Source: Spirochaetota bacterium (GTDB lineage: Bacteria; Spirochaetota; UBA4802; UBA5550). From it: DNA of 64,000 nucleotides. The translations under genes were made by a program, and so were the position numbers. The notes below the pieces were generated by a model. The model searched no databases. It was not told the origin of the DNA and saw nothing but the letters and a program-made list of their open reading frames with translations. This document shows positions 1 to 64,000 of the stretch, piece by piece. The DNA lies in NCBI GenBank assembly GCA_017999915.1, contig JAGNKX010000007.1, positions 64,488 through 128,487 of the forward strand. Direction: 5' to 3'. The first letter of the stretch is position 1. Every line of letters starts with the position of its first letter.

Positions 1-235
1 GCATATTCTCCGGGCCTTGCAGCCATACGCCGAAAACAAACGCTTTGTCAGACGTTGCGGCTGGATATGAAACTGGGTTTTGGACGGCAGTCTTGTTCTT
101 TGCTAACAATAAAAACAGAAGATTTTTTTTAGAAAAATGGGAGTTTAACGATAAAAAGTCGATTTCATTGCAGCTGTAATTAAAAAAAATCAACAGCTGA
201 AACACAAGAAAAACCAATACATGTTTCTTTTTCAT
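1..235 (-). CDS. partial CDS: N-terminal 78 codons of a signal-peptide protein that continues past the left edge
   Basis: Absent from the ORF track because it is open at the window edge. Hand translation of the reverse strand from ATG at 235 gives MKKKHVLVFLVFQLLIFFNYSCNEIDF... with no stop before position 1. GGAGAG lies about 6 nt upstream and the N-terminus is hydrophobic. Confidence 0.35.
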   Translation of the reverse strand, partial: MKKKHVLVFLVFQLLIFFNYSCNEIDFLSLNSHFSKKNLLFLLLAKNKTAVQNPVSYPAATSDKAFVFGVWLQGPENM

Positions 236-637
236 GACAATCTCTCCATATCCTTTTTTAGGATTTTGTATATTTTTAAAATAAAGAATTACGTAAGCTT
301 TTTTTGAATTCCTTATTTTTTGCGCAACCATCTATTATACTCAATTTGCGGATAACCGGCAAATTTATTTGCTGATTTTTTTGAAAAAAATTTCTTTTTG
401 ATTTATTGAATTCCGTCGGCAGTAGTGTTTTTGAAGCACTGTTAAAGAAGAAGATCGTTTGTAAAACAGTTACAGAAATTGCTGAAGCAACAGTTCCGGG
501 CTTTATTTTTCCGCGTTCCCCGGAGGTAAAAAAGTATTGACTTGAGCCTGTTTTATTATTTTTCTCTCAAAATATACACAGATCCATTTCCCAATGAATA
601 GCGGTAAAATCATCAAAGCATCAAGAAAAAGGATACC

Positions 638-1384
638 ATGGAAAGATTGGACATATTCGGCATCGGTATAATCGATACGACTCTGCAAAACGCAAAGGAT
701 GCAATGGAGTCCATAATTGACTCCCGGCCAGATAAAACGTATTCTATAGTATTTGTCAATACCTCAACGATGAATCTCGCCATAGAGGATAGAAAGTACG
801 CGGATGTGCTTAATTCGGCGGATTACGTTTTTGGCGATGGAACGGGAGTGCGCTGGGCAGTGAGGATATTATACAAGAGAAAGCTGCTGGACAATGTAAA
901 CGGAACAGACCTGATCCCGAAATTTTTACGTGAAACAACCGGCAAAAATTACCGCTACTTCCTTCTGGGCGCCGAGCCGGAAGCGATAGAGAAGGCCGCT
1001 GAAAACGCTCCGGCTTTGTTCCCGGATTGCGCGTTGGCGGGATATCACCATGGTTTCTGGAAAAAAGAAGAGAACGATGAAATCATCAGGATAATAAACG
1101 AGTCGGGAGCCCATCTGCTGCTTGTGGGGATGGGGAATCCCATACAGGAAAACTGGATTGCCGGGAATATCGGGAAACTCAAAGTGCCGCTTGTCGCCGC
1201 CGTTGGGGGCCTTTTCACCTACTGGTCAGGTGATCTTGACCGCGCTCCTCTCTGGATAAGAAAAATCGGTATGGAGTGGCTCCATATTTTGTTCCGGCAG
1301 CCCCACAAATGGCAGAGATATCTGGTCGGAAATACCAAATTTCTTGCCCGGATATTTCTTCAGGCCGCCCGGGGGAAGTCATGA
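638..1384 (+). CDS. WecG/TagA/CpsF-family (GT26) glycosyltransferase
   Basis: Family-typical blocks: GTDLIP, YFLLGAEPEAIEKAA, AGYHHGFW, LLLVGMGNPIQENW, VGGLFTYWSGDLDRAP.W...G.EWL.ILFRQP. Confidence 0.85.
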   Translation: MERLDIFGIGIIDTTLQNAKDAMESIIDSRPDKTYSIVFVNTSTMNLAIEDRKYADVLNSADYVFGDGTGVRWAVRILYKRKLLDNVNGTDLIPKFLRETTGKNYRYFLLGAEPEAIEKAAENAPALFPDCALAGYHHGFWKKEENDEIIRIINESGAHLLLVGMGNPIQENWIAGNIGKLKVPLVAAVGGLFTYWSGDLDRAPLWIRKIGMEWLHILFRQPHKWQRYLVGNTKFLARIFLQAARGKS

Positions 1385-2241
1385 TTGATCGAATTTCCAC
1401 TATCCGCTGGCATGTGAAAAAAAGCTCGAGAAAGATAATTGCCTACGGCACATCCCCGTTCATGCGCCTGTGCCGTTCAATTCCGGGCGTCAAACCATCG
1501 GTGCGTGTGCTGACATATCACCGGTTTGGCGATCGCGCCTATGACCCGTTTTGCGTTTCGATTCCCGTCTTTTCCATGCAAATGAAATGGCTGGCTGAAA
1601 CGGGGCGCGCCGTTACGCTCGAGCAGGTGGAGGCCCACGCGTCCGGCAATGCGGCCGTTCCCGACGGCTCTGTCCTGGTAACGATAGACGACGGGTTCAG
1701 AAGCGTATATACCGACGCGCTGCCTGTTCTTCAAAAATACCGCATCCCGGCTGTCGTGTTTGTTGCGTCGGGGGCAATCGGGAAAACAGAACAGGGATCG
1801 GAATATAGCGACCAGTATCTGCTCCCGGAAGATATCAGGAAGATTTCCAGGGACGGCATTGCCATCGGGTCCCATTCGGTCAGCCATGGTTCGATGGCCC
1901 GGTTGTCTCCGCCTGATATGGAGAGAGAGGCAAGGGACTCAAGACGAATTCTGGAGAAGCTTGCCGGCAAGCCGGTGACTTCTTTCGCATATCCTTACGG
2001 CACAAGGGCCGATTATAACGATGATACGGCGCGCATATTGCGGAATTGCGGATATACTTCAGTGTATACTTCGCAGCATGGACCGGTTCATGCGGGGATG
2101 GACCCCTGGGAATTGCCGCGTGTAAAGGTCGAGGGAGGGGAATCCCTGTCCATGTTCAAATGCATCTGCGATGGCGGCATGGACGCGTGGAGGCTGGTGG
2201 ACAGACTCCTGTCCGGCTTCCAGAATGTAAACCGCAAATGA
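1381..2241 (+). CDS. polysaccharide deacetylase (NodB/CE4 homology domain)
   Basis: Motifs VLTYHRF, TIDDGFRSVY, PAVVFV, GSHSVSH. Start placed at the internal ATG 1381, which overlaps the upstream TGA (ATGA), rather than the ORF-track ATG at 1276 lying inside the upstream gene. Confidence 0.8.
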   Translation: MIDRISTIRWHVKKSSRKIIAYGTSPFMRLCRSIPGVKPSVRVLTYHRFGDRAYDPFCVSIPVFSMQMKWLAETGRAVTLEQVEAHASGNAAVPDGSVLVTIDDGFRSVYTDALPVLQKYRIPAVVFVASGAIGKTEQGSEYSDQYLLPEDIRKISRDGIAIGSHSVSHGSMARLSPPDMEREARDSRRILEKLAGKPVTSFAYPYGTRADYNDDTARILRNCGYTSVYTSQHGPVHAGMDPWELPRVKVEGGESLSMFKCICDGGMDAWRLVDRLLSGFQNVNRK

Positions 2242-2287
2242 GCGCAAATCAGCGCTTGTTTTGATTTCATAACTGTCAGGAAAAGGC

Positions 2288-3175
2288 ATGGATAAACAGA
2301 TCTCTGTCGTAATACCGTCCTATAATTCCCAGAAAACAATATCGTACACCCTTGATTCATTGTTGAAGCAGAAAGGCGATTACATCAAAGAAATCATTGT
2401 CGCCGATTCTTCCGACAATCCGGGGATGAAGGATATAATCGCTAAATATTCTCCGGGAGTAAAATTTATCAATACCGGGACGAGGGTCATGCCGGCGTTG
2501 GGCCGGAACCTGGGCGCCGGCCAAGCCACGGGAAAGATACTAGCTTTCCTGGATTCGGACGCGATCGCGGTAGAGGATTGGTCTGAAAAGATTGCCCTGG
2601 CATATGGGAAAGGATATAAGGCCGGAGGAGGGGGTGTCGAGCTTCCCGGGTTTCAACGGAATAATTCAATAGCTGCGGCGCAGTATTATCTCCAGCTTAA
2701 TGAATTCATTCCGGCGGGCAGGGAGCGTGTGAAATCCATCCTTCCCGGGGTCAATATTTTCTGCGAGCGCGAACTGTTCAACAGGGTGGGGGGGTTCCCG
2801 GAAGTCAGGGCGTCCGAGGACACGCTATTCGGCCTGGCCGTATCCAGGCACACCCGGTACTGGTTTGTGCCGGGTATTACCGTGGCCCATATATTCAGGG
2901 AGGATCTGAAGGGGTTCCTCAATAACCAGGAATTGCTCGGAAAATATATCATCCTGTATAGACGGAAATATTATTCAAGCCCGATTTACAGGGGAATTAT
3001 ACCCGTGCTGCTGTTCCCGGCCATTATCACGTTCAAGACACTCCGGATGATTGTGCGAATAGCCCTTTCCCGGCGTGGGGAGATATTAAGGTTCTTCAAG
3101 GTGTCGCCGCTGTTCATGAAGGGCATGGTGTACTGGAGCAGGGGTTTTTTGAAGGGGTGTTTCGAAAAGACCTGA
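2288..3175 (+). CDS. family-2 glycosyltransferase
   Basis: N-terminal ISVVIPSYN, DSD (FLDSDA) and C-terminal membrane-associated helices. AGGAAAAGG lies upstream of the ATG. Confidence 0.8.
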   Translation: MDKQISVVIPSYNSQKTISYTLDSLLKQKGDYIKEIIVADSSDNPGMKDIIAKYSPGVKFINTGTRVMPALGRNLGAGQATGKILAFLDSDAIAVEDWSEKIALAYGKGYKAGGGGVELPGFQRNNSIAAAQYYLQLNEFIPAGRERVKSILPGVNIFCERELFNRVGGFPEVRASEDTLFGLAVSRHTRYWFVPGITVAHIFREDLKGFLNNQELLGKYIILYRRKYYSSPIYRGIIPVLLFPAIITFKTLRMIVRIALSRRGEILRFFKVSPLFMKGMVYWSRGFLKGCFEKT

Positions 3176-3180
3176 GCATA

Positions 3181-4425
3181 TCAGCCTATTAATACTTCTT
3201 GCGGCAGGGCGTGGCTCAGAAAGCCTGTTGGAGAGGCGGATAATCCGTAAGCGCCGGCATTGAAGAGCACCAGCAAATCCCCCTCTTCTAGTTTCGGCAT
3301 TTTAACATTGCGCCCGATGCAATCCAGCGGGGTACAGAGGGGGCCGCAAATTTCGTAGCTGATTTCTTCTGGCATGGAAATCTTATTGGCGCAGGCAAAG
3401 GGAAAGTTTCTTTTAATGATCTGCCCCAGGTTGCCGCTTGCAGCCAGGTTGTGGTTCATTCCCCCGTCGCAGATGGCGAAATGTTTGCCGCGGCTCTGCT
3501 TAACGGCCACAATGGATGTTATATACATGCCAGATTCAGCCGTGAGAAATCTTCCCGGCTCGAGGATGATTTTCAGGTTCGAAAAAGCTTTTTCCCGGTC
3601 GATTAACTTCTGGCGCTCCCGCTTCAATGCCTGCCCCAGGTCGGCCAGGTCCAGCGGTTTCTCGTCTTCATAATAGGGGATGCCGAAACCACCGCCAAGA
3701 TCGAGGGTCGATAAAAGCAGCCCGTGATTTATTAAAATACTCTCGCACAGTTCCAGCGCATGGGCATAAAGTTTTGCCAGTGAAACTGAATCAAGAATCT
3801 GTGTGCCTGCGTAAATATGAAGCCCGGACAATTTCAGGTTGGCGCACTTCATGATAGCCTGTACGGCTTCGTTCAGCATCTCTTCGTCAAAACCAAAGGC
3901 GATCGGCTTGCCTCCCATCTGGATGGCGCCGGTTTGAAATTGATTGGACGGATTGATCCGAATGGAAACCGGTTGGTTCCTGTTTAGTTGTTTTGCCGCC
4001 TCGTTGCAGCGCGTAATTTCAGAAAAAGATTCGAGATGGATTTCCGCTATGCCTTTTTCTATCGTGGTGCGGAGGTCAATTGTCCTTTTACCGGGACCGG
4101 CGTATATGATCTTGGCGGGATCGCAGCCTGCCGCGATTGATTTTTCGAATTCACCCGGTGATGCGATCTCCGTCCCGCAGCCATTATTTACAAAAAAGGC
4201 GATGACATCATTGTGCGGGTTTGCTTTAACCGAATAAAATATATCGCAGAAAGGAAGATTCGTCCTTATCGTATCTAGTTTCTGCTTCAATACTCCCGCA
4301 TCATAGAGGTATAAAGGGGTCGAGCGTTTATTAGCTAGGTCGATAATTGATTCCCCGCCTGCAAACAGCGTGTTGTCCCTGACCTCGAAATAGGAGTCAA
4401 TAATGCTTTGCCCGACTTTGTTCAT
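3181..4425 (-). CDS. PLP-dependent decarboxylase, Orn/DAP/Arg decarboxylase (fold type III) family
   Basis: Motifs YSVKANPH (PLP lysine), GGGFGIPY, EPGRFL, CGPLCTPLD. The ATG overlaps the stop of the upstream ligase (ATGA at 4422-4425). Confidence 0.85.
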   Translation of the reverse strand: MNKVGQSIIDSYFEVRDNTLFAGGESIIDLANKRSTPLYLYDAGVLKQKLDTIRTNLPFCDIFYSVKANPHNDVIAFFVNNGCGTEIASPGEFEKSIAAGCDPAKIIYAGPGKRTIDLRTTIEKGIAEIHLESFSEITRCNEAAKQLNRNQPVSIRINPSNQFQTGAIQMGGKPIAFGFDEEMLNEAVQAIMKCANLKLSGLHIYAGTQILDSVSLAKLYAHALELCESILINHGLLLSTLDLGGGFGIPYYEDEKPLDLADLGQALKRERQKLIDREKAFSNLKIILEPGRFLTAESGMYITSIVAVKQSRGKHFAICDGGMNHNLAASGNLGQIIKRNFPFACANKISMPEEISYEICGPLCTPLDCIGRNVKMPKLEEGDLLVLFNAGAYGLSASPTGFLSHALPQEVLIG

Positions 4426-5960
4426 TGCTGATTTCTCGCCTTTAAAGCCGGATAGTCAATTTTACCGGACGCGGTTTTAGGAAGTTGGTCGACGAATTCA
4501 TACATTTTGGGGATCATGTAATAGGGCATATTTTTGGCGTTATATTCAATTAATAATTTTTGGGCCTCATCATTTTTGCCTGGTTCGAGCGGAACCAGGT
4601 ATAACTTTATTAAATGTCCCGCGTTGGGATCGCTGATCCCGATTGCTGCGACTTCTTTGATGAACCCGCTGGAAAAAACGATCTCCTCGATTTCCGAGGG
4701 GCTCATCCTGAATCCCAGTGATTTGATCATGTTATCTTTTCTGCCGACGATATACAGGAACCCGTCATTGTCCCTGTAGGCGATGTCGCCGGAGAAAACG
4801 GCCATTTCACTGCTTATCTGCCCGGCCCCGCCTCTGGGGCAATTATACTGCTTGAACCTGATATTATTTTCCTCTTCCCTGTTCCAGTATCCGAGTGAAA
4901 CGGTCGGTCCGCGGTGCACAAGTTCGCCGTGTTCCAGGGGATCGCACATTGAGCCGTCTTCCCGCACCACGAAGAGTTCATTATTTGGTATTGCCTTGCC
5001 GATGGAAGTCATGTGGCTGTCAAAGTCTTTGAACTCCAGGTAGGAGGAACGGAAGGCCTCCGTAAGGCCGTACATGAGTATTATTTCAGTATTGGGTATA
5101 AGTTCTCTCAGCTTTTGCAGGACATACGTGGGCACGGCTCCGCCGGAATTGGTGATATACCTCAAACGGGGAAGGGAGGTTTTCCCGATCGAAGAGCGTA
5201 TCAGGAGCGCCCAAATTGGGGGGATCCCGGCGAGACCGGTAATGTCATATTTTGCCAGAGCGGCGACAATTTCATTCGGCAGTCTGAATGAAAAAAAGCA
5301 ATATGTGCCGCCGGTCATGATCATGGTTACCAGTTGATTTAATCCATAATCAAAAGACAGGGGCAAAATTCCCAGCAGGACATCCTTCTCCGTTAAAGAT
5401 AAATACTGGGATACGATACGGCCACCTACCACGAGGTTTTTATGGGAAATCATGACCCCTTTTGGCCTGCCTGACGAACCGGATGTATAGAGAATGGCTG
5501 CGCAGTCGTTCTCTATCACCGGTATGTTTCTGGGGAAAACGGTCGTTGCGTCGCCAATTGTATCGAGAATGAGTATATGCTTGAGATGAGGACAATCCGG
5601 GATGATATCTTTGAGTCCATCTTTCCTGTCTCTTGATGTCAGCAGCACTGTTACCTCGACGTCGGCCAGTATATGCTGGACCTGGGCGGGTTTCAGGAGA
5701 GCGTGTATCGGGATAAAAGTAGCTCCCGTGGCGCAAATTCCCAGTATGGAAACCGCCTGCCTGTGGTCGTGGTCAAAATAAAACGCGACCCTGTCTAACG
5801 GTTTAACGCCTATTTTAAGCAATTCATCATAAACAAATGACGCTTTATGGGCCAGCTCGTCGAATGAAAGTGACCCTGAATTGTCATGTATGGCTGTCTT
5901 GGCTGGATATTTGGATAAGGATGACAAAAAACAATGATGGAGAATGTAATCGTAGATCAT
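4422..5960 (-). CDS. adenylate-forming (AMP-dependent) synthetase/ligase, probably loads the adjacent carrier protein
   Basis: AMP-binding signature ILYTSGSSGRPKGV, YGLTE, a GD..YRD.DGFLYIVGR block and a C-terminal PKT.SGKI lysine. It starts 12 nt downstream of the ACP gene. Confidence 0.85.
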   Translation of the reverse strand: MIYDYILHHCFLSSLSKYPAKTAIHDNSGSLSFDELAHKASFVYDELLKIGVKPLDRVAFYFDHDHRQAVSILGICATGATFIPIHALLKPAQVQHILADVEVTVLLTSRDRKDGLKDIIPDCPHLKHILILDTIGDATTVFPRNIPVIENDCAAILYTSGSSGRPKGVMISHKNLVVGGRIVSQYLSLTEKDVLLGILPLSFDYGLNQLVTMIMTGGTYCFFSFRLPNEIVAALAKYDITGLAGIPPIWALLIRSSIGKTSLPRLRYITNSGGAVPTYVLQKLRELIPNTEIILMYGLTEAFRSSYLEFKDFDSHMTSIGKAIPNNELFVVREDGSMCDPLEHGELVHRGPTVSLGYWNREEENNIRFKQYNCPRGGAGQISSEMAVFSGDIAYRDNDGFLYIVGRKDNMIKSLGFRMSPSEIEEIVFSSGFIKEVAAIGISDPNAGHLIKLYLVPLEPGKNDEAQKLLIEYNAKNMPYYMIPKMYEFVDQLPKTASGKIDYPALKARNQQ

Positions 5961-5972
5961 AGAAACCCGTCA

Positions 5973-6227
5973 TCAAGCCTTTATTTTGGAATTAATAAAA
6001 CTAGTAATGGATTTTATCGAATTGAAATTACTTTCATCAACCTCTTCATCCTTGATGATAACGCCGAATTCTTCTTCAAGAAACTGAATAATGGTGAGGA
6101 TGCCCAGCGAGTCTATAATCTTGTCTTTCAAAAGACTCGATTCTTCATTAATGTTATAGGCTTTGGCATTGGGGAAATTTTCCAAAATAAAATTTAAAAT
6201 ATTTTTTTGGATGGCCTTCGATTCCAT
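5973..6227 (-). CDS. acyl/peptidyl carrier protein (DltC-like)
   Basis: 84 aa, acidic, with the phosphopantetheine-site motif IIDSLGILTIIQFLEEEFG. Confidence 0.75.
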   Translation of the reverse strand: MESKAIQKNILNFILENFPNAKAYNINEESSLLKDKIIDSLGILTIIQFLEEEFGVIIKDEEVDESNFNSIKSITSFINSKIKA

Positions 6228-6435
6228 TGTTAAAAATCCTTTTAGTTATTTGCCGAAGAGTAAATATTATGTGTATCAGGAATAAAAAAAATGCTGCTGC
6301 GAAAAGCCGCCCGCAGACCGCGCTCCAGGTTGTTTTTTTTAATAAACTGAAATGAGGCAAATCTTGTGTCAATCCATTTTTTAGGTTTTAACGAATCGGG
6401 CGAAGAGTCTTGCCGATGTTTTATATCGAATCAAT

Positions 6436-7113
6436 CTATACAATTGTATCAGACCCGTCAAATGGCTTTTGAAACTCCTTAATATTTTTTGACAATTCGC
6501 GAATGGATTTATCCCACCAGGATGATTCCTTGATTTTCTTTATGGTGTCCGGGTCAAATCTGTAACGCAATATCCGGGCCGGAAAACCGGAAACTACTGC
6601 AAAATCCGGCACGTCCTGGGACACGACCGAGTTTGCGCCGATCACGGCGCCGTCGCCGATCCTGGAAACGGACGGCATTATTACGGCGTTGTGCCCGATC
6701 CAAACATCGTTCCCGATGGTAAGCTGTGTCCTCGCAAGTATGTCTTCTTTTACTAATCCGAACCAGGGATTGAAAAAGAACGCGTGAGTGGAGAGCAGGT
6801 TCATCGGATGATTTGCGTTAAAGACTTTTATTGAATTGGCAAAGGAGCAGTATCTTCCGATTTTTGTTGCGGGAGGCGTGTGTGTAAAATTAAATAAAAC
6901 AAAGCACCCGCCTTCCGAATACATGCCAATATCCAGATGGAAGTAATTATTAAAAATTTTCCTCAATGTAATGGTGTATAATTCGCCCTTTTCCAGTTTC
7001 AATATGAGCGACATTAATATTTTCCTGATTCTTAATGATTTAATAATTCCAAATGCAGGATATAAAAGATATTTTGCCAGGAAATGCTCGCATCCTTCTT
7101 TTTCCGTTTTCAT
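6436..7113 (-). CDS. hexapeptide-repeat (LbH) O-acetyltransferase, xenobiotic/CatB-Vat-like
   Basis: IGNDVWIGHNAVIMPSVSRIGDGAVIGANSVVSQDVPDFAVVSGFPARILRYRF. Confidence 0.75.
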   Translation of the reverse strand: MKTEKEGCEHFLAKYLLYPAFGIIKSLRIRKILMSLILKLEKGELYTITLRKIFNNYFHLDIGMYSEGGCFVLFNFTHTPPATKIGRYCSFANSIKVFNANHPMNLLSTHAFFFNPWFGLVKEDILARTQLTIGNDVWIGHNAVIMPSVSRIGDGAVIGANSVVSQDVPDFAVVSGFPARILRYRFDPDTIKKIKESSWWDKSIRELSKNIKEFQKPFDGSDTIV

Positions 7114-7178
7114 AGCTGCCCCATTTATTCAAATGTTGATGATAGATGATAAGACAATTACGGCTTACGCGTTGCGCA

Positions 7179-8168
7179 TTAGTCGTCGCTGCTTCTCATG
7201 ACATTCGAGTCATTCCTTGCCAATTTGCGGTACGATGATCTCAGGGCGTTGTTCACTTTGTACGGCAGTATGAGCAGCGCGCCTTTTACGAGTGATTTCA
7301 TCGAAAAATCGTGCCGTAGGCTTTTTTTCCAGACCCCGATCGCGTTTATGGCATTTCCATTTTCTTTTTCAATCACGGCTTTATCGTATAATAAAGCGGC
7401 TAACCTTTTCCCTAGGAATCGTTTCTCTTCCCCGTTGATCTGGCTGTTGTCGAGTAATGAATACGCATTCATTATCTGATTCGAGATGGTTATGGATTTA
7501 TTTTTCTTGTTGACCGCCGACAGGTTCGCCACCGCATCATCATCCCGCCTGTACGCTATCAATAGCGGTTCGAAGCTGACGCCCCATTCGCCGCAGAGGG
7601 ATACACGCGTGAAAAAATCACCGTCTTCAAATATGGCCATTTTTTCATTGAACAGTCCGGCCTGGTCCAGTACGCTTTTTTTCACCATGCATGTCGGTAC
7701 CAGGAACCAGTTGGTAAAACATGCGATGAGGGGCCTCTTGATGATGGAATCCTCAAGGTTTTTTTCCAGGAACCGCCTTTCATCGAAATAGTTGAAGGAA
7801 TAGTTTTTTCCGATGAAAATGGCGTTTGTAACATGCGCCACGATATGAGGGTGCGAATCAATGAAAGCCATCTGTATCTCAAGCTTGTTCGGATTCCATT
7901 CATCATCGGAATCCAAAAAGGCGATCCATTCGCCGGACGCGTTATTTATGCCGGTGTTTCTTGCTGCGGATACTCCCTTGTTTTCCTGGTATATGTATTT
8001 TACCTGGCTGCGATAGGCCTCCAACACCGCTTTCGTGTCATCCGTTGATCCGTCATCTATGACCAGTATCTCCTTGTGCACATAGGTTTGATTCAGCGCG
8101 CTTTTTATGGCCAGTTCTATTGAGTTTGAACGGTTATATGTCGGGATCACTATTGATACCAGTTTCAT
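7179..8168 (-). CDS. family-2 glycosyltransferase
   Basis: VSIVIPTYNRS, VIDDGSTDDT, FLDSDDEW. Confidence 0.85.
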   Translation of the reverse strand: MKLVSIVIPTYNRSNSIELAIKSALNQTYVHKEILVIDDGSTDDTKAVLEAYRSQVKYIYQENKGVSAARNTGINNASGEWIAFLDSDDEWNPNKLEIQMAFIDSHPHIVAHVTNAIFIGKNYSFNYFDERRFLEKNLEDSIIKRPLIACFTNWFLVPTCMVKKSVLDQAGLFNEKMAIFEDGDFFTRVSLCGEWGVSFEPLLIAYRRDDDAVANLSAVNKKNKSITISNQIMNAYSLLDNSQINGEEKRFLGKRLAALLYDKAVIEKENGNAINAIGVWKKSLRHDFSMKSLVKGALLILPYKVNNALRSSYRKLARNDSNVMRSSDD

Positions 8169-8239
8169 TCTTGGCCCTCATTATATCATGTGAACGGCGA
8201 ATTGAATGTTGCGAAAACGATTGCCGCCGATCTGCTTTA

Positions 8240-9406
8240 TTAAATGCCGAATTTTATTAATGCGAACTGTTTTATAAGGCCGAATATTTTTATCACGTCG
8301 TTCATGGAACGGTCAAACCCGACCGTTTCTTCCGGAAGCTTTTCAAACAATATTTGATTGGCCAGTCTGCACAAGTACCTGTTTCTCTTTTTCAGGAGCA
8401 GGCTCTTTTGCGATTCGATTACCGTCTCCGGACCGACATTTTCAAGATGGATATCGCCATTGCGTGTGGCGAGTTCCAAGAGGGCTTCGGCTCTCTCGTT
8501 CCTCGCAATTACCACGGAATGGCCCGGGCTTGTGCCGGTATACTTGTCAAGCCACGCGTCGCCGAATGATAAATCCGCGGATTCGCCGGTGCAGTCATGG
8601 CACAGAAGGCAGCGCTTGTTTCTGTTTTTGCTTTTGCACAATACCGTGCTCCATATTTTGATATACTCTTCACGGTACAGAATTGTATTGTCTTTTGACA
8701 ATAGCGTGAAATATCCAGGCCATCCATCACCCCGGTACCGGAGCCTTGAAATATCCCCGAACTTGATCCCGCTGTTATCTATGATTTCCTTCGTGGCCGA
8801 CATCTTTGGAGTATGGGCGCAAAAAAGCGCAATTTTTAAAAAGTCGTATTTCTTAATTGTCTTCTGGTATTTGGTCAGGGCTTGTATGTCGCACGGTTTT
8901 CCCACAAATACATAGGAGCCGCCGTCTTTCAGCTTAAGGTCTTTCAATCCCCTGCAGACAAAGGCGGGGGCATATCGTGACCCGCGGGCCGATAGTATGT
9001 CATGCCTGGTTTTTGCCAGAATAACTTCGTTGTCAAGAATATCGGAGCCATGTTGCCTGGTGCAGATGACGCCGTCAAATTTTTTGTCATTAAGGAGAGA
9101 TGTGCAGAGTGAAGTTATAAGGCCGCCCGAAGAAGAAGTCGATCGGATTATTTCGTCGGTTGAATAGCCTACAAAATATGACTTGGCGAATCCGAGCAAA
9201 TTATAATTATCCTGGTCGGCAATGGGAGTGAGTCCCGGACAAGCCTTGACGCAAAGACCGCAATTGTTGCATGATTCGTTTACGACGGGCTTTTTATCGA
9301 TGTAGCCCGTTATGCTTATTGCGCCCGCAGGACAAATGCTGTAGCATATTCCACATTTTGCGCACAGGTTTTTAGCGACAACTGTAGAAATGTTTTTAAT
9401 TACCAA
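8240..9406 (-). CDS. FrhB-family (coenzyme F420 hydrogenase/dehydrogenase beta-like) protein with N-terminal 2x[4Fe-4S] ferredoxin motifs
   Basis: CAKCGICYSICPAG and CNNCGLCVKACPG clusters, then an SSSGGLITSL flavin-site-like block and a Cys-rich C-terminal domain. Confidence 0.7.
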   Translation of the reverse strand: MVIKNISTVVAKNLCAKCGICYSICPAGAISITGYIDKKPVVNESCNNCGLCVKACPGLTPIADQDNYNLLGFAKSYFVGYSTDEIIRSTSSSGGLITSLCTSLLNDKKFDGVICTRQHGSDILDNEVILAKTRHDILSARGSRYAPAFVCRGLKDLKLKDGGSYVFVGKPCDIQALTKYQKTIKKYDFLKIALFCAHTPKMSATKEIIDNSGIKFGDISRLRYRGDGWPGYFTLLSKDNTILYREEYIKIWSTVLCKSKNRNKRCLLCHDCTGESADLSFGDAWLDKYTGTSPGHSVVIARNERAEALLELATRNGDIHLENVGPETVIESQKSLLLKKRNRYLCRLANQILFEKLPEETVGFDRSMNDVIKIFGLIKQFALIKFGI

Positions 9407-9832
9407 TTAAATAACCGTTATGTAGATGATTATTTAATTTAAATCAAAACACAACAGAAGATGTCAAGAATTTATATGCGCAATTTCATGAAAAACGAAT
9501 AAACCATGGATACTGGTTGAGTATATGCCTGACGGAAATTCATTAAAGGCCGCGGACCAATCACTGGGAATTATATTTTTCAGCAATGAAAAAAATTGTA
9601 AATAAAATAAAACTGTCTTGACGATGTGGGCGATGTTAAATTGATGTTATAATGATTTTTTCAAGAAAGCTGTTTTTTATTTTTTCCCTACATCGACCTT
9701 GAGTGAATATATATTAATAAGATCTGTCAATCAATTTATTCGTCTAAATGCGAATCGTTGGCAAAATAAAAAAGGATCCATGTATGCTTTCAGAGTTTTT
9801 AGGGGAAATATAACAAAAAGGTCTTCGTAAAA

Positions 9833-10786
9833 ATGGATGTGTCTGTAGTAATAGTAAATTGGAATACAGAGGAATTGCTCGGGAATTGTCTTGAGAGTAT
9901 ATATAGAAACACGAAAATGCCCCGTTTCGAAGTAATTGTAGTAGATAACAACTCATCGGATAATTCGGTAAAAATGGTGCGGGAGCGTTTTCCCCGGACG
10001 ATAGTTATCGCGAATGAAAAGAACGAGGGTTACGCCGCCGCGAATAATATCGGAATAAACCGGGCGAGGGGAAGATATGTCCTGGTCCTGAATTCAGACA
10101 CTATTTTTACCGATGATTCCCTCTCGAGGATCTGCTCTTTCGCGGATAAACACGAGGATGCCGCTGTTTTCGGATGTAAAATCGTAAACAAAGACATGAC
10201 CTTGCAGCAGAATACGTATCTGTTCCCCTCCCTGCTTAATCTCGCCCTTGCCGTTTCTTATCTATATAAAATATTCCCGAGAAGCAGGTTTTTCGCCAGG
10301 GAACGGATGGGATGGTGGGACTGGACCGATACCAGGGAAGTTGAGGTCATCGTGGGCTGTTATATGCTGGTGCGGATGGAAGCCATCCGTGAAGTGGGGC
10401 TCATGGACAACGATTATTTCATGTATTTCGAGGAAACCGACTGGTGCTACCGGTTCAAGAAGGCCGGCTGGAAGAATTTATACGCCCCTGTTTCCGAAGT
10501 GATCCATCTTGGCGGGGAAAGCACGAAAAAAAACCGCGATAAAATGTTCCTCCAGTTCAACAGCAGCCGGCTCCTTTATTTTAGAAAGCACCATGGCGTA
10601 TTTTCCTATGTGATCGCCTGCGCCCTCCTGTTCCTGTTCTTCGCGTTGAGGATTCCCTATTGGCTGATCCATGCGCTGCTTTCCGGAGAAACGGCGGGGC
10701 CTGATTTAAACACCGCCTATTTATATTTCACGGGGATGTTTAGATCCTTACGGGGTTGGCGCGGCTTATCAATAAGAATGAAATAA
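9833..10786 (+). CDS. family-2 glycosyltransferase (rhamnosyltransferase-like) with C-terminal TM helices
   Basis: VSVVIVNWNT, VVDNNSSDNS, LNSDT, FMYFEETDWC. Confidence 0.85.
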   Translation: MDVSVVIVNWNTEELLGNCLESIYRNTKMPRFEVIVVDNNSSDNSVKMVRERFPRTIVIANEKNEGYAAANNIGINRARGRYVLVLNSDTIFTDDSLSRICSFADKHEDAAVFGCKIVNKDMTLQQNTYLFPSLLNLALAVSYLYKIFPRSRFFARERMGWWDWTDTREVEVIVGCYMLVRMEAIREVGLMDNDYFMYFEETDWCYRFKKAGWKNLYAPVSEVIHLGGESTKKNRDKMFLQFNSSRLLYFRKHHGVFSYVIACALLFLFFALRIPYWLIHALLSGETAGPDLNTAYLYFTGMFRSLRGWRGLSIRMK

Positions 10787-10845
10787 TAAATACATCATTA
10801 TAAGGATATAAGGAGAGGATTTTCCCAGACATGGTGATGGATACT

Positions 10846-12315
10846 TTAATCGGTATCAATGGTCCAGCCTTTCGATATGAGACTGTCACGTGCCGGTTGG
10901 CTTGCCGCGGTAGGCGGGTTATTATTGGTTAAATCAATCGTATAATACTTGGATGTATCACCAGCCGGTCTTTCTCTTCCAAAAGCATCCAATGTTATGA
11001 AAATTGAATCAACTGCATCCGAATCGAAATTGTTATTAGATGCGATAAGTCTTACCAGCTCGACGCAGCCATCGATATTCAGGCTTGTCAGTTCATTGTT
11101 CTGAACTTCTATATTCCCTAATCCGGTATTTTTTAGAAAGGCTCCTGAGAAATCTGCCGATGTATAGTGATTGCCCCATGCCTGTATGTCCGCGCTGGAC
11201 GACGTCCCAGTGGAGGATACCCTTAATTCACCACTTTGATTATCATTCCAGATATATAATTCTACGATATATGGAAACTGGCTCATGTTCGTAAAGAGAC
11301 TGGTATTTGTAATTTGGGTATTGCTCCTCGTGCAAATATGCCGCATCTTGGAGCCGATGATCCCGAAATTGATCGTCGTATAGGCATTGAACGCCCCCCT
11401 GAGGTCTTCCAGGTTGGGGCTCTGGGACAGGTCAAGGGCTTGTAAATCGCAATCCTCGAAGCACGCCCGCTTCAGGGCCGGTGTGTTTGTCAGTGTTACA
11501 TTTTGAAGTGTTGTTGACAAATAGCATTCAATGGTATCAAGCATGATAAAATTACTGAAATCCAGCGAAGTAATATTGTTATAGGACGAGCACCATTGCT
11601 GCAGATAGGGGGCCACCAGGTAAAGTCCGGTTACCGAAGTTACATACTGGTTGTCTACTTTTTCAATGGTTTCAACCCCTCCATCGCCCCAGTCGTATCC
11701 TATATTGATTCTCGTCACGGCGCTCCACGGCGTAACGTGAAGATAATTTTTTCTCACGGCCGCGTTGCCATAATTTATGGTCGGCGTCGCCGAGCTACTG
11801 GTCGTTCCATCCGCCCAGATCCATTCGATCACGGGAGAGCCGGTAACCTTTATGACCGGTGAAAAGGAGGACCCCGATGTCTCAAAGGTGATCATTGTGT
11901 AGGTGGTCGCGCTGGCGTTATTGGAGTAATCCGAGTTGCCGGCATCGTTATATGCCCGTATCCGGTAATAGTACGTTGAATCGGGAACAAGCCCTGTATT
12001 ATTATAAGATGTCGTGTTTGCCGAAGACGTGTCAATTTGTACATATGTGCTGTTATCCGTGCTTCGTTCAATTTTGAAGCCGGTTTCATTGTCGGAGTTA
12101 TCCTTCCAGGAGAGATTAACCTGGCTACTTGTTGTGGTAGTGGCCTTAAGAGTGTTTGGTGTCCCGGGACTTTTATTGCCGCTGTTGATAAGAGCAAATA
12201 ACATTACATTTATTTTCTTATCAATAATGCCGCTGATTTGTTTGTTGACGCACCCGGTAAAGCCGGTGACAAACAATATAAGCGCCAGAGGCAAGATGAG
12301 ATTATTTTTTTTCAA
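10846..12315 (-). CDS. lipoprotein with one fibronectin type III module and a leucine-rich-repeat-like C-terminal region
   Basis: Signal peptide plus lipobox (FTGC). FN3 module SQVNLSWKDNSDNETGFKIERS...YYYRIRAYNDAGNS at about 11902-12165. Downstream are repeated L..L.L/N patterns. Confidence 0.6.
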   Translation of the reverse strand: MKKNNLILPLALILFVTGFTGCVNKQISGIIDKKINVMLFALINSGNKSPGTPNTLKATTTTSSQVNLSWKDNSDNETGFKIERSTDNSTYVQIDTSSANTTSYNNTGLVPDSTYYYRIRAYNDAGNSDYSNNASATTYTMITFETSGSSFSPVIKVTGSPVIEWIWADGTTSSSATPTINYGNAAVRKNYLHVTPWSAVTRINIGYDWGDGGVETIEKVDNQYVTSVTGLYLVAPYLQQWCSSYNNITSLDFSNFIMLDTIECYLSTTLQNVTLTNTPALKRACFEDCDLQALDLSQSPNLEDLRGAFNAYTTINFGIIGSKMRHICTRSNTQITNTSLFTNMSQFPYIVELYIWNDNQSGELRVSSTGTSSSADIQAWGNHYTSADFSGAFLKNTGLGNIEVQNNELTSLNIDGCVELVRLIASNNNFDSDAVDSIFITLDAFGRERPAGDTSKYYTIDLTNNNPPTAASQPARDSLISKGWTIDTD

Positions 12316-12626
12316 AATTTTTTATTAATAATAACAGCGATTATTTGGACGATTATATTTGAAAGTATTTTACAAATAAAGAAACGGTATTATATCAAGG
12401 TTCCCCGGCTGATGATAACCCGGTTCAAATTCTTGATAGAAATAATAAGAAATATATTGATCAGAGCAAAATTTATGTATTTGAATGTGTTTGCAATTAT
12501 AATATGGAATGGAGTGAAAAAAATCAATATATTTTTCAACGATAGATGAATGCATACAAAGAACCGGTAAAATAAAAATGCCCTTCTTAAATGCCGGCTC
12601 CGCCTGATTAGGTTGATTTATATAAT

Positions 12627-13316
12627 TTAGTTTATCCCGGCGATTTTAAACGCCATAATATCGCTGTTATCGTAATTTTGCATTATAATTCTCCCCGGAT
12701 TGCCGGATACGAGGCTTCTTTCCGGAATGTCTTTTGAAACCACTGAATTTGCGGATATGGTACTGCCGTCGCCTATGGTAATTTTACCTGTTAAGACCGC
12801 ACCCGGGCCGATCCAGACGTTATTTCCAATAACGGGCGTCTCAAAATCCTGGTATCCCAGGCCCACCCCGATTATGACATTATTCGATACACTGCAATTT
12901 TCACCCACGGTAGTTGGTCCGACCAATATATTGGTGGAATGCCCCAGGTGAAAACCGGGCCCTATCTGGGCGTTCCTGTGTATCATCACATGGTGAATCA
13001 AACGCATCTGCAGGTCAAAGAACAGGTAAATCAATACCGGGAACAGGCCTATTAGTTTGCTCTTTTTGTATATTCGAAGCGCCCATTGGCCGAAACGGTA
13101 GACCGCGATACAATGCAATTCAAAATGCCATATTAAAGTTGTTATTTTCTGAGCAAGAGAGGGATGGGGCGTTTTCCAGGCAATTGTGTATATTTTTTCT
13201 TTATCAATTTTAAAATTGCTTATTTTTTTTGTCATATATGCCTTCTGGTGCGAAGAAAATCGATATGTAGATAAAAATTTACATATCAATAGATACATTG
13301 TTTTTAAAAGTGTCAA
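12627..13316 (-). CDS. serine-O-acetyltransferase-like hexapeptide acyltransferase (EPS acetyltransferase type)
   Basis: IHRNAQIGPGFHLGHSTNILVG...IGNNVWIGPGAVLTGKITIGDGSTISANSVVSKDIPERSLVSGNPGRII. The start is uncertain; an internal ATG (MTKKIS) is also possible. Confidence 0.7.
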   Translation of the reverse strand: MTLLKTMYLLICKFLSTYRFSSHQKAYMTKKISNFKIDKEKIYTIAWKTPHPSLAQKITTLIWHFELHCIAVYRFGQWALRIYKKSKLIGLFPVLIYLFFDLQMRLIHHVMIHRNAQIGPGFHLGHSTNILVGPTTVGENCSVSNNVIIGVGLGYQDFETPVIGNNVWIGPGAVLTGKITIGDGSTISANSVVSKDIPERSLVSGNPGRIIMQNYDNSDIMAFKIAGIN

Positions 13317-13585
13317 TAATTATTCGGTGTGGACTGCTCCGCTATTACATAATGAGTGCGTCCCAAGTTTTGGGATGCGCTCTGATTAAAGCGGGTAAAA
13401 TATAAGGCAGTGAACGGCGATAAGGTTTCGTGGAGTACAGAATCCGGATGGTTTGAGGATTTCCCGAAACCATTAAAACCCGCTGAAAACAGGTTTTCCT
13501 GGGTCTTTATCCATGCGCTCAGCATTTCCCGCACTTTTTCGGCGCCTGACACAGATGCGTGCGTAAAATGGTGATTAAATATCGA

Positions 13586-13628
13586 CAGCCTGGTACATGT
13601 TAACTATTGTCCAACATGTACCAGGCTG
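13586..13628 (-). terminator. 16-bp perfect hairpin downstream of the FN3 lipoprotein gene
   Basis: cagcctggtacatgtt (13586-13601) pairs with aacatgtaccaggctg (13613-13628) around an 11-nt loop. It lies about 115 nt downstream of the stop at 13744. The T-tract is only weak. Confidence 0.4.
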
Positions 13629-13743
13629 AGGATGCTTTGATTGATCCATTATAGAAACAGCCGGGGCCCGGTGCGTACCAAGTCCTGGCTGAATAGGGCA
13701 CATTTTCGATAATAAAGCGGATACGGTCAGTGTAATGACAGCT

Positions 13744-15690
13744 TCAATTGCCGTCCCATCCCGCTATTCTGGCCAGCATCCACCACATGGCCTTGGCCAA
13801 ACGTTTTGCCCCATTTGTTCCGAAATGATAATCAATGGTATCCGTTCCCTCATTGTCGGGATGGATAAACGGATGCGTATGGCCGTTCCAGGTCACAGTA
13901 TTCAATGAGCCCGCGTCATTATACGTCAATATATCGGCAAAATCAAACAGGACGGCGCCTTCTATACTTGCCACCTTTTCTCTTATGTATTGGTGTTTGA
14001 TATAATTCTGGTATCCCGATTCTCCCTCGCAGGGCGATGAATCTATTGGCCCGGTAGTAAAGAAGACTATTGTTCCTGAATTAACCTGCATCAGGGATTG
14101 AATAACGGCGATGTAGGTGTCCATGCATATCGCTGAATCTCCTGAATCAAGTCCCCACCAGACTCCGGGCGTTGTTCCCAACTCACCGTCGGTTGCTCCG
14201 AACCAGTGCACGCCGTATACAGCATCCACCGATGGACTGTAATAGGTGTTGAACGCCATATCCCAGCACCATCCGAAGCCTATCGCTGAAATCGGATTAC
14301 TTTGCGTATTGAGCTGGTATAAAATACTCTGCCGTATCATATTTGAGGCGGTGGAGATATTTGTCGAGCCGCTCCAGAAGTCATGCTCGGAGCAATTTCC
14401 CTTGTATTTTCCGCCTTCGTAATCGGCATTGTAGTAGTAATTTGAAGCCCTGAGGTAGGTAGTAACCGACGGGCCCATCCCTGCTCCGGCGGGCGAATCG
14501 CTGATAAGGCAGTTATACCGGCTGTTCTCCTGGGCCAGGAGCTGTAATCCCCTGGTATATGACCGCGAGTGCGATTCTCCCGGAATGATAAGCAGCATTT
14601 TTTTTACCAGGGCGATGTATTGATCAGGGATGCTGGTGTACCGGGAGACTATCGTATGGTCCGCGATTATTGCCGTGCCGGTTGGATTGCTTGCCAGGGT
14701 CGTGGCCGTGGCTTCGCCGTAACCGGTGGAATCACCGATACCGTTATGTGCCCAGACGCGATAATAATACTGGGTTGAGGCAGATAAACTGTTGCTATCG
14801 CTATACGCGGTCGTATTGGCGGCAACGGACGCAATATTAACGAAATCTACGTTGTTCGCGCTTCGCTGGATTATAAAGCTTGTCTCATTCGTTGAATTGT
14901 CGGCCCAGCCCAGGTTGATGCTATAACTTGACATCGCCGTCGCGGTTAATCCGCTCGGCGACGCCGGTACGACATTGCCTGTGGTTGCAGAGGATGTGTT
15001 TGAATATCCTGAATTTCCCGAGCCATTGTACGCCCTTACGCGATAATAATACGTTGTATTGGGAGCAAGTCCTGTATTATTATAAGATGTCGCGTTTGCC
15101 GAAGCAGTGGTTATTTGTCCATAATTGCTGTTGTCTGTGCTTCGCTCAATGCTGAAGCCGGTTTCATTGTCGGAGTTGTCATTCCATGATAGATTGATCT
15201 GACTGCTTGAAACGGATGTGGCCTGCAAGATGCTTGGGGAGTATGGAGTAAGAGGTTCAGTTGTGTAGGTAGTCGCGCTTGCATTATTAGAATAAGCCGA
15301 ATTTCCTGCATTGTTATAGGCACGTATCCGGTAATAGTAGGTGGTGCCGGGATTTAATCCAGTCGTGTCATTATACGACGACGCGCTCCCCTTTATTGCT
15401 CCGGCAATCTCGTTGAAATTAGAGTTAGTACCGGCGCTCCTGTCGATTCTGAAGCCCGTGACGTTATTGTAATCGTTCTCCCATACAAGATCGATTTTAT
15501 CGGTGCCTATGGTGGTTGCCTGCAGGTTGGCCGGAGCGTTTGGCGTTATGGCGCTGTTATTTCTAACCAACAGGTTTAAGCCTGCCAGCGTAGACACGTT
15601 AAAACCTGAGCCGGCTGTAAAATCAACATTTCCGCACGCGATGAGGAAAATTTGAACTGTCAGGAGTAAGAGGTTGTATTTGTTTTTCAT
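13744..15690 (-). CDS. lipoprotein: three tandem FN3 modules plus a ~310-aa C-terminal hydrolase-like domain
   Basis: Lipobox LIAC. Three modules each end YYYR[IV][RW]A[YH]N. The C-terminal domain contains IPGESHS, GFGWCWD and IDYHFG blocks. Confidence 0.6.
   Translation of the reverse strand: MKNKYNLLLLTVQIFLIACGNVDFTAGSGFNVSTLAGLNLLVRNNSAITPNAPANLQATTIGTDKIDLVWENDYNNVTGFRIDRSAGTNSNFNEIAGAIKGSASSYNDTTGLNPGTTYYYRIRAYNNAGNSAYSNNASATTYTTEPLTPYSPSILQATSVSSSQINLSWNDNSDNETGFSIERSTDNSNYGQITTASANATSYNNTGLAPNTTYYYRVRAYNGSGNSGYSNTSSATTGNVVPASPSGLTATAMSSYSINLGWADNSTNETSFIIQRSANNVDFVNIASVAANTTAYSDSNSLSASTQYYYRVWAHNGIGDSTGYGEATATTLASNPTGTAIIADHTIVSRYTSIPDQYIALVKKMLLIIPGESHSRSYTRGLQLLAQENSRYNCLISDSPAGAGMGPSVTTYLRASNYYYNADYEGGKYKGNCSEHDFWSGSTNISTASNMIRQSILYQLNTQSNPISAIGFGWCWDMAFNTYYSPSVDAVYGVHWFGATDGELGTTPGVWWGLDSGDSAICMDTYIAVIQSLMQVNSGTIVFFTTGPIDSSPCEGESGYQNYIKHQYIREKVASIEGAVLFDFADILTYNDAGSLNTVTWNGHTHPFIHPDNEGTDTIDYHFGTNGAKRLAKAMWWMLARIAGWDGN
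14698..15543 (-). repeat. three tandem FN3-coding modules; the middle one is highly similar at DNA level to the FN3 module of the gene at 10846..12315
   Basis: Aligned by eye: 15068-15210 versus 11991-12130 share long identical runs, for example cctgtattattataagatgtcg and gaagccggtttcattgtcggagtt. Confidence 0.7.
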
Positions 15691-16167
15691 AATTAATACT
15701 CCATATCCCCGCAGATAATATTGTCTATATTCTTTCGTAAATTGATCCGCTTATCCATCGGTTAATGGAATGATAAGCGATCATTGTAAATATAGACGAG
15801 ATGAAAATCTATGTATTTGTTTTTTATATGGATTAACAGATCATGGATGAATAAAGTATAATTCTATTTGTTGCTGTTGCAATGTCCATGATTTTTAAGT
15901 TAAACCTTATCAATTTATTTAATTTTTTTTAAAATGTCAAGTTATGCAGGCAATTTTTAAAAAATAACTTGAATACAATATACAATAATTGTTGAAGTTT
16001 ATACCCATATCTCGTATCTATTTTTCAAGGATTCTTTTCAGTAAAATTTTGTATTAATTTATAAGTATTAAAATTACTTTGACAGGAAAATCTAGGTAAT
16101 TATGTATTTCTAAGATAAATGATTCATCCTGTTCTTATTATTTTATGATTAACATTTTCATGAAGCC

Positions 16168-18108
16168 ATGTGCGGCATAGCCGGAATATACAGTGTAAAA
16201 ACAAATCGCCCCGTTGATCAATCCCTGCTGATCAAGATGGCAGACTCCATGAATCACCGGGGTCCCGATGAAAATGGATTTCACGTCAAGGGGAGCGTCG
16301 GCCTGGCCCATACACGCCTCAGCATTATTGACCTGAGCGGCGGGTCGCAGCCCATCTACAATGAAGACCGGAGTCTCTGCGTTATCTTCAACGGGGAAAT
16401 ATATAATTATGTAGAATTGCGGGCTGTGCTGGAAAAAAAAGGTCATGTCTTTTATACCCACAGCGACACTGAAGTTATTGTGCACATGTACGAGGAGTAC
16501 GGTAAGGAGTGCTTCAATCAGTTCAATGGCCAGTTCGCCATAGCCCTCTGGAATGAAAAGAAAAGGGAGCTTCTCCTTGTGCGGGACCGTGTGGGTGTGC
16601 GGCCATTATATTACTCCATACTTCCCGACGGGACCCTGGTGTTTGCCTCGGAAATGAAGACGATATTCTGCTTTCCCGGCTTTGACCCTGAAATAGATCC
16701 GGAAGGCATCAACCAGATATTTACCCTGTGGGTTAATATCCCTCCGCGGACCATTTTTAAAAATGTCAACGAGCTTGCTCCGGGCCGCTGCATGGTTGTC
16801 TCCCAGCATGGGATCACGGTGCATGCCTTCTGGCGCATGCAATTCCCCGATGAGCGCGATTATGAAGACAGGCCCCTCTCATATTATACGGAACGAACAC
16901 GGGAGCTTCTCTATGATGCGGTGTCCCTGCGACTCAGGGCCGATGTTCCCGTTGCCGCCTATTTAAGCGGGGGCCTCGATTCATCGATCATCACGTCCCT
17001 GGTGAAAAAGCATCATATCAATGACCTGGTCACCTTTTCTGTGGCCTTCGGCGACAGGAATTTCGACGAGCGGCGCTATCAGAATGAAATGGTCGACCTG
17101 TTAAAGACCGACCATCGAGTTATTGAGGCGAACTACGACACCATCGGCGAAGCCTTTTCCGACGTGGTCTGGTTCTCTGAAAAGCCTATGATACGCACCG
17201 CCCCGGCGCCGTTGTTCCTCCTGTCCGGGTTGGTCAGGAGCAACGGCATCAAGGTTGTGCTGACGGGGGAGGGGGCCGATGAGTTCTTCGGCGGTTATGA
17301 TATTTTCAAAGAGGACAAGATCCGGCGCTTCTGGGCGAGGGACCCCGGATCGAAGTTGCGGCCCAGGCTTTTTTCCGCTCTTTATCCATTCATCTCCAGG
17401 GACCCGCGCTTTGAACGGTTCTGGCAGATGTTCTTCAAGAAGGATTTGACCGATACCGGGAACAACTATTATTCGCAGCTGGTACGGTGGCACAACACCT
17501 CGCAGATCAAGCGCTTATTTACCAATGAATACCAGGAGCGCTTCACCGAGGAGAGTATCTATCATGACCTCGATGATTATATCGATCCGGATATAAAAAG
17601 ATGGCACCCCCTCTGCCGGGCACAGTACCTGGAGGCCACGCTCTTCATGTCCGGCTACCTGTTGTCGTCCCAGGGAGACCGGATGATGATGGGTAACTCT
17701 ATCGAGGGAAGGTTTCCTTTCCTTGACCACAATGTGATAGAGTTTGCCGCCACAATTCCTCCTGTGTATAAGATCTATGGATTGAACGAAAAGTTTGCCC
17801 TGAAAAAATCCTTCGAAGACTCGCTGCCCGATTCGGTCCTCCACCGGGTGAAGCAGCCATACCGGGCGCCTATCAGCCAGTGTTTCGCCGGGGACAATTT
17901 CGCGGCTTCGATGCTCAACGGGGACCTTGTTCGAAAATACGGATATTTCGACCCGGACAGCGTTGAGCTTCTCCTTAATAAGTTCAGTACCCAGAGGTGG
18001 AAGAACATCAGCGAGCGCGATGACATGACCATGGTGGGCCTGATTTCCATGCAGCTGCTGCACCACCATTTCATCGATAAGGGGATGGATGATCATCAAC
18101 CGGCTTAA
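16168..18108 (+). CDS. asparagine synthase (glutamine-hydrolysing) family amidotransferase
   Basis: N-terminal MCGIAG nucleophile, SGGLDSS PP-loop, and a length of 646 aa typical for AsnB-type enzymes in EPS loci. Confidence 0.9.
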   Translation: MCGIAGIYSVKTNRPVDQSLLIKMADSMNHRGPDENGFHVKGSVGLAHTRLSIIDLSGGSQPIYNEDRSLCVIFNGEIYNYVELRAVLEKKGHVFYTHSDTEVIVHMYEEYGKECFNQFNGQFAIALWNEKKRELLLVRDRVGVRPLYYSILPDGTLVFASEMKTIFCFPGFDPEIDPEGINQIFTLWVNIPPRTIFKNVNELAPGRCMVVSQHGITVHAFWRMQFPDERDYEDRPLSYYTERTRELLYDAVSLRLRADVPVAAYLSGGLDSSIITSLVKKHHINDLVTFSVAFGDRNFDERRYQNEMVDLLKTDHRVIEANYDTIGEAFSDVVWFSEKPMIRTAPAPLFLLSGLVRSNGIKVVLTGEGADEFFGGYDIFKEDKIRRFWARDPGSKLRPRLFSALYPFISRDPRFERFWQMFFKKDLTDTGNNYYSQLVRWHNTSQIKRLFTNEYQERFTEESIYHDLDDYIDPDIKRWHPLCRAQYLEATLFMSGYLLSSQGDRMMMGNSIEGRFPFLDHNVIEFAATIPPVYKIYGLNEKFALKKSFEDSLPDSVLHRVKQPYRAPISQCFAGDNFAASMLNGDLVRKYGYFDPDSVELLLNKFSTQRWKNISERDDMTMVGLISMQLLHHHFIDKGMDDHQPA

Positions 18109-18239
18109 AATTGACTTGACGGGATACTGGGAAGCAATAGTATATTTACAATAATCAGCCCATCCGCATGGTTTTCTAGATATAATGCTGGCACAAATAA
18201 CCCGGTAAGGGCACAATTTTATTATTTGCGAGAAATAGC

Positions 18240-18503
18240 ATGCAAAGCACCCAGGAACTGATCACGAATTATATTAAGGAAAATTTTATCACGGGGAGGA
18301 GCTCAAAGGTAGAATTGACTCCGGATATATCGCTCCTGGAAAGCGGCATAATGGACTCCACAGGCATCCTCGAGCTGGTGTTGTTCCTTGAAGAACAGTT
18401 CTCCATCAAAATAGACGATGAGGAAATCGTTCCGGAGAACCTTGATTCGGTGAGCAATATCATTCTCTTCTTAAAGAAAAAACAACCGGTCATTCAAAAG
18501 TAA
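18240..18503 (+). CDS. acyl/peptidyl carrier protein
   Basis: 87 aa with the motif GIMDSTGILELVLFLEEQF (Ser attachment site). Confidence 0.7.
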   Translation: MQSTQELITNYIKENFITGRSSKVELTPDISLLESGIMDSTGILELVLFLEEQFSIKIDDEEIVPENLDSVSNIILFLKKKQPVIQK

Positions 18504-18554
18504 AGCCTCATCAATAATTATTGAATGATCGTTTTGCCCGCTTGACGCGCCCCG

Positions 18555-19403
18555 TTACATCCTCGCCAGGGTTGCAAGAAATTTATCCGCCACTAGGATC
18601 CTGCCGGTTTCACTTAAATGGCCCCCATCATGGGTGTACTCGGGAACAAGGGAAAAATGGTCTTTCCCGGCGTTATGGGAGATGCGGCGCGTACCGTCGG
18701 GATTGGTCGATTCGTAAAGTTCAATATCAAGAATAGATTTTGGACCATATTTTTTCCTGAGAAGGGAATTGAATTCATTTCTTTTAATATTGACCAGGGA
18801 ATTGTCCGCCCTGCCGAGGATTTTTTTGATGATATGCTTCAGGTAGTATTTGACATTAATGAACTCTCCTTCAGCCGTCAAGGGCGCGGTGACATGGATG
18901 AACGTGGTCCCCGGGTACTTTTTTATCAGGCCGTCCATTGATGACGAGTAATATGCGAACAGATCGTTTATATCGGTATTTTCATCGAAATCAACATAGC
19001 AAAACTTGAAAAACGCTATGTCGGTTTTTTTCGCGACGCCGGACCCCATTGTTTTCACAAAGGCGTCCACCTTTGTCTTCGGCTTGCAGTTTTCCCCGTT
19101 TATGGAATGGGCGAATATGCCCGCATTGAATTTTTCTGGATCGATTGTCTCCTGCAGGTTTAACGTGACGGCGGGGTTGCTTTTCATAAGATTTTGAATG
19201 CCGCCGATAATATCATAACCTACCGATTGGTGGCCGAAATATACCTTTTTAGCCGACAGTTTTTTCCATTCAGCCGCGGAAACGGTCTTGGTATGCAGCT
19301 GCTGCACTGATGCTTCCATGGTTTTTCCTCCGCATGCGGATATAAGTATCAATATCGCAGTAACGCATATGGTGGAATATAAAAATGACTTAACACTGGT
19401 CAT
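18555..19403 (-). CDS. lipoprotein of unknown function, possibly SGNH/esterase-like
   Basis: Signal peptide plus lipobox (ISAC). Blocks YFGHQSVG, FKFCYVDF and THDGGHLSETG (DxxH-like) parallel the C-terminal domain of 13744..15690. Confidence 0.5.
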   Translation of the reverse strand: MTSVKSFLYSTICVTAILILISACGGKTMEASVQQLHTKTVSAAEWKKLSAKKVYFGHQSVGYDIIGGIQNLMKSNPAVTLNLQETIDPEKFNAGIFAHSINGENCKPKTKVDAFVKTMGSGVAKKTDIAFFKFCYVDFDENTDINDLFAYYSSSMDGLIKKYPGTTFIHVTAPLTAEGEFINVKYYLKHIIKKILGRADNSLVNIKRNEFNSLLRKKYGPKSILDIELYESTNPDGTRRISHNAGKDHFSLVPEYTHDGGHLSETGRILVADKFLATLARM

Positions 19404-19713
19404 ATGGTTCCCCTATGCAAGAAGTGAATTTATTTGATTATTGATTTGTATCGATACTTGTCAATACTTTTTGCAGCGGCAGCTGCCCCGTATGCAGGCC
19501 GTAGTTAAACGGCCGGTCCCGGGCCGTTATCCAATAATCTTCATTAATGCCAAAAAAGATTGACAAAACTCTCGCGGGCTCTTTATTAAGAGCGACATTC
19601 ATCACATTCCATAAGGTAAAGTCGTGCTCTGAGGTTACGCCAGGGGAACGCCAATCGTCGTCAGCCCCGCTGCGCCGAAGGGTACTGTATATTTTTATTG
19701 GACGGTTAATCCT

Positions 19714-20709
19714 ATGAAATTCTGCTCGCGCTGTGTCCTGCCGGAAACGTTCCCCGGCATTCAATTCGATGAAAAAAGCGTTTGCAACTATTGCCTGAAC
19801 GCCAATCTCCCCGATGAGGAAAAGAAAGAAGAATACACAAAGAAGTTTGAAGACCTCCTCGACAGCGTCAGGGGGAAGCAGGACTATGACGTGATAATGG
19901 CCTACAGCGGCGGTAAGGATTCCACCTACACGTTATACATGCTGGCCATAAAGTATAAAATGAGGATTCTTGCCCTGTCCTTCGACAACGGCTTCATCTC
20001 GCCGCGCGCGATGGAGAATATTGCCCACATGACGGACATCTGTGGCGCCACCAGCATGGTGGTGCGGCCATCCTTCGAGATCATGAAGAAGGTCTTTGCC
20101 GTGGCGGCGAAAGAGGACTTCTACAGCCCCAAGACCCTGGACCGCGCCAGCTCCATCTGCACCACCTGCATCGGCCATGTGAAGTCGCTGGTGCTGAAGA
20201 CAGCGCTCCAGATGGACATACCACTGGCGGCCTATGGATGGTCCCCCGGGCAGGCGCCCATAACCTCCGCCATCATGCAGACAAGCCCCCGCATGCAGGC
20301 CATGACCAACAAGACCGTTCGGGACCTGCTCTTCAGGCGCTTTCCCGAAGAGATCAGGCAGTACTTCATCTCAGACGAGGACCTGAAATACCCGGCGGAA
20401 CGCTGGCCCATCAATATCCATCCCCTGGCTTTCATGAAGTATAATGAAAATGATATTCTCAAGCTGATCCAGTCCCTGGGCTGGGTCATGCCGCAGGATA
20501 CGGATCCCAACTCGTCGAACTGCACCCTCAACGCCCTGGCGAACCATATCCACCGGGAGAAGTTCGGTTTTCACCCCTATGCCTGGGAGATCGCCGGCAT
20601 TGTCCGTTCCGGCTCCATGGACCGGGAGGAGGGGATCGAAAAGACCAATAAGCCCGAGGATATGAAAATGGTAAGGTACGGCGCTGATAAGATCGGCATA
20701 AAAATATAA
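19714..20709 (+). CDS. N-acetyl-sugar amidotransferase (PP-loop ATP pyrophosphatase, WbpG/WbuX-like)
   Basis: N-terminal Zn-ribbon CSRC...CNYC followed by the PP-loop AYSGGKDST. The length of about 330 aa is typical. Confidence 0.75.
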   Translation: MKFCSRCVLPETFPGIQFDEKSVCNYCLNANLPDEEKKEEYTKKFEDLLDSVRGKQDYDVIMAYSGGKDSTYTLYMLAIKYKMRILALSFDNGFISPRAMENIAHMTDICGATSMVVRPSFEIMKKVFAVAAKEDFYSPKTLDRASSICTTCIGHVKSLVLKTALQMDIPLAAYGWSPGQAPITSAIMQTSPRMQAMTNKTVRDLLFRRFPEEIRQYFISDEDLKYPAERWPINIHPLAFMKYNENDILKLIQSLGWVMPQDTDPNSSNCTLNALANHIHREKFGFHPYAWEIAGIVRSGSMDREEGIEKTNKPEDMKMVRYGADKIGIKI

Positions 20710-20726
20710 AAGTTAGAAAGCAGCAT

Positions 20727-22280
20727 ATGACCGCATCTCCGACCCTGATACATCATTTCCTAGAGTCCAGCGCCGGCCGTTTCCCCGACAAGACGGCCCT
20801 CATCCATGAACAGGTCCGCGCCACCTACGCGGAGATCAACATGAAAGCCAACAGGCTTGCCCGCGCCCTTGTCTCCATGGGTGTGGGGCAGGGCAACCGT
20901 GTCGCGGTCATACTCCATAACAGCCTCGAATATGTGGTGGCCTATTACGGCGTTCTCAAGACAGGCGCCGCCTTTGTGTCCCTTGGCACGGACACCAGGG
21001 CCGAAAAGCTGGCTGCCCTCCTTAACGAGATCGAGCCTGCCGCGGTCATATCTTCGACGAGGTTCGAACAGCTGCTGGAGGAAGTCCCGATCTCCGCGAT
21101 TCCCCTTAAGGCCCTGCTGCTTTCGCAGCCGAAGATGCCCTGGGGCGGCGCTCCCTTTCCTGTAATTAGCCTTGAAGACGTTTTCGCCGGCGGTGACGGT
21201 TCCAATCCGGGCCTTGCTCTCGATCCGTCGAGCCTGGCCTGTCTCATCTATACATCGGGTTCCACCGGGGTGCCCAAGGGCGCCATGCTCACGCACTTCA
21301 ATATCGTCAATAACACGAATTCAATCTGCACTTATCTGCATTTAACTTCAGAGGATCGCCAGATGGCGGTGCTCCCGTTTTTTTACGTTATGGGGAAGTC
21401 CCTTCTCAATACCCACGTCGCAGTGGGCGGATCGATTGTGATCAACAACAAGTTTGCTTACACCGGCGCGGTGGTGAAGCAGATGATCGACGAGAAGGTG
21501 ACCGGTTTCTCCGGCGTGCCCTCGACCTATGCCTACCTCCTGCACCGGTCGCCACTGGCGGCGTCCAGGGATAAGCTTGCCACGCTTCGGTACTGCTCCC
21601 AGGCGGGAGGGCACATGGCGAAGCAGATCAAGCAGGATCTAAGAAAGGCCCTACCGGAGCATACGGATATCTTCATCATGTACGGCGCCACCGAGGCGTC
21701 GGCGCGCCTGAGCTACCTCGAGCCCTCCGAGTTCGATTCGAAGATCGATTCCATCGGCAAGGCGATCCCCGGCGTCACCCTCCGGGTCCTTGACGAGGCC
21801 GGGAATGAGGTGGCCCCGGGCCAGACGGGGGAGCTCACCGCGTCGGGCCCCAATATCATGCAGGGCTACTGGAAGGACCCTGAGACCACGGCGAAGGTGC
21901 TGGACGGGAACGGCTACCACACCGGAGATCTCGCCTCCATGGACGGGGACGGATACTTTTACCTGGTGGGCCGCAAGGACAATCTTCTCAAGGTGAGCGG
22001 ACACCGGATCAATCCCCAGGAGATAGAAGACGTTATGATGGGAAGCGGCCTCCTGGTCGAGGCGGCCGTTATCGGAAAGCCGGACGATCTCAAGGGCAAC
22101 AAGCTCATGGCCCTGGCGGTACCTATCGATAGCGCCTGCACGGCGGACCGGGTCATGGAATACTGTTCGTCGAAGCTCCCGAAATTCAAGCTTCCCGATG
22201 AGATCAAATTCACCCGGGCCCTGCCGAAGAAGGCGAGCGGTAAGATCGACCGGGGCAGGTGCGGGGAGATGCTGGATTGA
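20727..22280 (+). CDS. adenylate-forming (AMP-dependent) synthetase/ligase, second copy
   Basis: LIYTSGSTGVPKGAM, YGATE, GD...DGDGYFYLVGRKD, LPKKASGKI. Confidence 0.85.
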   Translation: MTASPTLIHHFLESSAGRFPDKTALIHEQVRATYAEINMKANRLARALVSMGVGQGNRVAVILHNSLEYVVAYYGVLKTGAAFVSLGTDTRAEKLAALLNEIEPAAVISSTRFEQLLEEVPISAIPLKALLLSQPKMPWGGAPFPVISLEDVFAGGDGSNPGLALDPSSLACLIYTSGSTGVPKGAMLTHFNIVNNTNSICTYLHLTSEDRQMAVLPFFYVMGKSLLNTHVAVGGSIVINNKFAYTGAVVKQMIDEKVTGFSGVPSTYAYLLHRSPLAASRDKLATLRYCSQAGGHMAKQIKQDLRKALPEHTDIFIMYGATEASARLSYLEPSEFDSKIDSIGKAIPGVTLRVLDEAGNEVAPGQTGELTASGPNIMQGYWKDPETTAKVLDGNGYHTGDLASMDGDGYFYLVGRKDNLLKVSGHRINPQEIEDVMMGSGLLVEAAVIGKPDDLKGNKLMALAVPIDSACTADRVMEYCSSKLPKFKLPDEIKFTRALPKKASGKIDRGRCGEMLD

Positions 22281-22556
22281 AATGATAAATCACGATAGTT
22301 ATGGTATACAATATACCGTAGAAATTATTAATACTTGACATAGATAAAGATATTCACTATATATAATCATCGGGTAACGGATTTCTTTTTCATCCATACA
22401 TAAAAATAGTGTAGACGTATTCGAAGCAATTCACCAACTGTACCGTTAAGGTGCGGTTAGTTGTTATTTCATTAACTATTAATTTCTATTTATATTCTTT
22501 TTTCACAAGATTATTCTAATAACTATTAGAAACGCGAAACCTTACTATTGTAATCA

Positions 22557-25500
22557 ATGAAACGAATATTACTTATAGCCGTTTTTTCCATTTCCCTCCT
22601 GCCCGTATCCTGCAAGGTCGACAGGGGCACCCTCATCAGCCTGCCGTTCTTCAGCGTCTTTAGCAATACGGCAGGCCCGAGCATCACCGCTTTCGCCATT
22701 AATGGCGTACAGGGCACCATTACTGGCACCGATATCACCCTGACCCTTCCCTGCGACGCCACCCTCAATGACCTGGTGGCCAGCTTTACCATTACCGGCG
22801 CCCGGGTCGCGGTGAACGGGGTTGATCAGGTAAACGGATCTACCCGCAATGATTTCACGAACCCCGTTGTGTATACTGTTTATACTTCCAGCAACACACC
22901 AAAAAGCTACACCGTATATGCCACGGTGGCTGATAATACCGGGAAAGCCATTACCCGTTTTTCAATTAATGGCGTTGAGGTAGTTCCATCAGGAACCAGC
23001 ATCACCATTACTTTGCCCTATGGCACCGTTACTACAGCCCTTGTTGCGACCTTCAATACCACCGGGAAAGAGGTAAGAATTGGAAGTGTGGTGCAGGAAA
23101 GCGGCGTAACCAGTAATGATTTTACCACCCCCCAGAACGTGAAAACCTATACGGTAGAAGCCTGTAACAGAAAGATGCAGGATTATACAGTCACTGTCAA
23201 CATAGCGAAGAATAGCGCTAAGGATATCACGGGTTTTAAGATACTCAGCGCTGCCGAGACCATAGGGGCCAATACGATAACCCTTACCGTTCCCTTTGGC
23301 ACTGATGTAACAACTCTTACACCGACAATTAATATCACTGGCGATAGCGTGAGCCCTGCTTCAGGGGTGACGCAAGATTTTACCAATCCCGTCACTTATA
23401 CGGTAACCGCCGCCGACAATACAACCAAGGAATACACGGTCACTGTGTCTGTAGCGCCCAGTGATGCCAAGGATATCACTGAAGTCGAGATACTGGGCAT
23501 ACACGCGACTCCCGTAGGCAATACGATCACTATGACAGTGCCTTATGGTAATGATGTTGAGCATCTAACGCCGTTGATCTCGATCACCGGCATGAGTGTG
23601 TACCCTCCTTCGGGATTGGAACAAAGTTTTAAAGATCCAGTCATTTATACAGTAACCGCCGCCGATGGCACGACCAAGGATTACACGGTAACGGTAAACG
23701 TTGCGGCGAATCCCGCGAAGGACATAACCAGCTTTACCATTCCGGGTATGAGCAACCTTGAAATTAAGACTGATACAATAACGTTGACCATGCCCTATGG
23801 TACTGATCTGACTGACCTGACCCCGACAATCGAAATCAATGGCGTGGATATAAGCCCAGACACGGGTGTATCACGTGATTTTTCTTCTACCGTATATTAT
23901 ACGGTAACAGCAGCCGACACTTCAACCAAACAGTACGCTGTTACAGTAAACGAAGGCCCCAGTAATGAATGCGCCATAGATAGTTTTACTATATTGGGCG
24001 AAAGTGGTATTATTGTCGATATGGGGACGTACAATACAATAACACTGACCGTGCCATATGGTTCCGGGTTAACTCTGACGCCTACAATAGTTGCATCAGC
24101 GGGTGCAACAGTTAGCCCCGCCTCAGGGGTACAGCAAAATTTTGATACTGATATTGATTATGTTGTAACGGCAGCCGATGGCATATCATCGAAGATGTAT
24201 ACTGTTCATGTTGAGGAAGGCCTTAATAGCGCCAACGATATATTGATATTCTCCATTGACGGTACTGGCGGTTCAATAGGAGCTAATACTGTAACACTGA
24301 ATATGCCCTATGGGACGAATGCAAAAAGTCTTACACCGTCCATAACCGTCTCTTCTAGAGCCACTGTAAGTCCCGAATCAGGGGAGACTCGAAATTTTGA
24401 AAGTCCTGTTCTATACACGGTCACCGCGGAGGACGGCTCTCAGAAGATATATACGGTGACCGTCATTCTTGATCCCGGCGACGACTGTGATATAACATCG
24501 TTCTCTATAGGTGGAGTAAATGGGACCATTGGAACGAGCACCATAAGCCTTAACCTGCCCTTCGGGACAAGTAAAACAAGCCTGACACCGTCAATAACTG
24601 TATCTGATGGCGCAAGTGTTAGCCCTGTTTCGGGAGTGGCCCGGGACTTTACAGGAACGGTTCATTATATCGTAACAGCGCTGAACGGCACCACTACAAA
24701 GGATTACGCGGTAACCGTTACAGCAAACCTGAGCGGAACCTACGCGGTGGGTTACTATTATAGCGGTAATGATATCGCCTGCCTGTGGGACATCGCCAAG
24801 GCCACTCCGGTGAAAACTGACCTTGAGACAAGCGCCCATAGCTCAAGGGCCATCAGCGCTTCGGTCCTGGGCGATACCGTCTATATTGTTGGTAAATACG
24901 ATGGCAATCCCTGCTATTGGAAGATAGTAGGTGAAAGCGTGACACCATATGTGTTAAGTACCGGGATCACAATACCCGTTGATGTTGTTGATTCCCTCAT
25001 TATCGACTCGGCGAGTTCCGATGATTATTTATATATTTCCGGTACAAACAATAATGTTTCCGGCTCCAGTCGGGCGTGCTACTGGAAAGTTAACCTTACT
25101 GATGATAGTTATAATATGGTACTCCTGACTGTGAGCGGTACTGACTCTTCATTGGGCAACGAGATTGCCGAATCCAGCGGCACTATTTATATAGCAGGAA
25201 CATCGATTAGCACCTATGAGACTCCCTGTTATTGGAGCATTGTATCCGGTGGAGGCACACCAAACTGCTTTTATAACGGTATCGCTTACGGCAGAATTAT
25301 GATGCTTAATGGGACCGAAAAAATTGTAGGTGGGTGGTATGATTATAATACTATAGTCCCTTATACGCAGGCCGAGTATTGGACCTGTATTGAGTCAACG
25401 GGTACATTGGTTAAATTACTCCCTGACATGCCAGGTACCAATTATTCCTCAATTGTAAACTCTTCATTGTATCAATCCGGGACCAATGATCGTTATTTTG

Positions 25501-25772
25501 TCGGACAGCTCATGGGCTATGCGTCCTATTGGCTTGCTGATAATGCTGGCGTTTCCCTTCCCGGCGATGGAATTTCCAATGCCTATGAAATAATGCAGAA
25601 TGATGATGATGATATTTATATATCTGGTTATTGTAAAGCCAGCGGCGACTCGGTATCCTCTTCAACCGCTCGCGTATGGAAGATGAGCGGAGGCACTGTA
25701 ACAGAAACTATTACCCTTACAGAGAGCACCGCCGGCGAATCCGCCGCCCGTGACGTCTTCATAAAGAATTAA
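22557..25772 (+). CDS. large lipoprotein: 8 tandem Ig-like repeats plus a YW-repeat (beta-propeller-like) C-terminal domain
   Basis: Lipobox LPVSC. Eight repeats of about 77-83 aa. The C-terminal ~350 aa carry 6 spaced [CSE]YW / VW motifs. Confidence 0.7.
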   Translation: MKRILLIAVFSISLLPVSCKVDRGTLISLPFFSVFSNTAGPSITAFAINGVQGTITGTDITLTLPCDATLNDLVASFTITGARVAVNGVDQVNGSTRNDFTNPVVYTVYTSSNTPKSYTVYATVADNTGKAITRFSINGVEVVPSGTSITITLPYGTVTTALVATFNTTGKEVRIGSVVQESGVTSNDFTTPQNVKTYTVEACNRKMQDYTVTVNIAKNSAKDITGFKILSAAETIGANTITLTVPFGTDVTTLTPTINITGDSVSPASGVTQDFTNPVTYTVTAADNTTKEYTVTVSVAPSDAKDITEVEILGIHATPVGNTITMTVPYGNDVEHLTPLISITGMSVYPPSGLEQSFKDPVIYTVTAADGTTKDYTVTVNVAANPAKDITSFTIPGMSNLEIKTDTITLTMPYGTDLTDLTPTIEINGVDISPDTGVSRDFSSTVYYTVTAADTSTKQYAVTVNEGPSNECAIDSFTILGESGIIVDMGTYNTITLTVPYGSGLTLTPTIVASAGATVSPASGVQQNFDTDIDYVVTAADGISSKMYTVHVEEGLNSANDILIFSIDGTGGSIGANTVTLNMPYGTNAKSLTPSITVSSRATVSPESGETRNFESPVLYTVTAEDGSQKIYTVTVILDPGDDCDITSFSIGGVNGTIGTSTISLNLPFGTSKTSLTPSITVSDGASVSPVSGVARDFTGTVHYIVTALNGTTTKDYAVTVTANLSGTYAVGYYYSGNDIACLWDIAKATPVKTDLETSAHSSRAISASVLGDTVYIVGKYDGNPCYWKIVGESVTPYVLSTGITIPVDVVDSLIIDSASSDDYLYISGTNNNVSGSSRACYWKVNLTDDSYNMVLLTVSGTDSSLGNEIAESSGTIYIAGTSISTYETPCYWSIVSGGGTPNCFYNGIAYGRIMMLNGTEKIVGGWYDYNTIVPYTQAEYWTCIESTGTLVKLLPDMPGTNYSSIVNSSLYQSGTNDRYFVGQLMGYASYWLADNAGVSLPGDGISNAYEIMQNDDDDIYISGYCKASGDSVSSSTARVWKMSGGTVTETITLTESTAGESAARDVFIKN
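22680..24725 (+). repeat. 8 tandem coding repeats (~230-250 nt each)
   Basis: Consensus: ITxFxI.G..G.I....ItLt[VM]P[YF]GT....LTP.I...G..vSP.SGv..dF..PV.YTVTAaDgttK.YtVTV. Confidence 0.8.
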
Positions 25773-25789
25773 TTTGTAAATACCATACG

Positions 25790-25975
25790 ATGATTAAAAC
25801 TCAAATAATCAAGGAAAATAAAAAACCGAAAGTTGTCATACTGGATTACAAGGAATATCTGCGTCTTAAAGAAAAGGCCGACGATTATGACGATTACATA
25901 AGCGCTGTAAAGGCCGTTAAAACGACAAAAAAATTGCATTCCCTTGATGATGTCGAGAAAAAACTCGGCTTATAG
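25790..25975 (+). CDS. small Phd/YefM-like antitoxin-type protein (orphan)
   Basis: 61 aa: KPKVVILDYKEYLRLKEKADDYDD, resembling antitoxin N-terminal domains. No toxin ORF is adjacent. Confidence 0.35.
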   Translation: MIKTQIIKENKKPKVVILDYKEYLRLKEKADDYDDYISAVKAVKTTKKLHSLDDVEKKLGL

Positions 25976-25977
25976 AT

Positions 25978-27690
25978 CTAATCCCCCGTCAGATACTTCT
26001 CCAAATACTCCGTAAGATCATTCAGGTTCTTCCGTATCATCGACTTGAACTCGGGCGGAATGTTCTGGGCCATGACCACCTTGTAGTAGTTGATGGCGTC
26101 CCGGACCTTGCGCTTCTTGATGTACTCGTTCGCCTTTTCCAGCATCGGCTTGTACTTGTAGAATGAGTATTCTATGATGTTCTTTTCCCGGGAGAGGCCG
26201 ATCTCGTCGGGGAGCTTGGTGAAATCGTAGCTCACCTTCAGGATCGGGAGCTCCTTGGTCTTGCGCTTCGTGGTGGAGAGGAGACGCCGGTAGAACGACT
26301 CGTCCTCCCGCTGCTTCATGTCGATCTCTTCGGTGGTGGTGACGTCCTCGTCACGGCGCTCCTTCTTTTCGCCGATGATCTCGAAATCGCCCTTGTCCCG
26401 CTCCTTTTTGTCTTCCCGGAGGATCTTCTCGAAAATTTCGTCGTCGGTAAGCTCCTCCCCGGACTTGTCCTTGCCGTACTCGCTCAGGAGCTCGAAATCG
26501 TCCTTTTCCTCCACGTCCTCGGCGGAGCGCTTCAGGTGCTCCGATTTCTCAATTCCCGGCTCGGTGACGGAGGAGGGCTCCGGCGCCGTCTTCTTCGGGA
26601 TCCGGTCGAGCATCTCCTTGAGGGCCCGGGCCTCGTCCATCTGCCGCCCCATGTCGAATTTCGCCTCGGCCAGGGAGGGCTCCGTCGCGGATTCGGGGAT
26701 GCTGGCCTCGGCCATGTCCTTCACGGCCTTGGTCAGGCTCTTGAATTCGTTTTTAAGGTCTGCCAGCTCGTCGGTCTTCGCCAGGCTTTCAACCGCGGCC
26801 CTGGCTTCGGCGGCCGCTTCGCTGACCGCGGCCGCGGCCTCGCCGGCGGCGGACGCTTCACGGGCCGATTCGAGGGAGTCCAGGCGCTCGGTCAGGCCGG
26901 ACAGGGCGTCGGCGAGCTTGCTCTGCGCGGCGGCTGCCTCGCCGTCCTCCTGGGGAGCGGCCTTCAGCCTGTCCAGCTCCTCGCGCACGTCGCTCAGCTC
27001 GCTCTTGAGCTTGTCCGTCACGTTCTTGACGATGGACTCCATGTCCACGTTCTTGGACGGATCGATGATGCCTATATGGATGGTTTCGGGCAGGGAGTCG
27101 ATCTTGATCGCGTTGGAGGGCAGGCCGCCCATCTTGATCTTGATCTCGCCGCCGCTGCCTTCTTCGCCGGTGGCGCCGCGCTTCGCCAGCTCGTCCTTGC
27201 GCCTGGCGTCCTCTTCCTTCTTCTTCTTGAACTGCTTGAGGTACTCAATGTCGGCGTCGATCTTGAACCTGGTGTCGATATCCTGAATGCGGGACCTCAC
27301 TCCCTCGAAAAGGGATATGGCCGTGGAATAATCCCCCTTGGTGGCGTAGATCTCGGAGTTGAGGAGGGTCCTCCGGTATATCCTGAAGCGGGAGGTTTCC
27401 GGTATGATCTCGTCGGCCATGTAGGGGAGCTTGAAGGGCCCCTGCTGCTCCTCTTCGGCGGACGCCGCCGCCTCATCGGCCTCCATGTCTGATTTTCTCC
27501 GCCGGTGCGGGACCGCGCTTTCGGGGAATTCCTTCTCGATCTCCTTGTCGCTGGCCCTTCTCCGGAAAGTCTTGTCCTCCTCTGAGACGCCGCCCTCCCG
27601 CCTGTCCGCAATATCGCTCTTGCCCCCCAGGAGGGCCCATATGAGGATGAGGATAATGACCAGGAGGATGATGATCAGGATAATATTCAT
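25978..27690 (-). CDS. N-terminally membrane-anchored, E/K/A-rich coiled-coil protein with a conserved-looking C-terminal helical domain
   Basis: TM helix MNIILIIILLVIILILIWALL, long charged low-complexity/coiled-coil stretches and a TPR-like ATKGDYSTAISLFEG. The strong antisense ORFs are shadows. Confidence 0.6.
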   Translation of the reverse strand: MNIILIIILLVIILILIWALLGGKSDIADRREGGVSEEDKTFRRRASDKEIEKEFPESAVPHRRRKSDMEADEAAASAEEEQQGPFKLPYMADEIIPETSRFRIYRRTLLNSEIYATKGDYSTAISLFEGVRSRIQDIDTRFKIDADIEYLKQFKKKKEEDARRKDELAKRGATGEEGSGGEIKIKMGGLPSNAIKIDSLPETIHIGIIDPSKNVDMESIVKNVTDKLKSELSDVREELDRLKAAPQEDGEAAAAQSKLADALSGLTERLDSLESAREASAAGEAAAAVSEAAAEARAAVESLAKTDELADLKNEFKSLTKAVKDMAEASIPESATEPSLAEAKFDMGRQMDEARALKEMLDRIPKKTAPEPSSVTEPGIEKSEHLKRSAEDVEEKDDFELLSEYGKDKSGEELTDDEIFEKILREDKKERDKGDFEIIGEKKERRDEDVTTTEEIDMKQREDESFYRRLLSTTKRKTKELPILKVSYDFTKLPDEIGLSREKNIIEYSFYKYKPMLEKANEYIKKRKVRDAINYYKVVMAQNIPPEFKSMIRKNLNDLTEYLEKYLTGD

Positions 27691-28068
27691 GGCGCCAATG
27701 TTCTATCGCTAACTATTATAGTATATAAAAAAACGCGTTTTGTAAAGGATAATACTTTTAAATCATGGGTATAAAATAGGTAGCAGTTTAATTTTAGAGG
27801 GGAGCATGGAGCCATCCCGGCGAGAAGGCGACATGGATGTCGCCGATTCCGCCGAGTCAACATGGATGTTATACGAGGCGGATGAGCGGGATGGCCCATG
27901 CCCCCCCCTAATTTACTACTTCTACCTATAAAATATGTCTGTTTATATTTTCGACATAATCCCTTTACTTTGCCCGACAAATTGATATATTTATTGAAAA
28001 AAAGATGGACATTCTGCGTGTAACTTTTGTAAGTTCACAACATCACATTTTTTAACGAGGATACTATT

Positions 28069-28284
28069 ATGGCACAGGATAAAATAAACAAGGACATGAC
28101 CTTCGGCGATCTGCTTCGCCAGTTTCCCAAGGCCGGTCCCATTCTCATGGGCTATGGCCTGCACTGCATAGGATGTCACATCGCCGTGACCGAGACCATC
28201 GAGCAGGGCGCCCGCGCCCATGGCATGGATGACAGCTCGATCCAGAAGATGATGCAGGACCTGAACCTTCAAGCTGCGAACTAG
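28069..28284 (+). CDS. DUF1858 / hybrid-cluster-protein-associated redox disulfide protein
   Basis: KDMTFGDLLRQFPKAGPILMGYGLHCIGCHIA..ETIEQGARAHG. Confidence 0.75.
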   Translation: MAQDKINKDMTFGDLLRQFPKAGPILMGYGLHCIGCHIAVTETIEQGARAHGMDDSSIQKMMQDLNLQAAN

Positions 28285-28295
28285 TAAAAAATATA

Positions 28296-28324
28296 ATCCC
28301 CCGAATTATCTCCGGGGGATTTTT
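28296..28324 (+). terminator. rho-independent terminator
   Basis: atcccccg (28296-28303) pairs with cgggggat (28313-28320), followed by TTTT. Confidence 0.7.
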
Positions 28325-28437
28325 ATGTCTTCGGATAGTTATCGATATCGCCGGTTATGTTACAGGATTATTATTGAGCGAATCACGCCCCGATGAATCG
28401 ACGTGGTGTTTTTGCTAGTATCTTACAGGAGTGTATC

Positions 28438-28752
28438 ATGTCAGAATTTAAAAACGTTTCCATAGTAAAAAAGGCGAATATCTATTTTAATGGCGGGGTC
28501 ACCAGCCGGACGGTGTTATTTCCGGACGGCTCGAAGAAGACCCTGGGCGTCATGCTTCCCGGCGAATATGAATTCAACACCTCCGATAAGGAGATCATGG
28601 AGATCTTTTCAGGCGATATGGATGTAATGCTGCCAGGCGCCGGGACCTGGAAAACAGTCAAAGGCGGTGAATCCTTCGATGTGCCGGCCAATTCCAAGTT
28701 TCAGCTCAAGGTCAAATCAATCTCGGATTATTGCTGCTCCTTCGTGAAATGA
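28438..28752 (+). CDS. ppnP: pyrimidine/purine nucleoside phosphorylase PpnP (DUF1255, YaiE family)
   Basis: [48 protein letters not shown]...EIMEI.SG...V.LPG...[15 protein letters not shown]...DYCCSF. Start at the internal ATG 28438 gives the family-typical length of about 104 aa. Confidence 0.8.
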
Positions 28753-28783
28753 AGCCTGCGCAGGGACTCGGTTTTAGGCGCCC

Positions 28784-30922
28784 CTACGCGTATCCGGATA
28801 CCAGCACCACGGTGGACATCTTCCTCACAAGGTAGCGGTTCCCATCAAGAAACGGCTCCTTTCCCGCGTCGAAAATGTCGAAGGGCGGATCATTGGCGGT
28901 GTCTATCGCCACCTTCCACCTGCCGCCCGATGGCGCCGGCGGGACCTCGAATTTCCGGTTGACCCTTCCGCTGTGGAATATCATGTAGATGTCGCTGTCG
29001 GCCCTCCCTTCAGTCGTTTCCGCGTATTCCCCGCAGATGAGCATGGCGATGGAGCGGCTGTCGACGCCCCAGTCCGGCTCATTGACGCGGAACCCGTGCC
29101 AGCTTATGTCCGGGTGGGACCTGCCGCCGGTGGCTTCGCCGGAGAAGAAGCTCCCTTTCCTGAGGAGTGGGTGCTCCTTCCTGAACCGAATCATTTCCCT
29201 CGTGAATCGAAGGAGGTCACGGTTGAGCTCCATCAGGTCCCAGTCGACCCAGGAGATATCGTTGTCCTGGCAGTAGGCGTTGTTGTTTCCCTTCTGGGTC
29301 CTCCTGAATTCGTCGCCCCCCAGCATCATCGGGATTCCCTGCGACAGAAAAAGGGTGGACAGGTAGTTCCGGATCATGCGGGAGCGCATCCTGGTTATGA
29401 GCTTTGTCGCGTCCGGTCCCTCCACGCCCAGGTTGCAGCTCAGGTTGTGGTTCTCTCCGTCGGCGTTCTCCTCGCCGTTTTCGGCGTTATGCTTCTTCCG
29501 GTAGCTCACCAGGTCGTTCAAGGAGAAACCGTCATGGCAGGTGACGAAGTTGATGCTCTGCAGGGGGCCCTTCACCGAGGAGCCGTACAGGTCCGAGCTG
29601 CCGGTGACGCGGGTGGCGAAATAGCCGACCACGTTCCTGTCGCCGCGCCAGAACCTCCGGATGTCGTCGCGGTACTTGCCGTTCCATTCGGCCCACCGCC
29701 CGGGGAATTCCCCCACCTGGTAGGCGCCGGCGGCGTCCCAGGCCTCCGCGATGATCTTGGTGTTCCGCAGTATGGGGTCTTCGCCGATGACCTCTATCAG
29801 GGGCGGATTGCTCATGATGCTGCCGCTCTGGTCCCTCCCCAGGATCGACGCCAGGTCGAAGCGGAAGCCGTCGACGTTCATGTCGATGACCCAGTAGCGG
29901 AGGACCTCGAGGATGAATTCCCGCACCAGGGGATTGTTGCAGTTGAAGGTGTTGCCGCACCCGGAGAAGTTGGTATAGAACCGGGGGTCCTTATCGAGTA
30001 TGTAATAGATCGAATTGTCTATGCCCCGGAACGAGATGGTCGGCCCGGTCTCGTCCCCCTCGGCTGTATGGTTGAAGACCACGTCGAGGATCACCTCTAT
30101 CCCCGCGCCGTGAAAGGCGTGGACCAGGTCCCTGAATTCGGCCACCTGTTCGCCCATGGCGCCGGAGGAGGAGTAGGAGCCCTTGGGCGCGAAAAAGGCC
30201 ATGGTGTTGTAGCCCCAGAAGTTCTTGAGCCTCTTCCCGGTGAAGGGATTGATGTTCGTGTTGTCGTCCTCGTCGAACTCCTGGACCGGCATCAGCTCCA
30301 CGGCGTTGATGCCCAGCTCTTTCAGGTAGGGGATCTTTTCCATGAGGCCCCGGTAGGTGCCGGGACTGCCCACACCGGAGGATCCGTGGCAGGTAAATCC
30401 CTTCACGTGGAGCTCGTAGATGATATAGTCGCGCTCCGGTATGCGCAGCGGCATGCCGTGGAGGATCCGGGGCCTGTCCAGGGCTATGCACCGGGGCATG
30501 AAGGGTTTGCTGTCGGCGGATGAGAATGAAAGGTCCAGGTCGGGAGAGCCGGCATTGTAGCCCTGGGCCATGGTGAGGTCCCACCGGCGCGTCCCGGTTA
30601 TGGCCCTGGCGCAGGGATCCAGGAGCAGCTTGTTCTTGTTGAAGCGGTGCCCCTTGTCCGGCTCGTAGGGGCCGTCGATGATGTAGCCGTAGATCTGCCG
30701 TTCCGGCAGGCCCTCTATCAGGATGTGCCATATGTCCCCGGTCCGGTGGAGATCCGGGTCAAGCGGCACCTCGATATAGGGAGAATCCGCTTTATCGGAT
30801 TCAAAGAGGAGAAGGGTCACCGTCGAGCAGTGCCTGCTGAAGATCGAAAACTGTATGCCGTCTTTCGTGACATGGGCCCCCAGGGGAAGGGGGGACCCGG
30901 GCATCGTTTTCAGGTTGCCCAT
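28784..30922 (-). CDS. glgX: glycogen debranching enzyme (isoamylase, GH13)
   Basis: GINAVELMPV, EVILDVVFNHT, GFRFDLAS, AEAWD, NFVTCHDGFSLNDLVSY. Confidence 0.9.
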   Translation of the reverse strand: MGNLKTMPGSPLPLGAHVTKDGIQFSIFSRHCSTVTLLLFESDKADSPYIEVPLDPDLHRTGDIWHILIEGLPERQIYGYIIDGPYEPDKGHRFNKNKLLLDPCARAITGTRRWDLTMAQGYNAGSPDLDLSFSSADSKPFMPRCIALDRPRILHGMPLRIPERDYIIYELHVKGFTCHGSSGVGSPGTYRGLMEKIPYLKELGINAVELMPVQEFDEDDNTNINPFTGKRLKNFWGYNTMAFFAPKGSYSSSGAMGEQVAEFRDLVHAFHGAGIEVILDVVFNHTAEGDETGPTISFRGIDNSIYYILDKDPRFYTNFSGCGNTFNCNNPLVREFILEVLRYWVIDMNVDGFRFDLASILGRDQSGSIMSNPPLIEVIGEDPILRNTKIIAEAWDAAGAYQVGEFPGRWAEWNGKYRDDIRRFWRGDRNVVGYFATRVTGSSDLYGSSVKGPLQSINFVTCHDGFSLNDLVSYRKKHNAENGEENADGENHNLSCNLGVEGPDATKLITRMRSRMIRNYLSTLFLSQGIPMMLGGDEFRRTQKGNNNAYCQDNDISWVDWDLMELNRDLLRFTREMIRFRKEHPLLRKGSFFSGEATGGRSHPDISWHGFRVNEPDWGVDSRSIAMLICGEYAETTEGRADSDIYMIFHSGRVNRKFEVPPAPSGGRWKVAIDTANDPPFDIFDAGKEPFLDGNRYLVRKMSTVVLVSGYA

Positions 30923-30935
30923 GGCGCCATCCTGT

Positions 30936-31301
30936 TTATTTCACCTCGGCCGTCAGCATCAGCTTGATCGTGTTCTGCTCCGGGTCGTTGGTGTATACCA
31001 TGACTGACTTGGTCAGTTTTCCGGAATGGTTTCCGGTTTTAAGCGTTATTTCTATTTCTCCGCTGCCTCCGGCAGGGATGTCCTTCTTGGAAAGAAGGAC
31101 GCCGGTGCAGCCTCATCCGGCCGAGATCTTGTCTATCACCAATGTGCCGTCACCGGCGTTCTTGAACGCGAAAACGTGTTTGACTTCGATGTTCTGCTCC
31201 TGCCTGCCGAAGTTGTGTTCGGTTTTCTCGAATTGGATCCTGGGCTTTCCGTTGCAGTACAGGACCGCCGGCAATAGCAGCAATATAAGGAATTTCTTCA
31301 T
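30936..31301 (-). CDS. DUF1573-family secreted protein with in-frame TGA at the conserved Cys position (candidate selenoprotein, 121 codons)
   Basis: Hand translation: MKKFLILLLLPAVLYCNGKPRIQFEKTEHNFGRQEQNIEVKHVFAFKNAGDGTLVIDKISAG-[TGA 31113-31115]-GCTGVLLSKKDIPAGGSGEIEITLKTGNHSGKLTKSVMVYTNDPEQNTIKLMLTAEVK-TAA. The frame continues for 58 codons with family-like sequence. AAGGAGG lies 8 nt upstream of the ATG. Confidence 0.6.
31062..31111 (-). promoter_or_regulatory. SECIS-like stem-loop immediately 3' of the in-frame UGA
   Basis: RNA: GCUGC-A-CCGGC-GUCCUUCUU-ucc-AAGAAGGAC-aucccu-GCCGG-a-GCAGC. The 9-bp apical stem starts 13 nt after UGA, and outer helices extend it to the codon. Confidence 0.4.
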
Positions 31302-31431
31302 TGAATAGGGCCTCCTTGATGTGCATAATTAGGATGGGCGATGATTTTAATATGGCAAGCATTTTTTTAGATGGTTCAGATATGCCCCTGGATCCCCCAG
31401 GGACCGCATCAGTGCTGTGGGATCTTTTATA

Positions 31432-31628
31432 CCCTCATCCCCCGGCCCCTTCTCCCATTAAGAATTGAAGAAAGGAGAAGGGGAGGCAGATGTAGGCCGT
31501 TATTACAGAAACCCTCTCCTTTTTTCCGAGCTTAATGGGAGAGGCTCCCGACAGGAGGTCGCAGTGCCGAGCGTGGCCAGGAAGGCCAAAAAGCGCTCGG
31601 CGTGCGCGGAGAGCGGGTGAGGGGCCGG
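31432..31628. repeat. GC-rich MITE/REP-like element, copy A
   Basis: Bounded by ccctcatcccccggcccc ... gggtgaggggccgg. The internal ctcccattaagaattgaagaaaggaga recurs inverted at 39898-39934. Confidence 0.7.
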
Positions 31629-31732
31629 ATTTTTTAATTTTTTTCGCAAAAACTATTAAGTATTTTCGCCTCCCTTCCGATCATAGTAATGATTATTATT
31701 GATACACTCCTATCATAAAATTTACCAGGTTG

Positions 31733-31776
31733 AAGGCTTTTGCAGCTCGCACTCCTGCAAAAGCCTTTTATTTTCT
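31733..31776 (+). terminator. orphan intrinsic-terminator-like hairpin with no upstream plus-strand gene
   Basis: aaggcttttgcag (31733-31745) pairs with ctgcaaaagcctt (31755-31767), followed by ttattttct. Confidence 0.45.
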
Positions 31777-31920
31777 CTACACCTTCCGGCCTATAATACA
31801 ATTTTGTTTAATAATATTTTATTACCTATATTACGATAATGTAAATGTGTGTTGATGTTTGAAACATTGATACAATTATGCGTTGATAGTAATCTTGGCC
31901 GCGTGAAGTTTACACTTGGT

Positions 31921-31995
31921 TCTCGCAGAGCCGCAGGGGCGCAGAGAAAAATGGGAAAACAATATTAATCTCTGCGTCTCAGCGCCTCTGCGAGA
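31921..31995. repeat. long imperfect palindrome about 80 nt upstream of tsaC
   Basis: tctcgcagag (31921-30) pairs with ctctgcgaga (31986-95). The inner gcgcagaga pairs with tctctgcg. Confidence 0.6.
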
Positions 31996-32075
31996 GATCA
32001 TTCAAGAATTGTTGTGGCCAATACCGGATAGAAAAAAAAGTAAATTTACAATAATATTAGGAAGGAGTTTCTCCC

Positions 32076-32717
32076 ATGTGCTCAACGGGAGTCCTTGAAA
32101 GAACAGGCAGCATGATATTCGTCATAAATGAACAAAACCCCCAGAAACGGCTCATAGACAAGGCCGTTGAGGTGTTGAGGGAGGGGGGCGTTATCGTGTA
32201 CCCGACCGACACCGTGTACGCCTACGGGTGCGACATCACCGACAAGCGCGCCATCGAGAAGATCTACTGGATCAAGCACATAGGCCGCAACAAGCCACTC
32301 AGCTTCATCTTCAGCGATATTTCCGAGATCAGCGCCTATGCCCGCAATATATCGGACCGGGCCTTCAAGATAATGAAAAAGGCCTTCCCGGGCCCCTATA
32401 CGCTCATATTCAACGCCACGAAGCTGGTGCCGAAGGTGGCCATTACCAACCAGAAGACCATCGGCGTGCGCATACCGGACAACAACATAGCCCTTGATCT
32501 GGTGCGCACCCTGGGGCGGCCCATAATGTCCGCCAGCGTCAGCACCTCCACCGGCGAGTATATCGTGGACCCGAAGGACCTTGAGAAGATATACCGGAAC
32601 GAGGTGGACCTGGTCATCGACGCCGGTCCCAAGGTCTCCGAGCTGTCGACCGTCATTGACCTGACCGATGGAAATCCGGTCGTGCTGCGTGAAGGGAAGG
32701 GGGAATTATTTTTTTAA
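32076..32717 (+). CDS. tsaC: L-threonylcarbamoyladenylate synthase (YrdC/TsaC family, no Sua5 C-domain)
   Basis: VIVYPTDTVYAYGCD, KPLSFIF, GPYTLIF, IGVRIPDN, SAS. GGAAGGAG SD lies before ATG 32076. Confidence 0.8.
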   Translation: MCSTGVLERTGSMIFVINEQNPQKRLIDKAVEVLREGGVIVYPTDTVYAYGCDITDKRAIEKIYWIKHIGRNKPLSFIFSDISEISAYARNISDRAFKIMKKAFPGPYTLIFNATKLVPKVAITNQKTIGVRIPDNNIALDLVRTLGRPIMSASVSTSTGEYIVDPKDLEKIYRNEVDLVIDAGPKVSELSTVIDLTDGNPVVLREGKGELFF

Positions 32718-32757
32718 GTGGACAACGGGGGGTTCTGGTTTACTAAAGGTAAATTAT

Positions 32758-32866
32758 TAGACTTGTTGCATAACTTGTTTTTATCGGGGTCAAGGGGCGA
32801 AGCCCCTTAAAAAGCCCCCGCAGGGGCCGCCTGCGAGTGCGAGACGCCAGTTTCGCAACAAGTCTA
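32758..32866. repeat. small element with 12-bp perfect terminal inverted repeats
   Basis: tagacttgttgc (32758-69) pairs with gcaacaagtcta (32855-66), with internal GC hairpins. The end motif tgcaacaagtct recurs at 38477-38488. Confidence 0.6.
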
Positions 32867-32888
32867 TTATTATTTTTGAGGTATTATT

Positions 32889-33212
32889 ATGGAAGGTTTA
32901 CGTGATTTTTTAAAGGTTGTGATTGCCATCGCCATATTCCTGGGCCTGGGCGCCATCGTATCATTCATATACTATAACATCAGGAAAAGGGACCTCTTCG
33001 GAGGATATATCGGAGGCCTGGTGGTCGGATTCATCGGCGCCATCATCGGCGGTTATATCCTTGATTACCTCTTTTACAACATCTCGGTGATGGTCCTCGA
33101 GTTCCTTTCGCGGGGCATCGGGGTCAATGTCATCGCCGGCTTCATCGGCGCCTACGCCGCATTGTATATCATGAACCGGCTGAACCACAACCGGGAGCGG
33201 AAGAAATTTTGA
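32889..33212 (+). CDS. small Gly-zipper membrane protein (GlsB/YeaQ/YmgE-like)
   Basis: Three TM segments with GGYIGGLVVGFIGAIIGGYILD. Confidence 0.5.
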   Translation: MEGLRDFLKVVIAIAIFLGLGAIVSFIYYNIRKRDLFGGYIGGLVVGFIGAIIGGYILDYLFYNISVMVLEFLSRGIGVNVIAGFIGAYAALYIMNRLNHNRERKKF

Positions 33213-33258
33213 CTCGGACAGGGGGCCGAAATGCCCATGGTGGTGGAATATAAAAAAA

Positions 33259-33292
33259 AGAGGGCTGTCCTTCAGGGCAGCCCTCTCGTTTT
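33259..33292. terminator. bidirectional terminator between convergent genes
   Basis: An A-run, then gagggctg...cagccctc stem, then cgtttta. It sits between 33212 (+ end) and 33314 (- end). Confidence 0.6.
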
Positions 33293-33313
33293 ATCGCTAT
33301 CGGTTCATCCTGG

Positions 33314-34771
33314 CTATTTCTGGCTCAGTTTCCTTCTCCGGATGTTGATGATAACCACGGCGGCTATCATGATCCCGATCAGGCTGCTGATGGCTGCGAT
33401 GCTGGTCACCTGCCTGTTCTTCAGGAGGTAGGCGGTCAGGGCCGAGCTTCCGGGAACCGGGAAGGTATAGGCGGTGTCGGGATTGCCATACCAGTTCTGG
33501 TATTCCTTTCCGCCTGACTGGTACCACTTCTCGAATTCCGGGTAGGCTTTGAAGATCGAGCCGCCCTCATAAGGCCACATCCACTCGTCCGGCACCAGGA
33601 CCGCCCAGGGGAACTTGTCGGTGTCGAGAACCTTGCCGGTCCACTTGGTGGTCACGAAGGGAAGGTGTACCTGGTTCTTCTTGTCGCTGTTCGCCATGAT
33701 GTACGGATCGTACGGCATCGGGGCGATGTCGGTCCGGGAGACCGGGGTTTCGAAGATTATGTCAAGGGAGTGAACCTTCGCGTTGACAAATGTTTCATTC
33801 TTCTTGCTGTTCCATTTCTAGCCCAGGTCTTTCTTCGGGTCTTCGATCAGGCAATAGTCCTTTCCCAGCACGGAGATGTAGAACTTGTTCTGGTAACCGG
33901 CGCCGGCCGCGAGGACCTTGCTCCTGATGTTGATCTTGCTGATCTTGTTCTGGGGATCGATATACTCCATGATCCCGAATTTCACGACCAGGTCGTTGAA
34001 GTCCGCGTCGCCCTTGTTCGGATACAGGTCTTCGAAGGCGATGGTGTACTCGCTGGACACGGCGGCGATGTATTTCGGATCATCGGGGAACTGGTCCTTG
34101 TCGTCGGCAACGCCGTCTTTATCGGCATCAGCCACAGTGTCGGCCGTTTTCTTCTTCTCGAGATAGATGACACGGGCTATCGTCGCGAGGTCCTGGACCT
34201 TGTCGACCGTGACGGTCTTGGTTTCATATTCCGGGTGCTCTATGACGATATCGATGGCGGCGCAGGTCTGGCTCACCGTGGATTTAAAGGCGGCCTTGCC
34301 GGCGGCGTCCGTGATCGAAGCTGAAACGGCTTCGCCGTTCGTCGAGACGTTGATATTGGCTTTGCCCACCGCCGTGGTCGCGTCAGCCATGATGGTAAGG
34401 TCGAAGTCGAGGTTCTTCACCGTGGAATACTCGAACTTTTCTTCTGAAGTCGTGTCCTTGTTTTCGTCTGCGACTTTTTCCGTCTCCGCTGCCGGCGTGG
34501 TTTCTTCCTTCGCGGTTTCAGTCTTGGTCTCAGTTTTCACTTCGGCCGTGGTTTCTGTTTTCACCTCGGTCCCGGTTTCCTGCGTCGTTTCCGCCGTCGT
34601 GACTTCGGCCGTCGTTTCATCCACGGTCGTTCCGCCTTTCTCTGTCACAGTGGTTGATTCAACATTGGCCGAATCAGTACTGAAAAGGGGAAAGGCCTTT
34701 TTCTTTGAAGTATCGCAGCCGATCATGGTCATTGCGAAAGCCACGATGGCCAGCACAAATAGTTTTTTCAT
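33314..34771 (-). pseudogene. LruC-domain (DUF4842) lipoprotein gene interrupted by one in-frame TAG (33818-33820)
   Basis: The two track ORFs (33818..34771 and 33314..33718) are in the same frame. The 33 codons between them (KWNSKKNETFVNAKVHSLDIIFETPVSRTDIAP) are open. Other features: lipobox MIGC, a T/E-rich linker, the thrombospondin-type-3 motif DADKDGVADDKDQFPDDP and the LruC signature AFEDLYPNKGDADFNDLVV. Confidence 0.6.
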
Positions 34772-35108
34772 TTAAGACCTCCATTGGGTGTTATTAGTTT
34801 TAACTCTTGTGTTCTCATTTATGAGTATATAGTAATTAATACCTTGAAAAATGTCAACTAAAAAACCCACCTATGCGGGCTTTTTTTGAGTATATTGTAT
34901 ACCAAGGCAAAAAAATTTTGATTTGAAATGCACAAAAATATATTAATGTATATATTATTGCATGATAATTGTGTACATAAATAATTATTCATTAAAATTT
35001 TTTTAATTAATTCAAGTCAGGTGTTTTTTTTAGGAAGCTTCCTGGTTCTAACCATAACCAGGACAATGCCCCTCGTGGTGAGAGGGGGTCAGAGCATAGA
35101 TCAACAGG

Positions 35109-36746
35109 CTACACAATCATGGATCTCTTTATATCAATAGAGACATTGTTCAGATACGCGGAAGCCTGTTCAAGGGAGGCAAAGGGTCTCCTTAGAATAA
35201 TATCGGTGGCACCCTTTTTACCGATGCCGGGAATCAGCTCCAGGGCTTTCTGCGGCAGGGTATTGATATTAATTGGAAACGGGAGGGCCATCAGCGATCT
35301 CTCGCGATGGGAAATGATCACGACGTCGTGAAAGCTCATCAGGGGAAGCTCCATCGGGATCTTCAATGTTATGGAATAGCTTGCGATCTGTTTTGCGTAG
35401 GAATATCCGGCCTGTGTTTCAAGGACCTGGCCCTGCCGCAGTATGGTGCCCGGCGGATAGATATTGACCAGCATGGGATGCTCTATTTCGGATCGGATCC
35501 TGTCGCGATAATAGGTGAAGCGGTTCTCGACGCTTTTGGAGGGTGCGTATTTTTTCGCATGGGCCGGCGTGCCGGGGAAGGGAATGACCTGGCGGATGTT
35601 GATCCTCTTCACCAGGAGCCCCCGCTCCAGGATCTCGGACAGAGAGCGGTAGTTTTTCTCAAAGGTTTCCACTGTCTCGCCGTCGAGGCCGTGGAGAAGG
35701 TTAACTCCCGGAAGAAGCGACGGGATGGAGTCAATCCTTGCGCCGCCGATGCCATTGATGATCTCGATGGCGCGAAGGGCCTCCCTGGGAAAGACCTTCA
35801 GGTTGTTCCTGCGAACAACCTCTTCATCGAAGGATTCGATCCCCAGCGCCATGGTGTCCCCCGGCGTGACCGTCGCCGCCAGGTCTTTCAGGATCGATGA
35901 CGATTCATCGGGAAAGGCGGCGATGGTCCCCGGATTGGCGTTGTCGATATTGAGGACTGATATGAGGCCCCTCTCTTTCCTGGCCCGCAGCTCCGACAGG
36001 AGCTCCCCGATCGGCCCGGGCACCGGCCTGGGGAAACCGCCGGTGAAGCCGGCGCAGTCGGACTTGTACTGCAAGATGTCCGCCTGGCGCCCGAGCCTGA
36101 AGCGGGACACGCCGGCCCTGATGAGGGCGTCGATCTCCGCGATGACATCTTCCGGTTCGCGGAATTCCACTCTTTCGAAGAGCCCCTCGGAGCAGAAGGA
36201 GCAGTGGCCCCGGCGGGGACAGCCCCGGGATGTCTCGATCTCGCAGATGATGTCCGGAAAGCGCGGGTGCGCGCGGACCGATCCGGCTCCCAGAACGGCC
36301 CATCGGGCGATCTCCGGGGCGGTGCGCCGCTCGTCCTCTTCTCCGCCGCCGGCGAAATGGCGGGCGTATTTCTCGATGTCATTGCGAACGAGCGTGACAT
36401 TGTCGCCGCCCGGCAGAACATAGCTTATGAGGCCGCCTATGGCGATCCGCTGTCCCGGGTTCCGCTCCGCTATGCGCCGGATCTCGGCGGCGGTGCCGAT
36501 CCTGCTACCCAGGTAGCGGCCGGGGACCACGGCGCCGCCGACGAGAAACACCATGTCGTAGGAGCGTTCGAACCGGTAATCGCCGTTCCGGAGGGAGTCG
36601 ATGGTGAGGCAGTGGATATGGCCCTCGTCGACCCCCGCCTCAGACAGGGCGCCGTAAATATAGCGCGGGTAGGGCGATACGAAGGGAGGGACGCCGAAGC
36701 ATGCCGGCTCGTCCACATAGCAGTCAAGGACGCAGCAGCTCAGCAT
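35109..36746 (-). CDS. radical SAM enzyme with C-terminal helix-hairpin-helix motif
   Basis: ETSRGCPRRGHCSFCSE cluster. The C-terminal LELIPGIGKKGATDIILRRPF is HhH-like. The ATG overlaps the end of the upstream HD gene. Confidence 0.75.
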   Translation of the reverse strand: MLSCCVLDCYVDEPACFGVPPFVSPYPRYIYGALSEAGVDEGHIHCLTIDSLRNGDYRFERSYDMVFLVGGAVVPGRYLGSRIGTAAEIRRIAERNPGQRIAIGGLISYVLPGGDNVTLVRNDIEKYARHFAGGGEEDERRTAPEIARWAVLGAGSVRAHPRFPDIICEIETSRGCPRRGHCSFCSEGLFERVEFREPEDVIAEIDALIRAGVSRFRLGRQADILQYKSDCAGFTGGFPRPVPGPIGELLSELRARKERGLISVLNIDNANPGTIAAFPDESSSILKDLAATVTPGDTMALGIESFDEEVVRRNNLKVFPREALRAIEIINGIGGARIDSIPSLLPGVNLLHGLDGETVETFEKNYRSLSEILERGLLVKRINIRQVIPFPGTPAHAKKYAPSKSVENRFTYYRDRIRSEIEHPMLVNIYPPGTILRQGQVLETQAGYSYAKQIASYSITLKIPMELPLMSFHDVVIISHRERSLMALPFPININTLPQKALELIPGIGKKGATDIILRRPFASLEQASAYLNNVSIDIKRSMIV

Positions 36747-37294
36747 AATGCCGCCACGATCTCCTCGATGTCGCGGGTGAGAAAGCCCTGTATCTTTTTT
36801 TCGACCGCAAGGACGAAGGACTTGTTCTCGGTGATCAGGGTGATGATGTGCTGGTTGATCCCGTAGCGCTTGACCAGGTCGTCGACGCGGTCGTCTATCG
36901 ACACGATGGTGTCATGCATGACACGCTTGTCCGCGTAGAAGACCAGCTCCCGCGCCTCCAGGTCTCCCTTGGGCTTGAAGCCCTCGAACACGACATGGGA
37001 ATCGACGATCTCCGCGATGGCGTCGTAGCCCAGCTCGCGCATGATCTCGCCGCCGATCAGGTCATGGCGCATCTCCTTGGTCTCGATGGTCCTGGTCTTG
37101 GCGATGTCGTGGAGGAGGGCGGCCGTCATTACCAGGCTGTCCTGTATGATGTCCGGGACCCTGAGGTGGGCCACCAGGGCCATGGCGACGTTCATCACCT
37201 GCTCGGAATGGCGCATGATGTTATCCCGCATGCCGTAGCGCCTCATGATCTCGTAGCATTCCTCCAGGGTGGGGACCGGTGCGTGGTTGTTCAT
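36740..37294 (-). CDS. HD-domain metal-dependent phosphohydrolase
   Basis: H...LLHDIAKT ... HD-type His/Asp spacing; 184 aa. Confidence 0.7.
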   Translation of the reverse strand: MNNHAPVPTLEECYEIMRRYGMRDNIMRHSEQVMNVAMALVAHLRVPDIIQDSLVMTAALLHDIAKTRTIETKEMRHDLIGGEIMRELGYDAIAEIVDSHVVFEGFKPKGDLEARELVFYADKRVMHDTIVSIDDRVDDLVKRYGINQHIITLITENKSFVLAVEKKIQGFLTRDIEEIVAALC

Positions 37295-37495
37295 TGGAAT
37301 AGCGACCCCCCCGTCCCCCTGAGGGGGCGTGAATTAAAAAAATTATTCATTATTACTATAATCTCAATGCTAAAATGAACTTATATTGTCGCACGTATAG
37401 TACATAAATCATTTGGTCAATACTATTATAAACACCTTCCCACATGCCCCCTACGGGGGACAGGGGGGGCATCAGGCCGGGGGGTGAGGCGGCGC

Positions 37496-38287
37496 TCATG
37501 GCGACGGAGCCTGCTCTGACCCCAGTGGCGCCAGGGTCAGCTCGTCCCCTATGGCCATCCCGTACTTCTCCGCGATGGATCTCTCGCGCAGGGTCAGCTC
37601 GATAAACCCGGAGCTCCCCCGTAACATGCCGCACTGCCCCTTGAAGAGGTCGCCGTAGGCGCGCACGCAGATCGATTTGATCCGGTATCGCTCTGAAGAG
37701 ACCGAATACAATGAGCAGGCCTCAAAGTCAATTGTATTTACCGGGAGAGACGTTATGGCATTGCCGAATTTATCGATATGGAGGATGAGGCAGGTCAGGG
37801 CGTTCCCCGATGCAGAGAACCGCGGGAAGTCACTCTGTATTACCGATACCGCCGGGGTCCCGAATTCTTCGGGCTTCGCTCCCCGGGCGAGACCGGCCGC
37901 GACCGGGGCGAAAACGTCCCTGCCGTGAAAGGTGCGGGAGGCCTTTTTGAACAGCGACATGTCGATGTGGTACACCGCGGTGATATCGGACATCACCGCG
38001 GAGATGACGCCGTTGTCGGCCATGACGAACCGGTACCGGCCGTCCGACGCAATGATCCCTTCGCGGCCGGTGCCCACGCCGGGATCGACGATGACGCAGA
38101 AGACTGTTCCCTCCGGGAAAAACCGGTACGACGAGTGCAGGATGAACTGGGCGTTCAGGATCGAATAAGATTGAACGGAGTGGCTTATGTCGATGATGTC
38201 GACGCCGGGGGACAGGCTTTTAATCACGCCCTTGACGACGCCGACAAAGTGGTCGGTGTATCCGAAATCCGTAATAAGAGCGACCAT
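37496..38287 (-). CDS. SAM hydroxide adenosyltransferase / SAM-dependent chlorinase-fluorinase family (DUF62)
   Basis: ALITDFGYTDHFVGVVKGVI, DISH, VDPGVGT, ADNGV, FHGRDVFAPVAA. Confidence 0.8.
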   Translation of the reverse strand: MVALITDFGYTDHFVGVVKGVIKSLSPGVDIIDISHSVQSYSILNAQFILHSSYRFFPEGTVFCVIVDPGVGTGREGIIASDGRYRFVMADNGVISAVMSDITAVYHIDMSLFKKASRTFHGRDVFAPVAAGLARGAKPEEFGTPAVSVIQSDFPRFSASGNALTCLILHIDKFGNAITSLPVNTIDFEACSLYSVSSERYRIKSICVRAYGDLFKGQCGMLRGSSGFIELTLRERSIAEKYGMAIGDELTLAPLGSEQAPSP

Positions 38288-38425
38288 GAAGACCTTCTTT
38301 TCAATTTATCATTACTCTGCACGCTAGTACAAGTCAATCCTTTTTGAAGTTTAATCCTGTCCAGTTTAACAAAAAAAAGTTGAAAAATATGAACGTTTTG
38401 ATTATGGTAATGGATAGATGTATTT

Positions 38426-38486
38426 GACTTGTTCTATGGCTGCTTATAATCAGTAATATGCTGATTGTTGGGTTATGCAACAAGTC
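38426..38486. repeat. second copy-like small inverted-repeat element
   Basis: gacttgtt (38426-33) pairs with aacaagtc (38479-86). It shares tatgcaacaagtct with the element at 32758..32866. Confidence 0.45.
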
Positions 38487-38550
38487 TGATAATGATAAAT
38501 CTTTATCCGGTAGGTCGGCCCTGATGCCCGATAAAAGATAAAATAAATCT

Positions 38551-39006
38551 ATGGAGAATGCAATGAAAAAACTAGCTCTTTTTTTTGTCGTTGTCTTTGC
38601 GGTATCGGCCTTCGCTCAGGATAAATCTGCTGCGAAATTCGTTAAGTCAGACAAGATCAAGATAAGCCTGTCCACTATCTCCCTGGAAAAGTACGGTCCC
38701 GCGAAAGAGGACAAGACCTTCAAGGCGGGTGAGAGCGTCTTCATCAACCTTGAGATGAAAGGGCTTGAGGCCAATGACCAGGGCCAGGTGGTAGTCCAGG
38801 CCGATCTCAGCGTTCCCCAGTTGAGCCTCGACAAAAAGAACCTCATTGACGGCTCCACGGGCGCCGAGGATGTGGTGCCGATGTATTTCGAGATCCCCAT
38901 CGGCTCGGTGCAGAAAGGCGGCACCTGCTTCGTGAAGATCACCGTGCGCGACATGGTGGCCAAGACCTTCGTCGAATTCAACACGACGTTCCTGCTGGCT
39001 AAATAG
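38551..39006 (+). CDS. small secreted protein, unknown function
   Basis: Signal peptide MKKLALFFVVVFAVSAFAQD, with a beta-rich remainder. Confidence 0.5.
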   Translation: MENAMKKLALFFVVVFAVSAFAQDKSAAKFVKSDKIKISLSTISLEKYGPAKEDKTFKAGESVFINLEMKGLEANDQGQVVVQADLSVPQLSLDKKNLIDGSTGAEDVVPMYFEIPIGSVQKGGTCFVKITVRDMVAKTFVEFNTTFLLAK

Positions 39007-39047
39007 CGACCCCTTGACATCCGGCGGGGCTATTCGAGACAACCCCG

Positions 39048-39752
39048 TCAGAGCACGAAAATCGTCCCCAGGTCAACGGCACGGGATGTGCCGAGGGGGA
39101 CGATTTTTTTTCCCCGGCTCTCGATAAAATCCGCAATGGCGCCGTAATCGGGATGATGGGCCAGGGCGCCGGAGCAGAGCACCATGGCGTCACAGGGCCC
39201 GGTGGCGCCCCCGATAAACCCGTACCCGTACCCGGGCAAGTCGATGTGCCCCGGTACGATCTGGAGCGATACGAGACCCCTGGACAAAGCCGCCCTGTGT
39301 ATCGACACGTCGGCTGTGATGATGGATAAATCGTCGACAATGAGGGTGGAGCACCTGGCGTAGCCCTGGTTCACGGCCGCGGCTGCGATGTTTTTTGATA
39401 GAAGATACTCTTCAACAAGGGGGTCAGAGCCTACCGGATGTTTAAAGGCCCAGGGGCCCGCGCAGGCGATGTTATAGGGAACGTCGCCCGGGTATGCCTT
39501 TAGGAGCTTCGTTGAACAGATGGTCACTTCCGCGTATTGTTCCAATGCCGATACGAATGACAGGGAAATATCGGGGTGGCAGAAGACACGCTCCCCGTGA
39601 ACGAAAACCTGTATGTCCGGATGGCCGGCCAGGGGCGCATCGACCCGATCGGTTTTCGGAATCGGGATCGGCTCGATATCCATTTTCTTTAGATTGCCGA
39701 TGATTTCCCCGGACGCGTCAGGATTGATAATGGCGATTCGTTTCATGGGCAC
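39048..39752 (-). CDS. conserved hypothetical protein
   Basis: 234-aa ORF with coding-like composition and motifs GHPDIQ and GG.TG. I do not recognise the family with confidence. Confidence 0.5.
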   Translation of the reverse strand: MPMKRIAIINPDASGEIIGNLKKMDIEPIPIPKTDRVDAPLAGHPDIQVFVHGERVFCHPDISLSFVSALEQYAEVTICSTKLLKAYPGDVPYNIACAGPWAFKHPVGSDPLVEEYLLSKNIAAAAVNQGYARCSTLIVDDLSIITADVSIHRAALSRGLVSLQIVPGHIDLPGYGYGFIGGATGPCDAMVLCSGALAHHPDYGAIADFIESRGKKIVPLGTSRAVDLGTIFVL

Positions 39753-39829
39753 TCAAAAAGTATTGACATGGATTTTCCCGTGCAATGATTATGGAATGCA
39801 AGAAGTTTTTTTATCCGTTTGCGGACGTT

Positions 39830-39952
39830 CCCTCACCCCGCCTCCGGCGCGCCCTCTCCCATGAAGCTTGGGAAAAAGGAGAGGGCTCCTCTACAAGCTC
39901 CCCCTCTCCTTTCTTCAATTCTTAATGGGAGAGGGGGCTGGGGGGTGAGGGG
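39830..39952. repeat. GC-rich MITE/REP-like element, copy B (inverted relative to copy A)
   Basis: ccctcaccccgcc ... ggggggtgagggg termini. The reverse complement aligns with 31432-31560 through ctcccattaagaattgaagaaaggaga and ccctctccttttt.c..agctt.atgggagag. Confidence 0.7.
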
Positions 39953-39982
39953 AAATATAAATGAATCAGAGCAGGTGCAGCC

Positions 39983-41680
39983 ATGAGATTATCCCGATAC
40001 ATACTCCCCACGTTGAAAGAAGACCCCTCCGACGCCGTGGTCCTGAGCCACCGCCTGATGATGCGGGCCGGCCTCATCCGCAAGGAATCGGCGGGCATGT
40101 ACGTGTACCTGCCCCTGGGCTGGCGGGTGCTCCGCAAGATCATCGGCATCGTGCGGGAGGAGATGGACCGGGCCGGCGCGCTGGAGTGCCTGATGCCGGA
40201 GCTCACCAACGCCGACCTCTGGAAGGAGTCGGGCCGGTGGGACACGATGGGCCCGGAGATGTTCCGCATCCGCGACCGCAACGCCATGGAATACGCCCTG
40301 GCCCCGACCCACGAGGAGGCCTTCACCGCCGCCGTGCGCAGCCTCATTTCGTCGTACCGCGACCTGCCGGTCAACGTGTACCAGATCAACACCAAGTTCC
40401 GCGACGAGATCCGCCCCCGCTTCGGCGTGATCCGCAGCAAGGAATTCATCATGAAGGACGCCTATTCCTTCGATATGGACGAGAAGGGCCTGGAGGAGTC
40501 GTACCAGGCGATGCGGGCCGCCTACCGCCGCGTGTTCGAGCGCTGCGGCCTCGAGACGATCCCGGTGGAGGCCGACACCGGCTCCATGGGCGGGAGCAAC
40601 TCCGAGGAATTCATGGTGGCTTCAGAAGTGGGAGAGGAGTCGCTCCTCCTCTGCGACGCCTGCGGGTACCGGGCCAACCGCGAGAAGGCCGAGTATGGCC
40701 GCCCCGCCGCGGCCGGTTCCGAAGCGCCGAAGGACCTGGTCGAGGTGGCCACGCCGGACGTGAAGACCATCGACGACCTGGTGAAGTTCTTCAACTGCTC
40801 CGGCGATCGCTTTTTAAAAAGCATCATCTACTTGGCAGACGGCAAGCCGGTTATGGCCGTTGTGCCGGGGAGCCGCGAGATTAATGAGTTGAAGCTGGCC
40901 CGGGCCGCCGGCGCGGCCAGCCTTGAGCTGGCCCCCGATACCGTTGTTACTGAAGTCACCGGCGCGCCCGTCGGGTTCGCCGGTCCCGTGACGAAGAAGA
41001 ACATCAGGATCATTTTCGACATATCCGTCAAAGGCGTCGTTAACGGCATCACCGGGGCAAACAAGAAGGATGTCCATTTCGACGGCGTCAACCCGGGCCG
41101 CGATTTTATTATAAAGGAAGAGGCCGATATCACCTGCGCGGAGGAGGGGGATTCCTGCCCCAAGTGCGGCGCGGCCATGTACGTGAAAAAGGGGATCGAG
41201 GTGGGTCATATCTTCAAGCTCGGTTATAAATATACTAAATCGATGAAGGTCAGCGTCCTCAACGAACAGGGAGCGGAGGTGACTCCCATCATGGGCTGTT
41301 ACGGCATCGGCGTGAACCGCACCATGGCCGCCGTGGTTGAGCAGCATAATGACGACAAGGGGATCATCTGGCCGGTTTCCCTGGCGCCCTTTGACATCCA
41401 CCTGGTGGGCCTGGGTAAGGCCGATGACTATATCAAAAAAACCGACGAAATATATGAGCTCCTCGCCGCCGGCGGGTTTGAAGTCCTCTATGACGACCGG
41501 AAGGCCAGTCCCGGCGTCAAGTTCGCCGACGCGGACCTGGTGGGCCTGCCGGTGCGCATCACAATCGGGAAAAACTACTTCCAGACCGGGGAGGCCGAAG
41601 TGAAGCTCCGCAGGGGCGGGGATGTGATGAAGGTTAAAAAAGAGGATCTGGCGGAGAAGGTAAAAGAAATTCTTCGTTAG
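39983..41680 (+). CDS. proS: proline--tRNA ligase (bacterial type with INS editing domain)
   Basis: MRLSRYILPTLKEDPSDAVVLSHRLMMRAGLIRK, FRDE.RPRFG..R..EF.MKDAYSF, class II motifs; 565 aa. Confidence 0.92.
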   Translation: MRLSRYILPTLKEDPSDAVVLSHRLMMRAGLIRKESAGMYVYLPLGWRVLRKIIGIVREEMDRAGALECLMPELTNADLWKESGRWDTMGPEMFRIRDRNAMEYALAPTHEEAFTAAVRSLISSYRDLPVNVYQINTKFRDEIRPRFGVIRSKEFIMKDAYSFDMDEKGLEESYQAMRAAYRRVFERCGLETIPVEADTGSMGGSNSEEFMVASEVGEESLLLCDACGYRANREKAEYGRPAAAGSEAPKDLVEVATPDVKTIDDLVKFFNCSGDRFLKSIIYLADGKPVMAVVPGSREINELKLARAAGAASLELAPDTVVTEVTGAPVGFAGPVTKKNIRIIFDISVKGVVNGITGANKKDVHFDGVNPGRDFIIKEEADITCAEEGDSCPKCGAAMYVKKGIEVGHIFKLGYKYTKSMKVSVLNEQGAEVTPIMGCYGIGVNRTMAAVVEQHNDDKGIIWPVSLAPFDIHLVGLGKADDYIKKTDEIYELLAAGGFEVLYDDRKASPGVKFADADLVGLPVRITIGKNYFQTGEAEVKLRRGGDVMKVKKEDLAEKVKEILR

Positions 41681-41720
41681 CGTCTGCTAGCCCCGGGTTT
41701 AAACCCGGGGCTAGCAGACG
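41681..41720 (+). terminator. perfect 40-bp palindrome directly after the proS stop (terminator or protein-binding site)
   Basis: cgtctgctagccccgggttt|aaacccggggctagcagacg. No U-tract follows. Confidence 0.45.
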
Positions 41721-41941
41721 AATGTATCCCCAAAATCCGTTAAAAATCAACCATTCGTTCCTATTAATATTGACAATTAAATATATGTTTTCAAGAATGT
41801 TCGACAATAGCTATACTCAGCTTTTTATCGGCAGCCAATCAAAATCCGGTATGCGCAGGCGCTAACGGGGAGCGAACTACACGCACAGGTGTTATATATA
41901 AATCAAAGGTTCGTAAAATTTTAAAAAAAGGGAGTAAGGAG

Positions 41942-42712
41942 ATGAAGATAGCTGTCTGTCTAAAACAGGTTCCTGACATGGAATCCAAGTTCAAAATCCT
42001 TGAAGACAAAAAAATCGATGAATCACAGATCGCTTTCAAAATCAATGATTTCGATAACTACGCCGTTGAAGCAGCTCTGCAACTGAAAGAGAAGTTCGGC
42101 GGGGAAGTCGTTATCGTTACCTGCGGTCCCGAGCGCGCGGCCAAGGACATCCGCCAGGCCTTCGCGATGGGCGCGGACTGGGGCATCCATGTGAATGACC
42201 CCGCGGTTGAAGCCGGCGACAATTTTGTCGTTGCCTCGACCCTGCAGAAAGCCATTGAAAGCATCGGCGGCGTTGAGCTCGTCCTCACCGGCGTACAGGC
42301 CGAAGACGACCAGGCTGCCGTTACCGGCGTTACTCTGGCCGACCTGATGGGCTGGCCGCACTGCACCAACGTCAAGAAGCTGGAAGTGAACGGCGCCGCC
42401 CTCACGGTGAACCGTGAGCTCGAAGGCGGGCTGAACGAAGTCCTCGAAATGAACGCCCCGGCGGTCCTCACGGTGCAATCAGGCATCAACGAGCCCCGGT
42501 ATCCGACCCTTCCGGGCATCATGAAAGCCAAGAAGAAACGGCTCGATGTCAAGAAAGCCGCCGACATCGGCGCTTCCGCGGCGTCAAAGACCGATTTCAT
42601 AAAGATGTTCTTCCCTGTATCCGAGCACAAGGCGGAAATCATTCAGGGCGATCCGGCGACCGCAGCGGCGAAGCTCGTTGAGAAATTAAAGAATGAAGCC
42701 AAGGTGATATAA
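41942..42712 (+). CDS. etfB: electron transfer flavoprotein beta subunit
   Basis: [12 protein letters not shown], typical length of 256 aa, followed by etfA. Confidence 0.9.
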
Positions 42713-42725
42713 GGAGGACGGAACA

Positions 42726-43676
42726 ATGGCAAAGATATTAGCTATAGCTGAACACAGAAATGGAAAACTGACTGACGCCACCCTTGAGCTCTGCAAGGCA
42801 GCGAAAGCGATCGCGTCCGCAATGGGCGCCGAGCCCGCGGCCGCCATCATGGCGAAAGACGACGCCCTGGCAAAGGAAGTCGCGAAATATATCCCCACCG
42901 TTTTTTGCGTGGCCAATGCCGCTGTCGAGGGCTACAACGCAGACGGTTACACCCAGGGGATCAAGGCCGTTGTGGAATCCCAGGATGTCAAAGGCGTCCT
43001 GATCGCCCACTCCTATGACGGCGTCGACTATGCCGCCAAGGTCGCCATGGCGATCGGCGCCGGCATCGTATCGAACTGCAACAAGGCCCGCGTGGACGGC
43101 GGCAAGGTCGTCTTCACCCGGAACACCTACAACGGAAAGATCCAGGAAGAAAAATCCGTCAATACCGACAAGTTCGTCGCCACCTTCGAAAAGGGCGCTT
43201 TTGACATGGAAGCGGCCGGCGGGGCCGGCGCGGTGACCGCGGTTTCCGCGAACATCGCCAATGTGCGCACCAAGTCCAAGGGCATCATCGAGACGATGGC
43301 GGGCGCCGTTGACATTTCCCAGGCCAAGATCATCGTATCCGGCGGCCGCGGATGCAAAGACGCCGACAAGTACAAGGAATTCATCGTCAGCCTCGCCCAG
43401 AAGATGGGCGGCGAATACGCCGCTTCCCGGCCGGTGGTCGACTCCGGTTGGACCGATGCGGCCCGTCAGGTCGGCCAGTCCGGCAAGACCGTTGCTCCGG
43501 ACCTCTACCTGGCATGCGGCATCTCCGGCGCCATCCAGCACGTTGCCGGCATGAAAGGCTCCAAGTGCATCGTCGCCATCAACAAGGACCCGGAAGCCCC
43601 GATCTTCAACATCGCGGCGTACGGCATCGTGGGCGACCTCTTCGAGGTCATTCCCCAGATCAAAGAGAAGCTCTAA
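42726..43676 (+). CDS. etfA: electron transfer flavoprotein alpha subunit
   Basis: [12 protein letters not shown], and the C-terminal FAD block SRPVVDSGW....[23 protein letters not shown]. Confidence 0.9.
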
Positions 43677-43700
43677 GACTCGATTGCATATCAATAAAAA

Positions 43701-43727
43701 AGCTGCCCCTTGGGGCAGCTTTTTTTA
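43701..43727 (+). terminator. rho-independent terminator of etfBA
   Basis: agctgccc-cttg-gggcagct followed by T7. Confidence 0.85.
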
Positions 43728-44217
43728 TTGCTCCTTTTCCACGGAGCAGAGGGGAATAGCGAGGATGAAGGCCTTCGCGGCCTCCCTCCTCGCGCTCCTC
43801 CCTCCCGGTCGCTCAGGCGCCGCGACGGGCTTGGCGCTTAACTCGCCCTCATTCACTCTGCTTCGCTTCGTTCGGTGAGGGCTCAGACAACAAGCGCCTA
43901 TCAGTATCCGCCCGTCGGGCGGATGTTTTTGGGGCCGGTATAGTGAATAATTATGTTTATCTGGCATCGCCGGCCAGGAGGGCCGGCGTCGCGAGGATGC
44001 CCCAGGACGGGGCTTCCGGAGCGAAAGGAGTAGTGTTGTTACCACACTCTTCAAAAACAAAAAGACAATCACTTGTTATCAAAAACAGATAAACCAAAAA
44101 GCAATAAATGACATTAACCCATAGCCCCTGTGGGAACGCGCATGGATGCGCGCCTGCATGCGCGTCCAGGATGGACAAAATGCGCATGCCATTGAGGCGG
44201 CGCGGGGGGAGGGATCG

Positions 44218-44255
44218 AAAGGGAGGGGGTGTCCGCGGTGACACCCCCTCCCTTT
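44218..44255 (-). terminator. 16-bp perfect GC-rich hairpin downstream of the OMP gene
   Basis: aaagggagggggtgtc-cgcggt-gacaccccctcccttt. On the minus strand it is followed by TTTCGATCC. Confidence 0.4.
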
Positions 44256-44377
44256 CATAAGTGCCGACCGACCCTCGGTCACCACCCTGCCTTGGTTAAA
44301 GGCAAGAAAAAACTTGATTCCTGCACCAGCAAGAAGAATAGAATCATTAAAGACGGACACCGATACTGGTGAAGTAT

Positions 44378-45124
44378 TTAAAGAGAAGCCTGCCCCGCAG
44401 TAGCGGGAATAGGAAAAATATTAGTCCTGAACATCATCCCGGCCTGGCCTGTCAGGCCGAAGAGATGGGCCAGGTTGCTGTTCGTTCTAAGCAGCTCCGT
44501 AACGTAAAGCTCCCCCTCGGCTCCGAAGAACAGGTCTACGAAGGGCGCCGTCCTGAATCTGAAAAACAGGCCCACGGTGATGCCGAACTGAGACTGGTTA
44601 ATCAGGCTCAGCATATCCATTTTTTTCTTGTATATTTTCAGCACCGGATTGTTGTGCGTCATTTCGGAGGTGACGATATGGGTGTACTTGATTCCGGTGT
44701 GTATCTGGAACGAGAAGATGGAGGCGTTCAGGGACGTCACCAGGGAAAGGGGAAGGCTTATGGTCCATCCCTTTATGTTCAGTTTTGTGTAATACAGGGA
44801 CATCAGGTCGATGTTGGCGGAGGTGATGGGCGTCTTCAGCCTGTAGATGAGCTCGATATTATTGAACCAGAGTCCGGAATGTATGCCCAGAGTGTTGTTG
44901 AACATCTTCTCGAACACAAGGCCGCCGCCGTATCCGGTGGTGAAATCATACTTCATGATCATGTCGCCCCCTTTGCGCTCCCAGTTGCGGTACCAGCCGT
45001 AGGACCCGGCGAACCCGAAAGACGCGTTGGGGGGCGACTCGGCCCCGTCGTCGCCTCGCACCGGCAGGGCCAGGCCCAGCAGCAGCAGGGAGACGACAAG
45101 AAGGCGGATGGATAATTCTTTCAT
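44378..45124 (-). CDS. outer-membrane beta-barrel protein (OmpA-like barrel/porin family)
   Basis: Signal peptide MKELSIRLLVVSLLLLGLALPVRG, with alternating hydrophobic beta-strand patterns and aromatic girdle residues. Confidence 0.6.
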   Translation of the reverse strand: MKELSIRLLVVSLLLLGLALPVRGDDGAESPPNASFGFAGSYGWYRNWERKGGDMIMKYDFTTGYGGGLVFEKMFNNTLGIHSGLWFNNIELIYRLKTPITSANIDLMSLYYTKLNIKGWTISLPLSLVTSLNASIFSFQIHTGIKYTHIVTSEMTHNNPVLKIYKKKMDMLSLINQSQFGITVGLFFRFRTAPFVDLFFGAEGELYVTELLRTNSNLAHLFGLTGQAGMMFRTNIFPIPATAGQASL

Positions 45125-45138
45125 GACGGTGCGGTGCG

Positions 45139-45495
45139 TCAGTTTTTTTCCTCCATGATGCAGGTGCCGTTGAAGATAGAGCCCGACTCTATGGTGAGCT
45201 CCGGGGCGACCAGGTCGCCGCTGGTCTTGCTTTTCTTGAACAGCTCGATCTTCCGCGACGCCTTTATCTTGCCGCTGAAAACGCCGCTCACGTTGACCTC
45301 GCTGGCCCTGACATCGGCGCTGACCTTGGCCTCGCGCCCCACGATGAGCTGGCCTTCGGTCTCGATCTTTCCCTCGAAGGTTCCCTTGATCTTCAACGAA
45401 TTCTTGAACTTGAGATTCCCCTTGAAGGCGATGTCGTCGGCGATGACCGTGTCTATTTTATTTTCGTCTTCCAGTATTTCCTTTGGTTCTGCCAT
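45139..45495 (-). CDS. bactofilin
   Basis: Repetitive beta-helix pattern: IAFKGNLKFKNSLKIKGTFEGKIETEGQLIVGREAKVSADVRASEVNVSGVFSGKIKA... Confidence 0.8.
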   Translation of the reverse strand: MAEPKEILEDENKIDTVIADDIAFKGNLKFKNSLKIKGTFEGKIETEGQLIVGREAKVSADVRASEVNVSGVFSGKIKASRKIELFKKSKTSGDLVAPELTIESGSIFNGTCIMEEKN

Positions 45496-45706
45496 TGATG
45501 TCTCCGTAACATGTAAATTGTTCTGATCGATGATCCCGGTTCAAGCCACCGGGATGATATGATAGTAAAAATAGAATACCGTGTATAAATTGTCAAACAG
45601 TATTATGGGGTATTCACCCATGGGTCCTCCGCGGTCATGGATGCAATTTAAATATTATCATTAAAATAATCTTGCAATATTTGCTGCCCGCCGGCAGTAG
45701 TAGAGC

Positions 45707-46054
45707 ATGGACGATTCGACGGAAACCATACTGAAACAGGCCGTGGAGCTGGGACGGCTCATTCGCGACACGGAGATATACCGCAATTACACCAGCCTGT
45801 CCGAGTCGCTCCTTGCCGATGCCGATTCAGCCAGGCTCTTCGATGAGTACGTGAATCTCGTCCGCACCATAAAGGAGCGCCAGGAGAGGGCGGATATCAT
45901 CGAAAAGTACGAGTTCGAAAACCTGGAGAGCCTGGGGCGCATTGTCTCCGGGAATGAGACCATCATGATGTTCCTGGAGGCGCAGAAAGAGTACCTGGAC
46001 CTGCTCACCAGGATCCAGGAGGAGCTGCAAAACAGCGATGATATTTCGGGCTGA
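45707..46054 (+). CDS. YlbF/YmcA-family protein
   Basis: 115-aa helical protein: A.ELGRLIRDTEIYRNY....SL..D..A..L.DEY. Confidence 0.6.
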   Translation: MDDSTETILKQAVELGRLIRDTEIYRNYTSLSESLLADADSARLFDEYVNLVRTIKERQERADIIEKYEFENLESLGRIVSGNETIMMFLEAQKEYLDLLTRIQEELQNSDDISG

Positions 46055-46336
46055 GTCCAATATGTCGCATTTCAAATATTTATCGACCCGGCCCCTTTAT
46101 TTCTTGACTCGCTGTTTTATATGCTTTTTATTATAAATAATATTGTAACTAATTCACTTGATTCTTGACTTAAGTAACCTGATTGATTATTTTTAAGAAC
46201 AAATCGGTCAAGGCTGTTGCCGGTCAAAATAGCGCGATGGGGATTCGCCCGGAACAATGGAGCCGGAACGGAGATTCCCCGGGGAATTATTTGCAAGCAA
46301 CACGCCATTATTTTAAAAAGGAAAAGAGTGAGGCAT

Positions 46337-46864
46337 ATGCAACCAAATCTTGATAATCTCAAGAAGAAGATCCAGGATAACCGTGATCTGATCGACAGGA
46401 TCACCGTGAAGCTGCCCGGATTCAAGGGATACGTCGAAAAGGCCGAAAGCTACGCCGCCGACAAGATCGTCAGGGAGCTGCTGGCCGACAGGATCCTCGG
46501 CTTCAAGAACGAGGTGAACGCCAAGATGGTCGAGATGGAGAAAAAGCAGGTGAGGGACTGCCTCGGCGATCTCGATTCACTGGCCATGAAGATGGAAACG
46601 GTCATCAGGAAGTGCCGGCACGCCGATTTCGGAAGGGCGGCCGCCCTGTCAAGCATGACCATATCAGAGGACGACAAGAACAGGCTCCTGGAATACGACT
46701 GGAGGCTTATCTCGGCCCTCGATGAACTGGATAAAAAGGTGAGCGAGCTGCGCGCCGCCGCGCCGGAAGCCGCTGGCGCCGCCATCGGCGGCATTGCCGA
46801 TACCCTGCGCGCCTTTGAAAAGAATTTCGACGAGCGAAAAAATGTACTACTGGAGGTAATCTAA
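46337..46864 (+). CDS. all-helical/coiled-coil protein, unknown family; first gene of the SPFH operon
   Basis: Start at internal ATG 46337 with AAAAGGAAAAGAGTGAGG upstream. Its TAA is directly abutted by the ATG of the next gene at 46865. Confidence 0.5.
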   Translation: MQPNLDNLKKKIQDNRDLIDRITVKLPGFKGYVEKAESYAADKIVRELLADRILGFKNEVNAKMVEMEKKQVRDCLGDLDSLAMKMETVIRKCRHADFGRAAALSSMTISEDDKNRLLEYDWRLISALDELDKKVSELRAAAPEAAGAAIGGIADTLRAFEKNFDERKNVLLEVI

Positions 46865-47992
46865 ATGGCATTATTGGATGTAGTCGAATGGAAAAATAAA
46901 CAGGGCGAGATAATCTACCGGTTCCCGGAGAACGCCATATCCATGGCCGCCCAGCTGATCGTCATGGAAAACCAGGAAGCGGTATTCTTCAGGGAAGGCC
47001 GCGCCCTTGACAGCCTCGGACCGGGCAGGCACACCCTGAAATCCGGAAACATTCCCATACTGGAAAAGCTCGTGAACCTTCCCTTCGGCGGCAAGTCGCC
47101 GTTCCCCGCCGAAGTCTATTTCGTAAACAAGACCGAGATCCCCAACCTGAAGTGGGGCACCAAGCAGCCCATCGACCTCCAGGACCCGGTCTACAACATC
47201 GCGGTGCCGATCCGCGCCTTCGGCAATTTTTCCATCAAGATCAAGGACACAAAGTCATTTCTCACCATGGCCATCGGCACCTGGCAGGCCTTCTCAACCG
47301 AAGCCGTTGAAACCACGCTCCGGGACCAGGTCATCCTGCCGAAGCTCTCCGACCTGATAGCGGAGTTCATGCTTAAGCAGAACGTCACCATCCTGAAGCT
47401 CGCGCAGTTCTACAACGAGATCGGCGTGTCCGGCAAGGCCAACATCCTCGACGATTTTGCGACCTACGGCCTGGAGCTGGTCCGCTTCGCAGTCGAATCG
47501 ATCAACGTGCCCCAGGAGGACGAGTCGGTCAAGCGCCTCAAGAAGGCGTTGGCGGACAAGGCGGAGATCGGCATCATGGGCCAGGACGACTACAAGATGA
47601 AGCGCACCTTCGACACCATGGAGAAGGCGGCGGGAAGCGACGGCATGTCGGGCGGCATGATGGGAGCCGGCATGGGCGTGGGCATGGGCCAGCAGATGGC
47701 CGGCATGATGGGCCAGGTGATGGGCGGATCGGCGCAGGGCGCCGGCGCTAAAATTGTCTGCCCGCACTGTAACGCCCAGAACGCGGCGGGAGCGAAATTC
47801 TGCTCCTCCTGCGGCAAGGAGATGGTCGTCGCGGCCATGACCTGTCCCAAGTGCAACGCCAAGATCCCGGCCAATTCCAAGTTCTGCCCCGAGTGCGGCG
47901 CTAACACGGCCGGCGGCGCCTGCACGAAGTGCGGCGCCAAGCTGCAGCCGGGGGCGAAGTTCTGTCCCGACTGCGGGGCGCAGCAGGGATAG
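46865..47992 (+). CDS. SPFH/Band-7 domain protein (YdjI/COG4260 type) with three C-terminal zinc ribbons
   Basis: N-terminal LDVVEW....EIIYRFPE......QLIV.E.Q.AVFFR.G. A Gly/Met-rich linker follows, then CPHC..11..CSSC, CPKC..11..CPEC and CTKC..11..CPDC. Confidence 0.8.
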   Translation: MALLDVVEWKNKQGEIIYRFPENAISMAAQLIVMENQEAVFFREGRALDSLGPGRHTLKSGNIPILEKLVNLPFGGKSPFPAEVYFVNKTEIPNLKWGTKQPIDLQDPVYNIAVPIRAFGNFSIKIKDTKSFLTMAIGTWQAFSTEAVETTLRDQVILPKLSDLIAEFMLKQNVTILKLAQFYNEIGVSGKANILDDFATYGLELVRFAVESINVPQEDESVKRLKKALADKAEIGIMGQDDYKMKRTFDTMEKAAGSDGMSGGMMGAGMGVGMGQQMAGMMGQVMGGSAQGAGAKIVCPHCNAQNAAGAKFCSSCGKEMVVAAMTCPKCNAKIPANSKFCPECGANTAGGACTKCGAKLQPGAKFCPDCGAQQG

Positions 47993-48003
47993 GCTGAAAC
48001 GCC

Positions 48004-48603
48004 ATGGCTTCAACGCAATGCCCCTCATGCGGGGCTCCGGTTGAGATAAAGAACAGGTTCAGCAAGGTCCTGGTCTGCGGCTACTGCGGTTCGCACCTCA
48101 AGGTTGCCGGCGACGGGTTCGACGCCACGGGAAAGCATCCCAGGCTGGCGGAGTTCCCGTCGATCTTCCAGGTCGGGACCAGGGGAACCATCCTCGGGAA
48201 GCCCTTCACGGCCCTGGGAAGGATGCGCTACAACTATCCCGGGGGGCACTTCGATGAGTGGTTCCTGGAATATGACGGCGGCACCGCCTGGTTCACCGAG
48301 GACGAGGGGACCTACGCCCTCTTCACTGAGAATGAGGACGCCATCGAATATCCCGATATTACAAGTGTGCGGGCCGGCCAGAACGTGATGATCGGCTCGA
48401 AAAAGGTCATGGTCAAGGAAAAGGGCACCGCCAAAGTGGCCGGCGCGGAGGGGGAGCTCTCCTTTTACGTCGAGCCGGGCACGAAGGTCACATACATGGA
48501 CGGCGTATCCGAGGGGAAGAAGATCTCCATTGAAGCGACGGAGGATGAGATAGAGCTCTTCACCGGGAGGCCTCTCCTGGCCAGGGACATTGTAAAATCT
48601 TGA
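48004..48603 (+). CDS. Zn-ribbon + DUF4178 domain protein
   Basis: CPSCGAP...CGYCGS, then GTILGKPFTALGRMRYNYPGGHFDEWFLEYDGGTAWFTEDEG. Confidence 0.7.
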   Translation: MASTQCPSCGAPVEIKNRFSKVLVCGYCGSHLKVAGDGFDATGKHPRLAEFPSIFQVGTRGTILGKPFTALGRMRYNYPGGHFDEWFLEYDGGTAWFTEDEGTYALFTENEDAIEYPDITSVRAGQNVMIGSKKVMVKEKGTAKVAGAEGELSFYVEPGTKVTYMDGVSEGKKISIEATEDEIELFTGRPLLARDIVKS

Positions 48604-48628
48604 ACGTTATAGGGGGAATGAGTATTCC

Positions 48629-50029
48629 ATGGGAACCGATAACCAGGAATTGAAAGCCCTGAAATGCTCCAAGTGCGGCGGCGCCCTTGTGAAAAGCCGC
48701 CGCTCGGAGTATGACGACGAGGAAGAAGAAAACGTCAGCATCCCCATTGGCAAGTGCTCTTCATGCGGCCAGGAATACGACCAGAAAACCGAAGAATACT
48801 ACGGTCTCTTCGCCGATGATCTTACCGCGGACAAGGATAATTCTGTATTCAAACTGGGCAAGAAGGGGACGCTGAAAGGGGTCGAATACGAGATAGTCGG
48901 CCGGATCCGTTACCAGGACGAGGATGAATGGGAAAAAGACACCTGGGACGAGTGGTTCGCCGTCGCTGCCGACGGCACCTACCATTATTTCGTCGAGGAG
49001 GAAGGGGAGGTTCATTCCTATGAGGATTACACTCCCCAGTCCATCGACCTGGAGTCCGACCCTTCAAGCATCGAGTTTGACGGCAAGAAGATATCGAAAG
49101 ACGAGGCCTACGTGGGGCGCATCGTCTACGCCGAGGGAGAGCTTCCCTGGAAGCCCGAGATCGGCGAGCCCGCCGTCATGTACGACTTCAAGAAGGACGG
49201 CGCGAAGTTCACCATCGAGCAGTCCGAGGGAGAAGTGTCCATCACGAAGGGCGAAAAGCTCTCCTACAATGATGTCGTTGCGGCCTTCGGCGGCGAAGAG
49301 CACAAGAAACTATTCGATGAAACGGTCACAAAGCGCAAGAACTACAAGCTGAAAGCGGCCCTCTATGCCGCTTGCTCGGCTGCGGCCTTTGCCCTGGCCA
49401 TCGTCAACTGCCTCTCCTCGGCGCCCGTGGACGGCGTCATGAAATCAAGGCTCGACCTGGCCGGCAACGTGCCGATTACCGAGAACGGCCAGACCATGTA
49501 CCAGAGCGAGGTGCTCTACGGCCCCTTCGAGCTTAAGAAGGGCGACAGCCTTTACAATGCCCGGGTCTACGTCGATCCGGCGGTGCAGAAGTTCAACCTG
49601 GAATGGCAGTCGTTCCGGTTCCTGCTGGTGCCGGAAAACCGGCTCCTGAAGGCGGTCAACCACCAGATGACCCCCGCCGCGCTGAAGGACCTCTTTGACG
49701 AGGTGGACGCCATCAGGGAGCCGGTGGAATGCTACACCTTCAGCGGGGATTTCTGGGACGAGGAGGGCTCCGACGACGAAGGGTACTGGCACGAGAGCGA
49801 CCTCTCCGTGGACGACGATTTCGTCCTGGAAAAGGCCGGAAGGTATTACGCGTTCCTTGAGCTAACCAGCCAGAAGCCACGGGCCACCGCTTCCATCGGG
49901 CTTTCCCTTGAGCGTGTGAAGAGTTACCGGTATTATATTATCATAATGGTCATTCTCGCGGGCCTTGCCTTTTTCAACCGGGCTAGGGCGAAGACCTATA
50001 ACGCGATGCCCTTCAGTGTGGCTGAGTAG
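48629..50029 (+). CDS. Zn-ribbon + DUF4178 domain protein with C-terminal extension and TM segments
   Basis: CSKCGG...CSSCG, then GTLKGVEYEIVGRIRYQDEDEWEKDTWDEWFAVAADGTYHYFVEEEG. TM segments are AALYAACSAAAFALAIV and YYIIIMVILAGLAFF. Confidence 0.7.
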   Translation: MGTDNQELKALKCSKCGGALVKSRRSEYDDEEEENVSIPIGKCSSCGQEYDQKTEEYYGLFADDLTADKDNSVFKLGKKGTLKGVEYEIVGRIRYQDEDEWEKDTWDEWFAVAADGTYHYFVEEEGEVHSYEDYTPQSIDLESDPSSIEFDGKKISKDEAYVGRIVYAEGELPWKPEIGEPAVMYDFKKDGAKFTIEQSEGEVSITKGEKLSYNDVVAAFGGEEHKKLFDETVTKRKNYKLKAALYAACSAAAFALAIVNCLSSAPVDGVMKSRLDLAGNVPITENGQTMYQSEVLYGPFELKKGDSLYNARVYVDPAVQKFNLEWQSFRFLLVPENRLLKAVNHQMTPAALKDLFDEVDAIREPVECYTFSGDFWDEEGSDDEGYWHESDLSVDDDFVLEKAGRYYAFLELTSQKPRATASIGLSLERVKSYRYYIIIMVILAGLAFFNRARAKTYNAMPFSVAE

Positions 50030-50047
50030 GCGGGAGGTTATAAGACG

Positions 50048-50233
50048 ATGATACGGAGCATACTGATCATGGCGCTGCTGATGGGGGGCGGCTTTGCCGT
50101 ATCCAACTTCAATATGGGATATTCGACGGCGGGCCAGAAATACATCTCCAAGCACCGCGAACAGCGGAAATCCCTTCGGCCGGGATACTATTACGGCCGG
50201 CCCGGCTACGGCGGGTTCAGGGGCGGCAAATAA
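50048..50233 (+). CDS. small membrane protein with a Gly/Tyr/Arg-rich tail
   Basis: GGGAGG SD, one TM (ILIMALLMGGGFAV) and the tail RPGYYYGRPGYGGFRGGK. It sits within the operon. Confidence 0.45.
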   Translation: MIRSILIMALLMGGGFAVSNFNMGYSTAGQKYISKHREQRKSLRPGYYYGRPGYGGFRGGK

Positions 50234-50281
50234 CAAAGTCTATCATTAATCTGCTATATCTATCAGGAGGTAAACGCTACT

Positions 50282-50572
50282 ATGGATTGGGGAAGCTTGC
50301 TGCACGGCATACTGGACACTGCCATTTACAGCCTTGTGGGCATTATCATGATGGGCATCGGGATAGGACTGGTCATCCTGATATCGCCCTTTTCCGTCAA
50401 GAAGGAGATCGAAGACGACCAGAATATGGCCCTGGGCCTTATCATGGGAGCGATTATCATCGGCATTTCCATCATTATTGCCGGCGTGCTCATGGCGCCC
50501 GGCGGCGATTACATGAAGAAGAAGATCGGCTCAACCCCTGATGTGAAAGTCGAAGAAAAAGCCGTCAAGTAG
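50282..50572 (+). CDS. DUF350 (YjfL-family) membrane protein
   Basis: AGGAGG SD. Two-to-three TM helices with E..DDQN.A.G...G..I. Confidence 0.7.
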   Translation: MDWGSLLHGILDTAIYSLVGIIMMGIGIGLVILISPFSVKKEIEDDQNMALGLIMGAIIIGISIIIAGVLMAPGGDYMKKKIGSTPDVKVEEKAVK

Positions 50573-50581
50573 AGCCGGCCT

Positions 50582-52111
50582 TTGAAAAACGAATTGAGAC
50601 GGTTCGAACAGAGAATACTGTTATTCTCTGTTTTTTTTCTGTCCCTGTGCGGGATAACCTATGAGCTCGTGCTGGGCTCCCTGGCGACCTATCTCCTGGG
50701 CAACCCGGTGCAGCAGTATTCCATCACCATAGGCTTTTTCCTCAGCTCCATGGGCCTCGGCTCATACCTGTCCCGGTACCTGACGAAAAATATATTAAAG
50801 AATTTCATCATGATTGAGGTGGCCCTCGGCTTCGTGGGCGGCCTTTCGGTCCTGGTCCTCAGCTATCTCTTTTCCTTTTCCGCATCCTATTACATGCTCC
50901 ATATCTTTTTCCTGGTCCTCATCGGAACCCTCGTGGGCCTGGAAATACCGATCGTGACGCGGATCCTCAGGAAATATGGGGCCTTGAAGGACATCCTGTC
51001 CAATGTCCTTTCCCTGGATTACATCGGCGGCCTGGCGGGTTCGCTCCTGTTCCCGCTCCTCCTGTTTCCCTTCCTGGGGAGGATGCTCACCAGCATCATC
51101 ATCGGCGCCCTCAACATAGGTGTCGCGATGATCATCATCGTCAAGATAGACTACGAGAACAAGCGGAAAAGCGACTTCGTCATCCCGATCATTATCATGA
51201 TCATCCTGGCGGCCCTGGCCGCTTCTTCGGACCAGATCAACACCATTCTGCAGAAACGGCTCTACTATGATGACATCGTTTTTTCGAAGCGGTCCCATTA
51301 CCAGGAGATCGTGCTGACGCGGAACGACGAGGATTTCCGCCTCTACCTGGACGGCTCCCTCCAGTTTTCATCCGTGGACGAGTACCGCTACCACGAGATG
51401 CTGGTGTTCCCGCCCCTGTCCCTCAACAGGGCCCCGGACAAGCGGGTCCTTGTCCTCGGCGGGGGCGACGGCCTGGCCGTCAGGGAGATCATAAAATGCG
51501 GAGACGTGGCCGCCGTTACCCTGGTGGAGCTCGATCCCGCCATGATCGACCTGGCGAAAAAGAATTCCTCGCTGAAGAGACTCAACGGGAATTCCCTGCT
51601 GGACCCCCGGGTGACCGTCGTGGTGGGGGACGCCTACGCCTATTTGATTGGAAATAAAAAAAAGTATGACGTGATCATCGCCGATTTTCCCGATCCCCAC
51701 GACGAGACGATCACCAAGCTCTACACGGTGGAATTCTACTCCCTCCTGCGTCGCTCCCTCGCCCGGGGCGGGGTGTTCGTGACGCAGTCGACGTCGCCGC
51801 TCTTCGCGCGGGATGCCTTCTGGTGCATCCACAATACAATGCAAAAGGTCTTTTCCTCGGTCGTCGCGTACCACGTGTACGTGCCGTCCTTCGGGGACTG
51901 GGGCTTCAACATGGCCTGCGACGGCGTCTGCGACGCCGCCATGGCGGCGGAGGTGACTCCCGGCCTCAAATATTATTCCCCCGAAACCTTCGGGCAGTCG
52001 CTTCATTTCCCCCGGGACGCCGCGGTTTCCCGGACGGAGATCAACACCTTCAACAGGCCGGTGCTCTACAGCTATTACCTGAAGGGGTGGAAATACTACA
52101 TGGAGATGTGA
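50582..52111 (+). CDS. polyamine aminopropyltransferase (spermidine/spermine synthase-like) fused to an N-terminal multi-TM domain
   Basis: About 7 TM helices, then VLVLGGGDGLAVREI, LVELDP, DVIIADFPDP, GG.FVTQS. The apparent TTG start is uncertain. Confidence 0.8.
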   Translation: MKNELRRFEQRILLFSVFFLSLCGITYELVLGSLATYLLGNPVQQYSITIGFFLSSMGLGSYLSRYLTKNILKNFIMIEVALGFVGGLSVLVLSYLFSFSASYYMLHIFFLVLIGTLVGLEIPIVTRILRKYGALKDILSNVLSLDYIGGLAGSLLFPLLLFPFLGRMLTSIIIGALNIGVAMIIIVKIDYENKRKSDFVIPIIIMIILAALAASSDQINTILQKRLYYDDIVFSKRSHYQEIVLTRNDEDFRLYLDGSLQFSSVDEYRYHEMLVFPPLSLNRAPDKRVLVLGGGDGLAVREIIKCGDVAAVTLVELDPAMIDLAKKNSSLKRLNGNSLLDPRVTVVVGDAYAYLIGNKKKYDVIIADFPDPHDETITKLYTVEFYSLLRRSLARGGVFVTQSTSPLFARDAFWCIHNTMQKVFSSVVAYHVYVPSFGDWGFNMACDGVCDAAMAAEVTPGLKYYSPETFGQSLHFPRDAAVSRTEINTFNRPVLYSYYLKGWKYYMEM

Positions 52112-52117
52112 CGGGAC

Positions 52118-53029
52118 ATGAAGAAAAGGGCCGAGATGAATTTTGACCTGAAGCAGCTGCGTTCCTTCCTGGAGGTCCTGGCCGAGAACAGCTTCACCAG
52201 GGCTTCGCGAAAGCTGAAAGTAGGACAGGCCACCATCAGCCACCATATCATCCAGCTTGAAAAGGAGCTGGGCGTGAAGCTCATCAACCGCACGGCCCGC
52301 GACGTTTCCGTGACCGAGGAAGGGAAGGTGTTCCAGGCCTTCTGCGAGAAGCTCTTCAAGAACATGGAAGCGGTCTTGTCGGACCTTGACCGCGGCGCCA
52401 CTGCCGTGATCACGCGTATCGCAGCGAGCACCATACCGTCCGCGTACATCCTGCCGAAAATACTGGCGGCCGTGAAAAAGGAGTTTCCCGGCGTCATCTA
52501 CCGACTCCAGGTCACGGACAGCAGGGAGGCTGTGGAGATGGTGAAGGATGGAACCGCCGATGTCGGCATTGTGGGGAAGGAGTACCGCCATCCGGGACTG
52601 TCCTATACCCCGATCTGCGCCGATGAGATCGTACTGGTGGGCCCGAAGGGCTCCCCCTCGGAAATCAGCGTCGAGGATATCGTCCGGATGCCCCTGATCA
52701 TCCGCGAGGCCGGGTCCGGCACCAGGAAGAGCTGCGAGGAGGCCCTGGGAAGGCGCGGCATAACGCCTTCGGCGCTCCAGGTCGTGCTGGAGACTTCGTC
52801 GACGGAAAGCATAAAGGAATCGATCGCCGCCGGGCTGGGGATGTCATTCCTGTCGCGCCTGGCCGTGGAGCAGGAAAAGAAGTCAAAATCGCTGGTTGTG
52901 GTCGGGGTGAAGGGACTCGTTATCCGGCGGTCCTTTTATTTCGTCCGTTCGGGAAGCAAACAGCTGCACCGTCCGGCGCAGCTGCTTTATGATTCACTTG
53001 TTGAATTCGGGAAAACCCTTGGTCGATAA
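52118..53029 (+). CDS. LysR-family transcriptional regulator
   Basis: LRSFLEVLAENSFTRASRKLKVGQATISHHIIQLEKELGVKLINR. It starts 6 nt after the preceding gene. Confidence 0.85.
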   Translation: MKKRAEMNFDLKQLRSFLEVLAENSFTRASRKLKVGQATISHHIIQLEKELGVKLINRTARDVSVTEEGKVFQAFCEKLFKNMEAVLSDLDRGATAVITRIAASTIPSAYILPKILAAVKKEFPGVIYRLQVTDSREAVEMVKDGTADVGIVGKEYRHPGLSYTPICADEIVLVGPKGSPSEISVEDIVRMPLIIREAGSGTRKSCEEALGRRGITPSALQVVLETSSTESIKESIAAGLGMSFLSRLAVEQEKKSKSLVVVGVKGLVIRRSFYFVRSGSKQLHRPAQLLYDSLVEFGKTLGR

Positions 53030-53037
53030 GGCGGGAT

Positions 53038-53056
53038 GGCCGGCCGAAGGCCGGCC
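53038..53056. terminator. GC hairpin between convergent LysR and rpmB genes
   Basis: ggccggcc-gaa-ggccggcc. Confidence 0.45.
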
Positions 53057-53066
53057 GCTGACGCGG

Positions 53067-53255
53067 TTAAACGGCCTTCATTACCTTTCCGGACCTGATG
53101 CACCGCGTGCACACGTATTTCCTCGTGGCGCGGTTGTCTTCCAGCACTTTTATCTTCTTGACGTTGGGGCGCCAGATCTTCTTGGTCTTCTTGTTGGAAT
53201 GGCTGACGTTGTTTCCGATCTGGATCGCCTTGCCGCACACTTCACATTTAGCCAT
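53067..53255 (-). CDS. rpmB: 50S ribosomal protein L28
   Basis: MAKCEVCGK....GNNVSHSN.KTKK.W.PN; 62 aa. Confidence 0.9.
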   Translation of the reverse strand: MAKCEVCGKAIQIGNNVSHSNKKTKKIWRPNVKKIKVLEDNRATRKYVCTRCIRSGKVMKAV

Positions 53256-53394
53256 GACTTTTTTTCCTTTGTCGCTTGGTGATCGGCCGCTCCGGCCGTC
53301 TCTGGGGCCTGCATGCCTCGTTAATGATATGGGATGACACTATTATTTGACCTGTCTATTTTTCAAGCACTTTTTTGTTATGGCAATCGGATGG

Positions 53395-54537
53395 TCAAAG
53401 GTCTTTCCTGAATTGCTGCGGTGACATGTTCGTGTTACGGGTGAATACACGGTAGAAAACCGATTTCGAATTGAAGCCGACCGCGTGCGCCACCGAGAGG
53501 ACCGGCCGCGCCGGGTCCTCTCGCAGCAGGCGCCGGGCCTCCTCGACGCGGTGGCGGTTGAGATAGGCGCTGAAGCTCTCTCCGAGCTCGCGGTTGAGAA
53601 ATTCTGAAAGCTGGTGGGACGTAAGATCGAGCAGCGCTGCGAGACGGGGGAGGGTCAGATCCTCGTCGCAGTAGATCTTTTCCTTTTCCATGAGCTCGTC
53701 AAGGCGGACGCGCAGGGAAGCGCGGTCGAGTCCCTTCGTGTGCGTCAGCTGGTAGCGTCCGAGGGCCACGTTCAGATTGGGGTACAGATCCGGGTAACGG
53801 TATGTGAAGATGTACCATACGATCACGAGGACGCTCACGAGGCCCAGGCCGGCGAGGGCCAGCAGGGACGAAAAGAGCAGCTGGGAGGCCAGTACGAGGC
53901 CCAGGGCGATGATCAGGTATATAATCGAGCATATGATCGGGAAGGCGTTGTGCATGCCGTTGCCCCGTGAGCGCCGCAGGAAAAACTGCGCCACCAGCGC
54001 CAGCTCGTATGAGAGTATTTGAACTAACCATGCGAGGAGCAGCGCGTACTGTACCAGGTCAATCTCCCGGGGGCCGCTCCAGGGGAGGGCCCGGCGCGCC
54101 TGGAGGATGCCAGCGGCATCGAGGGCCGAGAGTGCCGCGGCGGCAATGGCGGGGACGAAATGAACAGCGTGTCTTTTCCCCGGGGAGATATCCTCCATGA
54201 TGACCTTGTAGGCGATTATGTAATGGAACGGGCTTGTCGCGTAGAGCATGAGGAAAAGCAGTGGCGCGCCAAAGAATCTATAGTCGAAGGCGGGATCAGA
54301 AAAGTACGTGTAAAAATACAGGATAAAGAAGCCGGTCCCGAGGAACACCGCGCCGAAGTAACTGTTGGCGAACTTCCGGTTAGGGCGCGCCAGGTGGGCA
54401 ACGGACATCAGCACCGAGAGCGCTCCGCTGAAGAGAATGAAAAAATCGAGCAGATGAAAAGTTCCGATCCGCATCATGCCACCTGGAACTGTGGGTGGCA
54501 TGTGCCATTCTGCACGAACGAATGACCGGGCATGCAA
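53395..54537 (-). CDS. AraC-family transcriptional regulator with an N-terminal multi-TM (sensor-like) domain
   Basis: About 7 hydrophobic helices, then the C-terminal HTH LTLPRLAALLDLTSHQLSEFLN...VGFNSKSVFYRVF. The start codon is uncertain. Confidence 0.75.
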   Translation of the reverse strand: MHARSFVRAEWHMPPTVPGGMMRIGTFHLLDFFILFSGALSVLMSVAHLARPNRKFANSYFGAVFLGTGFFILYFYTYFSDPAFDYRFFGAPLLFLMLYATSPFHYIIAYKVIMEDISPGKRHAVHFVPAIAAAALSALDAAGILQARRALPWSGPREIDLVQYALLLAWLVQILSYELALVAQFFLRRSRGNGMHNAFPIICSIIYLIIALGLVLASQLLFSSLLALAGLGLVSVLVIVWYIFTYRYPDLYPNLNVALGRYQLTHTKGLDRASLRVRLDELMEKEKIYCDEDLTLPRLAALLDLTSHQLSEFLNRELGESFSAYLNRHRVEEARRLLREDPARPVLSVAHAVGFNSKSVFYRVFTRNTNMSPQQFRKDL

Positions 54538-54723
54538 TAATGCATGGAGAACCCCTGTATAAAATAATACCGCTTATATGCTAAATATTAATGCGGTTTT
54601 AATAGATTCAATACCATCAAATAGAGTCACTGTCAACCTGATTATAACTCTCGCCCCCAATAATTTCCGGTATGGTGCAATCAATGCAATCATCGGCGAT
54701 CCTCATGAGTAAAGGAATTCATG

Positions 54724-56355
54724 TCAATTGTCGAAATCGGATACGGTGCATATCTTGCCTTCTGCGAAAAGTTGCCTGAGCTCACGCTTGTTGAATTTGC
54801 CGGCACTGGTTTTAGGGATCTGGTCCATGGTGATATAATATTCAGGTATCCACCATGAGGTGATCTTGCCTTTGAGAAAATCCTTGATCTCGCTGCAGCT
54901 CATGGTTTCCCCGGGAGCAAGGGCGATACAGGCCATGGGACGCTCCTGCCACTTGACGTCGGGGATGCCGATGACGGCCGCTTCCATGATCTTGGGGCAG
55001 GTCATGAGGGTATTTTCGATATCAACGGACGAGATCCATTCCCCGCCGCTCTTGATGAGGTCTTTCTTTCGGTCCACCAGCCGTACATAGCCCTCCTCGT
55101 CGATGGTGCCGATGTCGCCGGTATGGAGCCAGCCGTTGATATACGTAGTCCCGGAATTTTCTGGGTCCTTGAAATATTCCTTGGTTATCCAGGGCCCCCT
55201 GAGGCGGATCTCACCCCATTCCTTCCCGTCCATCCTGACTTCCTTGCCTTGGTCATTGACGATCTTCATCTCCACGCCCAGCGCGGGCATGCCCGCGCTG
55301 CCCCTGATATCGTAGATCTTGTCCATGGGCCAATCGGCCATGTAGCTTTTCGTGAGGGAGACCAGGGCCATGGGCGATGTTTCGGTCATGCCGTAGGCCT
55401 GGCGGATGGGAAATCCGTATTTTTCGTTGAGCCCCTTCATGAGGGCCAGGGGACAGGCGGCTCCGCCGGAAAATATGGTCTTGAGGCTCGAGAAGTCGTG
55501 GAGGCCCCCTTTTTCGAGATAATCATAGAGCATCATCCAGATCGTGGGAACGCCTCCCGTAAAGGTTATCTTCTCCTCCGCAATGATATGGCACAGCTTC
55601 TGCATGTTGAGGATATCCCTGCCGGGGAGAACCTGCTTGCACCCCATGGCGAGGGCCCCGAAGGGGGCGCCCCAACCGTTGACATGGAACATGGGCACTA
55701 TGTGCAGGGCCGTGTCGGACTCGCTGACGCCCAGGGTGGCCACGATGCCATAGGTGTGCATGACGATCCCCCGGTGCGAGTAGACCACGCCTTTGGGCTG
55801 TCCGGTGGTCGCGGAAGTATAACAGATCACGGCCGGATCCCGTTCGCCGATGTCCTCGGGGAAATCGTAGCTTTCGGGATGTTCCCATATTAAATCATCG
55901 TAGAGGGAAACAGGGTAAAGGCTTGTCGGGGGCATTGTCCCGCTCTGTGAAAGCACCACAAAGTGCTTTACGGTTGTAAGCTTGTCCCTGATGGGCTCGA
56001 TCAGGAAGAGGAGATCCTCGTCGATAAAAAGGACCTGGTCCTCGGCGTGGTTTATTATATAGATCAGGTGTTCCTGGGGCAGGCGGATGTTCACGGTGTG
56101 GAGCACGGCGCCGTAACAGGGAACGCCGAAATAGAGCTCGAGGTGGCGGTGGTTGTTGAGCGCGAAACTCGCCACGCGGTCCCCGCGTTTGACGCCCAGC
56201 GCCTTGAGGGCGTGGGCCAGCTGGCAGGTGCGTTTGAAGTAGTCGGCGTAACAATAACGAAATACCTCGTTGGGATACACAGAGACGATCTCTTTTTTAG
56301 GATAGAACCTGGCCGCCCGCAAGAGAAAATTCCGAAGCAACAATTCATTGTCCAT
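54724..56355 (-). CDS. medium/long-chain acyl-CoA synthetase (AMP-forming)
   Basis: ICYTSATTGQPKGV, YGMTE, TGD....DEEGY..LVDR.KD.IKSGGE, PKTSAGK. Start placed at ATG 56355, which has GGAGA 8 nt upstream and avoids overlap with the upstream gene. Confidence 0.85.
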   Translation of the reverse strand: MDNELLLRNFLLRAARFYPKKEIVSVYPNEVFRYCYADYFKRTCQLAHALKALGVKRGDRVASFALNNHRHLELYFGVPCYGAVLHTVNIRLPQEHLIYIINHAEDQVLFIDEDLLFLIEPIRDKLTTVKHFVVLSQSGTMPPTSLYPVSLYDDLIWEHPESYDFPEDIGERDPAVICYTSATTGQPKGVVYSHRGIVMHTYGIVATLGVSESDTALHIVPMFHVNGWGAPFGALAMGCKQVLPGRDILNMQKLCHIIAEEKITFTGGVPTIWMMLYDYLEKGGLHDFSSLKTIFSGGAACPLALMKGLNEKYGFPIRQAYGMTETSPMALVSLTKSYMADWPMDKIYDIRGSAGMPALGVEMKIVNDQGKEVRMDGKEWGEIRLRGPWITKEYFKDPENSGTTYINGWLHTGDIGTIDEEGYVRLVDRKKDLIKSGGEWISSVDIENTLMTCPKIMEAAVIGIPDVKWQERPMACIALAPGETMSCSEIKDFLKGKITSWWIPEYYITMDQIPKTSAGKFNKRELRQLFAEGKICTVSDFDN

Positions 56356-56438
56356 TATTGGTATCTCCATTTTATCAGTTGTATAGAATTTATTTTTTAC
56401 ACGATAAACACGCCCCAGGTCTTGTCCCGGCATCAGCC

Positions 56439-57509
56439 CTATGGTATCCATTTTTTGTCGCGGTACCATTGCAATACTCCAGGTAATGAGGCGCTGATAT
56501 TCGGATGTTCATGAACAAAACCGAGATCGCACAGGGCCTTGCTGGTATACGCGTGATGACCGATGAAGTAACAATAAAAGTCGCGGGGAAATGCCGGCTG
56601 TAGATCAGGCACAAGATTGTGCCGGGCTACTATTTTATTCCATTCCATGGACATGATCTTTGAGATGGGCTTTGCCGAAATTGCCACGGGCATGTGCCAT
56701 CCCAGTTTCCCCGCTGCGGATGCGAGGGCCAGCGGAATGGTGACCCTGCCCTTGGTCTTTATTCTGAAGTTTTCTTTGAGGACTTCGAAAAAATCGCCGG
56801 CTTCGAGCATCTCCTTCTCTGCAAGATTGTATACATTGCCGATGGTCCTGTCATCGCCCAGGGCAAACTCCACCGCCTTTACAATATCTGTGACATGGAC
56901 CCAGTTGAACATGGGCCCGCGTTTTATCCGGGGAAGGGGAATTTTTCTCTCGGAAAGTATGCAGGCGAAGGAATAGAATGCTCCAGCTATGTACTTGCCA
57001 CCGGGCCCATACACCACCGTCGGTCTGAAAATCGTGGCATCAATGTCGCTGCCCGCTATTAACACTTCTTTTTCAGCGTCCAACTTGCTTTTTCCATAGG
57101 CGTCAATCGGCTTGGTGGGATAGGTCTCATCCACGGGCCATGTGCTAGTTGAACCGTACACTCCGCCGGTCGAAATGTGTATGAAACGGCGAATATTTGA
57201 TTCCTTGCAGGCATTAATTAAATTCCGTGTGCCGTTCACATTGACTTTCGCGAGCACCTCGTAGGACAATGACAGGTCAAAGGCCGCGGCGCAGTGGACC
57301 ACGGCCGTCGCGCCGGATAGTACCGGCGCAAGCGTTTCTGGCCTGGTAAGGTCAAAGGAAGCTGTTTCCACTCCTTTCCCGGCTAGATTTTCAAGATTTA
57401 TAGCGGGCAGATCCACCGCTCTTACCCGGTATCCCGCTTCCGCCAATCGTTTTACCACATGCTCGCCGACATAACCGCCGGCCCCGTCTACAATGATCAA
57501 ACCTTTCAT
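56439..57509 (-). CDS. NAD-dependent epimerase/dehydratase (extended SDR, 3-beta-HSD-like)
   Basis: VDGAGGYVGEHVV Rossmann motif and YGKSK catalytic YxxxK. Confidence 0.8.
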   Translation of the reverse strand: MKGLIIVDGAGGYVGEHVVKRLAEAGYRVRAVDLPAINLENLAGKGVETASFDLTRPETLAPVLSGATAVVHCAAAFDLSLSYEVLAKVNVNGTRNLINACKESNIRRFIHISTGGVYGSTSTWPVDETYPTKPIDAYGKSKLDAEKEVLIAGSDIDATIFRPTVVYGPGGKYIAGAFYSFACILSERKIPLPRIKRGPMFNWVHVTDIVKAVEFALGDDRTIGNVYNLAEKEMLEAGDFFEVLKENFRIKTKGRVTIPLALASAAGKLGWHMPVAISAKPISKIMSMEWNKIVARHNLVPDLQPAFPRDFYCYFIGHHAYTSKALCDLGFVHEHPNISASLPGVLQWYRDKKWIP

Positions 57510-57586
57510 GCCGTGTATCTCCAGATAATTATATTAACATTTTTCATTTCAATCAGTGAAAGCAGCAGTCCCGAGGCTTCCCCCTG

Positions 57587-58210
57587 TTATTTTGACAATT
57601 TGCGAAGATATAACAGCAGGGCAACTCCGCTTGATACCGCTATGCCCAGACCGATTGTAAGCTCGACCGCCAGGGGAGTTAGAGAAAATGGGCTGAAGCT
57701 GACCAGGGGTACTGTTTCGCCTTTTGCGAACTGTTCGAAGGAAGCGACCTTCCAGAGACGGGTGGTGAGATTGACAATAACAAAAATGACCTCGTAGGCA
57801 ACCAGTACCGTGAGGATCCGCCAGCCCCATCCGGCCTTTTCCAGGTATGGCGCCGCGAGGTATCCGAGTAAAAAGCTGCCGGGATAAATAATTGCGAAAA
57901 GAAATACAATGTGAGAAACGGGGATGCCGTTGGGATCGATCCAATACATCCACATCCATGCCGGCTCGATAAGGTACGCGCCAACGGCGACTCCGACCCC
58001 TGATATCAGCATATATAAAAAGCTGAGGTTGAAACTCTTTCTTTTGAAAAGAGGTTTCTGCTGATCATCTTTCGGGGACATCAGCGAAAAGAGAAGGCCC
58101 AACAGGCCTGTCAGGATTATATCCAGCTGCACCGTTCCTGATTGGTCGCTAAGAATTGCCTTCAGACGTGAGATTGCAATGCGCAATGTTTTTTTCATTT
58201 TTCCTCTCAT
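57587..58210 (-). CDS. integral membrane protein, unknown function
   Basis: 5-6 hydrophobic helices, in an operon position between the SDR and START genes. Confidence 0.5.
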   Translation of the reverse strand: MRGKMKKTLRIAISRLKAILSDQSGTVQLDIILTGLLGLLFSLMSPKDDQQKPLFKRKSFNLSFLYMLISGVGVAVGAYLIEPAWMWMYWIDPNGIPVSHIVFLFAIIYPGSFLLGYLAAPYLEKAGWGWRILTVLVAYEVIFVIVNLTTRLWKVASFEQFAKGETVPLVSFSPFSLTPLAVELTIGLGIAVSSGVALLLYLRKLSK

Positions 58211-58256
58211 TGTTGATTATTTTAAAATTAAAATTTGTTTTGCATTAATAAATATT

Positions 58257-58970
58257 CTACAGTCCCAGTTTCATTCGCTGGCGGTAGTTCTGTCCGTTCA
58301 TTCCCCGCGCCGCCTCGACATACCTTGGAAGCTTTACCATCTTGGTCAGGTTCACGAGCGATTTGAAGGGGAAGTCCGTAGTGGCCATGTTCGCGATGAA
58401 GGGGGTTATCAGGCCTCCTGGTTCGGACCAGCTCAGGAAGGTTACGTCGGTCTTCCCGTCGGGAAGCTCTTTCAGTATCCATTTCACGTACATGGCTTTC
58501 AGGCGCACGTACCCTTTGGGGACCGGCACCCTGCTGTCGTCGGGAATGGCTTCGCAGTTCACGCGGATGACGTTTTCGGCCGGGTACACTGTCGCATTGG
58601 CGCGCAGTATAACGTCACGGTTTGACACCGGCCAGGGGAGGTCCATGACGTAATAAAGGTCGCAGTTCAGGGCGTCCCTGCAGGTGAGGCTGCGAAGGTC
58701 CTTGCAGGAGGCCACCCATTCCGGATAGGTGGGGAAATCCAGCATGAGCATGCCCACCGTGTAAAGGCCGGCATCGACGACGCACCGCCCCATGAATTCC
58801 CGGATGGGCGAACCCTCCACGTCCCGGTTATAGACCTTGACGCCGTTCCGCTCGACCCGGAGTTTCCATGGGTGTTCCGCCGAAGAGCCGTTTTTCTCGG
58901 CGGCGAGGATCGGGTCAGAGAAGAAGATATTCAATGCTACCAATGCCAATAGTACCTTAAAACATCTCAT
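58257..58970 (-). CDS. secreted START/lipid-binding-domain protein
   Basis: Start at ATG 58970 (AGGAGG upstream) gives the signal peptide MRCFKVLLALVALNIFF. WKLRVERNGVKVYNR...PIREF and LPWPVSNRDV are START-like. Confidence 0.6.
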   Translation of the reverse strand: MRCFKVLLALVALNIFFSDPILAAEKNGSSAEHPWKLRVERNGVKVYNRDVEGSPIREFMGRCVVDAGLYTVGMLMLDFPTYPEWVASCKDLRSLTCRDALNCDLYYVMDLPWPVSNRDVILRANATVYPAENVIRVNCEAIPDDSRVPVPKGYVRLKAMYVKWILKELPDGKTDVTFLSWSEPGGLITPFIANMATTDFPFKSLVNLTKMVKLPRYVEAARGMNGQNYRQRMKLGL

Positions 58971-59199
58971 TTGATAAAAACCTCCTGATGTTGTTCTTGG
59001 AATTTGAGTAGAAGCGACATGTGAATAATATAAATAAACCTGCCTGTTGCGTTTTATTAGTATCACACCGTTTGTTGCCCTGTCGTCCGCCTTTATAATT
59101 GGTTATTCAATCTTTATAAAATGGGACTTTATTTGGTGGAGAGGTTACCGGAAGAAATCCTCTCCGATATAGCCTCCACCCGCTGCTTGAACATGACCG

Positions 59200-62100
59200 C
59201 TAATTGTTCTGGAACCCGAGATTCCTGATCATTACACCGATGTCGATATGCGGATCATTCATATCAGCTATTGCGTTCAACATAACCGAAAGGTCGTCCC
59301 AGAGCGGGGAGTTGGGATCGCTTACAATGGACCAGCTCATGAAACCGTCCAGATCCTGGATTACATTTTTCATGGAATACGGCGTCGTAATATTAGTAAC
59401 AATGTAATGTACGATGCTGTCCTCGTCGTTAAGAAGGATTTGAACGTTTCTGAGAAGACGCTCGTATTTCTCACCGGTCCCGCCCGTTGTTTTCATGACA
59501 TCATGGATCTGCGGTATATACGTAAGGAGCTTTACCAGTTGATCAAATGAATTGGTCTTTCCCGGGCCATAGTCATATCCATGGTAGTGCCAGCCTGAAG
59601 AATCATGCCTGGCGAGAAGCTTGCCGGTCGTGTACAGGAGCCCCTGGCATTCATCCTCCGTCAGCTGCTGCGCTAAAAAAGCATTTATGATATTCACCAG
59701 GTTTTGTCTGACATCCCGGGTCCCCCCCATGAAGCTCGCCAGTAGATCGTACGATTCTTCGAAGTTCGACCAATTATCGCAAGTCGGCCAGTTATTGACG
59801 GTGCGAAACGCGCCTTCGTAACCCATATAATCCTCCAGATTAACATCTTCCGCCCGTGGGTTGAACATCCAGGCGTGCCGTGCGAAATCCACCGTGGCGA
59901 AATATCCATTTGTTATGGCTTCGCTCCTGTTGAACTTTATGGCTGTCATGAGCTGTTCGAGTCCTAAGGCGATATTTTCACGCTCGGTCGTATAGGGTTC
60001 ACTCCCCAGGAGCTGCAGCAGGCCCAGCAGCCTCGTGGCCAGGCCGCTGTTGTCCGTCATCATGGGGAAAACACCGTCATAACCGTTGATGCTGTTCCCG
60101 GCGAGAACGCTCAGCAGGGTGCGCAGCGAGTCCCGCGGTATGTAATTGTTGATGGTGGGCGTATAGCCCTTGTCAGAGACATTGGGCCTGAAATAGATAT
60201 AGGTATCGCCGGTTTCATCTTTTACCCGCGGGACCCACCGATCATTGGGTGAATTAAAACGCCGGAGCATGGGTTTGCCCAGTGGTATCAGAACCCCTTC
60301 AAGGATGTCGGCGAGGGGATACTTGTGAGGCGATGGTGATGTATGGTTATAATTGTATCCCGATGTTGATGGCACATACTTGGTCCAGTCACGAAGGGTG
60401 CCGGCCAGGGCGGACAGGGCCGGGGCAAGCCTGTTCCTGTTCCCCCATGCGGTGTCCCATTTCGACGATCTGTCGTCTGATAGTATGGCGCTGGCGTTAT
60501 TGATCAAAAAAGCCAGACGCGCCGCAGGCTCGATATTTCTGCCGATAGCGTCAGGGAGGACATGCCCTGATCCAAGAACTTTTTCAAACAGGAATTCGGC
60601 ATCTATATATACTATGCCAAGATTCAATAAATTCACCCGGTGGCAGAAGACCATGATACGGCCGTCGCCCGGTACATTTGAATCGCCGTAATCGGGTGTA
60701 TTCGCGTAATTGGGGTTATTCGCGGCGGCGGGTATTCCCTCGGTCCCAAGCTTGACCCAGCGGCCGTTGGCGCTTCCTTTTTTCGCGTTGGCAAGGCCCA
60801 CGGCGCCGTTGGCCTCGATAAGGATAAATGCCCCGGCTGATTGAATATTCAACAAATTCACAAACATGGGAATAATGAAGGAGAATTTTTTCTCGAACAG
60901 GAACCAGTGTATGTTTCTGAAGATCGCTTCTTCCTGGGTGGTGCATTCACGGATGGAAACGCCCGATCCGGGAGACGTTTCCTGGTTCTGTCCGATCCTT
61001 TCGTGAAATTTAAAGGTAGTGGCGTTTGTGGAAGCACCCGAGATGTCTATCAAATTGTATTTATCAGCATCGGCGGCTCCATTGACATAGGGTAATCCCG
61101 CATCATTCATCGGTGGAAGATTATAATAAGGAGTTGATCCGTGCTTGATGATGTAATGATCCGATACGACTGTATCCTTGTATCGATTGGCCCTCTGGCC
61201 ATTGGCGTCATCGGGGTCAGCCATGTCATCGCCGATACCGGTCTGTGTTGAATTGGGGTACGCATATTCCCACGATGCCGGGCTAGTCGAAGGTTTATAG
61301 ACATAGGCATAGACCTCGCCGTTTGGCTTGTAATAGACATTGACAGTCTTCCTTCCGCTCACCGGCAGCGTATAGCTGGCAGTGGCCGGATGATCCGTGT
61401 CATTGACATGGGTTGTCGAATAATAGGGCCCCTGGCCGTCCCATGCGACCCGGGCGATCCAGCTCATGAGGAACTGCGCGGTGTTCAGCACTCCTTTCCC
61501 ATCCGCGACCCTGGGCCAATAGGTCCGGTAATCATTTCTGTAGTTATTCGCCGCAAGCGTTGCGGCATTGGTTTCTGTCTCATTGCTGTTAACGGTTACC
61601 GCGGTATCCCCGCCATTGGGAATGCCGGCATCACCGGCGCAATTGGAAGGCAGCAGCAGCAGGGGAGGTGAGTCGTAACCAATGTAAAATTTATGATATC
61701 CGCTGTCGGCATCACCGGTCGTGAATGAGGATGAGCTCCGTGAAATGTGATTTCCCTGCTCGGTCCTCTTTGCCAGGGCCAGAGCGTATGAATTCATTGT
61801 ACTCGGAAGCGGGATACCAAGCAAAGCCAGTGTGTTTTTGATTGTAGTGCACATGCCCGGAGTGATGCTGTCTATAAGGGCAAAGAGGGCATCATTCGTG
61901 GACACGGAAAACATGCAGTCATTTATGGTCATCACGCCTTTGGTGGCGATGCCATGGCCATAATTGAAATTGGTGTAGTCGCCTTCTCCGGAGGCGGACC
62001 CGACCCGGGTCAGGAAGCCGAAGTGATAGGCGGATCCGATCGTATAGACGAGATGGTCCAGGTAGGACATCTGCGACCAGGCGGCATCGCTCGTCCGGTC

Positions 62101-63591
62101 CAGCAGCCTGCCGTTGTACTGAATGGTCCTCTTGAGGGTCGGCTCTATTGCGTTGACGCTGTCGGAATAGTCTATGCCCGCGGTTTTCAATCTGGCCAAT
62201 GCAACCATCAGCCCCTCGATGAGCGACTGCCGGTGTGCATCGGTTATGGAATAATCGGCCCCGCCGGTCCCGTCATTGCGAATAAAGAGCTTCACCAGCG
62301 TCGGCAGCATATCCCTCAGCGTTTCCTTGAAGGAGGCGTTCACATACCCATTGCTTGTGGTGGGATTGTGATAATCCGCGCTGGTGTCATACCGGCTGGC
62401 GTTGCCTGTCTCGTCATGGGCGAAGTAATACGATATGTTGCTGACGGCGTTTTCAATCCTGGCCTTCGCCGAAGCGTCTCTGGTGAGAAGGGCCGGCAGG
62501 TCCGTAAGGATCATATTGTTGATGGCGGTCCTCACTGTTTCGTCCTTCGCGGCAATGGAATTGAGGCCGTACAGGAGCTTGACCAGGCCCTTCACCGAGT
62601 TGCCCAGATCCGTATTGGTGGAATAAGCGCCGTTGTTCGCGTTGTCGCGGTTCGCGGGAGGGATATTGCCGCTGTTCACCCACATAGGATAGTCACAGGC
62701 CATCGTGAGGTTTCCGAGCAGCGTCGTCAGCCTGGATATATCGTATTCCACCTTTGTCGATCTGGCCCTATCGTTCCAGTAATTTGTTGTTGCCCCCACC
62801 TGGTTGTCGGTAAGGCAGCGGTCGTCCGATGCAATTGCCAGTGAATTGCCGGTCTGGTTATCGGCGTCATATAAGGTTACTTTCAATCCAATTGGCACTT
62901 TTACTGATGAGATGGCGCCGCTATGGGCCCCCAGATCAGAAGAGGAGTAGGATCCCACCGGAAGGTCGATGTATTTTACAGTGGACGATTCGTCGTACAT
63001 GGCGTTATCATAAAGGCGGACCTTCATCATGTTGCATATATCTGTTTCCAGTCCAGCGCGATCGGTATGGGAGTCCAGCTTGGTGTTGACCAGGTAATTT
63101 ACCGCCTGTGCGGCAATGGCCAGGACATCGCCGCTGATCTCGGTATTTTCTGTTATCCCGTCCAGGGCGGCATAGAATTGGGCCAGCCGGTCAATGGATC
63201 TGTCAGTCGAGTCATAATAGCCGCAGTCGGCGCCGGTGGGGCTATCGGCATAATGATGCGGAGTTGTATCCAGTATGATTTTAATCATACTGTTTATGTC
63301 CTTAATCATGGGCACCAGGAACGGCGCTTCGACCAGATTGACGGTATCCCGAAGAAATAGCGGAATCTCAAAGCCCTCAAGAATCATTTCTCCCAGGCCA
63401 TCGTTGAGTCTCTGGGTGTCCAGGCTGTCAACCCCGCTCTGGAGGGAGGGGAAATTTTGGAAAAGATCGAAAAGACTATATGGCGGCTTTTGTTCATTTG
63501 TTTGAAATGATTCCATCTGGCTTTTTGAGCAGCCGGTATTTATCAGTGATAAAAAAAAGAGAGTGATCATCAGGGAAAGAAACTTGTTCAT
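59200..63591 (-). CDS. 1463-aa lipoprotein of unknown function with an N-proximal beta/gamma-crystallin-like module
   Basis: Lipobox INTGC. Uninterrupted 4.4-kb ORF with coding-like composition. Residues ~190-283 (62743-63024): KVRLYDNAMYDESS...AISSVKVPIGLKVTLYDADNQTGNS...WNDRARS.KV. Confidence 0.65.
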   Translation of the reverse strand: MNKFLSLMITLFFLSLINTGCSKSQMESFQTNEQKPPYSLFDLFQNFPSLQSGVDSLDTQRLNDGLGEMILEGFEIPLFLRDTVNLVEAPFLVPMIKDINSMIKIILDTTPHHYADSPTGADCGYYDSTDRSIDRLAQFYAALDGITENTEISGDVLAIAAQAVNYLVNTKLDSHTDRAGLETDICNMMKVRLYDNAMYDESSTVKYIDLPVGSYSSSDLGAHSGAISSVKVPIGLKVTLYDADNQTGNSLAIASDDRCLTDNQVGATTNYWNDRARSTKVEYDISRLTTLLGNLTMACDYPMWVNSGNIPPANRDNANNGAYSTNTDLGNSVKGLVKLLYGLNSIAAKDETVRTAINNMILTDLPALLTRDASAKARIENAVSNISYYFAHDETGNASRYDTSADYHNPTTSNGYVNASFKETLRDMLPTLVKLFIRNDGTGGADYSITDAHRQSLIEGLMVALARLKTAGIDYSDSVNAIEPTLKRTIQYNGRLLDRTSDAAWSQMSYLDHLVYTIGSAYHFGFLTRVGSASGEGDYTNFNYGHGIATKGVMTINDCMFSVSTNDALFALIDSITPGMCTTIKNTLALLGIPLPSTMNSYALALAKRTEQGNHISRSSSSFTTGDADSGYHKFYIGYDSPPLLLLPSNCAGDAGIPNGGDTAVTVNSNETETNAATLAANNYRNDYRTYWPRVADGKGVLNTAQFLMSWIARVAWDGQGPYYSTTHVNDTDHPATASYTLPVSGRKTVNVYYKPNGEVYAYVYKPSTSPASWEYAYPNSTQTGIGDDMADPDDANGQRANRYKDTVVSDHYIIKHGSTPYYNLPPMNDAGLPYVNGAADADKYNLIDISGASTNATTFKFHERIGQNQETSPGSGVSIRECTTQEEAIFRNIHWFLFEKKFSFIIPMFVNLLNIQSAGAFILIEANGAVGLANAKKGSANGRWVKLGTEGIPAAANNPNYANTPDYGDSNVPGDGRIMVFCHRVNLLNLGIVYIDAEFLFEKVLGSGHVLPDAIGRNIEPAARLAFLINNASAILSDDRSSKWDTAWGNRNRLAPALSALAGTLRDWTKYVPSTSGYNYNHTSPSPHKYPLADILEGVLIPLGKPMLRRFNSPNDRWVPRVKDETGDTYIYFRPNVSDKGYTPTINNYIPRDSLRTLLSVLAGNSINGYDGVFPMMTDNSGLATRLLGLLQLLGSEPYTTERENIALGLEQLMTAIKFNRSEAITNGYFATVDFARHAWMFNPRAEDVNLEDYMGYEGAFRTVNNWPTCDNWSNFEESYDLLASFMGGTRDVRQNLVNIINAFLAQQLTEDECQGLLYTTGKLLARHDSSGWHYHGYDYGPGKTNSFDQLVKLLTYIPQIHDVMKTTGGTGEKYERLLRNVQILLNDEDSIVHYIVTNITTPYSMKNVIQDLDGFMSWSIVSDPNSPLWDDLSVMLNAIADMNDPHIDIGVMIRNLGFQNN

Positions 63592-64000
63592 TTATTACCT
63601 CCCCAAACTCAATTAAGTGACTCAAGAACATATGGAAAACCGTCCGGCCCGACTTTTAATAAAATTTTACATAACACCATGTAAACGAGTATGATCACTT
63701 GTATAAAAAATGATCCTTGATGCACATTACCCATATCCATGAAAATATCACACCGGCCATGAATCCGTCGTCCCTGTTTATAATTGATGAATCTGTTTTT
63801 ATAAAATGGGACTATTCTTTGGGAAGGCCTATCCTAGGGCATCCTCGCAAGTTTACCCTGAGCCTGTCGAAGGGCCGCACTTCCTGTGCGGCGAGTCGAT
63901 TATTTTTGCCCTGAACCAGGGCAGGGGATTTGACCGTGAGACGGTCGGCAATTTTGCGAGGAGGAGAGGGTGGCTTCCCTCTCCTCCTCGCGCTCCTTCT

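What the first reader, a model, noticed from the sequence alone, without database searches (positions are those of the whole stretch)
3181..6227. Coupled carrier protein / adenylating ligase / PLP-decarboxylase cassette inside the glycan operon
Three co-directional genes sit here. The first is an 84-aa carrier protein with a DSLG phosphopantetheine site. After a 12-nt gap comes an AMP-ligase (YTSGSSGRPKGV). The third is a fold-III PLP decarboxylase (YSVKANPH, GGGFGIPY) whose ATG overlaps the ligase TGA. From memory, TIGRFAMs describes exactly this trio as exosortase-A (EpsH1)/PEP-CTERM-system-associated (ligase, decarboxylase and an ACP), and its chemistry has not been assigned. The window also contains a CE4 deacetylase and an AsnB-type amidotransferase, both also members of that gene set. 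However, no exosortase, Wzx/Wzy, Wza/Wzc or priming transferase is visible. My inference is that an amino-acid-derived amine substituent is activated on a carrier protein and transferred to the polysaccharide.
Basis: partly seen in the sequence, partly recalled or inferred. Interest (0 to 1): 0.6.

Follow-up and report, generated by a model that had tools for sequence, protein, structure and literature searches.

The report
Carrier-tethered amino-acid decarboxylation cassette
Three tightly coupled genes in a spirochaete's surface-sugar locus most likely load aspartate (or glutamate) onto a small carrier protein and remove its CO2 there, giving a beta-alanyl-type building block; the gene set is catalogued, its chemistry has not been tested, and this scan has met it many times.

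Summary
On the minus strand lie an 84-aa carrier protein (5973-6227), a 512-aa adenylating ligase (4422-5960) and a 414-aa fold-III PLP decarboxylase (3181-4425), with a 12-nt gap and a 4-nt overlap.

The best family hits are TIGR03098 and TIGR03099 ("exosortase A system-associated"). Both score below their cut-offs, and this 99%-complete genome has no exosortase.

- **Decarboxylase:** far closer to BtrK, which decarboxylates carrier-bound glutamate, than to any diaminopimelate decarboxylase.
- **Ligase:** its substrate pocket matches VinN best. It has the same Asp, an aromatic residue, a Ser, a short loop and a conserved Arg.
- **Synteny:** ligase-decarboxylase adjacency holds in 26 of 31 distant loci. 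The cassette was not found in 60 close relatives and occurs in 1 of 400 phylum genomes. It lies in a low-GC Wzx/Wzy polysaccharide island.

Most likely it activates Asp or Glu at the side-chain carboxyl, decarboxylates it on the carrier, and makes beta-alanyl- or GABA-S-ACP to decorate the glycan. The transferase is unidentified, because the usual FemAB-like partners are missing here.

This scan reached the same reading for look-alike cassettes in at least 28 other genomes. I class it as a new member of a known kind, of moderate interest.

The parts
5973..6227 (-). Stand-alone carrier protein (ACP1), 84 aa, phosphopantetheine serine in IIDSLG
   Evidence: Sub-threshold hits to ACP models. The Ser is invariant and the preceding Asp is kept in 20 of the 22 related carriers aligned, Thr in L063 and L064.
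4422..5960 (-). Adenylating ligase, 512 aa, with a VinN-like (beta-amino-acid mode) substrate pocket
   Evidence: Pfam AMP-binding plus AMP-binding_C. TIGR03098 538.1 bits, below the cut-off of 592.35. VinN is the best solved match for the pocket region. Conserved Asp, short loop and Arg.
3181..4425 (-). Fold-III PLP decarboxylase, 414 aa, BtrK-like; its start overlaps the ligase stop by 4 nt
   Evidence: Pfam. TIGR03099 403.1 bits, below 478.45. BtrK 265 bits against 180 for the best DAP decarboxylase. Tree.
6228..6435 (-). AT-rich intergenic region upstream of the ACP gene; probable own promoter and ribosome-binding site (AAGGA 9 nt before the ATG)
   Evidence: Sequence. No promoter was called above chance; the promoter is an inference.
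6281..6316 (-). Terminator-like hairpin plus T-run between the upstream acetyltransferase gene and the ACP gene
   Evidence: stem 6316-6297, 7 pairs, followed by a T-run. Consensus match only.
6436..7113 (-). Context: CatB/Vat-type hexapeptide O-acetyltransferase, weak candidate for the off-loading enzyme
   Evidence: Thousands of about 50%-identical homologues named CatB-related O-acetyltransferase.
1276..2241 (+). Context: CE4 polysaccharide de-N-acetylase that could expose a sugar amine as acceptor (inference only)
   Evidence: Polysacc_deac_1 100.9 bits. TIGR03006 only 25.9 bits.

Best explanation
The three genes form a carrier-tethered amino-acid decarboxylation module. It sits in a horizontally acquired Wzx/Wzy-type polysaccharide island of an uncultured spirochaete from anaerobic digesters and wastewater. 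Step 1 (inferred from pocket residues): the ligase adenylates an acidic amino acid at its side-chain carboxyl, most likely L-aspartate and less likely L-glutamate. It then thioesterifies the amino acid to the phosphopantetheine arm of the adjacent 84-aa carrier protein. Step 2 (inferred from homology to BtrK and from gene coupling): the PLP decarboxylase removes the free alpha-carboxyl while the amino acid is still on the carrier. This gives beta-alanyl-S-ACP, or 4-aminobutyryl-S-ACP if the substrate is glutamate. Step 3 (inferred from context only; enzyme not identified): the omega-aminoacyl group is passed to a sugar of the polysaccharide made by the surrounding genes, adding a positively charged substituent. 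My rough odds for the substrate are Asp 45%, Glu 20%, another amino-dicarboxylate 15% and something else 20%.
For: (1) Anatomy. The 12-nt gap and the 4-nt stop/start overlap imply co-translation of ACP, ligase and decarboxylase. (2) The decarboxylase aligns over its full length with BtrK, the L-glutamyl-[BtrI carrier protein] decarboxylase, at 265 bits; the best diaminopimelate decarboxylase scores 180. It shares BtrK's GGM(N/H)H..AAS and GPLCTPxDC motifs, where DAP decarboxylase has AGMNDLIRPS and GPICE(T/S)GD. The PLP lysine, GGG loop, EPGR and Cys are invariant across 24 relatives. (3) For the ligase pocket region, the best solved match is VinN, which activates 3-methylaspartate/aspartate at the beta-carboxyl. 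The aligned residues are Asp (VinN D230), Tyr (F231), Ser (S299) and an ungapped short loop TEAFRS against VinN TECKRI that keeps R331. These are the residues the literature names as VinN's beta-amino-acid hallmarks (PMC11253843). The Asp, the one-residue-shorter loop and Phe-Arg are conserved in all 23 decarboxylase-linked ligases and absent from the second ligase in the window. A pocket Arg implies that the loaded substrate still carries a carboxylate, so decarboxylation comes after loading. (4) Precedent. VinN/VinL/VinO, FlvN/FlvL/FlvO, BtrJ/BtrI/BtrK and CtaD/CtaE/CtaF all load Asp or Glu by the side chain and decarboxylate on the carrier, and CtaF does not act on free substrates (PMC11284099; PMC11350588; PMC7183216). 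(5) Synteny. A ligase sits directly upstream of the decarboxylase in 26 of 31 loci with at least 36% identity, and an ACP lies within 7 kb in 25 of 31. LysA-like relatives lack both. The tree places the window's enzyme inside the ligase-linked clade, apart from the LysA-like clade and from the genome's own LysA-like gene. (6) Context. Glycosyltransferases, a deacetylase and acetyltransferases lie in the window. Wza, a Wzc-like protein, a priming transferase, Wzx and a pyruvyl transferase lie just upstream. (7) A complex prediction of a decarboxylase dimer with the ACP gave weak support: score 0.51, best of 3 controls 0.01. The mark was reached by 58 of 80 solved and 2 of 110 mismatched pairs, but at 0.60 or under by only 7 of those 80 and by both mismatches. 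The runs agree in at least 72% of contacts and the partner pLDDT is at least 80.
Against: No enzyme that takes the group off the carrier was identified. The FemAB-like GNATs (PF13480) and an unnamed roughly 350-aa protein accompany the cassette in the common form, but have no homologue in this genome. The neighbouring hexapeptide transferase is an ordinary CatB-type O-acetyltransferase, separated by a terminator-like hairpin. Both family scores are below the curated cut-offs. The ACP fails Pfam and NCBIfam thresholds. VinN K330 is Phe here. The closest solved decarboxylase acts on Glu, whereas the ligase pocket looks Asp-like, so the substrate is not settled. The decarboxylase sits on a long branch (0.82) with only one close relative at 77% identity. 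There are no expression data. The complex prediction is only weak. BtrK, VinO, CtaF and FlvO could not be placed in the tree.
Confidence: 0.6

Rival explanations
1. The module supplies a starter or extender unit to a small thiotemplated (non-ribosomal) product rather than to the glycan. The product could be made by the single C-A-T-TE synthetase at the left border of the same low-GC island, or together with the second carrier/ligase/PP-loop module at 16168-22280.
For: All characterised on-carrier decarboxylation triads feed secondary metabolites. A C-A-PCP-TE protein with an intact HHxxxDG motif lies at C19:40149-44072 in the same island. Distant relatives of the pair sit beside NRPS-like genes and a thioesterase (L019-L021). 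The window holds a second ligase, a second ACP and a WbuX/CtaC-like enzyme.
Against: The synthetase is about 24 kb away, with some 20 polysaccharide genes in between. A 57%-identical orthologue exists in a congener that lacks the cassette. The second module was not found within 12 kb of the cassette in any of 85 related loci. The cassette is embedded among glycosyltransferase genes.
Confidence: 0.12
2. A Dlt-like route. The aminoacyl-carrier protein hands its cargo to a membrane acyltransferase, and the group is esterified to the polymer outside the cell by SGNH/GDSL-type proteins.
For: The ligase and carrier resemble DltA/DltC in architecture (DltA models 162 bits; DltA structures among the hits). 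The island encodes an AT3 membrane acyltransferase next to a GDSL protein. The genome has 11 MBOAT genes.
Against: None of the 11 MBOAT matches is on this contig. AT3/GDSL pairs are ordinary O-acetylation machinery and are not known to use acyl-carrier proteins (established knowledge, not tested here). Nothing links them specifically to the cassette.
Confidence: 0.1
3. The order of steps is reversed. The decarboxylase acts on a free amino acid, and the ligase then loads the resulting amino acid (for example free beta-alanine or GABA) on the carrier.
For: Most fold-III decarboxylases act on free substrates. This was also the first expectation for CtaF.
Against: VinN rejects the decarboxylated acid and CtaF does not act on free substrates. 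The ligase pocket keeps the Arg that binds the alpha-carboxylate in VinN. The enzyme is closest to BtrK.
Confidence: 0.07
4. It is a true component of an exosortase A / PEP-CTERM system, as the catalogue names say.
For: The best family hits are TIGR03098 and TIGR03099. The nearest large clade (44-47% identity) includes loci with a TIGR03013 XrtA-system priming transferase.
Against: Scores are below both cut-offs. TIGR03109 and PF09721 find nothing in a 99.2%-complete genome, and BLAST with two exosortases finds nothing. Two other carriers of the cassette (G090, G409) also lack an exosortase.
Confidence: 0.03
5. Chance neighbours: a housekeeping diaminopimelate decarboxylase next to a fatty-acyl-CoA ligase.
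For: Sources name the homologues 'diaminopimelate decarboxylase'. The ligase also hits long-chain fatty-acid CoA ligase models.
Against: LysA model 266.5 bits, below 297.9. A separate LysA-like gene exists on C15. The tree separates the window's enzyme from LysA. The DAP-binding CE(S/T)GD motif is replaced. The ligase has the amino-group-binding Asp that the second ligase in the window (LIG2), which scores nearly as high on a fatty-acid CoA ligase model as on TIGR03098, lacks. Adjacency is conserved across distant taxa.
Confidence: 0.03

Closest known systems
VinN / VinL / VinO (vicenistatin) and FlvN / FlvL / FlvO (fluvirucin) starter-unit triads
   Same: The three parts are the same: a stand-alone AMP-forming adenylation enzyme, a stand-alone ACP and a PLP decarboxylase acting on the carrier. 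The ligase pocket aligns best with VinN and keeps its Asp, aromatic residue, Ser, short loop and Arg.
   Different: Those triads feed polyketide macrolactams in actinomycetes and come with VinM/VinK-type partners. This one is in a spirochaete polysaccharide island with no PKS. VinN K330 is Phe here. VinO and FlvO sequences could not be compared.
BtrI / BtrJ / BtrK of butirosin biosynthesis
   Same: BtrK is the closest solved relative of the decarboxylase (265 bits, full length). The product is an omega-aminoacyl carrier thioester destined for an amino sugar.
   Different: BtrJ is an ATP-grasp enzyme, not an AMP ligase. The substrate is glutamate. Off-loading is by BtrH. The two BtrH-family genes of this genome are unlinked to the cassette.
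CtaD / CtaE / CtaF of closthioamide biosynthesis
   Same: Aspartate is loaded by the side chain and decarboxylated on the carrier to beta-alanyl-S-PCP. Two parallel carrier-loading branches plus a PP-loop enzyme (CtaC) are mirrored by the window's two carrier modules.
   Different: CtaD is an iterative ATP-grasp enzyme. The product is a polythioamide antibiotic. No CtaG-like transacylase lies in the island.
TIGR03098 / TIGR03099, 'exosortase A system-associated' ligase and decarboxylase
   Same: They are the best-scoring families for both proteins, with the same adjacency and the same polysaccharide setting.
   Different: Scores are below both cut-offs. There is no exosortase in the genome. 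The usual FemAB-like GNAT partners are absent. The pocket residue is Tyr where the common form has Ala.
DltA / DltC D-alanylation of teichoic acids
   Same: An AMP-ligase loads an amino acid on a small carrier protein to decorate a cell-surface polymer with a positive charge.
   Different: Dlt has no decarboxylase. There is no DltB-type MBOAT or DltD in the island.

Membership tests
TIGR03098 (acyl-CoA ligase, exosortase A system-associated) | Score at or above the curated cut-off of 592.35 bits | tested here: not met
   538.1 bits. A relative in locus L075 scores 637.5.
TIGR03098 / TIGR03099 | Ligase gene immediately next to the TIGR03099-type decarboxylase gene | tested here: met
   4-nt overlap. 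Adjacency holds in 26 of 31 related loci.
TIGR03098 / TIGR03099 | Genome carries exosortase A and PEP-CTERM cargo | tested here: not met
   TIGR03109 and PF09721 give no match in a 99.2%-complete genome. BLAST with two exosortases gives none. The PEP-CTERM model rang in no control genome, so that search is uninformative.
TIGR03099 (PLP decarboxylase, exosortase A system-associated) | Score at or above the curated cut-off of 478.45 bits | tested here: not met
   403.1 bits. A relative in a locus with an XrtA-system priming transferase also falls short, at 454.4.
Carrier-dependent fold-III decarboxylases (BtrK / CtaF / VinO type) | Fold-III PLP decarboxylase closer to BtrK than to DAP/Orn/Arg decarboxylases, with catalytic residues intact | tested here: met
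   BtrK 265 bits against 180 for the best DAP decarboxylase. Shared motifs. Invariant PLP Lys, GGG, EPGR and Cys.
Carrier-dependent fold-III decarboxylases (BtrK / CtaF / VinO type) | Encoded with a carrier protein and a carboxylate-activating enzyme | tested here: met
   The same ACP-ligase-decarboxylase order occurs in G090.
Carrier-dependent fold-III decarboxylases (BtrK / CtaF / VinO type) | Activity on the carrier-bound amino acid and not on the free amino acid | not testable with these tools
   Needs enzyme assays. The complex prediction gave only weak support: 0.51, best control 0.01.
VinN-type adenylation enzymes (beta-amino-acid binding mode) | Asp at GrsA-235, bulky residue at 236, Ser at 301 | tested here: met
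   D, Y and S align with VinN D230, F231 and S299. Hallmarks as listed in PMC11253843.
VinN-type adenylation enzymes (beta-amino-acid binding mode) | Shortened beta13-beta14 loop carrying K330 and R331 | tested here: inconclusive
   The loop has VinN's length and keeps the Arg. It is 2 residues shorter than LgrA and 1 shorter than the second ligase in the window. K330 is Phe.
Diaminopimelate decarboxylase LysA (TIGR01048) | Score at or above 297.9 bits and the DAP-binding CE(S/T)GD motif | tested here: not met
   266.5 bits. The motif is CTPLD. A separate LysA-like gene exists elsewhere. The tree separates them.
Dlt system | DltB-type MBOAT and DltD encoded with the ligase and carrier | tested here: not met
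   No MBOAT among the island genes scanned. All 11 MBOAT matches of the genome are on other contigs.

The most novel reading that the evidence does not exclude
The two carrier-protein modules of this island work as one closthioamide-like thiotemplated pathway that ends on a sugar. The trio would make beta-alanyl-S-ACP1 (the CtaD/E/F role). The second ligase and ACP2 would load an acid (the CtaI/H role). The WbuX/CtaC-like PP-loop enzyme and the AsnB homologue would convert an amide of the assembled acyl-beta-alanyl chain to a thioamide or amidine. The finished group would be attached to the polysaccharide, giving a glycan substituent of a kind not described so far.
Probability: 0.07. Interest if true: 0.75.

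Novelty: new member of a known kind. Interest (0 to 1): 0.45.

Why it matters
TIGR03098 and TIGR03099 are still typed 'hypoth_equivalog' in NCBIfam, and my literature searches found no described chemistry for them. The pocket and motif comparisons here give a concrete, cheap test: ACP mass shift of +115 Da with aspartate, then a 44 Da loss with the decarboxylase. A positive result would assign a function to thousands of homologues (7657 proteins at E <= 1e-40). It would also predict a cationic beta-alanyl or aminobutyryl decoration on bacterial exopolysaccharides, a functional parallel to D-alanylation. This copy adds three points. The module works without an exosortase. It moves horizontally into a spirochaete glycan island. 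It can exist without its usual FemAB-like partner, so another off-loading enzyme must exist.

Tried and rejected
- **The look-up of encoding contigs was closed.** The 10-kb contig of the only close relative (P0005, 77% identity) could not be read, and with it the best chance to find a conserved transferase.
- **The look-up of sequencing runs listed no RNA holder.**
- **Exosortase near relatives.** BLAST with two exosortases found nothing within 10 kb of any of 85 related loci. This shows nothing about the rest of those genomes.
- **PEP-CTERM model.** It rang in no control genome, so its blank is uninformative.
- **Hexapeptide transferase 6436-7113 as off-loading enzyme.** Downgraded. It belongs to a very common CatB-related O-acetyltransferase family and is separated from the ACP gene by a terminator-like hairpin.
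- **FemAB-like GNATs and the unnamed partner of the common form.** No homologue by tblastn or by my own HMMs over all ORFs of the genome. The single PF13480 gene on C17 does not match those HMMs, and blastp with the window's cluster proteins found no homologue among its neighbours.
- **BtrH-family genes.** There are two, on C13 and C14, one with its own carrier protein. blastp with the window's cluster proteins found no homologue of the trio beside either.
- **MBOAT.** 11 genes, none on this contig.
- **NRPS module at the island border.** Its orthologue is present in a congener without the cassette.
- **Stachelhaus-type substrate call for that NRPS.** Not carried through, because I had only motif anchors.


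Full report
**Observation.** The three ORFs are on the minus strand: 5973-6227 (84 aa), 4422-5960 (512 aa) and 3181-4425 (414 aa). Twelve nucleotides separate the ACP stop from the ligase start. The ligase stop overlaps the decarboxylase start by four nucleotides. Pfam finds AMP-binding plus AMP-binding_C in the ligase, and the two Orn/DAP/Arg decarboxylase domains in the third protein. The small protein reaches only sub-threshold scores on ACP models. Its Ser is invariant and the preceding Asp is kept in 20 of the 22 carrier proteins I aligned from related loci. Upstream of the ACP gene lies a 208-nt AT-rich gap with a terminator-like hairpin (6316-6297, then a T-run). The trio may therefore be a transcription unit of its own rather than the tail of the 9406-to-3181 gene run. 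That is a consensus match only.

**Family assignment.** TIGR03098 scores 538.1 bits and TIGR03099 scores 403.1 bits. Both are below the curated cut-offs of 592.35 and 478.45.
- The genome is 5.46 Mb in 29 contigs and 99.2% complete. It has no match to exosortase A (TIGR03109), to the general exosortase Pfam family, or to two exosortase proteins used as BLAST queries.
- The CE4 deacetylase and the AsnB homologue in the window are generic forms, not the XrtA-specific ones: 25.9 against 276 bits, and 459 against 817 bits.
They include a Bac_transf priming transferase, a Wza-type Poly_export protein, a Wzc-like ATPase, a pyruvyl transferase, a Wzx flippase, an 8-helix Wzy candidate and an AT3 acyltransferase with a GDSL partner.
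- The whole island (about C19:40-84 kb) has 34-48% G+C against 53.8% for the genome.
- The DNA recurs in wastewater, anaerobic-digester and sediment metagenomes from about ten studies.

**What the proteins resemble.**
- **Decarboxylase.** Among solved structures its best match by a wide margin is BtrK, the L-glutamyl-[BtrI carrier protein] decarboxylase. BtrK scores 265 bits over residues 28-412, and the best diaminopimelate decarboxylase scores 180. The alignment shows BtrK-type motifs (GGM-N/H-H..AAS and GPLCTPxDC) where DAP decarboxylase has AGMNDLIRPS and GPICE(T/S)GD. The LysA model scores below its cut-off, and the genome has a separate LysA-like gene at 27% identity.
- **Ligase.** The whole protein hits non-ribosomal adenylation domains first. 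For the substrate-pocket region the best solved match is VinN. VinN activates 3-methylaspartate or aspartate at the beta-carboxyl. A review lists its hallmarks as D230, a bulky F231, S299 and a beta13-beta14 loop one residue shorter than usual, with K330 and R331 (PMC11253843). Here the aligned residues are D, Y and S, with an ungapped loop TEAFRS against VinN's TECKRI. So Arg331 is kept and K330 is Phe. LgrA needs a two-residue insertion at that loop.
- **Conservation in the ligase family.** In 23 ligases encoded directly upstream of a related decarboxylase, the Asp, the short loop and Phe-Arg are invariant. The window's second ligase (20727-22280) has none of them. Position 236 is Ala in the common clade and Tyr in the window's enzyme and a few others.

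**Distribution and synteny.**
- No relative of the decarboxylase at E <= 1e-60 was found in 60 genomes of the same genus, family and order.
- Only one was found in 400 genomes of the phylum, at E <= 1e-80. That genome, G090, is 38% identical and has the same ACP-ligase-decarboxylase order.
- In the large protein collection there is one 77% relative, then thousands at 44-49% identity.
- I fetched 85 loci from genomes and metagenomes. Among those with at least 36% identity and enough upstream sequence, 26 of 31 have a ligase gene directly upstream and 25 of 31 have an ACP within 7 kb. Two of the exceptions are ORF-calling artefacts. Four ligase-linked loci (L019-L021, L071) fall below 36% identity and sit in the ligase-linked clade of the tree; the other seven such loci, the LysA-like ones, have neither gene.
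- A maximum-likelihood tree puts the window's protein with its 77% relative on a long branch inside the ligase-linked clade (SH-aLRT 96 and 99). It is separate from the LysA-like clade and from the genome's own paralogues.
- In the common clade the cassette is flanked by two FemAB-like GNATs (PF13480), an unnamed roughly 350-aa protein, a DegT-family aminotransferase, a GT4, an AsnB homologue and a TIGR03013 XrtA-system priming transferase.
- None of the first three has a homologue anywhere in this genome, by tblastn or by HMMs I built from them.
- An exosortase is present in three of five other genomes that carry the pair. It is absent from G090 and G409.

**Mechanism.** The literature gives four experimentally reconstituted precedents for this logic.
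- VinN loads 3-methylaspartate on VinL, and VinO decarboxylates it there. The free decarboxylated acid is not a VinN substrate (PMC11284099).
- FlvN/FlvL/FlvO do the same with aspartate (PMC11350588).
- BtrJ/BtrI/BtrK do so with glutamate (PMC7857480).
- CtaD/CtaE/CtaF make beta-alanyl-S-CtaE from aspartate, and CtaF cannot use free substrates (PMC7183216).

The window's trio has the adenylation-enzyme version of this set, as in the Vin and Flv pathways. The retained pocket Arg argues that the loaded molecule still has its alpha-carboxylate, so decarboxylation follows loading. I therefore read the cassette as a maker of beta-alanyl-S-ACP, or of 4-aminobutyryl-S-ACP if the substrate is glutamate. 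The VinN-like Tyr favours aspartate. The BtrK similarity leaves glutamate open. A complex prediction of the decarboxylase dimer with the ACP gave weak support only. The score was 0.51 with a best control of 0.01. The mark was reached by 58 of 80 solved and 2 of 110 mismatched pairs, but at 0.60 or under by only 7 of the 80 and by both mismatches. The runs agree in at least 72% of contacts and the partner pLDDT is at least 80.

**The open step.** Nothing identifies the enzyme that removes the group from the carrier.
- The adjacent hexapeptide transferase is a common CatB-related O-acetyltransferase.
- The usual GNAT partners are missing.
- Two BtrH-family transacylases exist, but on other contigs. 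One has its own carrier protein.
- Eleven MBOAT genes are all on other contigs.
- A single C-A-PCP-TE synthetase lies at the island's left border. A 57% orthologue exists in a congener without the cassette.

The destination "glycan" rests on context alone. I give about 0.6 to the overall reading and list the alternatives as rivals.

**Relation to the second module.** I confirmed three things. The PP-loop protein scores below the WbuX cut-off (162 against 203 bits). The second ligase lacks the amino-acid pocket. A second ACP lies at about 18261-18482. Together the two modules mirror the two carrier branches of closthioamide assembly. The second module accompanies the cassette in none of the related loci, so I treat a joint pathway only as the most novel reading not excluded.

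**Novelty.** On-carrier decarboxylation is established chemistry. The gene pair is catalogued by TIGRFAMs/NCBIfam with unknown function, and I found no paper assigning it one. This scan has already reached the same reading for look-alike cassettes in at least 28 other genomes. I arrived at it before reading those notes. Four things are particular to this copy: a spirochaete host with no exosortase, clear horizontal acquisition, the VinN-like Tyr, and the absence of the usual transferase partners. I class it as a new member of a known kind, with interest 0.45.

Noticed in passing
window 16168-22280 (second ACP at about 18261-18482, + strand): A second carrier-protein module: an AsnB homologue, a small ACP (best match in this genome to the ACP of the G090 cassette), a WbuX/CtaC-like PP-loop enzyme (162 bits, below the 203 cut-off) and a second AMP-ligase that lacks the amino-acid pocket. 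Together with the trio it mirrors the two carrier branches of closthioamide assembly.
   Followed up: partly
outside the window: G000 C19:40149-44072 (L016:15659-19585, minus strand): A single-module non-ribosomal peptide synthetase (C-A-PCP-TE, 1308 aa, intact HHxxxDG) at the left border of the same low-GC island. A 57% orthologue exists in congener G001, which lacks the trio.
   Followed up: partly
outside the window: G000 C14:162565-163867 and C13:40141-41160: Two full-length BtrH-family proteins (BtrH_N plus DUF4872). The C14 copy is followed directly by a 96-aa PP-binding carrier protein. The C13 copy is preceded by a B12/radical-SAM enzyme. Each also has a 138-154-aa ORF of no known family just upstream.
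   Followed up: partly
G000 C19:40000-84000 (window 1 to about 20000): The whole polysaccharide island has 34-48% G+C against a genome mean of 53.8%. The ACP gene alone has 32%.
   Followed up: yes
L044:3659-5974 and L043:5690-6967: In some related loci the ACP is preceded by an ATP-grasp protein, once fused to an aminoglycoside 3-N-acetyltransferase (Antibiotic_NAT) domain. This recalls BtrJ and a sugar-amine acyltransferase.
   Followed up: no
window 3175-3181: The convergent GT2 gene (2288-3175, + strand) and the decarboxylase gene end only 5 nt apart, leaving no room for a terminator between them.
   Followed up: no
window 1276-1384: The CE4 deacetylase ORF as listed (GTG start at 1276) overlaps the WecG/TagA-family gene by 109 nt. 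The Pfam domain begins at residue 128, so the true start is probably later.
   Followed up: no
protein P0035 (metagenome): A 536-aa relative carries an AMP-binding_C domain fused in front of the decarboxylase domains. It is either a natural ligase-decarboxylase fusion or a gene-calling artefact at the 4-nt overlap.
   Followed up: no
whole genome G000: The genome has an unusually large set of AMP-binding ligase genes (60 matched stretches to TIGR03098 at E <= 0.001) and 11 MBOAT-family genes.
   Followed up: no
L105 (G090 C71), downstream of its cassette: In the only other carrier found in the phylum, the trio is followed by a 356-aa protein of no family, a citrate synthase and three further proteins (615, 715 and 341 aa) without Pfam hits. 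This context is unlike any other locus seen.
   Followed up: partly

What the first reader, a model, noticed from the sequence alone, without database searches (positions are those of the whole stretch)
16168..22280. Second carrier-protein tailoring module: AsnB-type amidotransferase + ACP + PP-loop sugar amidotransferase + second AMP-ligase
Plus-strand genes encode a glutamine-dependent AsnB-family enzyme (MCGIAG, SGGLDSS), an 87-aa ACP (MDSTG), a WbpG/WbuX-like PP-loop amidotransferase with an N-terminal CxxC..CxxC ribbon, and a second adenylating ligase (YTSGSTGVPKGA). A minus-strand lipoprotein interrupts them. Two independent ACP-ligase pairs plus two different ATP-dependent amidotransferases in one glycan locus is unusual. 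It implies amide- or amidine-linked substituents, for example aminoacyl amides of uronic acids or acetamidino sugars, assembled on carrier proteins. The PP-loop and ligase genes are visibly more GC-rich, with antisense shadow ORFs, than their neighbours, which suggests mosaic origin.
Basis: partly seen in the sequence, partly recalled or inferred. Interest (0 to 1): 0.65.

Follow-up and report, generated by a model that had tools for sequence, protein, structure and literature searches.

The report
Carrier-protein cassette with seven-cysteine PP-loop enzyme
Four genes in a surface-sugar locus of an uncultured anaerobic spirochaete form a widely conserved but uncharacterised cassette that probably builds an unusual nitrogen- or sulfur-containing acyl group on a small carrier protein, using an enzyme closer to a known thioamide-making enzyme than to the sugar amidotransferase it was first taken for.

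Summary
Window 16168-22280 encodes an AsnB-type amidotransferase, an 87-aa ACP, a minus-strand lipoprotein, a PP-loop enzyme and an AMP-ligase.

The genes are strongly co-conserved. In 49 related loci with enough flank, the PP-loop gene has an ACP beside it in 48 and a ligase in 42. An AsnB (17) or a NadE-like PP-loop amidating enzyme (20) is present in 35. In syntenic spirochaete loci the NadE-like gene sits exactly in the AsnB slot. The same quartet recurs in Nitrospiraceae, in an unnamed metagenome contig with Wzz, CapD and glycosyltransferase genes, and in a Bacillus thuringiensis plasmid PKS-like cluster.

The PP-loop protein is not a canonical WbuX/NASAT. It scores below the curated cut-off and has three extra invariant cysteines that canonical NASATs lack. 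Their spacing matches the [4Fe-4S] ligands of CtaC, the carrier-protein-dependent thioamide synthetase. Relatives are fused to ligases or inserted inside NRPS adenylation domains.

The best reading is thiotemplated tailoring. An acid is loaded on the ACP, amidated, and its amide carbonyl is then converted to a thioamide or an amidine. The product probably decorates a glycan. The chemistry and the acceptor are unproven. The "lipoprotein" is an SGNH-fold enzyme and part of the spirochaete version of the cassette.

The parts
16168..18108 (+). AsnB-type glutamine-dependent amidotransferase, 646 aa. It has the Cys2 nucleophile (MCGIAG) and the synthetase PP-loop SGGLDSS. It is the cassette-linked AsnB subtype.
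   Evidence: TIGR01536 scores 501 against a cut-off of 267, and TIGR03108 scores 459 against a cut-off of 817 (not met); it lies adjacent to the ACP/PP-loop block in 17 of 49 loci; a NadE-like gene replaces it in syntenic loci L012, L014, L015 and L017; 37% identical to the B. thuringiensis cluster AsnB, against 30% to AsnBs of sugar loci.
18240..18503 (+). Acyl carrier protein ACP2, 87 aa. The phosphopantetheine attachment site is Ser40 in GIMDSTG.
   Evidence: PP-binding 21.2 bits. D-S-T is invariant in 71 of 71 orthologues; an ACP is present in 48 of 49 loci; 38% identical to ACP1; 54% identical to the B. thuringiensis plasmid ACP.
18555..19403 (-). SGNH/GDSL-fold lipoprotein, 282 aa. It has a lipobox Cys24 and a candidate triad of Ser60 (FGHQSVG), Asp259 and His262 (DGGHL). 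It is probably an extracytoplasmic carbohydrate esterase or O-acyltransferase.
   Evidence: homologues are named SGNH/GDSL hydrolase and some carry PF00657. S60, D259 and H262 are invariant; the model has pLDDT 82, and the top Foldseek hits are all SGNH enzymes, including sialate O-acetylesterase and the OafB periplasmic domain 6se1; co-conserved in 9 of 49 loci, among them five of the six spirochaete loci closest to the window (L012-L015, L017; not L016).
19714..20709 (+). Seven-cysteine PP-loop (AANH) enzyme, 331 aa. It has a Zn ribbon (C4, C7, C24, C27), the PP-loop S65-GGKDS70, and three extra invariant Cys (C149, C152, C270) that are a candidate [4Fe-4S] site.
   Evidence: alignment A1; pLDDT 90.5, best fold match 8wex NASAT at TM 0.70-0.74, then NcsA/TtuA/LarE at 0.35-0.41. 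TIGR03573 scores 162 against a cut-off of 203; the Cys signature is kept in 119 of 123 relatives that cover all three positions; the Agrobacterium NASAT and the Solidesulfovibrio GATase-NASAT fusion lack the extra Cys, and LpNASAT has Asp at the third position. CtaC has D77/S78 and C154/C157/C284.
20727..22280 (+). AMP-forming ligase 2 (ANL family), 517 aa. The A3 motif is YTSGSTGVPKGA and the A10 Lys lies in SGKIDR. The A4 region is PFFYVMG, with no amino-binding Asp. It is the presumed loader of ACP2.
   Evidence: TIGR03098 scores 379 against a cut-off of 592; a ligase is present in 42 of 49 loci; fusion protein P0250 is a ligase plus PP-loop, and its ligase part is 35% identical; 31% identical to ligase 1.
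3181..6227 (-). Context: the first module. ACP1 is at 5973-6227, ligase 1 at 4422-5960 (amino-acid-type A4 motif SFDYG) and a LysA-family PLP decarboxylase at 3181-4425.
   Evidence: TIGR03098 scores 538 against 592, and TIGR03099 scores 403 against 478. Both are near-members of the exosortase-A-associated pair.
12627..13316 (-). Context: a left-handed beta-helix (hexapeptide) acyltransferase. It is a candidate for transferring an acyl group onto the glycan. A second one lies at 6436-7113 next to ACP1.
   Evidence: weak homologues lie near the cassette in L012, L013 and L017.
13744..15690 (-). Context: an fn3-repeat protein (648 aa) that travels with the cassette in some lineages. A paralogue lies at 10846-12315.
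   Evidence: fn3 domains; related proteins flank the cassette in L007, L012-L015, L017, L021 and L024.

Best explanation
The plus-strand genes are one conserved thiotemplated tailoring cassette centred on ACP2.

Inferred order of events:
1. Ligase 2 adenylates a carboxylic acid that is not an alpha-amino acid, possibly a di-acid, and loads it as a thioester on holo-ACP2.
2. The AsnB enzyme converts a carboxyl group of the tethered or incoming unit into a carboxamide. In close relatives an NH3-type NadE-like enzyme takes this place. This step might instead form an amide bond.
3. The seven-Cys PP-loop enzyme binds the acyl-ACP, adenylates an amide carbonyl oxygen and replaces it.
4. The finished acyl group is handed to a cell-envelope glycan built by the surrounding glycosyltransferases, probably by one of the hexapeptide acyltransferases. 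The periplasmic SGNH lipoprotein edits or relocates the ester outside the cytoplasm.

For step 3, the three extra Cys, with CtaC/TtuA-like spacing, point to sulfide delivered by a [4Fe-4S] cluster. That would give a thioamide (my estimate about 0.4). Ammonia giving an amidine, as in NASAT, is the main alternative (about 0.25). Nitrile or thioacid formation is also possible.

Shown here: the gene content, the motifs, the fold, the linkage across phyla, and the fusions.

Inferred: the order of steps, the substrate, the heteroatom introduced, the Fe-S cluster, and the glycan as acceptor.
For: Linkage:
- In 49 loci with at least 4.5 kb on both sides, an ACP is present in 48 and a ligase in 42. AsnB is in 17 and a NadE-like gene in 20, with one or the other in 35.
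- Gene orders differ between lineages: ACP-Lig-PP, ACP-PP-Lig, PP-ACP-AsnB-Lig and ACP-PP-Lig-AsnB. The linkage is therefore selected rather than inherited synteny.
- Syntenic spirochaete loci carry either AsnB (L013 and the window) or a NadE-like gene (L012, L014, L015, L017) in the same slot.
- All four components have orthologues in a B. thuringiensis plasmid type II PKS/FAS-like cluster that includes a PPTase.

Fusions:
- Relatives of the PP-loop protein are fused to ligases (P0250, P0306).
- Others are inserted between motifs A8 and A9 of NRPS adenylation domains, just upstream of the PCP. From memory, this is where methyltransferase domains that act on carrier-bound substrates sit.

The PP-loop enzyme:
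- The Zn ribbon, the PP-loop and the three extra Cys are kept in 119 of 123 relatives that cover all three positions, down to about 27% identity.
- The Agrobacterium NASAT and the Solidesulfovibrio GATase-NASAT fusion lack the extra Cys, and LpNASAT has Asp at the third position.
- CtaC has a Zn site, a PP-loop (D77/S78) and [4Fe-4S] ligands C154/C157/C284, and it works only on PCP-bound substrate (PMC6772006). The window protein has D69/S70 and C149/C152/C270.
- CtaC fragments score above shuffles against the family profile (p 0.0002, 0.002, 0.02).

Glycan context:
- The window holds GT2 genes, a WecG-type glycosyltransferase, a deacetylase and hexapeptide acyltransferases.
- L096 holds Wzz, CapD and GT2 genes.
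- A TIGR03006 XrtA-type deacetylase lies near the cassette in 20 of 49 loci.

Other:
- The ACP serine is invariant.
- The host is an anaerobe-type MAG from digesters and sediment, which fits an oxygen-labile cluster.
Against: - No biochemical data exist for any member of the family.
- The best structural match is the amidine-forming NASAT, not a sulfurtransferase. The best family model is WbuX.
- The CtaC sequence could not be retrieved, so homology to CtaC rests on motif spacing and short primer-derived fragments only.
- No sulfur-mobilising gene and no glutaminase partner is conserved next to the cassette.
- 14 of 49 loci have neither AsnB nor a NadE-like gene nearby, and 7 of 49 have no ligase.
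- The NadE-like protein passes the NAD+ synthase subfamily cut-off, so it could be a housekeeping enzyme.
- In Desulfomonilia the cassette sits beside ribosomal and tRNA genes and ArnT-like genes rather than in an obvious glycan locus. In B. thuringiensis it sits in a PKS-like cluster. The acceptor therefore need not be a polysaccharide.
- No transferase linking ACP2 to the glycan is identified, and no MBOAT-type exporter was found.
- AsnB homologues also sit next to canonical NASATs in sugar loci.
Confidence: 0.55

Rival explanations
1. The PP-loop protein is a WbuX/WbpG/PseA-type N-acetyl sugar amidotransferase that turns an N-acetyl group of a nucleotide or lipid-linked sugar into an acetamidino group. 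AsnB supplies ammonia or makes a uronamide. The ACP-ligase pair is an independent acylation module that happens to lie nearby.
For: TIGR03573 is the best family hit at 162 bits. The fold is closest to LpNASAT at TM 0.70-0.74. The Zn tetracysteine motif and the PP-loop defined for NASAT are present. AsnB lies beside a canonical NASAT in an Agrobacterium sugar locus. A class II GATase-NASAT fusion exists in Solidesulfovibrio. The window locus is a glycan locus.
Against: The score is below the curated cut-off, whereas a canonical NASAT passes at 229. The Agrobacterium NASAT and the Solidesulfovibrio GATase-NASAT fusion lack the three extra invariant Cys, and LpNASAT has Asp at the third position. 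ACP adjacency in 48 of 49 loci, the ligase fusions and the insertion into NRPS A domains are hard to explain for an enzyme that acts on sugars. The quartet occurs in a B. thuringiensis PKS-like cluster with no sugar genes. No HisH/HisF-type partner was seen among the scanned genes of the locus.
Confidence: 0.12
2. The same thiotemplated cassette, but the PP-loop enzyme introduces nitrogen rather than sulfur. It would give an ACP-bound amidine (amide plus NH3, NASAT-type chemistry) or a nitrile (QueC-type dehydration of the AsnB-made carboxamide). On this view the three extra Cys bind a structural metal.
For: The closest fold and family is the amidine-forming NASAT. An amidating enzyme (AsnB or NadE-like) accompanies the cassette in 35 of 49 loci. 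This fits a two-step route from carboxylate to amide to amidine or nitrile, as in QueC (established knowledge). PGAP names relatives "7-cyano-7-deazaguanine synthase". Some hosts of relatives are aerobes: Bacillus, Streptomyces, Ralstonia and Roseovarius.
Against: From memory, every characterised PP-loop enzyme with a three-Cys cluster site inserts sulfur: TtcA, TtuA, NcsA, Fe-S LarE and CtaC. PMC6772006 says so for the TtcA/TtuA/Ncs6 family and for CtaC. Three conserved ligands rather than four suggest an open-site [4Fe-4S] cluster rather than structural Zn. The QueC Pfam score is only 14 bits.
Confidence: 0.25
3. The cassette is not glycan-directed in this genome. It makes a small diffusible or lipid-linked metabolite, for example a thioamide- or amidine-bearing acyl compound or a lipid head-group modification. 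It sits in the glycan locus only because such loci collect accessory genes.
For: The cassette lies beside housekeeping and ArnT-like genes in Desulfomonilia, alone next to CapD in L008, and in a PKS/FAS-like cluster with an ABC exporter in B. thuringiensis. Its GC3 of 0.77 matches the core genome, not the glycan genes. The PP-loop protein is 60-90% identical across phyla, which suggests one fixed small substrate.
Against: Glycan genes flank the cassette repeatedly. These include Wzz, CapD and GT2 genes in L096 and a hexapeptide acyltransferase, a GT2 and sulfation genes in L099. An XrtA-type polysaccharide deacetylase is nearby in 20 of 49 loci. In spirochaetes the cassette travels with an SGNH carbohydrate-esterase-like lipoprotein and fn3 surface proteins.
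Confidence: 0.2

Closest known systems
CtaC, the thiotemplated thioamide synthetase of closthioamide biosynthesis (Ruminiclostridium cellulolyticum; PMC6772006)
   Same: Both are AANH/PP-loop enzymes with an N-terminal Zn site. Both have three Cys in a CxxC...C arrangement with nearly the same spacing (CtaC D77/S78, C154/C157, C284; here D69/S70, C149/C152, C270). Both are encoded next to stand-alone carrier proteins and adenylate-forming enzymes, mostly in anaerobes. CtaC acts only on carrier-bound substrate.
   Different: The window enzyme sits in a glycan locus rather than a peptide antibiotic cluster. It travels with AsnB or a NadE-like enzyme and an SGNH lipoprotein. None of the other closthioamide-pathway enzyme types named in PMC6772006 (ATP-grasp CtaD, peptidyl transferase CtaG, transglutaminase CtaJ) turned up among the 41 window ORFs scanned. 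Its product is unknown.
N-acetyl sugar amidotransferases (WbuX, WbpG, PseA, AglX; TIGR03573; LpNASAT structure 8wex, PMC10607449)
   Same: The overall fold matches (TM 0.70-0.74). The PP-loop SGGxDS and the Zn tetracysteine motif CxxC...[GN]xCxxC are shared. Both occur in glycan loci.
   Different: The window protein scores below the family cut-off. It has three additional invariant Cys. It is obligately linked to an ACP and a ligase rather than to HisH/HisF-type ammonia donors and sugar-nucleotide genes. Its relatives are embedded in NRPS modules.
Carrier-protein-dependent envelope acylation systems: DltABCD (D-alanylation of teichoic acids), AlmEFG (glycine on Vibrio lipid A) and the V. cholerae O1 RfbK/RfbL tetronate genes (from memory)
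   Same: Each has a stand-alone ANL ligase that loads a small acid on a dedicated carrier protein for transfer to an envelope glycan or lipid. The Dlt system also has an extracytoplasmic SGNH-like component (DltD).
   Different: None of these has a PP-loop or AsnB tailoring step on the carrier. No MBOAT (DltB-like) or AlmG-like transferase was found here. Ligase 2 is not of the amino-acid type.
Exosortase-A (XrtA/PEP-CTERM) EPS locus genes: TIGR03098 ligase, TIGR03099 decarboxylase, TIGR03108 AsnB and TIGR03006 deacetylase
   Same: For ligases 1 and 2 and the decarboxylase, these models are the best-scoring NCBIfam families. For AsnB, TIGR03108 ranks second after the generic TIGR01536. A true TIGR03006 deacetylase flanks the cassette in 20 of 49 loci.
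   Different: All window proteins score below those cut-offs. No exosortase or PEP-CTERM gene was seen in the window. As far as I know, the TIGR descriptions do not include a PP-loop partner.
OxyD-type AsnB homologues that make a malonamyl starter unit on a thiotemplate (oxytetracycline; from memory)
   Same: An AsnB-family enzyme amidates a carboxyl of a unit that is used as a thioester. This fits the B. thuringiensis cluster, where KS, CLF, FabZ and FabG genes follow the cassette.
   Different: No ketosynthase lies in the window locus. OxyD systems have no PP-loop partner.

Membership tests
N-acetyl sugar amidotransferase (TIGR03573, WbuX/NASAT) | Whole-protein score above the curated cut-off (203.2 bits) | tested here: not met
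   The window protein scores 162.1 bits. A canonical Agrobacterium NASAT scores 228.6, and the B. thuringiensis relative scores 114.8.
N-acetyl sugar amidotransferase (TIGR03573, WbuX/NASAT) | PP-loop SGGxDS and Zn tetracysteine motif CxxC...[GN]xCxxC (PMC10607449) | tested here: met
   S65-GGKDS70 is present. C4, C7, C24 and C27 are invariant, with a consensus of GVCNYC.
N-acetyl sugar amidotransferase (TIGR03573, WbuX/NASAT) | Basin-shaped NASAT fold | tested here: met
   The model has pLDDT 90.5. 8wex is the best PDB match, at E 5e-14 and TMq 0.70-0.74.
N-acetyl sugar amidotransferase (TIGR03573, WbuX/NASAT) | Works with HisH/HisF-type partners or sugar-nucleotide genes and acts on N-acetyl sugars | tested here: not met
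   No such partner was found among the scanned genes of the locus. The conserved neighbours are an ACP, a ligase, and AsnB or a NadE-like gene. The activity itself cannot be tested with these tools.
CtaC-type thiotemplated Fe-S AANH thioamide synthetase | Zn site, PP-loop and three Cys (CxxC...C) with CtaC spacing | tested here: met
   The window has D69/S70, C149/C152 and C270. CtaC has D77/S78, C154/C157 and C284. The Cys are kept in 119 of 123 relatives that cover all three positions.
CtaC-type thiotemplated Fe-S AANH thioamide synthetase | Sequence homology to CtaC itself | tested here: inconclusive
   The CtaC sequence could not be fetched. Three fragments rebuilt from mutagenesis primers score above shuffles against the family profile (p 0.0002, 0.002, 0.02). 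None of the 150 nearest cluster representatives carries CtaC-like local motifs.
CtaC-type thiotemplated Fe-S AANH thioamide synthetase | Association with and dependence on a carrier protein | tested here: met
   This is genomic association only. An ACP is present in 48 of 49 loci. Ligase fusions and insertions between NRPS motifs A8 and A9 exist. Biochemical dependence cannot be tested here.
CtaC-type thiotemplated Fe-S AANH thioamide synthetase | Binds a [4Fe-4S] cluster and exchanges O for S | not testable with these tools
   This needs anaerobic purification, Fe and S quantification, and an activity assay.
Asparagine synthase B family (TIGR01536) | N-terminal Cys nucleophile, synthetase PP-loop, and score above the cut-off | tested here: met
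   The motifs MCGIAG and SGGLDSS are present. The score is 501.4 against a cut-off of 267.1.
XrtA/PEP-CTERM amidotransferase (TIGR03108) | Score above the cut-off of 816.9 | tested here: not met
   The score is 459.4 bits.
Acyl carrier protein (PF00550) | Four-helix carrier domain with a conserved Ser in a DSx motif | tested here: met
   The score is 21.2 against a gathering score of 20.8. D-S-T is invariant in 71 of 71 orthologues. The protein is a paralogue of ACP1.
Exosortase-A-associated acyl-CoA ligase (TIGR03098) | Score above 592.35 and a neighbouring TIGR03099 decarboxylase | tested here: not met
   Ligase 2 scores 379.3 and has no adjacent decarboxylase. Ligase 1 scores 538.1 and does have an adjacent decarboxylase, which scores 403 against a cut-off of 478.
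SGNH/GDSL hydrolase superfamily (the lipoprotein) | SGNH fold with a Ser nucleophile and an Asp-x-x-His block | tested here: met
   The top Foldseek hits are all SGNH enzymes. S60, D259 and H262 are invariant. The window protein itself has no Pfam hit, but some homologues carry PF00657.
Dlt-like envelope acylation system | Ligase, carrier protein, MBOAT (DltB) and an SGNH-like DltD | tested here: not met
   A ligase, an ACP and an SGNH protein are present. No MBOAT or acyltransferase_3 family protein was found among the scanned ORFs of the window. The resemblance is in logic only.

The most novel reading that the evidence does not exclude
Surface glycans or glycolipids of many anaerobic Spirochaetota, Desulfobacterota and Nitrospirota carry an acyl substituent that contains a thioamide. 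It would be made on a dedicated ACP by a [4Fe-4S] PP-loop enzyme after AsnB- or NadE-type amidation. This would be the first thioamide in a polysaccharide context. The same enzyme domain, inserted between motifs A8 and A9 of NRPS adenylation domains, would define a new class of interrupted adenylation domain that thionates, or amidinates, carrier-bound peptides.
Probability: 0.3. Interest if true: 0.85.

Novelty: new variant of a known kind. Interest (0 to 1): 0.66.

Why it matters
PP-loop enzymes that act on carrier-protein-bound substrates are known from a single characterised case, CtaC. Thioamides and amidines are rare in natural products, and I know of none made on a carrier protein for a bacterial surface glycan.

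The cassette found here is widespread. There are 545 relatives among GTDB species genomes and more than 3,000 protein clusters, almost all annotated as hypothetical, TilS or QueC. The PP-loop protein stays 48-90% identical to the window's across the 80 loci fetched, which span Spirochaetota, Desulfobacterota and a PVC-group MAG. The cassette also has embedded counterparts in NRPS and PKS megasynthases.

Working out its reaction would do four things:
- assign a function to a large family;
- predict a new chemical feature of the envelopes of anaerobes that dominate digesters and sediments;
- correct systematic mis-annotation as QueC, TilS or NASAT;
- give natural-product chemists a new on-line tailoring domain.

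The AsnB-for-NadE swap in syntenic loci is also a clean natural example of non-orthologous displacement. It constrains the chemistry to ATP-dependent amidation.

Tried and rejected
1. Retrieving the CtaC sequence failed. A protein search with fragments rebuilt from the published mutagenesis primers found nothing. My first reading of the PP-loop fragment was also probably off by one dropped G. Two degenerate DNA scans of the metagenome collection gave no hits or only chance hits.

2. A pseudo-CtaC sequence padded with X aligned only at the PP-loop and was uninformative. It was replaced by the anchored fragment test.

3. Looking up cluster names for ten distant representatives returned only "hypothetical protein" or TilS.

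4. I tested whether the C-terminal half of the fn3 protein is homologous to the SGNH lipoprotein. BLASTP and hhalign were not significant. The single-linkage cluster that merged the two proteins is therefore not trusted.

5. The best ACP2 family hit is the OlsHI ornithine-lipid ACP, but it scores only 51.7 bits against a cut-off of 130, and no GH3-like enzyme is present. This lead was rejected.

6. A Dlt-like export route was considered and not adopted because no MBOAT was found.

7. The promoter and terminator scan gave nothing beyond weak consensus matches.

8. I could not measure Cys-Cys distances in the model because the coordinates are not exposed.

9. Literature searches for PP-loop-interrupted adenylation domains, or for ACP-linked NASAT-like enzymes, found nothing.

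Full report
**1. What is there**

ORF listing and translation confirm the five genes at the stated coordinates.

- AsnB-type enzyme, 16168-18108 (+). It has the MCGIAG nucleophile and an SGGLDSS PP-loop. It passes the generic asparagine synthase model (TIGR01536, 501 bits against a cut-off of 267). It fails the XrtA-specific model (TIGR03108, 459 against 817).
- ACP2, 18240-18503 (+). It is a marginal Pfam PP-binding hit (21.2 bits against 20.8). It is a clear paralogue of a second ACP at 5973-6227 (38% identity).
- PP-loop protein, 19714-20709 (+). Its best hit is the WbuX model TIGR03573, at 162 bits against a cut-off of 203.
- Ligase 2, 20727-22280 (+). It is a complete ANL enzyme. Its best hit is the exosortase-A-associated ligase model, at 379 bits against a cut-off of 592.
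- Minus-strand ORF, 18555-19403. It has a signal peptide and a lipobox, and no family hit.

**2. Wider locus**

Upstream, on the minus strand, lies the first module. It consists of ACP1, ligase 1 (TIGR03098, 538 against 592) and a LysA-family PLP decarboxylase (TIGR03099, 403 against 478). Around it lie GT2 and WecG glycosyltransferases, a polysaccharide deacetylase, two hexapeptide acyltransferases, an FrhB-like protein and two fn3 paralogues.

A DUF5018 protein follows ligase 2. From about 28 kb onwards the window is housekeeping: GlgX, Sua5, ProRS, ETF and others. The cassette therefore sits at the right edge of a glycan locus.

The sequence occurs in wastewater, anaerobic-digester and sediment metagenomes. 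Its closest genomic relatives are Spirochaetota MAGs.

**3. Composition**

The PP-loop and ligase 2 genes have GC3 of 0.77, and AsnB has 0.67. The other glycan genes have 0.40-0.63, while core genes have 0.72-0.86. But the GC-rich pair looks native, and the glycan genes around it are the deviants. The pair is also syntenic in relatives at 84-90% identity.

**4. The PP-loop protein is a distinct, highly conserved family**

A protein search returned 3,298 relatives at E ≤ 1e-10. The 120 listed are 60-89% identical and, where a source gives an organism, come from Smithella, Spirochaetota and Deltaproteobacteria/Desulfomonilia MAGs. Where a source gives a name, it is "hypothetical" or "TilS".

An alignment of 16 sequences shows the NASAT features: the PP-loop and Cys4, Cys7, Cys24 and Cys27. 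It also shows three further invariant cysteines, C149, C152 and C270.

The AF2 model (pLDDT 90.5) matches the Legionella NASAT structure 8wex best, at TM 0.70-0.74. The Fe-S PP-loop sulfurtransferases NcsA, TtuA and LarE follow at TM 0.35-0.41.

The three extra Cys are kept in 119 of 123 relatives that cover all three positions, taken from a library clustered at 50% identity, down to about 27% identity. They are absent from canonical-type NASATs:
- LpNASAT has Asp at the C270 position.
- An Agrobacterium NASAT that passes TIGR03573 has no Cys in that region at all.
- A Solidesulfovibrio GATase-NASAT fusion also lacks them.

**5. Linkage**

A scan of GTDB species genomes found 545 relatives, and 80 loci were fetched. 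I searched their six-frame ORFs with the window proteins. Among 49 loci with at least 4.5 kb on both sides:
- an ACP is present in 48;
- an ANL ligase in 42;
- AsnB in 17;
- a NadE-like PF02540 protein in 20 (AsnB or NadE-like in 35);
- a TIGR03006 XrtA-type deacetylase in 20;
- the lipoprotein in 9;
- the fn3 protein in 7.

The 49 loci are not phylogenetically independent, but the gene order varies. It is ACP-ligase-PP in Desulfobacterota and ACP-PP-ligase in spirochaetes. It is PP-ACP-AsnB-ligase in a Nitrospiraceae contig. In a contig at 37% identity it is ACP-PP-ligase-AsnB, followed by Wzz, CapD, an epimerase and two GT2 genes.

The ACP motif D-S-T is invariant in all 71 orthologues.

In spirochaete loci otherwise syntenic with the window, the gene between the fn3 protein and ACP2 is either AsnB (L013, as in the window) or a NadE-like gene on the other strand (L012, L014, L015, L017). 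This looks like a non-orthologous displacement between two ATP-dependent carboxylate-amidating enzymes.

A B. thuringiensis HD1002 plasmid carries an ACP (54% identical to ACP2), the PP-loop protein (37%), a ligase (32%) and AsnB (37%). They lie inside a cluster with KS, CLF-like, FabZ, FabG, thioesterase, PPTase, radical SAM and ABC transporter genes.

**6. Fusions**

Among the nearest representatives are ligase-PP-loop fusion proteins (P0250, P0306). There are also NRPS or PKS-NRPS proteins with the PP-loop domain inserted between adenylation motifs A8 and A9, directly before the PCP. Examples are P0353, P0364, P0377, P0381, P0386 and P0387.

From memory, that is the classical insertion site of tailoring domains that act on carrier-bound substrates. 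I found no paper describing such an insert.

**7. Comparison with CtaC**

Dunbar et al. (PMC6772006) showed that CtaC is an AANH enzyme with Zn, ATP and [4Fe-4S] sites: D77/S78 and C154/C157/C284. They showed that it thioamidates only PCP-bound substrate. They also found that its homologues lie near thiotemplated enzymes in about 75% of cases, mostly in anaerobes.

The window protein has the same elements at D69/S70, C149/C152 and C270.

From memory, TtcA and TtuA have a much shorter gap of about 89 residues between the CxxC and the third Cys. CtaC has 127 and the window protein 118.

I could not obtain the CtaC sequence. Fragments rebuilt from the published primers fit the family profile better than shuffles. 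That is only weak support.

**8. The lipoprotein**

Its homologues are named SGNH/GDSL hydrolases, and some carry PF00657. Ser60, Asp259 and His262 are invariant.

The model (pLDDT 82) matches only SGNH enzymes. These include sialate O-acetylesterases, peptidoglycan O-acetylesterase and the periplasmic domain of the LPS O-acetyltransferase OafB.

It is co-conserved with the cassette in spirochaetes and in some Desulfobulbaceae.

**9. Mechanism**

The linkage, the fusions and the invariant ACP serine make it very likely that ligase 2 loads ACP2 and that the PP-loop enzyme works on the tethered group.

Ligase 2 has PFFYVMG where amino-acid-activating enzymes have FDxS. Ligase 1 has SFDYG. The substrate of ligase 2 is therefore probably not an alpha-amino acid. 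This is an inference from established knowledge of ANL motifs.

The alternation of AsnB and NadE-like genes argues for an ATP-dependent amidation step.

The PP-loop enzyme then most plausibly activates an amide carbonyl. The three-Cys site favours sulfur, giving a thioamide. The NASAT-like fold keeps an amidine in play, and a nitrile or a thioacid cannot be excluded.

Three things are inferred from context only: the transfer to the glycan, the transferase responsible, and the role of the SGNH protein. In some genomes the cassette is not in a glycan locus at all.

**10. Verdict**

This is a new variant of a known kind. It is a carrier-protein-dependent, CtaC/NASAT-like PP-loop tailoring cassette embedded in glycan loci. 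It is widespread and uncharacterised.

Noticed in passing
P0353, P0364, P0377, P0381, P0386, P0387, P0342 (proteins): Relatives of the PP-loop protein are inserted inside NRPS adenylation domains, between core motifs A8 and A9 and directly before the PCP. Others are fused to the C-terminus of stand-alone ligases (P0250, P0306). No paper describing a PP-loop-interrupted adenylation domain was found.
   Followed up: partly
window 3181-6227 (-): The first module consists of ACP1, ligase 1 (amino-acid-type A4 motif SFDYG) and a LysA-family PLP decarboxylase. Its proteins score just below the exosortase-A-associated TIGR03098/TIGR03099 cut-offs. The logic resembles VinN/VinL/VinO: load Asp or Glu on a carrier, then decarboxylate to a beta- or gamma-aminoacyl-ACP (from memory). 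A hexapeptide acyltransferase (6436-7113) lies next to ACP1.
   Followed up: partly
L012 7030-8013, L014 5313-6320, L015 7013-7978, L017 5945-6937, compared with window 16168-18108: In otherwise syntenic spirochaete loci the AsnB slot holds a NadE-like gene on the opposite strand. That gene passes the NF002048 NAD+ synthase subfamily cut-off (361 against 313). This looks like a non-orthologous displacement.
   Followed up: yes
L092 (B. thuringiensis HD1002 plasmid NZ_CP009349.1, record 319-332 kb): An apparently uncharacterised cluster carries an ACP, the PP-loop protein (annotated as 7-cyano-7-deazaguanine synthase), two adenylate-forming enzymes and two more carrier proteins. It also carries KS, TE, FabZ, KS-like, FabG, AsnB, PPTase, radical SAM and ABC transporter genes. 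It is a culturable host for testing the cassette.
   Followed up: partly
L095 7122-9086 (Solidesulfovibrio carbinolicus plasmid pDCAR1): A 654-aa protein fuses a class II (Ntn, MCGIFG) glutaminase domain to a NASAT-like PP-loop domain that lacks the three extra Cys. It is followed by two AsnB genes and glycosyltransferases. This suggests that some NASATs take ammonia from an AsnB-type glutaminase rather than from HisH/HisF.
   Followed up: no
window 18555-19403 (-); alignment A2: Met29, five residues after the lipobox Cys24, is invariant in all 15 aligned homologues. Some gene calls start there (the 254-aa form, P0121 and L004). The signal peptide and lipobox are nevertheless conserved in 13 of 15 sequences. 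Alternative starts, giving a cytoplasmic and an exported form, are possible.
   Followed up: no
window 10846-12315 (-) and 13744-15690 (-): These are two paralogous fn3-repeat proteins whose C-terminal halves have no family hit. Relatives flank the cassette in several phyla (L007, L012-L015, L017, L021, L024). The C-terminus ends in a motif reminiscent of SGNH block V, but homology to the lipoprotein was not significant.
   Followed up: partly
window 54724-57509 (-): A third AMP-binding ligase (581 aa) overlaps by 31 bases an NAD-dependent epimerase/reductase (NAD_binding_4, "male sterility" type). Two small ORFs and a 1,463-aa ORF (59200-63591) lie on the same strand. This may be another acyl-activation and reduction unit.
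   Followed up: no
window 25978-27690 (-): A 570-aa ORF has GC3 of 0.86, strong negative AT skew and no family hit apart from a faint TPR match. It lies between the glycan locus and GlgX. Long ORFs overlap it on the opposite strand.
   Followed up: no
L099 (contig carrying P0257): A 35%-identical relative has a small ACP-like ORF upstream. It sits beside a hexapeptide transferase, a GT2, a sulfotransferase and a fused ATP sulfurylase/APS kinase. That is a sulfur-activating neighbourhood, but for sulfation rather than for sulfide supply.
   Followed up: no
L097 (contig carrying P0313): A 32%-identical seven-Cys relative lies between two B12-radical SAM genes and a FeeM/N-acyl amino acid synthase-like gene, with no ACP nearby. 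The family is therefore not always carrier-linked.
   Followed up: no

Follow-up and report, generated by a model that had tools for sequence, protein, structure and literature searches.

The window analysed here, that is, the whole 64-kb stretch of DNA, carries on its minus strand a small gene of the DUF1573 family, which contains an in-frame TGA and is closely followed by glgX. The gene order is tsaC (divergent), the DUF1573 gene and glgX, and the features of the locus are listed below, with the TGA given as we read it.

28784 to 30922, minus strand: glgX, glycogen debranching enzyme (TIGR02100, 769 bits, cut-off 640.9).
30936 to 31301, minus strand: gene of the proposed DUF1573 selenoprotein, 121 sense codons including the UGA (Sec) codon 63, then TAA.
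31059 to 31078, minus strand: hairpin H2, UCCCUGCC-GGA-GGCAGCGGA, 7-8 bp with one bulge, loop GGN, the loop lying 42 nt after UGA.
31080 to 31100, minus strand: hairpin H1, 9-bp stem GUCCUUCUU/AAGAAGGAC (31100-31092 / 31088-31080), loop UCC, obtained by per-sequence folding.
31107 to 31109, minus strand: codon of Cys65, the proposed partner of Sec63 in U-G-C, invariant in the 120-sequence alignment.
31113 to 31115, minus strand: in-frame UGA, codon 63, proposed to be read as selenocysteine, first position of U-G-C; Cys in homologs and TGA in 62 related loci.
31254 to 31301, minus strand: predicted signal peptide MKKFLILLLLPAVLYC, a hydrophobic, signal-like N-terminus.
31311 to 31317, minus strand: Shine-Dalgarno sequence AAGGAGG, 9 nt 5' of the ATG, read directly.

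The open reading frame listed for this gene (31301 to 31113, minus strand) has 62 codons, ends in ...VIDKISAG and stops at the TGA at 31115-31113. Past this TGA the frame is open for 58 further codons (GCTGVLLSKKDIPAGG...AEVK) up to the TAA at 30938-30936, and the translation of 31301-30936 consists of MKKFLILLLLPAVLYCNGKPRIQFEKTEHNFGRQEQNIEVKHVFAFKNAGDGTLVIDKISAG, the internal TGA, GCTGVLLSKKDIPAGGSGEIEITLKTGNHSGKLTKSVMVYTNDPEQNTIKLMLTAEVK and the final TAA. The first start codon 3' of the UGA in this frame is at codon 101. When U was replaced by Cys, the product matched the Pfam profile PF07610 (DUF1573) with 87.1 bits (cut-off 26.1), residues 22-120 covering positions 1-98 of 98, and the 121-residue product also matched a HYDIN/VesB-like Ig model. 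Because the PF07610 domain straddles the UGA, neither half of the protein is a domain alone. The original prediction had described the 62-residue frame with its 58-codon continuation, which reading and translating the minus strand confirmed, and had recognised DUF1573 sequence past the UGA, which agrees with the coverage of the whole profile by the read-through product. The strong Shine-Dalgarno sequence, the signal peptide and glgX 13 nt downstream, which it had also proposed, were all found as described, glgX being identified by its TIGR02100 score.

The structure of the protein was approached through the homolog P0001, which is 68% identical. Its AlphaFold2 model, built with a 120-sequence alignment, has a mean pLDDT of 91.3 and is eight-stranded and all-beta, and position 63 is predicted to lie in a short turn between strands 54-61 and 65-69. 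Foldseek placed the predicted fold among the PapD/ASH-type Ig domains, with 2qsv of P. gingivalis (function unknown) as the best match (TM 0.71, 20% identity), and a PDB sequence search with the family profile gave no match. As the fold search led no further than generic Ig domains of the PapD/ASH kind and a protein whose function is unknown, the structure offers no functional lead, and the literature searched describes no function for any DUF1573 member. In the lipobox region, L-Y-C16 comes after a stretch rich in L, and all five closest homologs keep Cys16, from which the protein is probably a lipoprotein, lipid-anchored in the clade of the window. The equivalent of Cys16 is missing in some distant members of the clade, so that export appears to be general in the clade and lipidation does not.

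DUF1573 is a large family, with 33,807 cluster representatives at E <= 0.001, many of them multi-domain, for example in Bacteroidota. Cys was the commonest residue at the UGA column and at +2 in 534 aligned DUF1573 domains. The 120 closest database homologs (123 aligned domains) included 105 domains with C-x-C and 17 stored as 'W'-x-C, in agreement with the prediction that the UGA occupies the column of the first Cys of the C-G-C motif. Four relatives were found in the first protein search (49-68% identity), every one stored with Trp at the UGA column, and the DNA of these four has TGA at the column in all cases (4/4). The W-x-C entries are thus TGA codons mistranslated by gene callers that used a TGA=Trp code.

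The seventeen stored Trp residues could also be taken as a sign of a genome-wide change of the code in which UGA means Trp or Gly, as it does in genetic codes 4 and 25. This is extremely improbable. The W calls stem from short metagenomic contigs of 0.6-2.6 kb, and in homologs with a genuine sense codon the column holds Cys, never Trp or Gly. The 27 confident genes of the window use TGA (11), TAA (10) and TAG (6) as stops, and the TGA-terminated genes, which have the expected length, include a speE-like gene, acyl-CoA ligases and DUF6873. TGA thus serves as a normal stop codon here and the code is not reassigned.

The peptide patterns used to collect related loci include IPAGG. When one genome per species was scanned, 31 loci were obtained, in which all 22 loci from Spirochaetota MAGs had an in-frame stop at the UGA column (42-83% identity), as did one Desulfobacterales and one Syntrophobacteraceae locus, and the homologs of Bacteroidota, Thermoanaerobaculia and Verrucomicrobiia read x-C-G-C-T. 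Another 54 loci, divided likewise between TGA and Cys, came from metagenomes. In total, TGA was found at the column in 62 related loci, which represent 39-43 unique sequences with a protein identity of 42-100% and come mostly from uncultured Spirochaetota, whose MAG forms have 42-84% identity, and in some cases from Desulfobacterota; more distant homologs have Cys. The Sec forms were mutual nearest neighbours in the sampled set, the nearest Cys form being L056 (40-48% identity), and the closest relative of L056 itself was a Sec form, L058 (53%).

These loci also bear on whether the gene is simply a pseudogene broken at codon 63, or the product of a sequencing or assembly error at a true TGC or TGT codon. 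The public records would suit such an explanation, as they give only the 62-residue truncated product for this gene, yet its probability is negligible in our view. The 366-nt gene, TGA included, is identical in four independent assemblies from four different sequencing runs, and hence the TGA is not an error of sequencing or assembly. A pseudogene is not expected to keep the 58 codons after the stop intact, or to share its stop with loci of two phyla. Synonymous differences 3' of the UGA were as many as or more than nonsynonymous ones in close relatives (16:5, 13:7 and 11:7 in the closest), and the terminal stop was at the same position as in the window in 12 of the 13 relatives compared (11 TAA, 1 TAG). 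Judged by these differences, the region 3' of the UGA is under purifying selection. In place of the degenerate downstream frame that a dead gene might show in its relatives, the frame is conserved, and a TGA followed by an intact, constrained frame across two phyla argues that the gene is not a pseudogene.

The accepted sign of selenocysteine in bacteria is a UGA conserved at a Cys column with a stem-loop after it. The original prediction included one long hairpin directly after the UGA, with a 9-bp apical stem and two outer helices (GCUGC/GCAGC and CCGGC/GCCGG). RNAfold on 31040-31120 reproduced this hairpin at -29.9 kcal/mol (z = -2.9; 1 of 200 dinucleotide shuffles was as stable), and the apical stem at the 13th nt after the UGA held in the fold of the window, with an apical hairpin also among relatives. 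The outer helices form in the minimum-energy fold of the window itself, but covariation did not support them. They were paired in 79%, with 13-15 of the 39 sequences unpaired at five positions, they showed essentially no compensatory change, and they compete with H2. As a fixed-column consensus the long hairpin reached just 67% pairing. A single extended hairpin was therefore rejected as the conserved structure in favour of two adjacent hairpins, H1 and H2. Because the outer helices lack covariation and the register of H1 slides, per-sequence folding with synonymous-recoding controls was used.

The stem of H1 begins 12 nt after the A of UGA in the window, with the loop at 21 nt. A hairpin of 6-12 bp was present in 39 of 39 unique sequences, starting 12-19 nt from the U of UGA, and its stems had at least 10 different sequences, such as GGCACGC.UCC/GGA.CGUGUC, CUCUCC/GGAGAG, GGAUCUGUUG/CCAGCAGAUC, GCUUUGCU/AGCAAAGC, GUCUCG/CGAGAC, CCGUGU/ACACGG and UUGCCU/AGGCAA. 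The register slides between clades by up to about 3 nt either way in pair-sum (1.5 nt in hairpin centre). H2 is near-constant in sequence, with 92.7% of cells paired, a conservation that is partly ascertained because the loci were retrieved through IPAGG, a bias which the Cys forms with the same peptide address in part. Its pair 42-52 was U-A in 25 sequences, C-G in 13 and another combination in 1. This covariation runs through the codons: Pro CCU went with Ser AGC/AGU or Lys AAG in 21/21 cases and Pro CCC with Glu GAG/GAA in 10/10, whereas Cys forms that encode the same IPAGG[SKE]GEI peptide mixed those Pro, Ser, Lys and Glu codons freely.

The comparison with synonymous recoding separated the two groups in the same way. 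The 45 nt after the UGA had a mean z of -2.0 in Sec forms (n=37) and of -0.03 after the column in Cys forms (n=20). For H2 alone, the Sec forms averaged -10.0 kcal/mol (z = -1.95), and Cys forms with the same IPAGGxGEI peptide -4.3 kcal/mol (z = +0.5). As the sequences are phylogenetically related, these z-scores and the pair counts make independent events look more numerous than they are. Among folding windows along the Sec genes, structure was confined to those at +3 and +18, counted from the U of UGA (-16.3 and -14.3 kcal/mol; elsewhere -5 to -9). The RNA structure after the codon 63 column is specific to the UGA forms.

The SECIS of E. coli fdhF is the prototype of the bacterial SECIS. The consensus bSECIS model asks for an apical loop of 3-9 nt, an upper stem of 4-16 bp and a G within the first two loop positions (PMC13188914), together with a UGA-to-loop spacing of 16-37 nt and an MFE of -7.5 kcal/mol or lower (PMC13188914, Fig. 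2 legend). H1 agrees with this model in its 3-nt loop, 9-bp stem, spacing of 21 nt and energy of -10.4 to -11.9 kcal/mol, but it lacks the loop G, the loop being UCC in the window and UCA, UCU or CUCAA in close relatives. Thus the prediction that a hairpin lies at the position of bacterial SECIS elements stands, and so does its caveat about the missing G. H2 has a G in its 3-nt loop GGA, 7-8 bp and -11.0 kcal/mol, but its spacing of 42 nt (39 nt in the delta type discussed below) is outside 16-37 nt. By a simplified implementation of the published bSECISearch criteria, a gap-free hairpin agreeing with all four was present in 5 of the 39 unique sequences. Rfam returned no SECIS or other credible family for the whole window at the gathering threshold, nor for 30980-31180 at E <= 10. 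The gene resembles those with a bacterial SECIS in having a stem-loop within the coding region directly 3' of the UGA, and H1 does so in keeping its pairing while the stem sequence varies between relatives; it differs in that the clade of the window has a second conserved hairpin, H2, with GG in the loop, too far downstream. Some bacterial selenoprotein genes depart from the consensus model (PMC13188914), and the DUF1573 selenoprotein family falls among these. Such a non-consensus SECIS is a useful test case for SECIS predictors.

This misfit to the consensus lends something to an explanation in which the UGA is read through or terminated without selenocysteine. Near-cognate read-through, stimulated by the downstream hairpins, might insert Cys or Trp, or programmed termination might release a 62-residue peptide while the hairpins regulate the translation of glgX, a regulatory role that the tight junction with glgX makes conceivable. 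The searches for the machinery of selenocysteine also found none of its genes, which is uninformative for the genome as a whole, as they covered the window and the flanks of related loci. No match to selA, selB or selD was found among the 40 larger ORFs of the 64-kb window searched against NCBIfam (ten of them also against Pfam), and ARAGORN detected no tRNA whatever, tRNA-Sec included, in the window or in 24 related loci. A tblastn search for selA and selD over 779 kb (the window and about 715 kb of related loci), with approximate E. coli queries, gave no match, which weighs little because the queries were approximate and the related loci offered flanks only. On the other side, the UGA falls on the Cys column, of redox type, in a family that already counts among the selenoproteins, and the delta-type members share the UGA and H2 without a glgX neighbour, which indicates that the RNA structure tracks the UGA and not glgX. 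To our knowledge, hairpin-stimulated read-through of stop codons is not an established bacterial mechanism. Decoding or termination without selenocysteine is accordingly improbable, though less so than a pseudogene or a changed code.

One ORF of the window (52118-53029) scored 272.9 bits on NF040786, 'selenium metabolism-associated LysR family transcriptional regulator' (cut-off 250), and gives a weak hint of selenium use by this genome. When the window was scanned for pairs of ORFs linked through a single TGA or through two, both ORFs having 45 codons or more, no other selenoprotein gene emerged. The remaining TGA-joined pairs were rejected as adjacent separate genes (speE-like/LysR at 52109) or off-frame overlaps.

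Taken together, the Sec/Cys pair at the column, the conserved TGA and frame, and the UGA-specific RNA structure support the core of the original prediction, and we put the probability that the gene encodes a 121-residue exported selenoprotein, with UGA codon 63 read as Sec, at about 0.9. The reading is further supported because the family is already recognised as a selenoprotein family and its OS_HP2 members share G-U-G-C and H2. Codon 63 would be decoded as selenocysteine under the direction of the mRNA structure directly downstream (H1 and H2), presumably in dependence on SelB and tRNA-Sec, and we infer that H1 or H2 is the hairpin to which SelB binds. The product would then carry U-G-C in place of the C-G-C of most family members, within a turn that connects two beta strands. 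Because Sec takes a place in a motif of the C-x-C type, and other Sec/Cys pairs offer an analogy, U-G-C most likely forms a redox-active selenenylsulfide centre that acts outside the cytoplasm; metal binding is a possible alternative.

The ATG of glgX is at 30922, 13 nt past the TAA of the selenoprotein gene, and this junction contains no terminator motif, from which co-transcription of the two genes is inferred. The gene order, with the divergent tsaC and with glgX, was kept in nearly all Spirochaetota loci, including those whose GlgX is as little as 60% identical. In the delta type, the next downstream gene was that of a HAD-family hydrolase in the two loci examined, and the delta-type neighbours priA, HAD hydrolase, polA and M20 peptidase gave no redox or metal clue; no neighbour of either type points to a redox or metal pathway. 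As a speculative extension, which we consider rather doubtful, the DUF1573/OS_HP2 genes might have a bipartite SECIS, both hairpins being needed for SelB-dependent decoding, with Sec insertion gating the translation that reaches glgX. H1 may in that case act as a sequence-variable spacer hairpin without the loop G at the canonical position, and H2, 39-42 nt from the UGA, as the hairpin with conserved sequence and a GGN loop. If this were true, selenium supply would gate translation into the tightly abutted glgX start in the spirochaete clade. In biological terms, the selenoprotein reading leads to a U-G-C protein that is exported, may be anchored by a lipid and has glgX as its conserved partner.

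The known relatives of this gene are the OS_HP2 proteins and the Cys-containing DUF1573 proteins. Whether selenocysteine-containing DUF1573 members had been reported was left open in the original prediction, and they have in fact been reported since 2007. Zhang and Gladyshev described OS_HP2 as a new selenoprotein family with two sequences from the Olavius algarvensis symbiont metagenome (PMC1976440, Table 2), where it was first seen in the delta-1 and delta-4 symbionts (PMC1976440). The entry 'DUF1573 domain-containing protein, UGC' is among the selenoprotein families in the reviews of 2022 and 2026 (PMC9312934, PMC13188914), and OS_HP2 is curated as NCBIfam NF041425. This model, 'OS_HP2 family (seleno)protein', was the best NCBIfam match of the window protein, at 82.5 bits, which is below the curated cut-off of 100 and makes the protein a relative instead of a member in the sense of the curated model. 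The spirochaete types tested scored 67-83 bits and the delta type 122-143, so that NF041425 at its threshold misses the whole spirochaete clade. Recognising the clade would correct dozens of MAG annotations, in which the gene is stored as a 62-residue fragment, as in the window, or with Trp at the Sec position, as in the relatives from short contigs, and it would extend a poorly sampled selenoprotein family into Spirochaetota.

The spirochaete and delta types both have the PF07610 domain and a signal peptide, Sec at the same column (G-U-G-C), the IPAGG motif downstream, and a conserved H2 (CCC[U/C]GCC-GGN-GGC...) after a variable H1. They differ in that the spirochaete type consists of one domain (about 121-160 aa) and the delta type, of about 240 aa, has an extra C-terminal domain; in the gene downstream, which is glgX in nearly all spirochaete loci and a HAD hydrolase in the two delta loci; and in a one-codon length change inside H1. 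The position of G-U-G-C, IPAGG and H2 common to both types argue for a common Sec-containing ancestor. The Cys DUF1573 proteins share the Ig/PapD-like fold, the position of the x-G-C motif and the IPAGG motif with the window protein, but they have Cys in place of Sec and, behind its codon, no excess of RNA structure. The window gene is thus a new spirochaete sister-clade member of a known selenoprotein family, in which the family, the motif and the decoding principle have already been described.

The divergent intergenic region between tsaC and the DUF1573-Sec gene, the selenocysteine-encoding gene of this window, contains a conserved noncoding element and a second structured feature.

31674-31790, + strand: noncoding element of about 115 nt
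31916-32001: long near-perfect palindromic hairpin of about 86 nt, between the element and tsaC

Nearly every Spirochaetota locus shares the element, with nucleotide identities of 78-91%, a higher degree of conservation than in the proteins on either side. Its sequence on the tsaC strand is ...CCGAU...AUGAUUAUUAAUGA-UACACUCCUA-...-UUUACCAGGUUGAAGGCUUUUGC-loop-GCAAAAGCCUUUU(U-run), in which an invariant block that carries an anti-SD-like CUCCU is followed by a 14-bp intrinsic-terminator hairpin. The same element was found upstream of tsaC in the related loci L004-L023 and L037-L052. Searches of the element against Rfam and for tRNA gave no match, and the candidate identities are a tsaC leader/attenuator or a small RNA. 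The distance from the element end to the tsaC start was 30-90 nt in the distant relatives L016, L017, L020, L021 and L023, and about 290 nt separate the two in the clade of the window, where the palindromic hairpin may be an insertion parting the element from tsaC. The miRNA-precursor models matched this hairpin on both strands with E values of 0.004-0.03, and their family names were regarded as chance.

The Sec forms of the DUF1573 family, which carry TGA at the first Cys column of the C-G-C motif, are stored wrongly in two ways in the public protein collections (P0001-P0004 and P0158-P0218, 17 database proteins; P0154). In some entries the Sec residue is given as Trp, because gene calling on short contigs used the code in which TGA is Trp, and others are truncations of 62-66 residues (NCBI, JGI and Logan). 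The public record of the gene in the window is only a 62-aa fragment.

Besides this gene, the sole selenium-related signal in the window was a LysR-type ORF, which scored 272.9 bits, above the curated cut-off of 250, on NF040786, the 'selenium metabolism-associated LysR family transcriptional regulator'. The ORF has a membrane polyamine aminopropyltransferase-like gene (50582-52111) on one side and an AraC-type regulator (53395-54537) on the other.

52118-53029, + strand: LysR-type ORF
638-27690: large polysaccharide-biosynthesis region
22557-25772, + strand: very large ORF, 1071 aa
35109-38287, - strand: three-gene cluster, including a 545-aa radical SAM protein (- strand)
36740-37294, - strand: DVU_1551-family NTP transferase domain protein of the cluster
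37496-38287, - strand: (R)-S-adenosyl-L-methionine hydrolase-like protein of the cluster
59200-63591, - strand: very large ORF, 1463 aa

The polysaccharide-biosynthesis region encodes several GT2 glycosyltransferases, a WecB/TagA-type transferase, a polysaccharide deacetylase, an AsnB-type and a WbuX-like amidotransferase, two acyl-CoA ligases and a PLP decarboxylase. For the ligases and the decarboxylase, the best NCBIfam models were 'exosortase A system-associated', with scores below the curated cut-offs. Searches of NCBIfam gave no match to the 1071-aa ORF at E <= 1e-5 and none to the 1463-aa ORF at E <= 1e-25.

The downstream neighbour was compared with that of the delta-type, two-domain form of OS_HP2, the known Sec-containing DUF1573 family, in the related loci L032 and L076.

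L032 10639-11715: HAD-family hydrolase gene, directly 3' of the delta-type OS_HP2 selenoprotein gene
L076 3746-4372: HAD-family hydrolase gene, in the same position

Both glgX and the HAD-family hydrolases are carbohydrate- or phosphate-handling enzymes. The single-domain, spirochaete-type gene is followed by glgX, whereas in both delta-type OS_HP2 loci examined the HAD-family hydrolase comes next instead.
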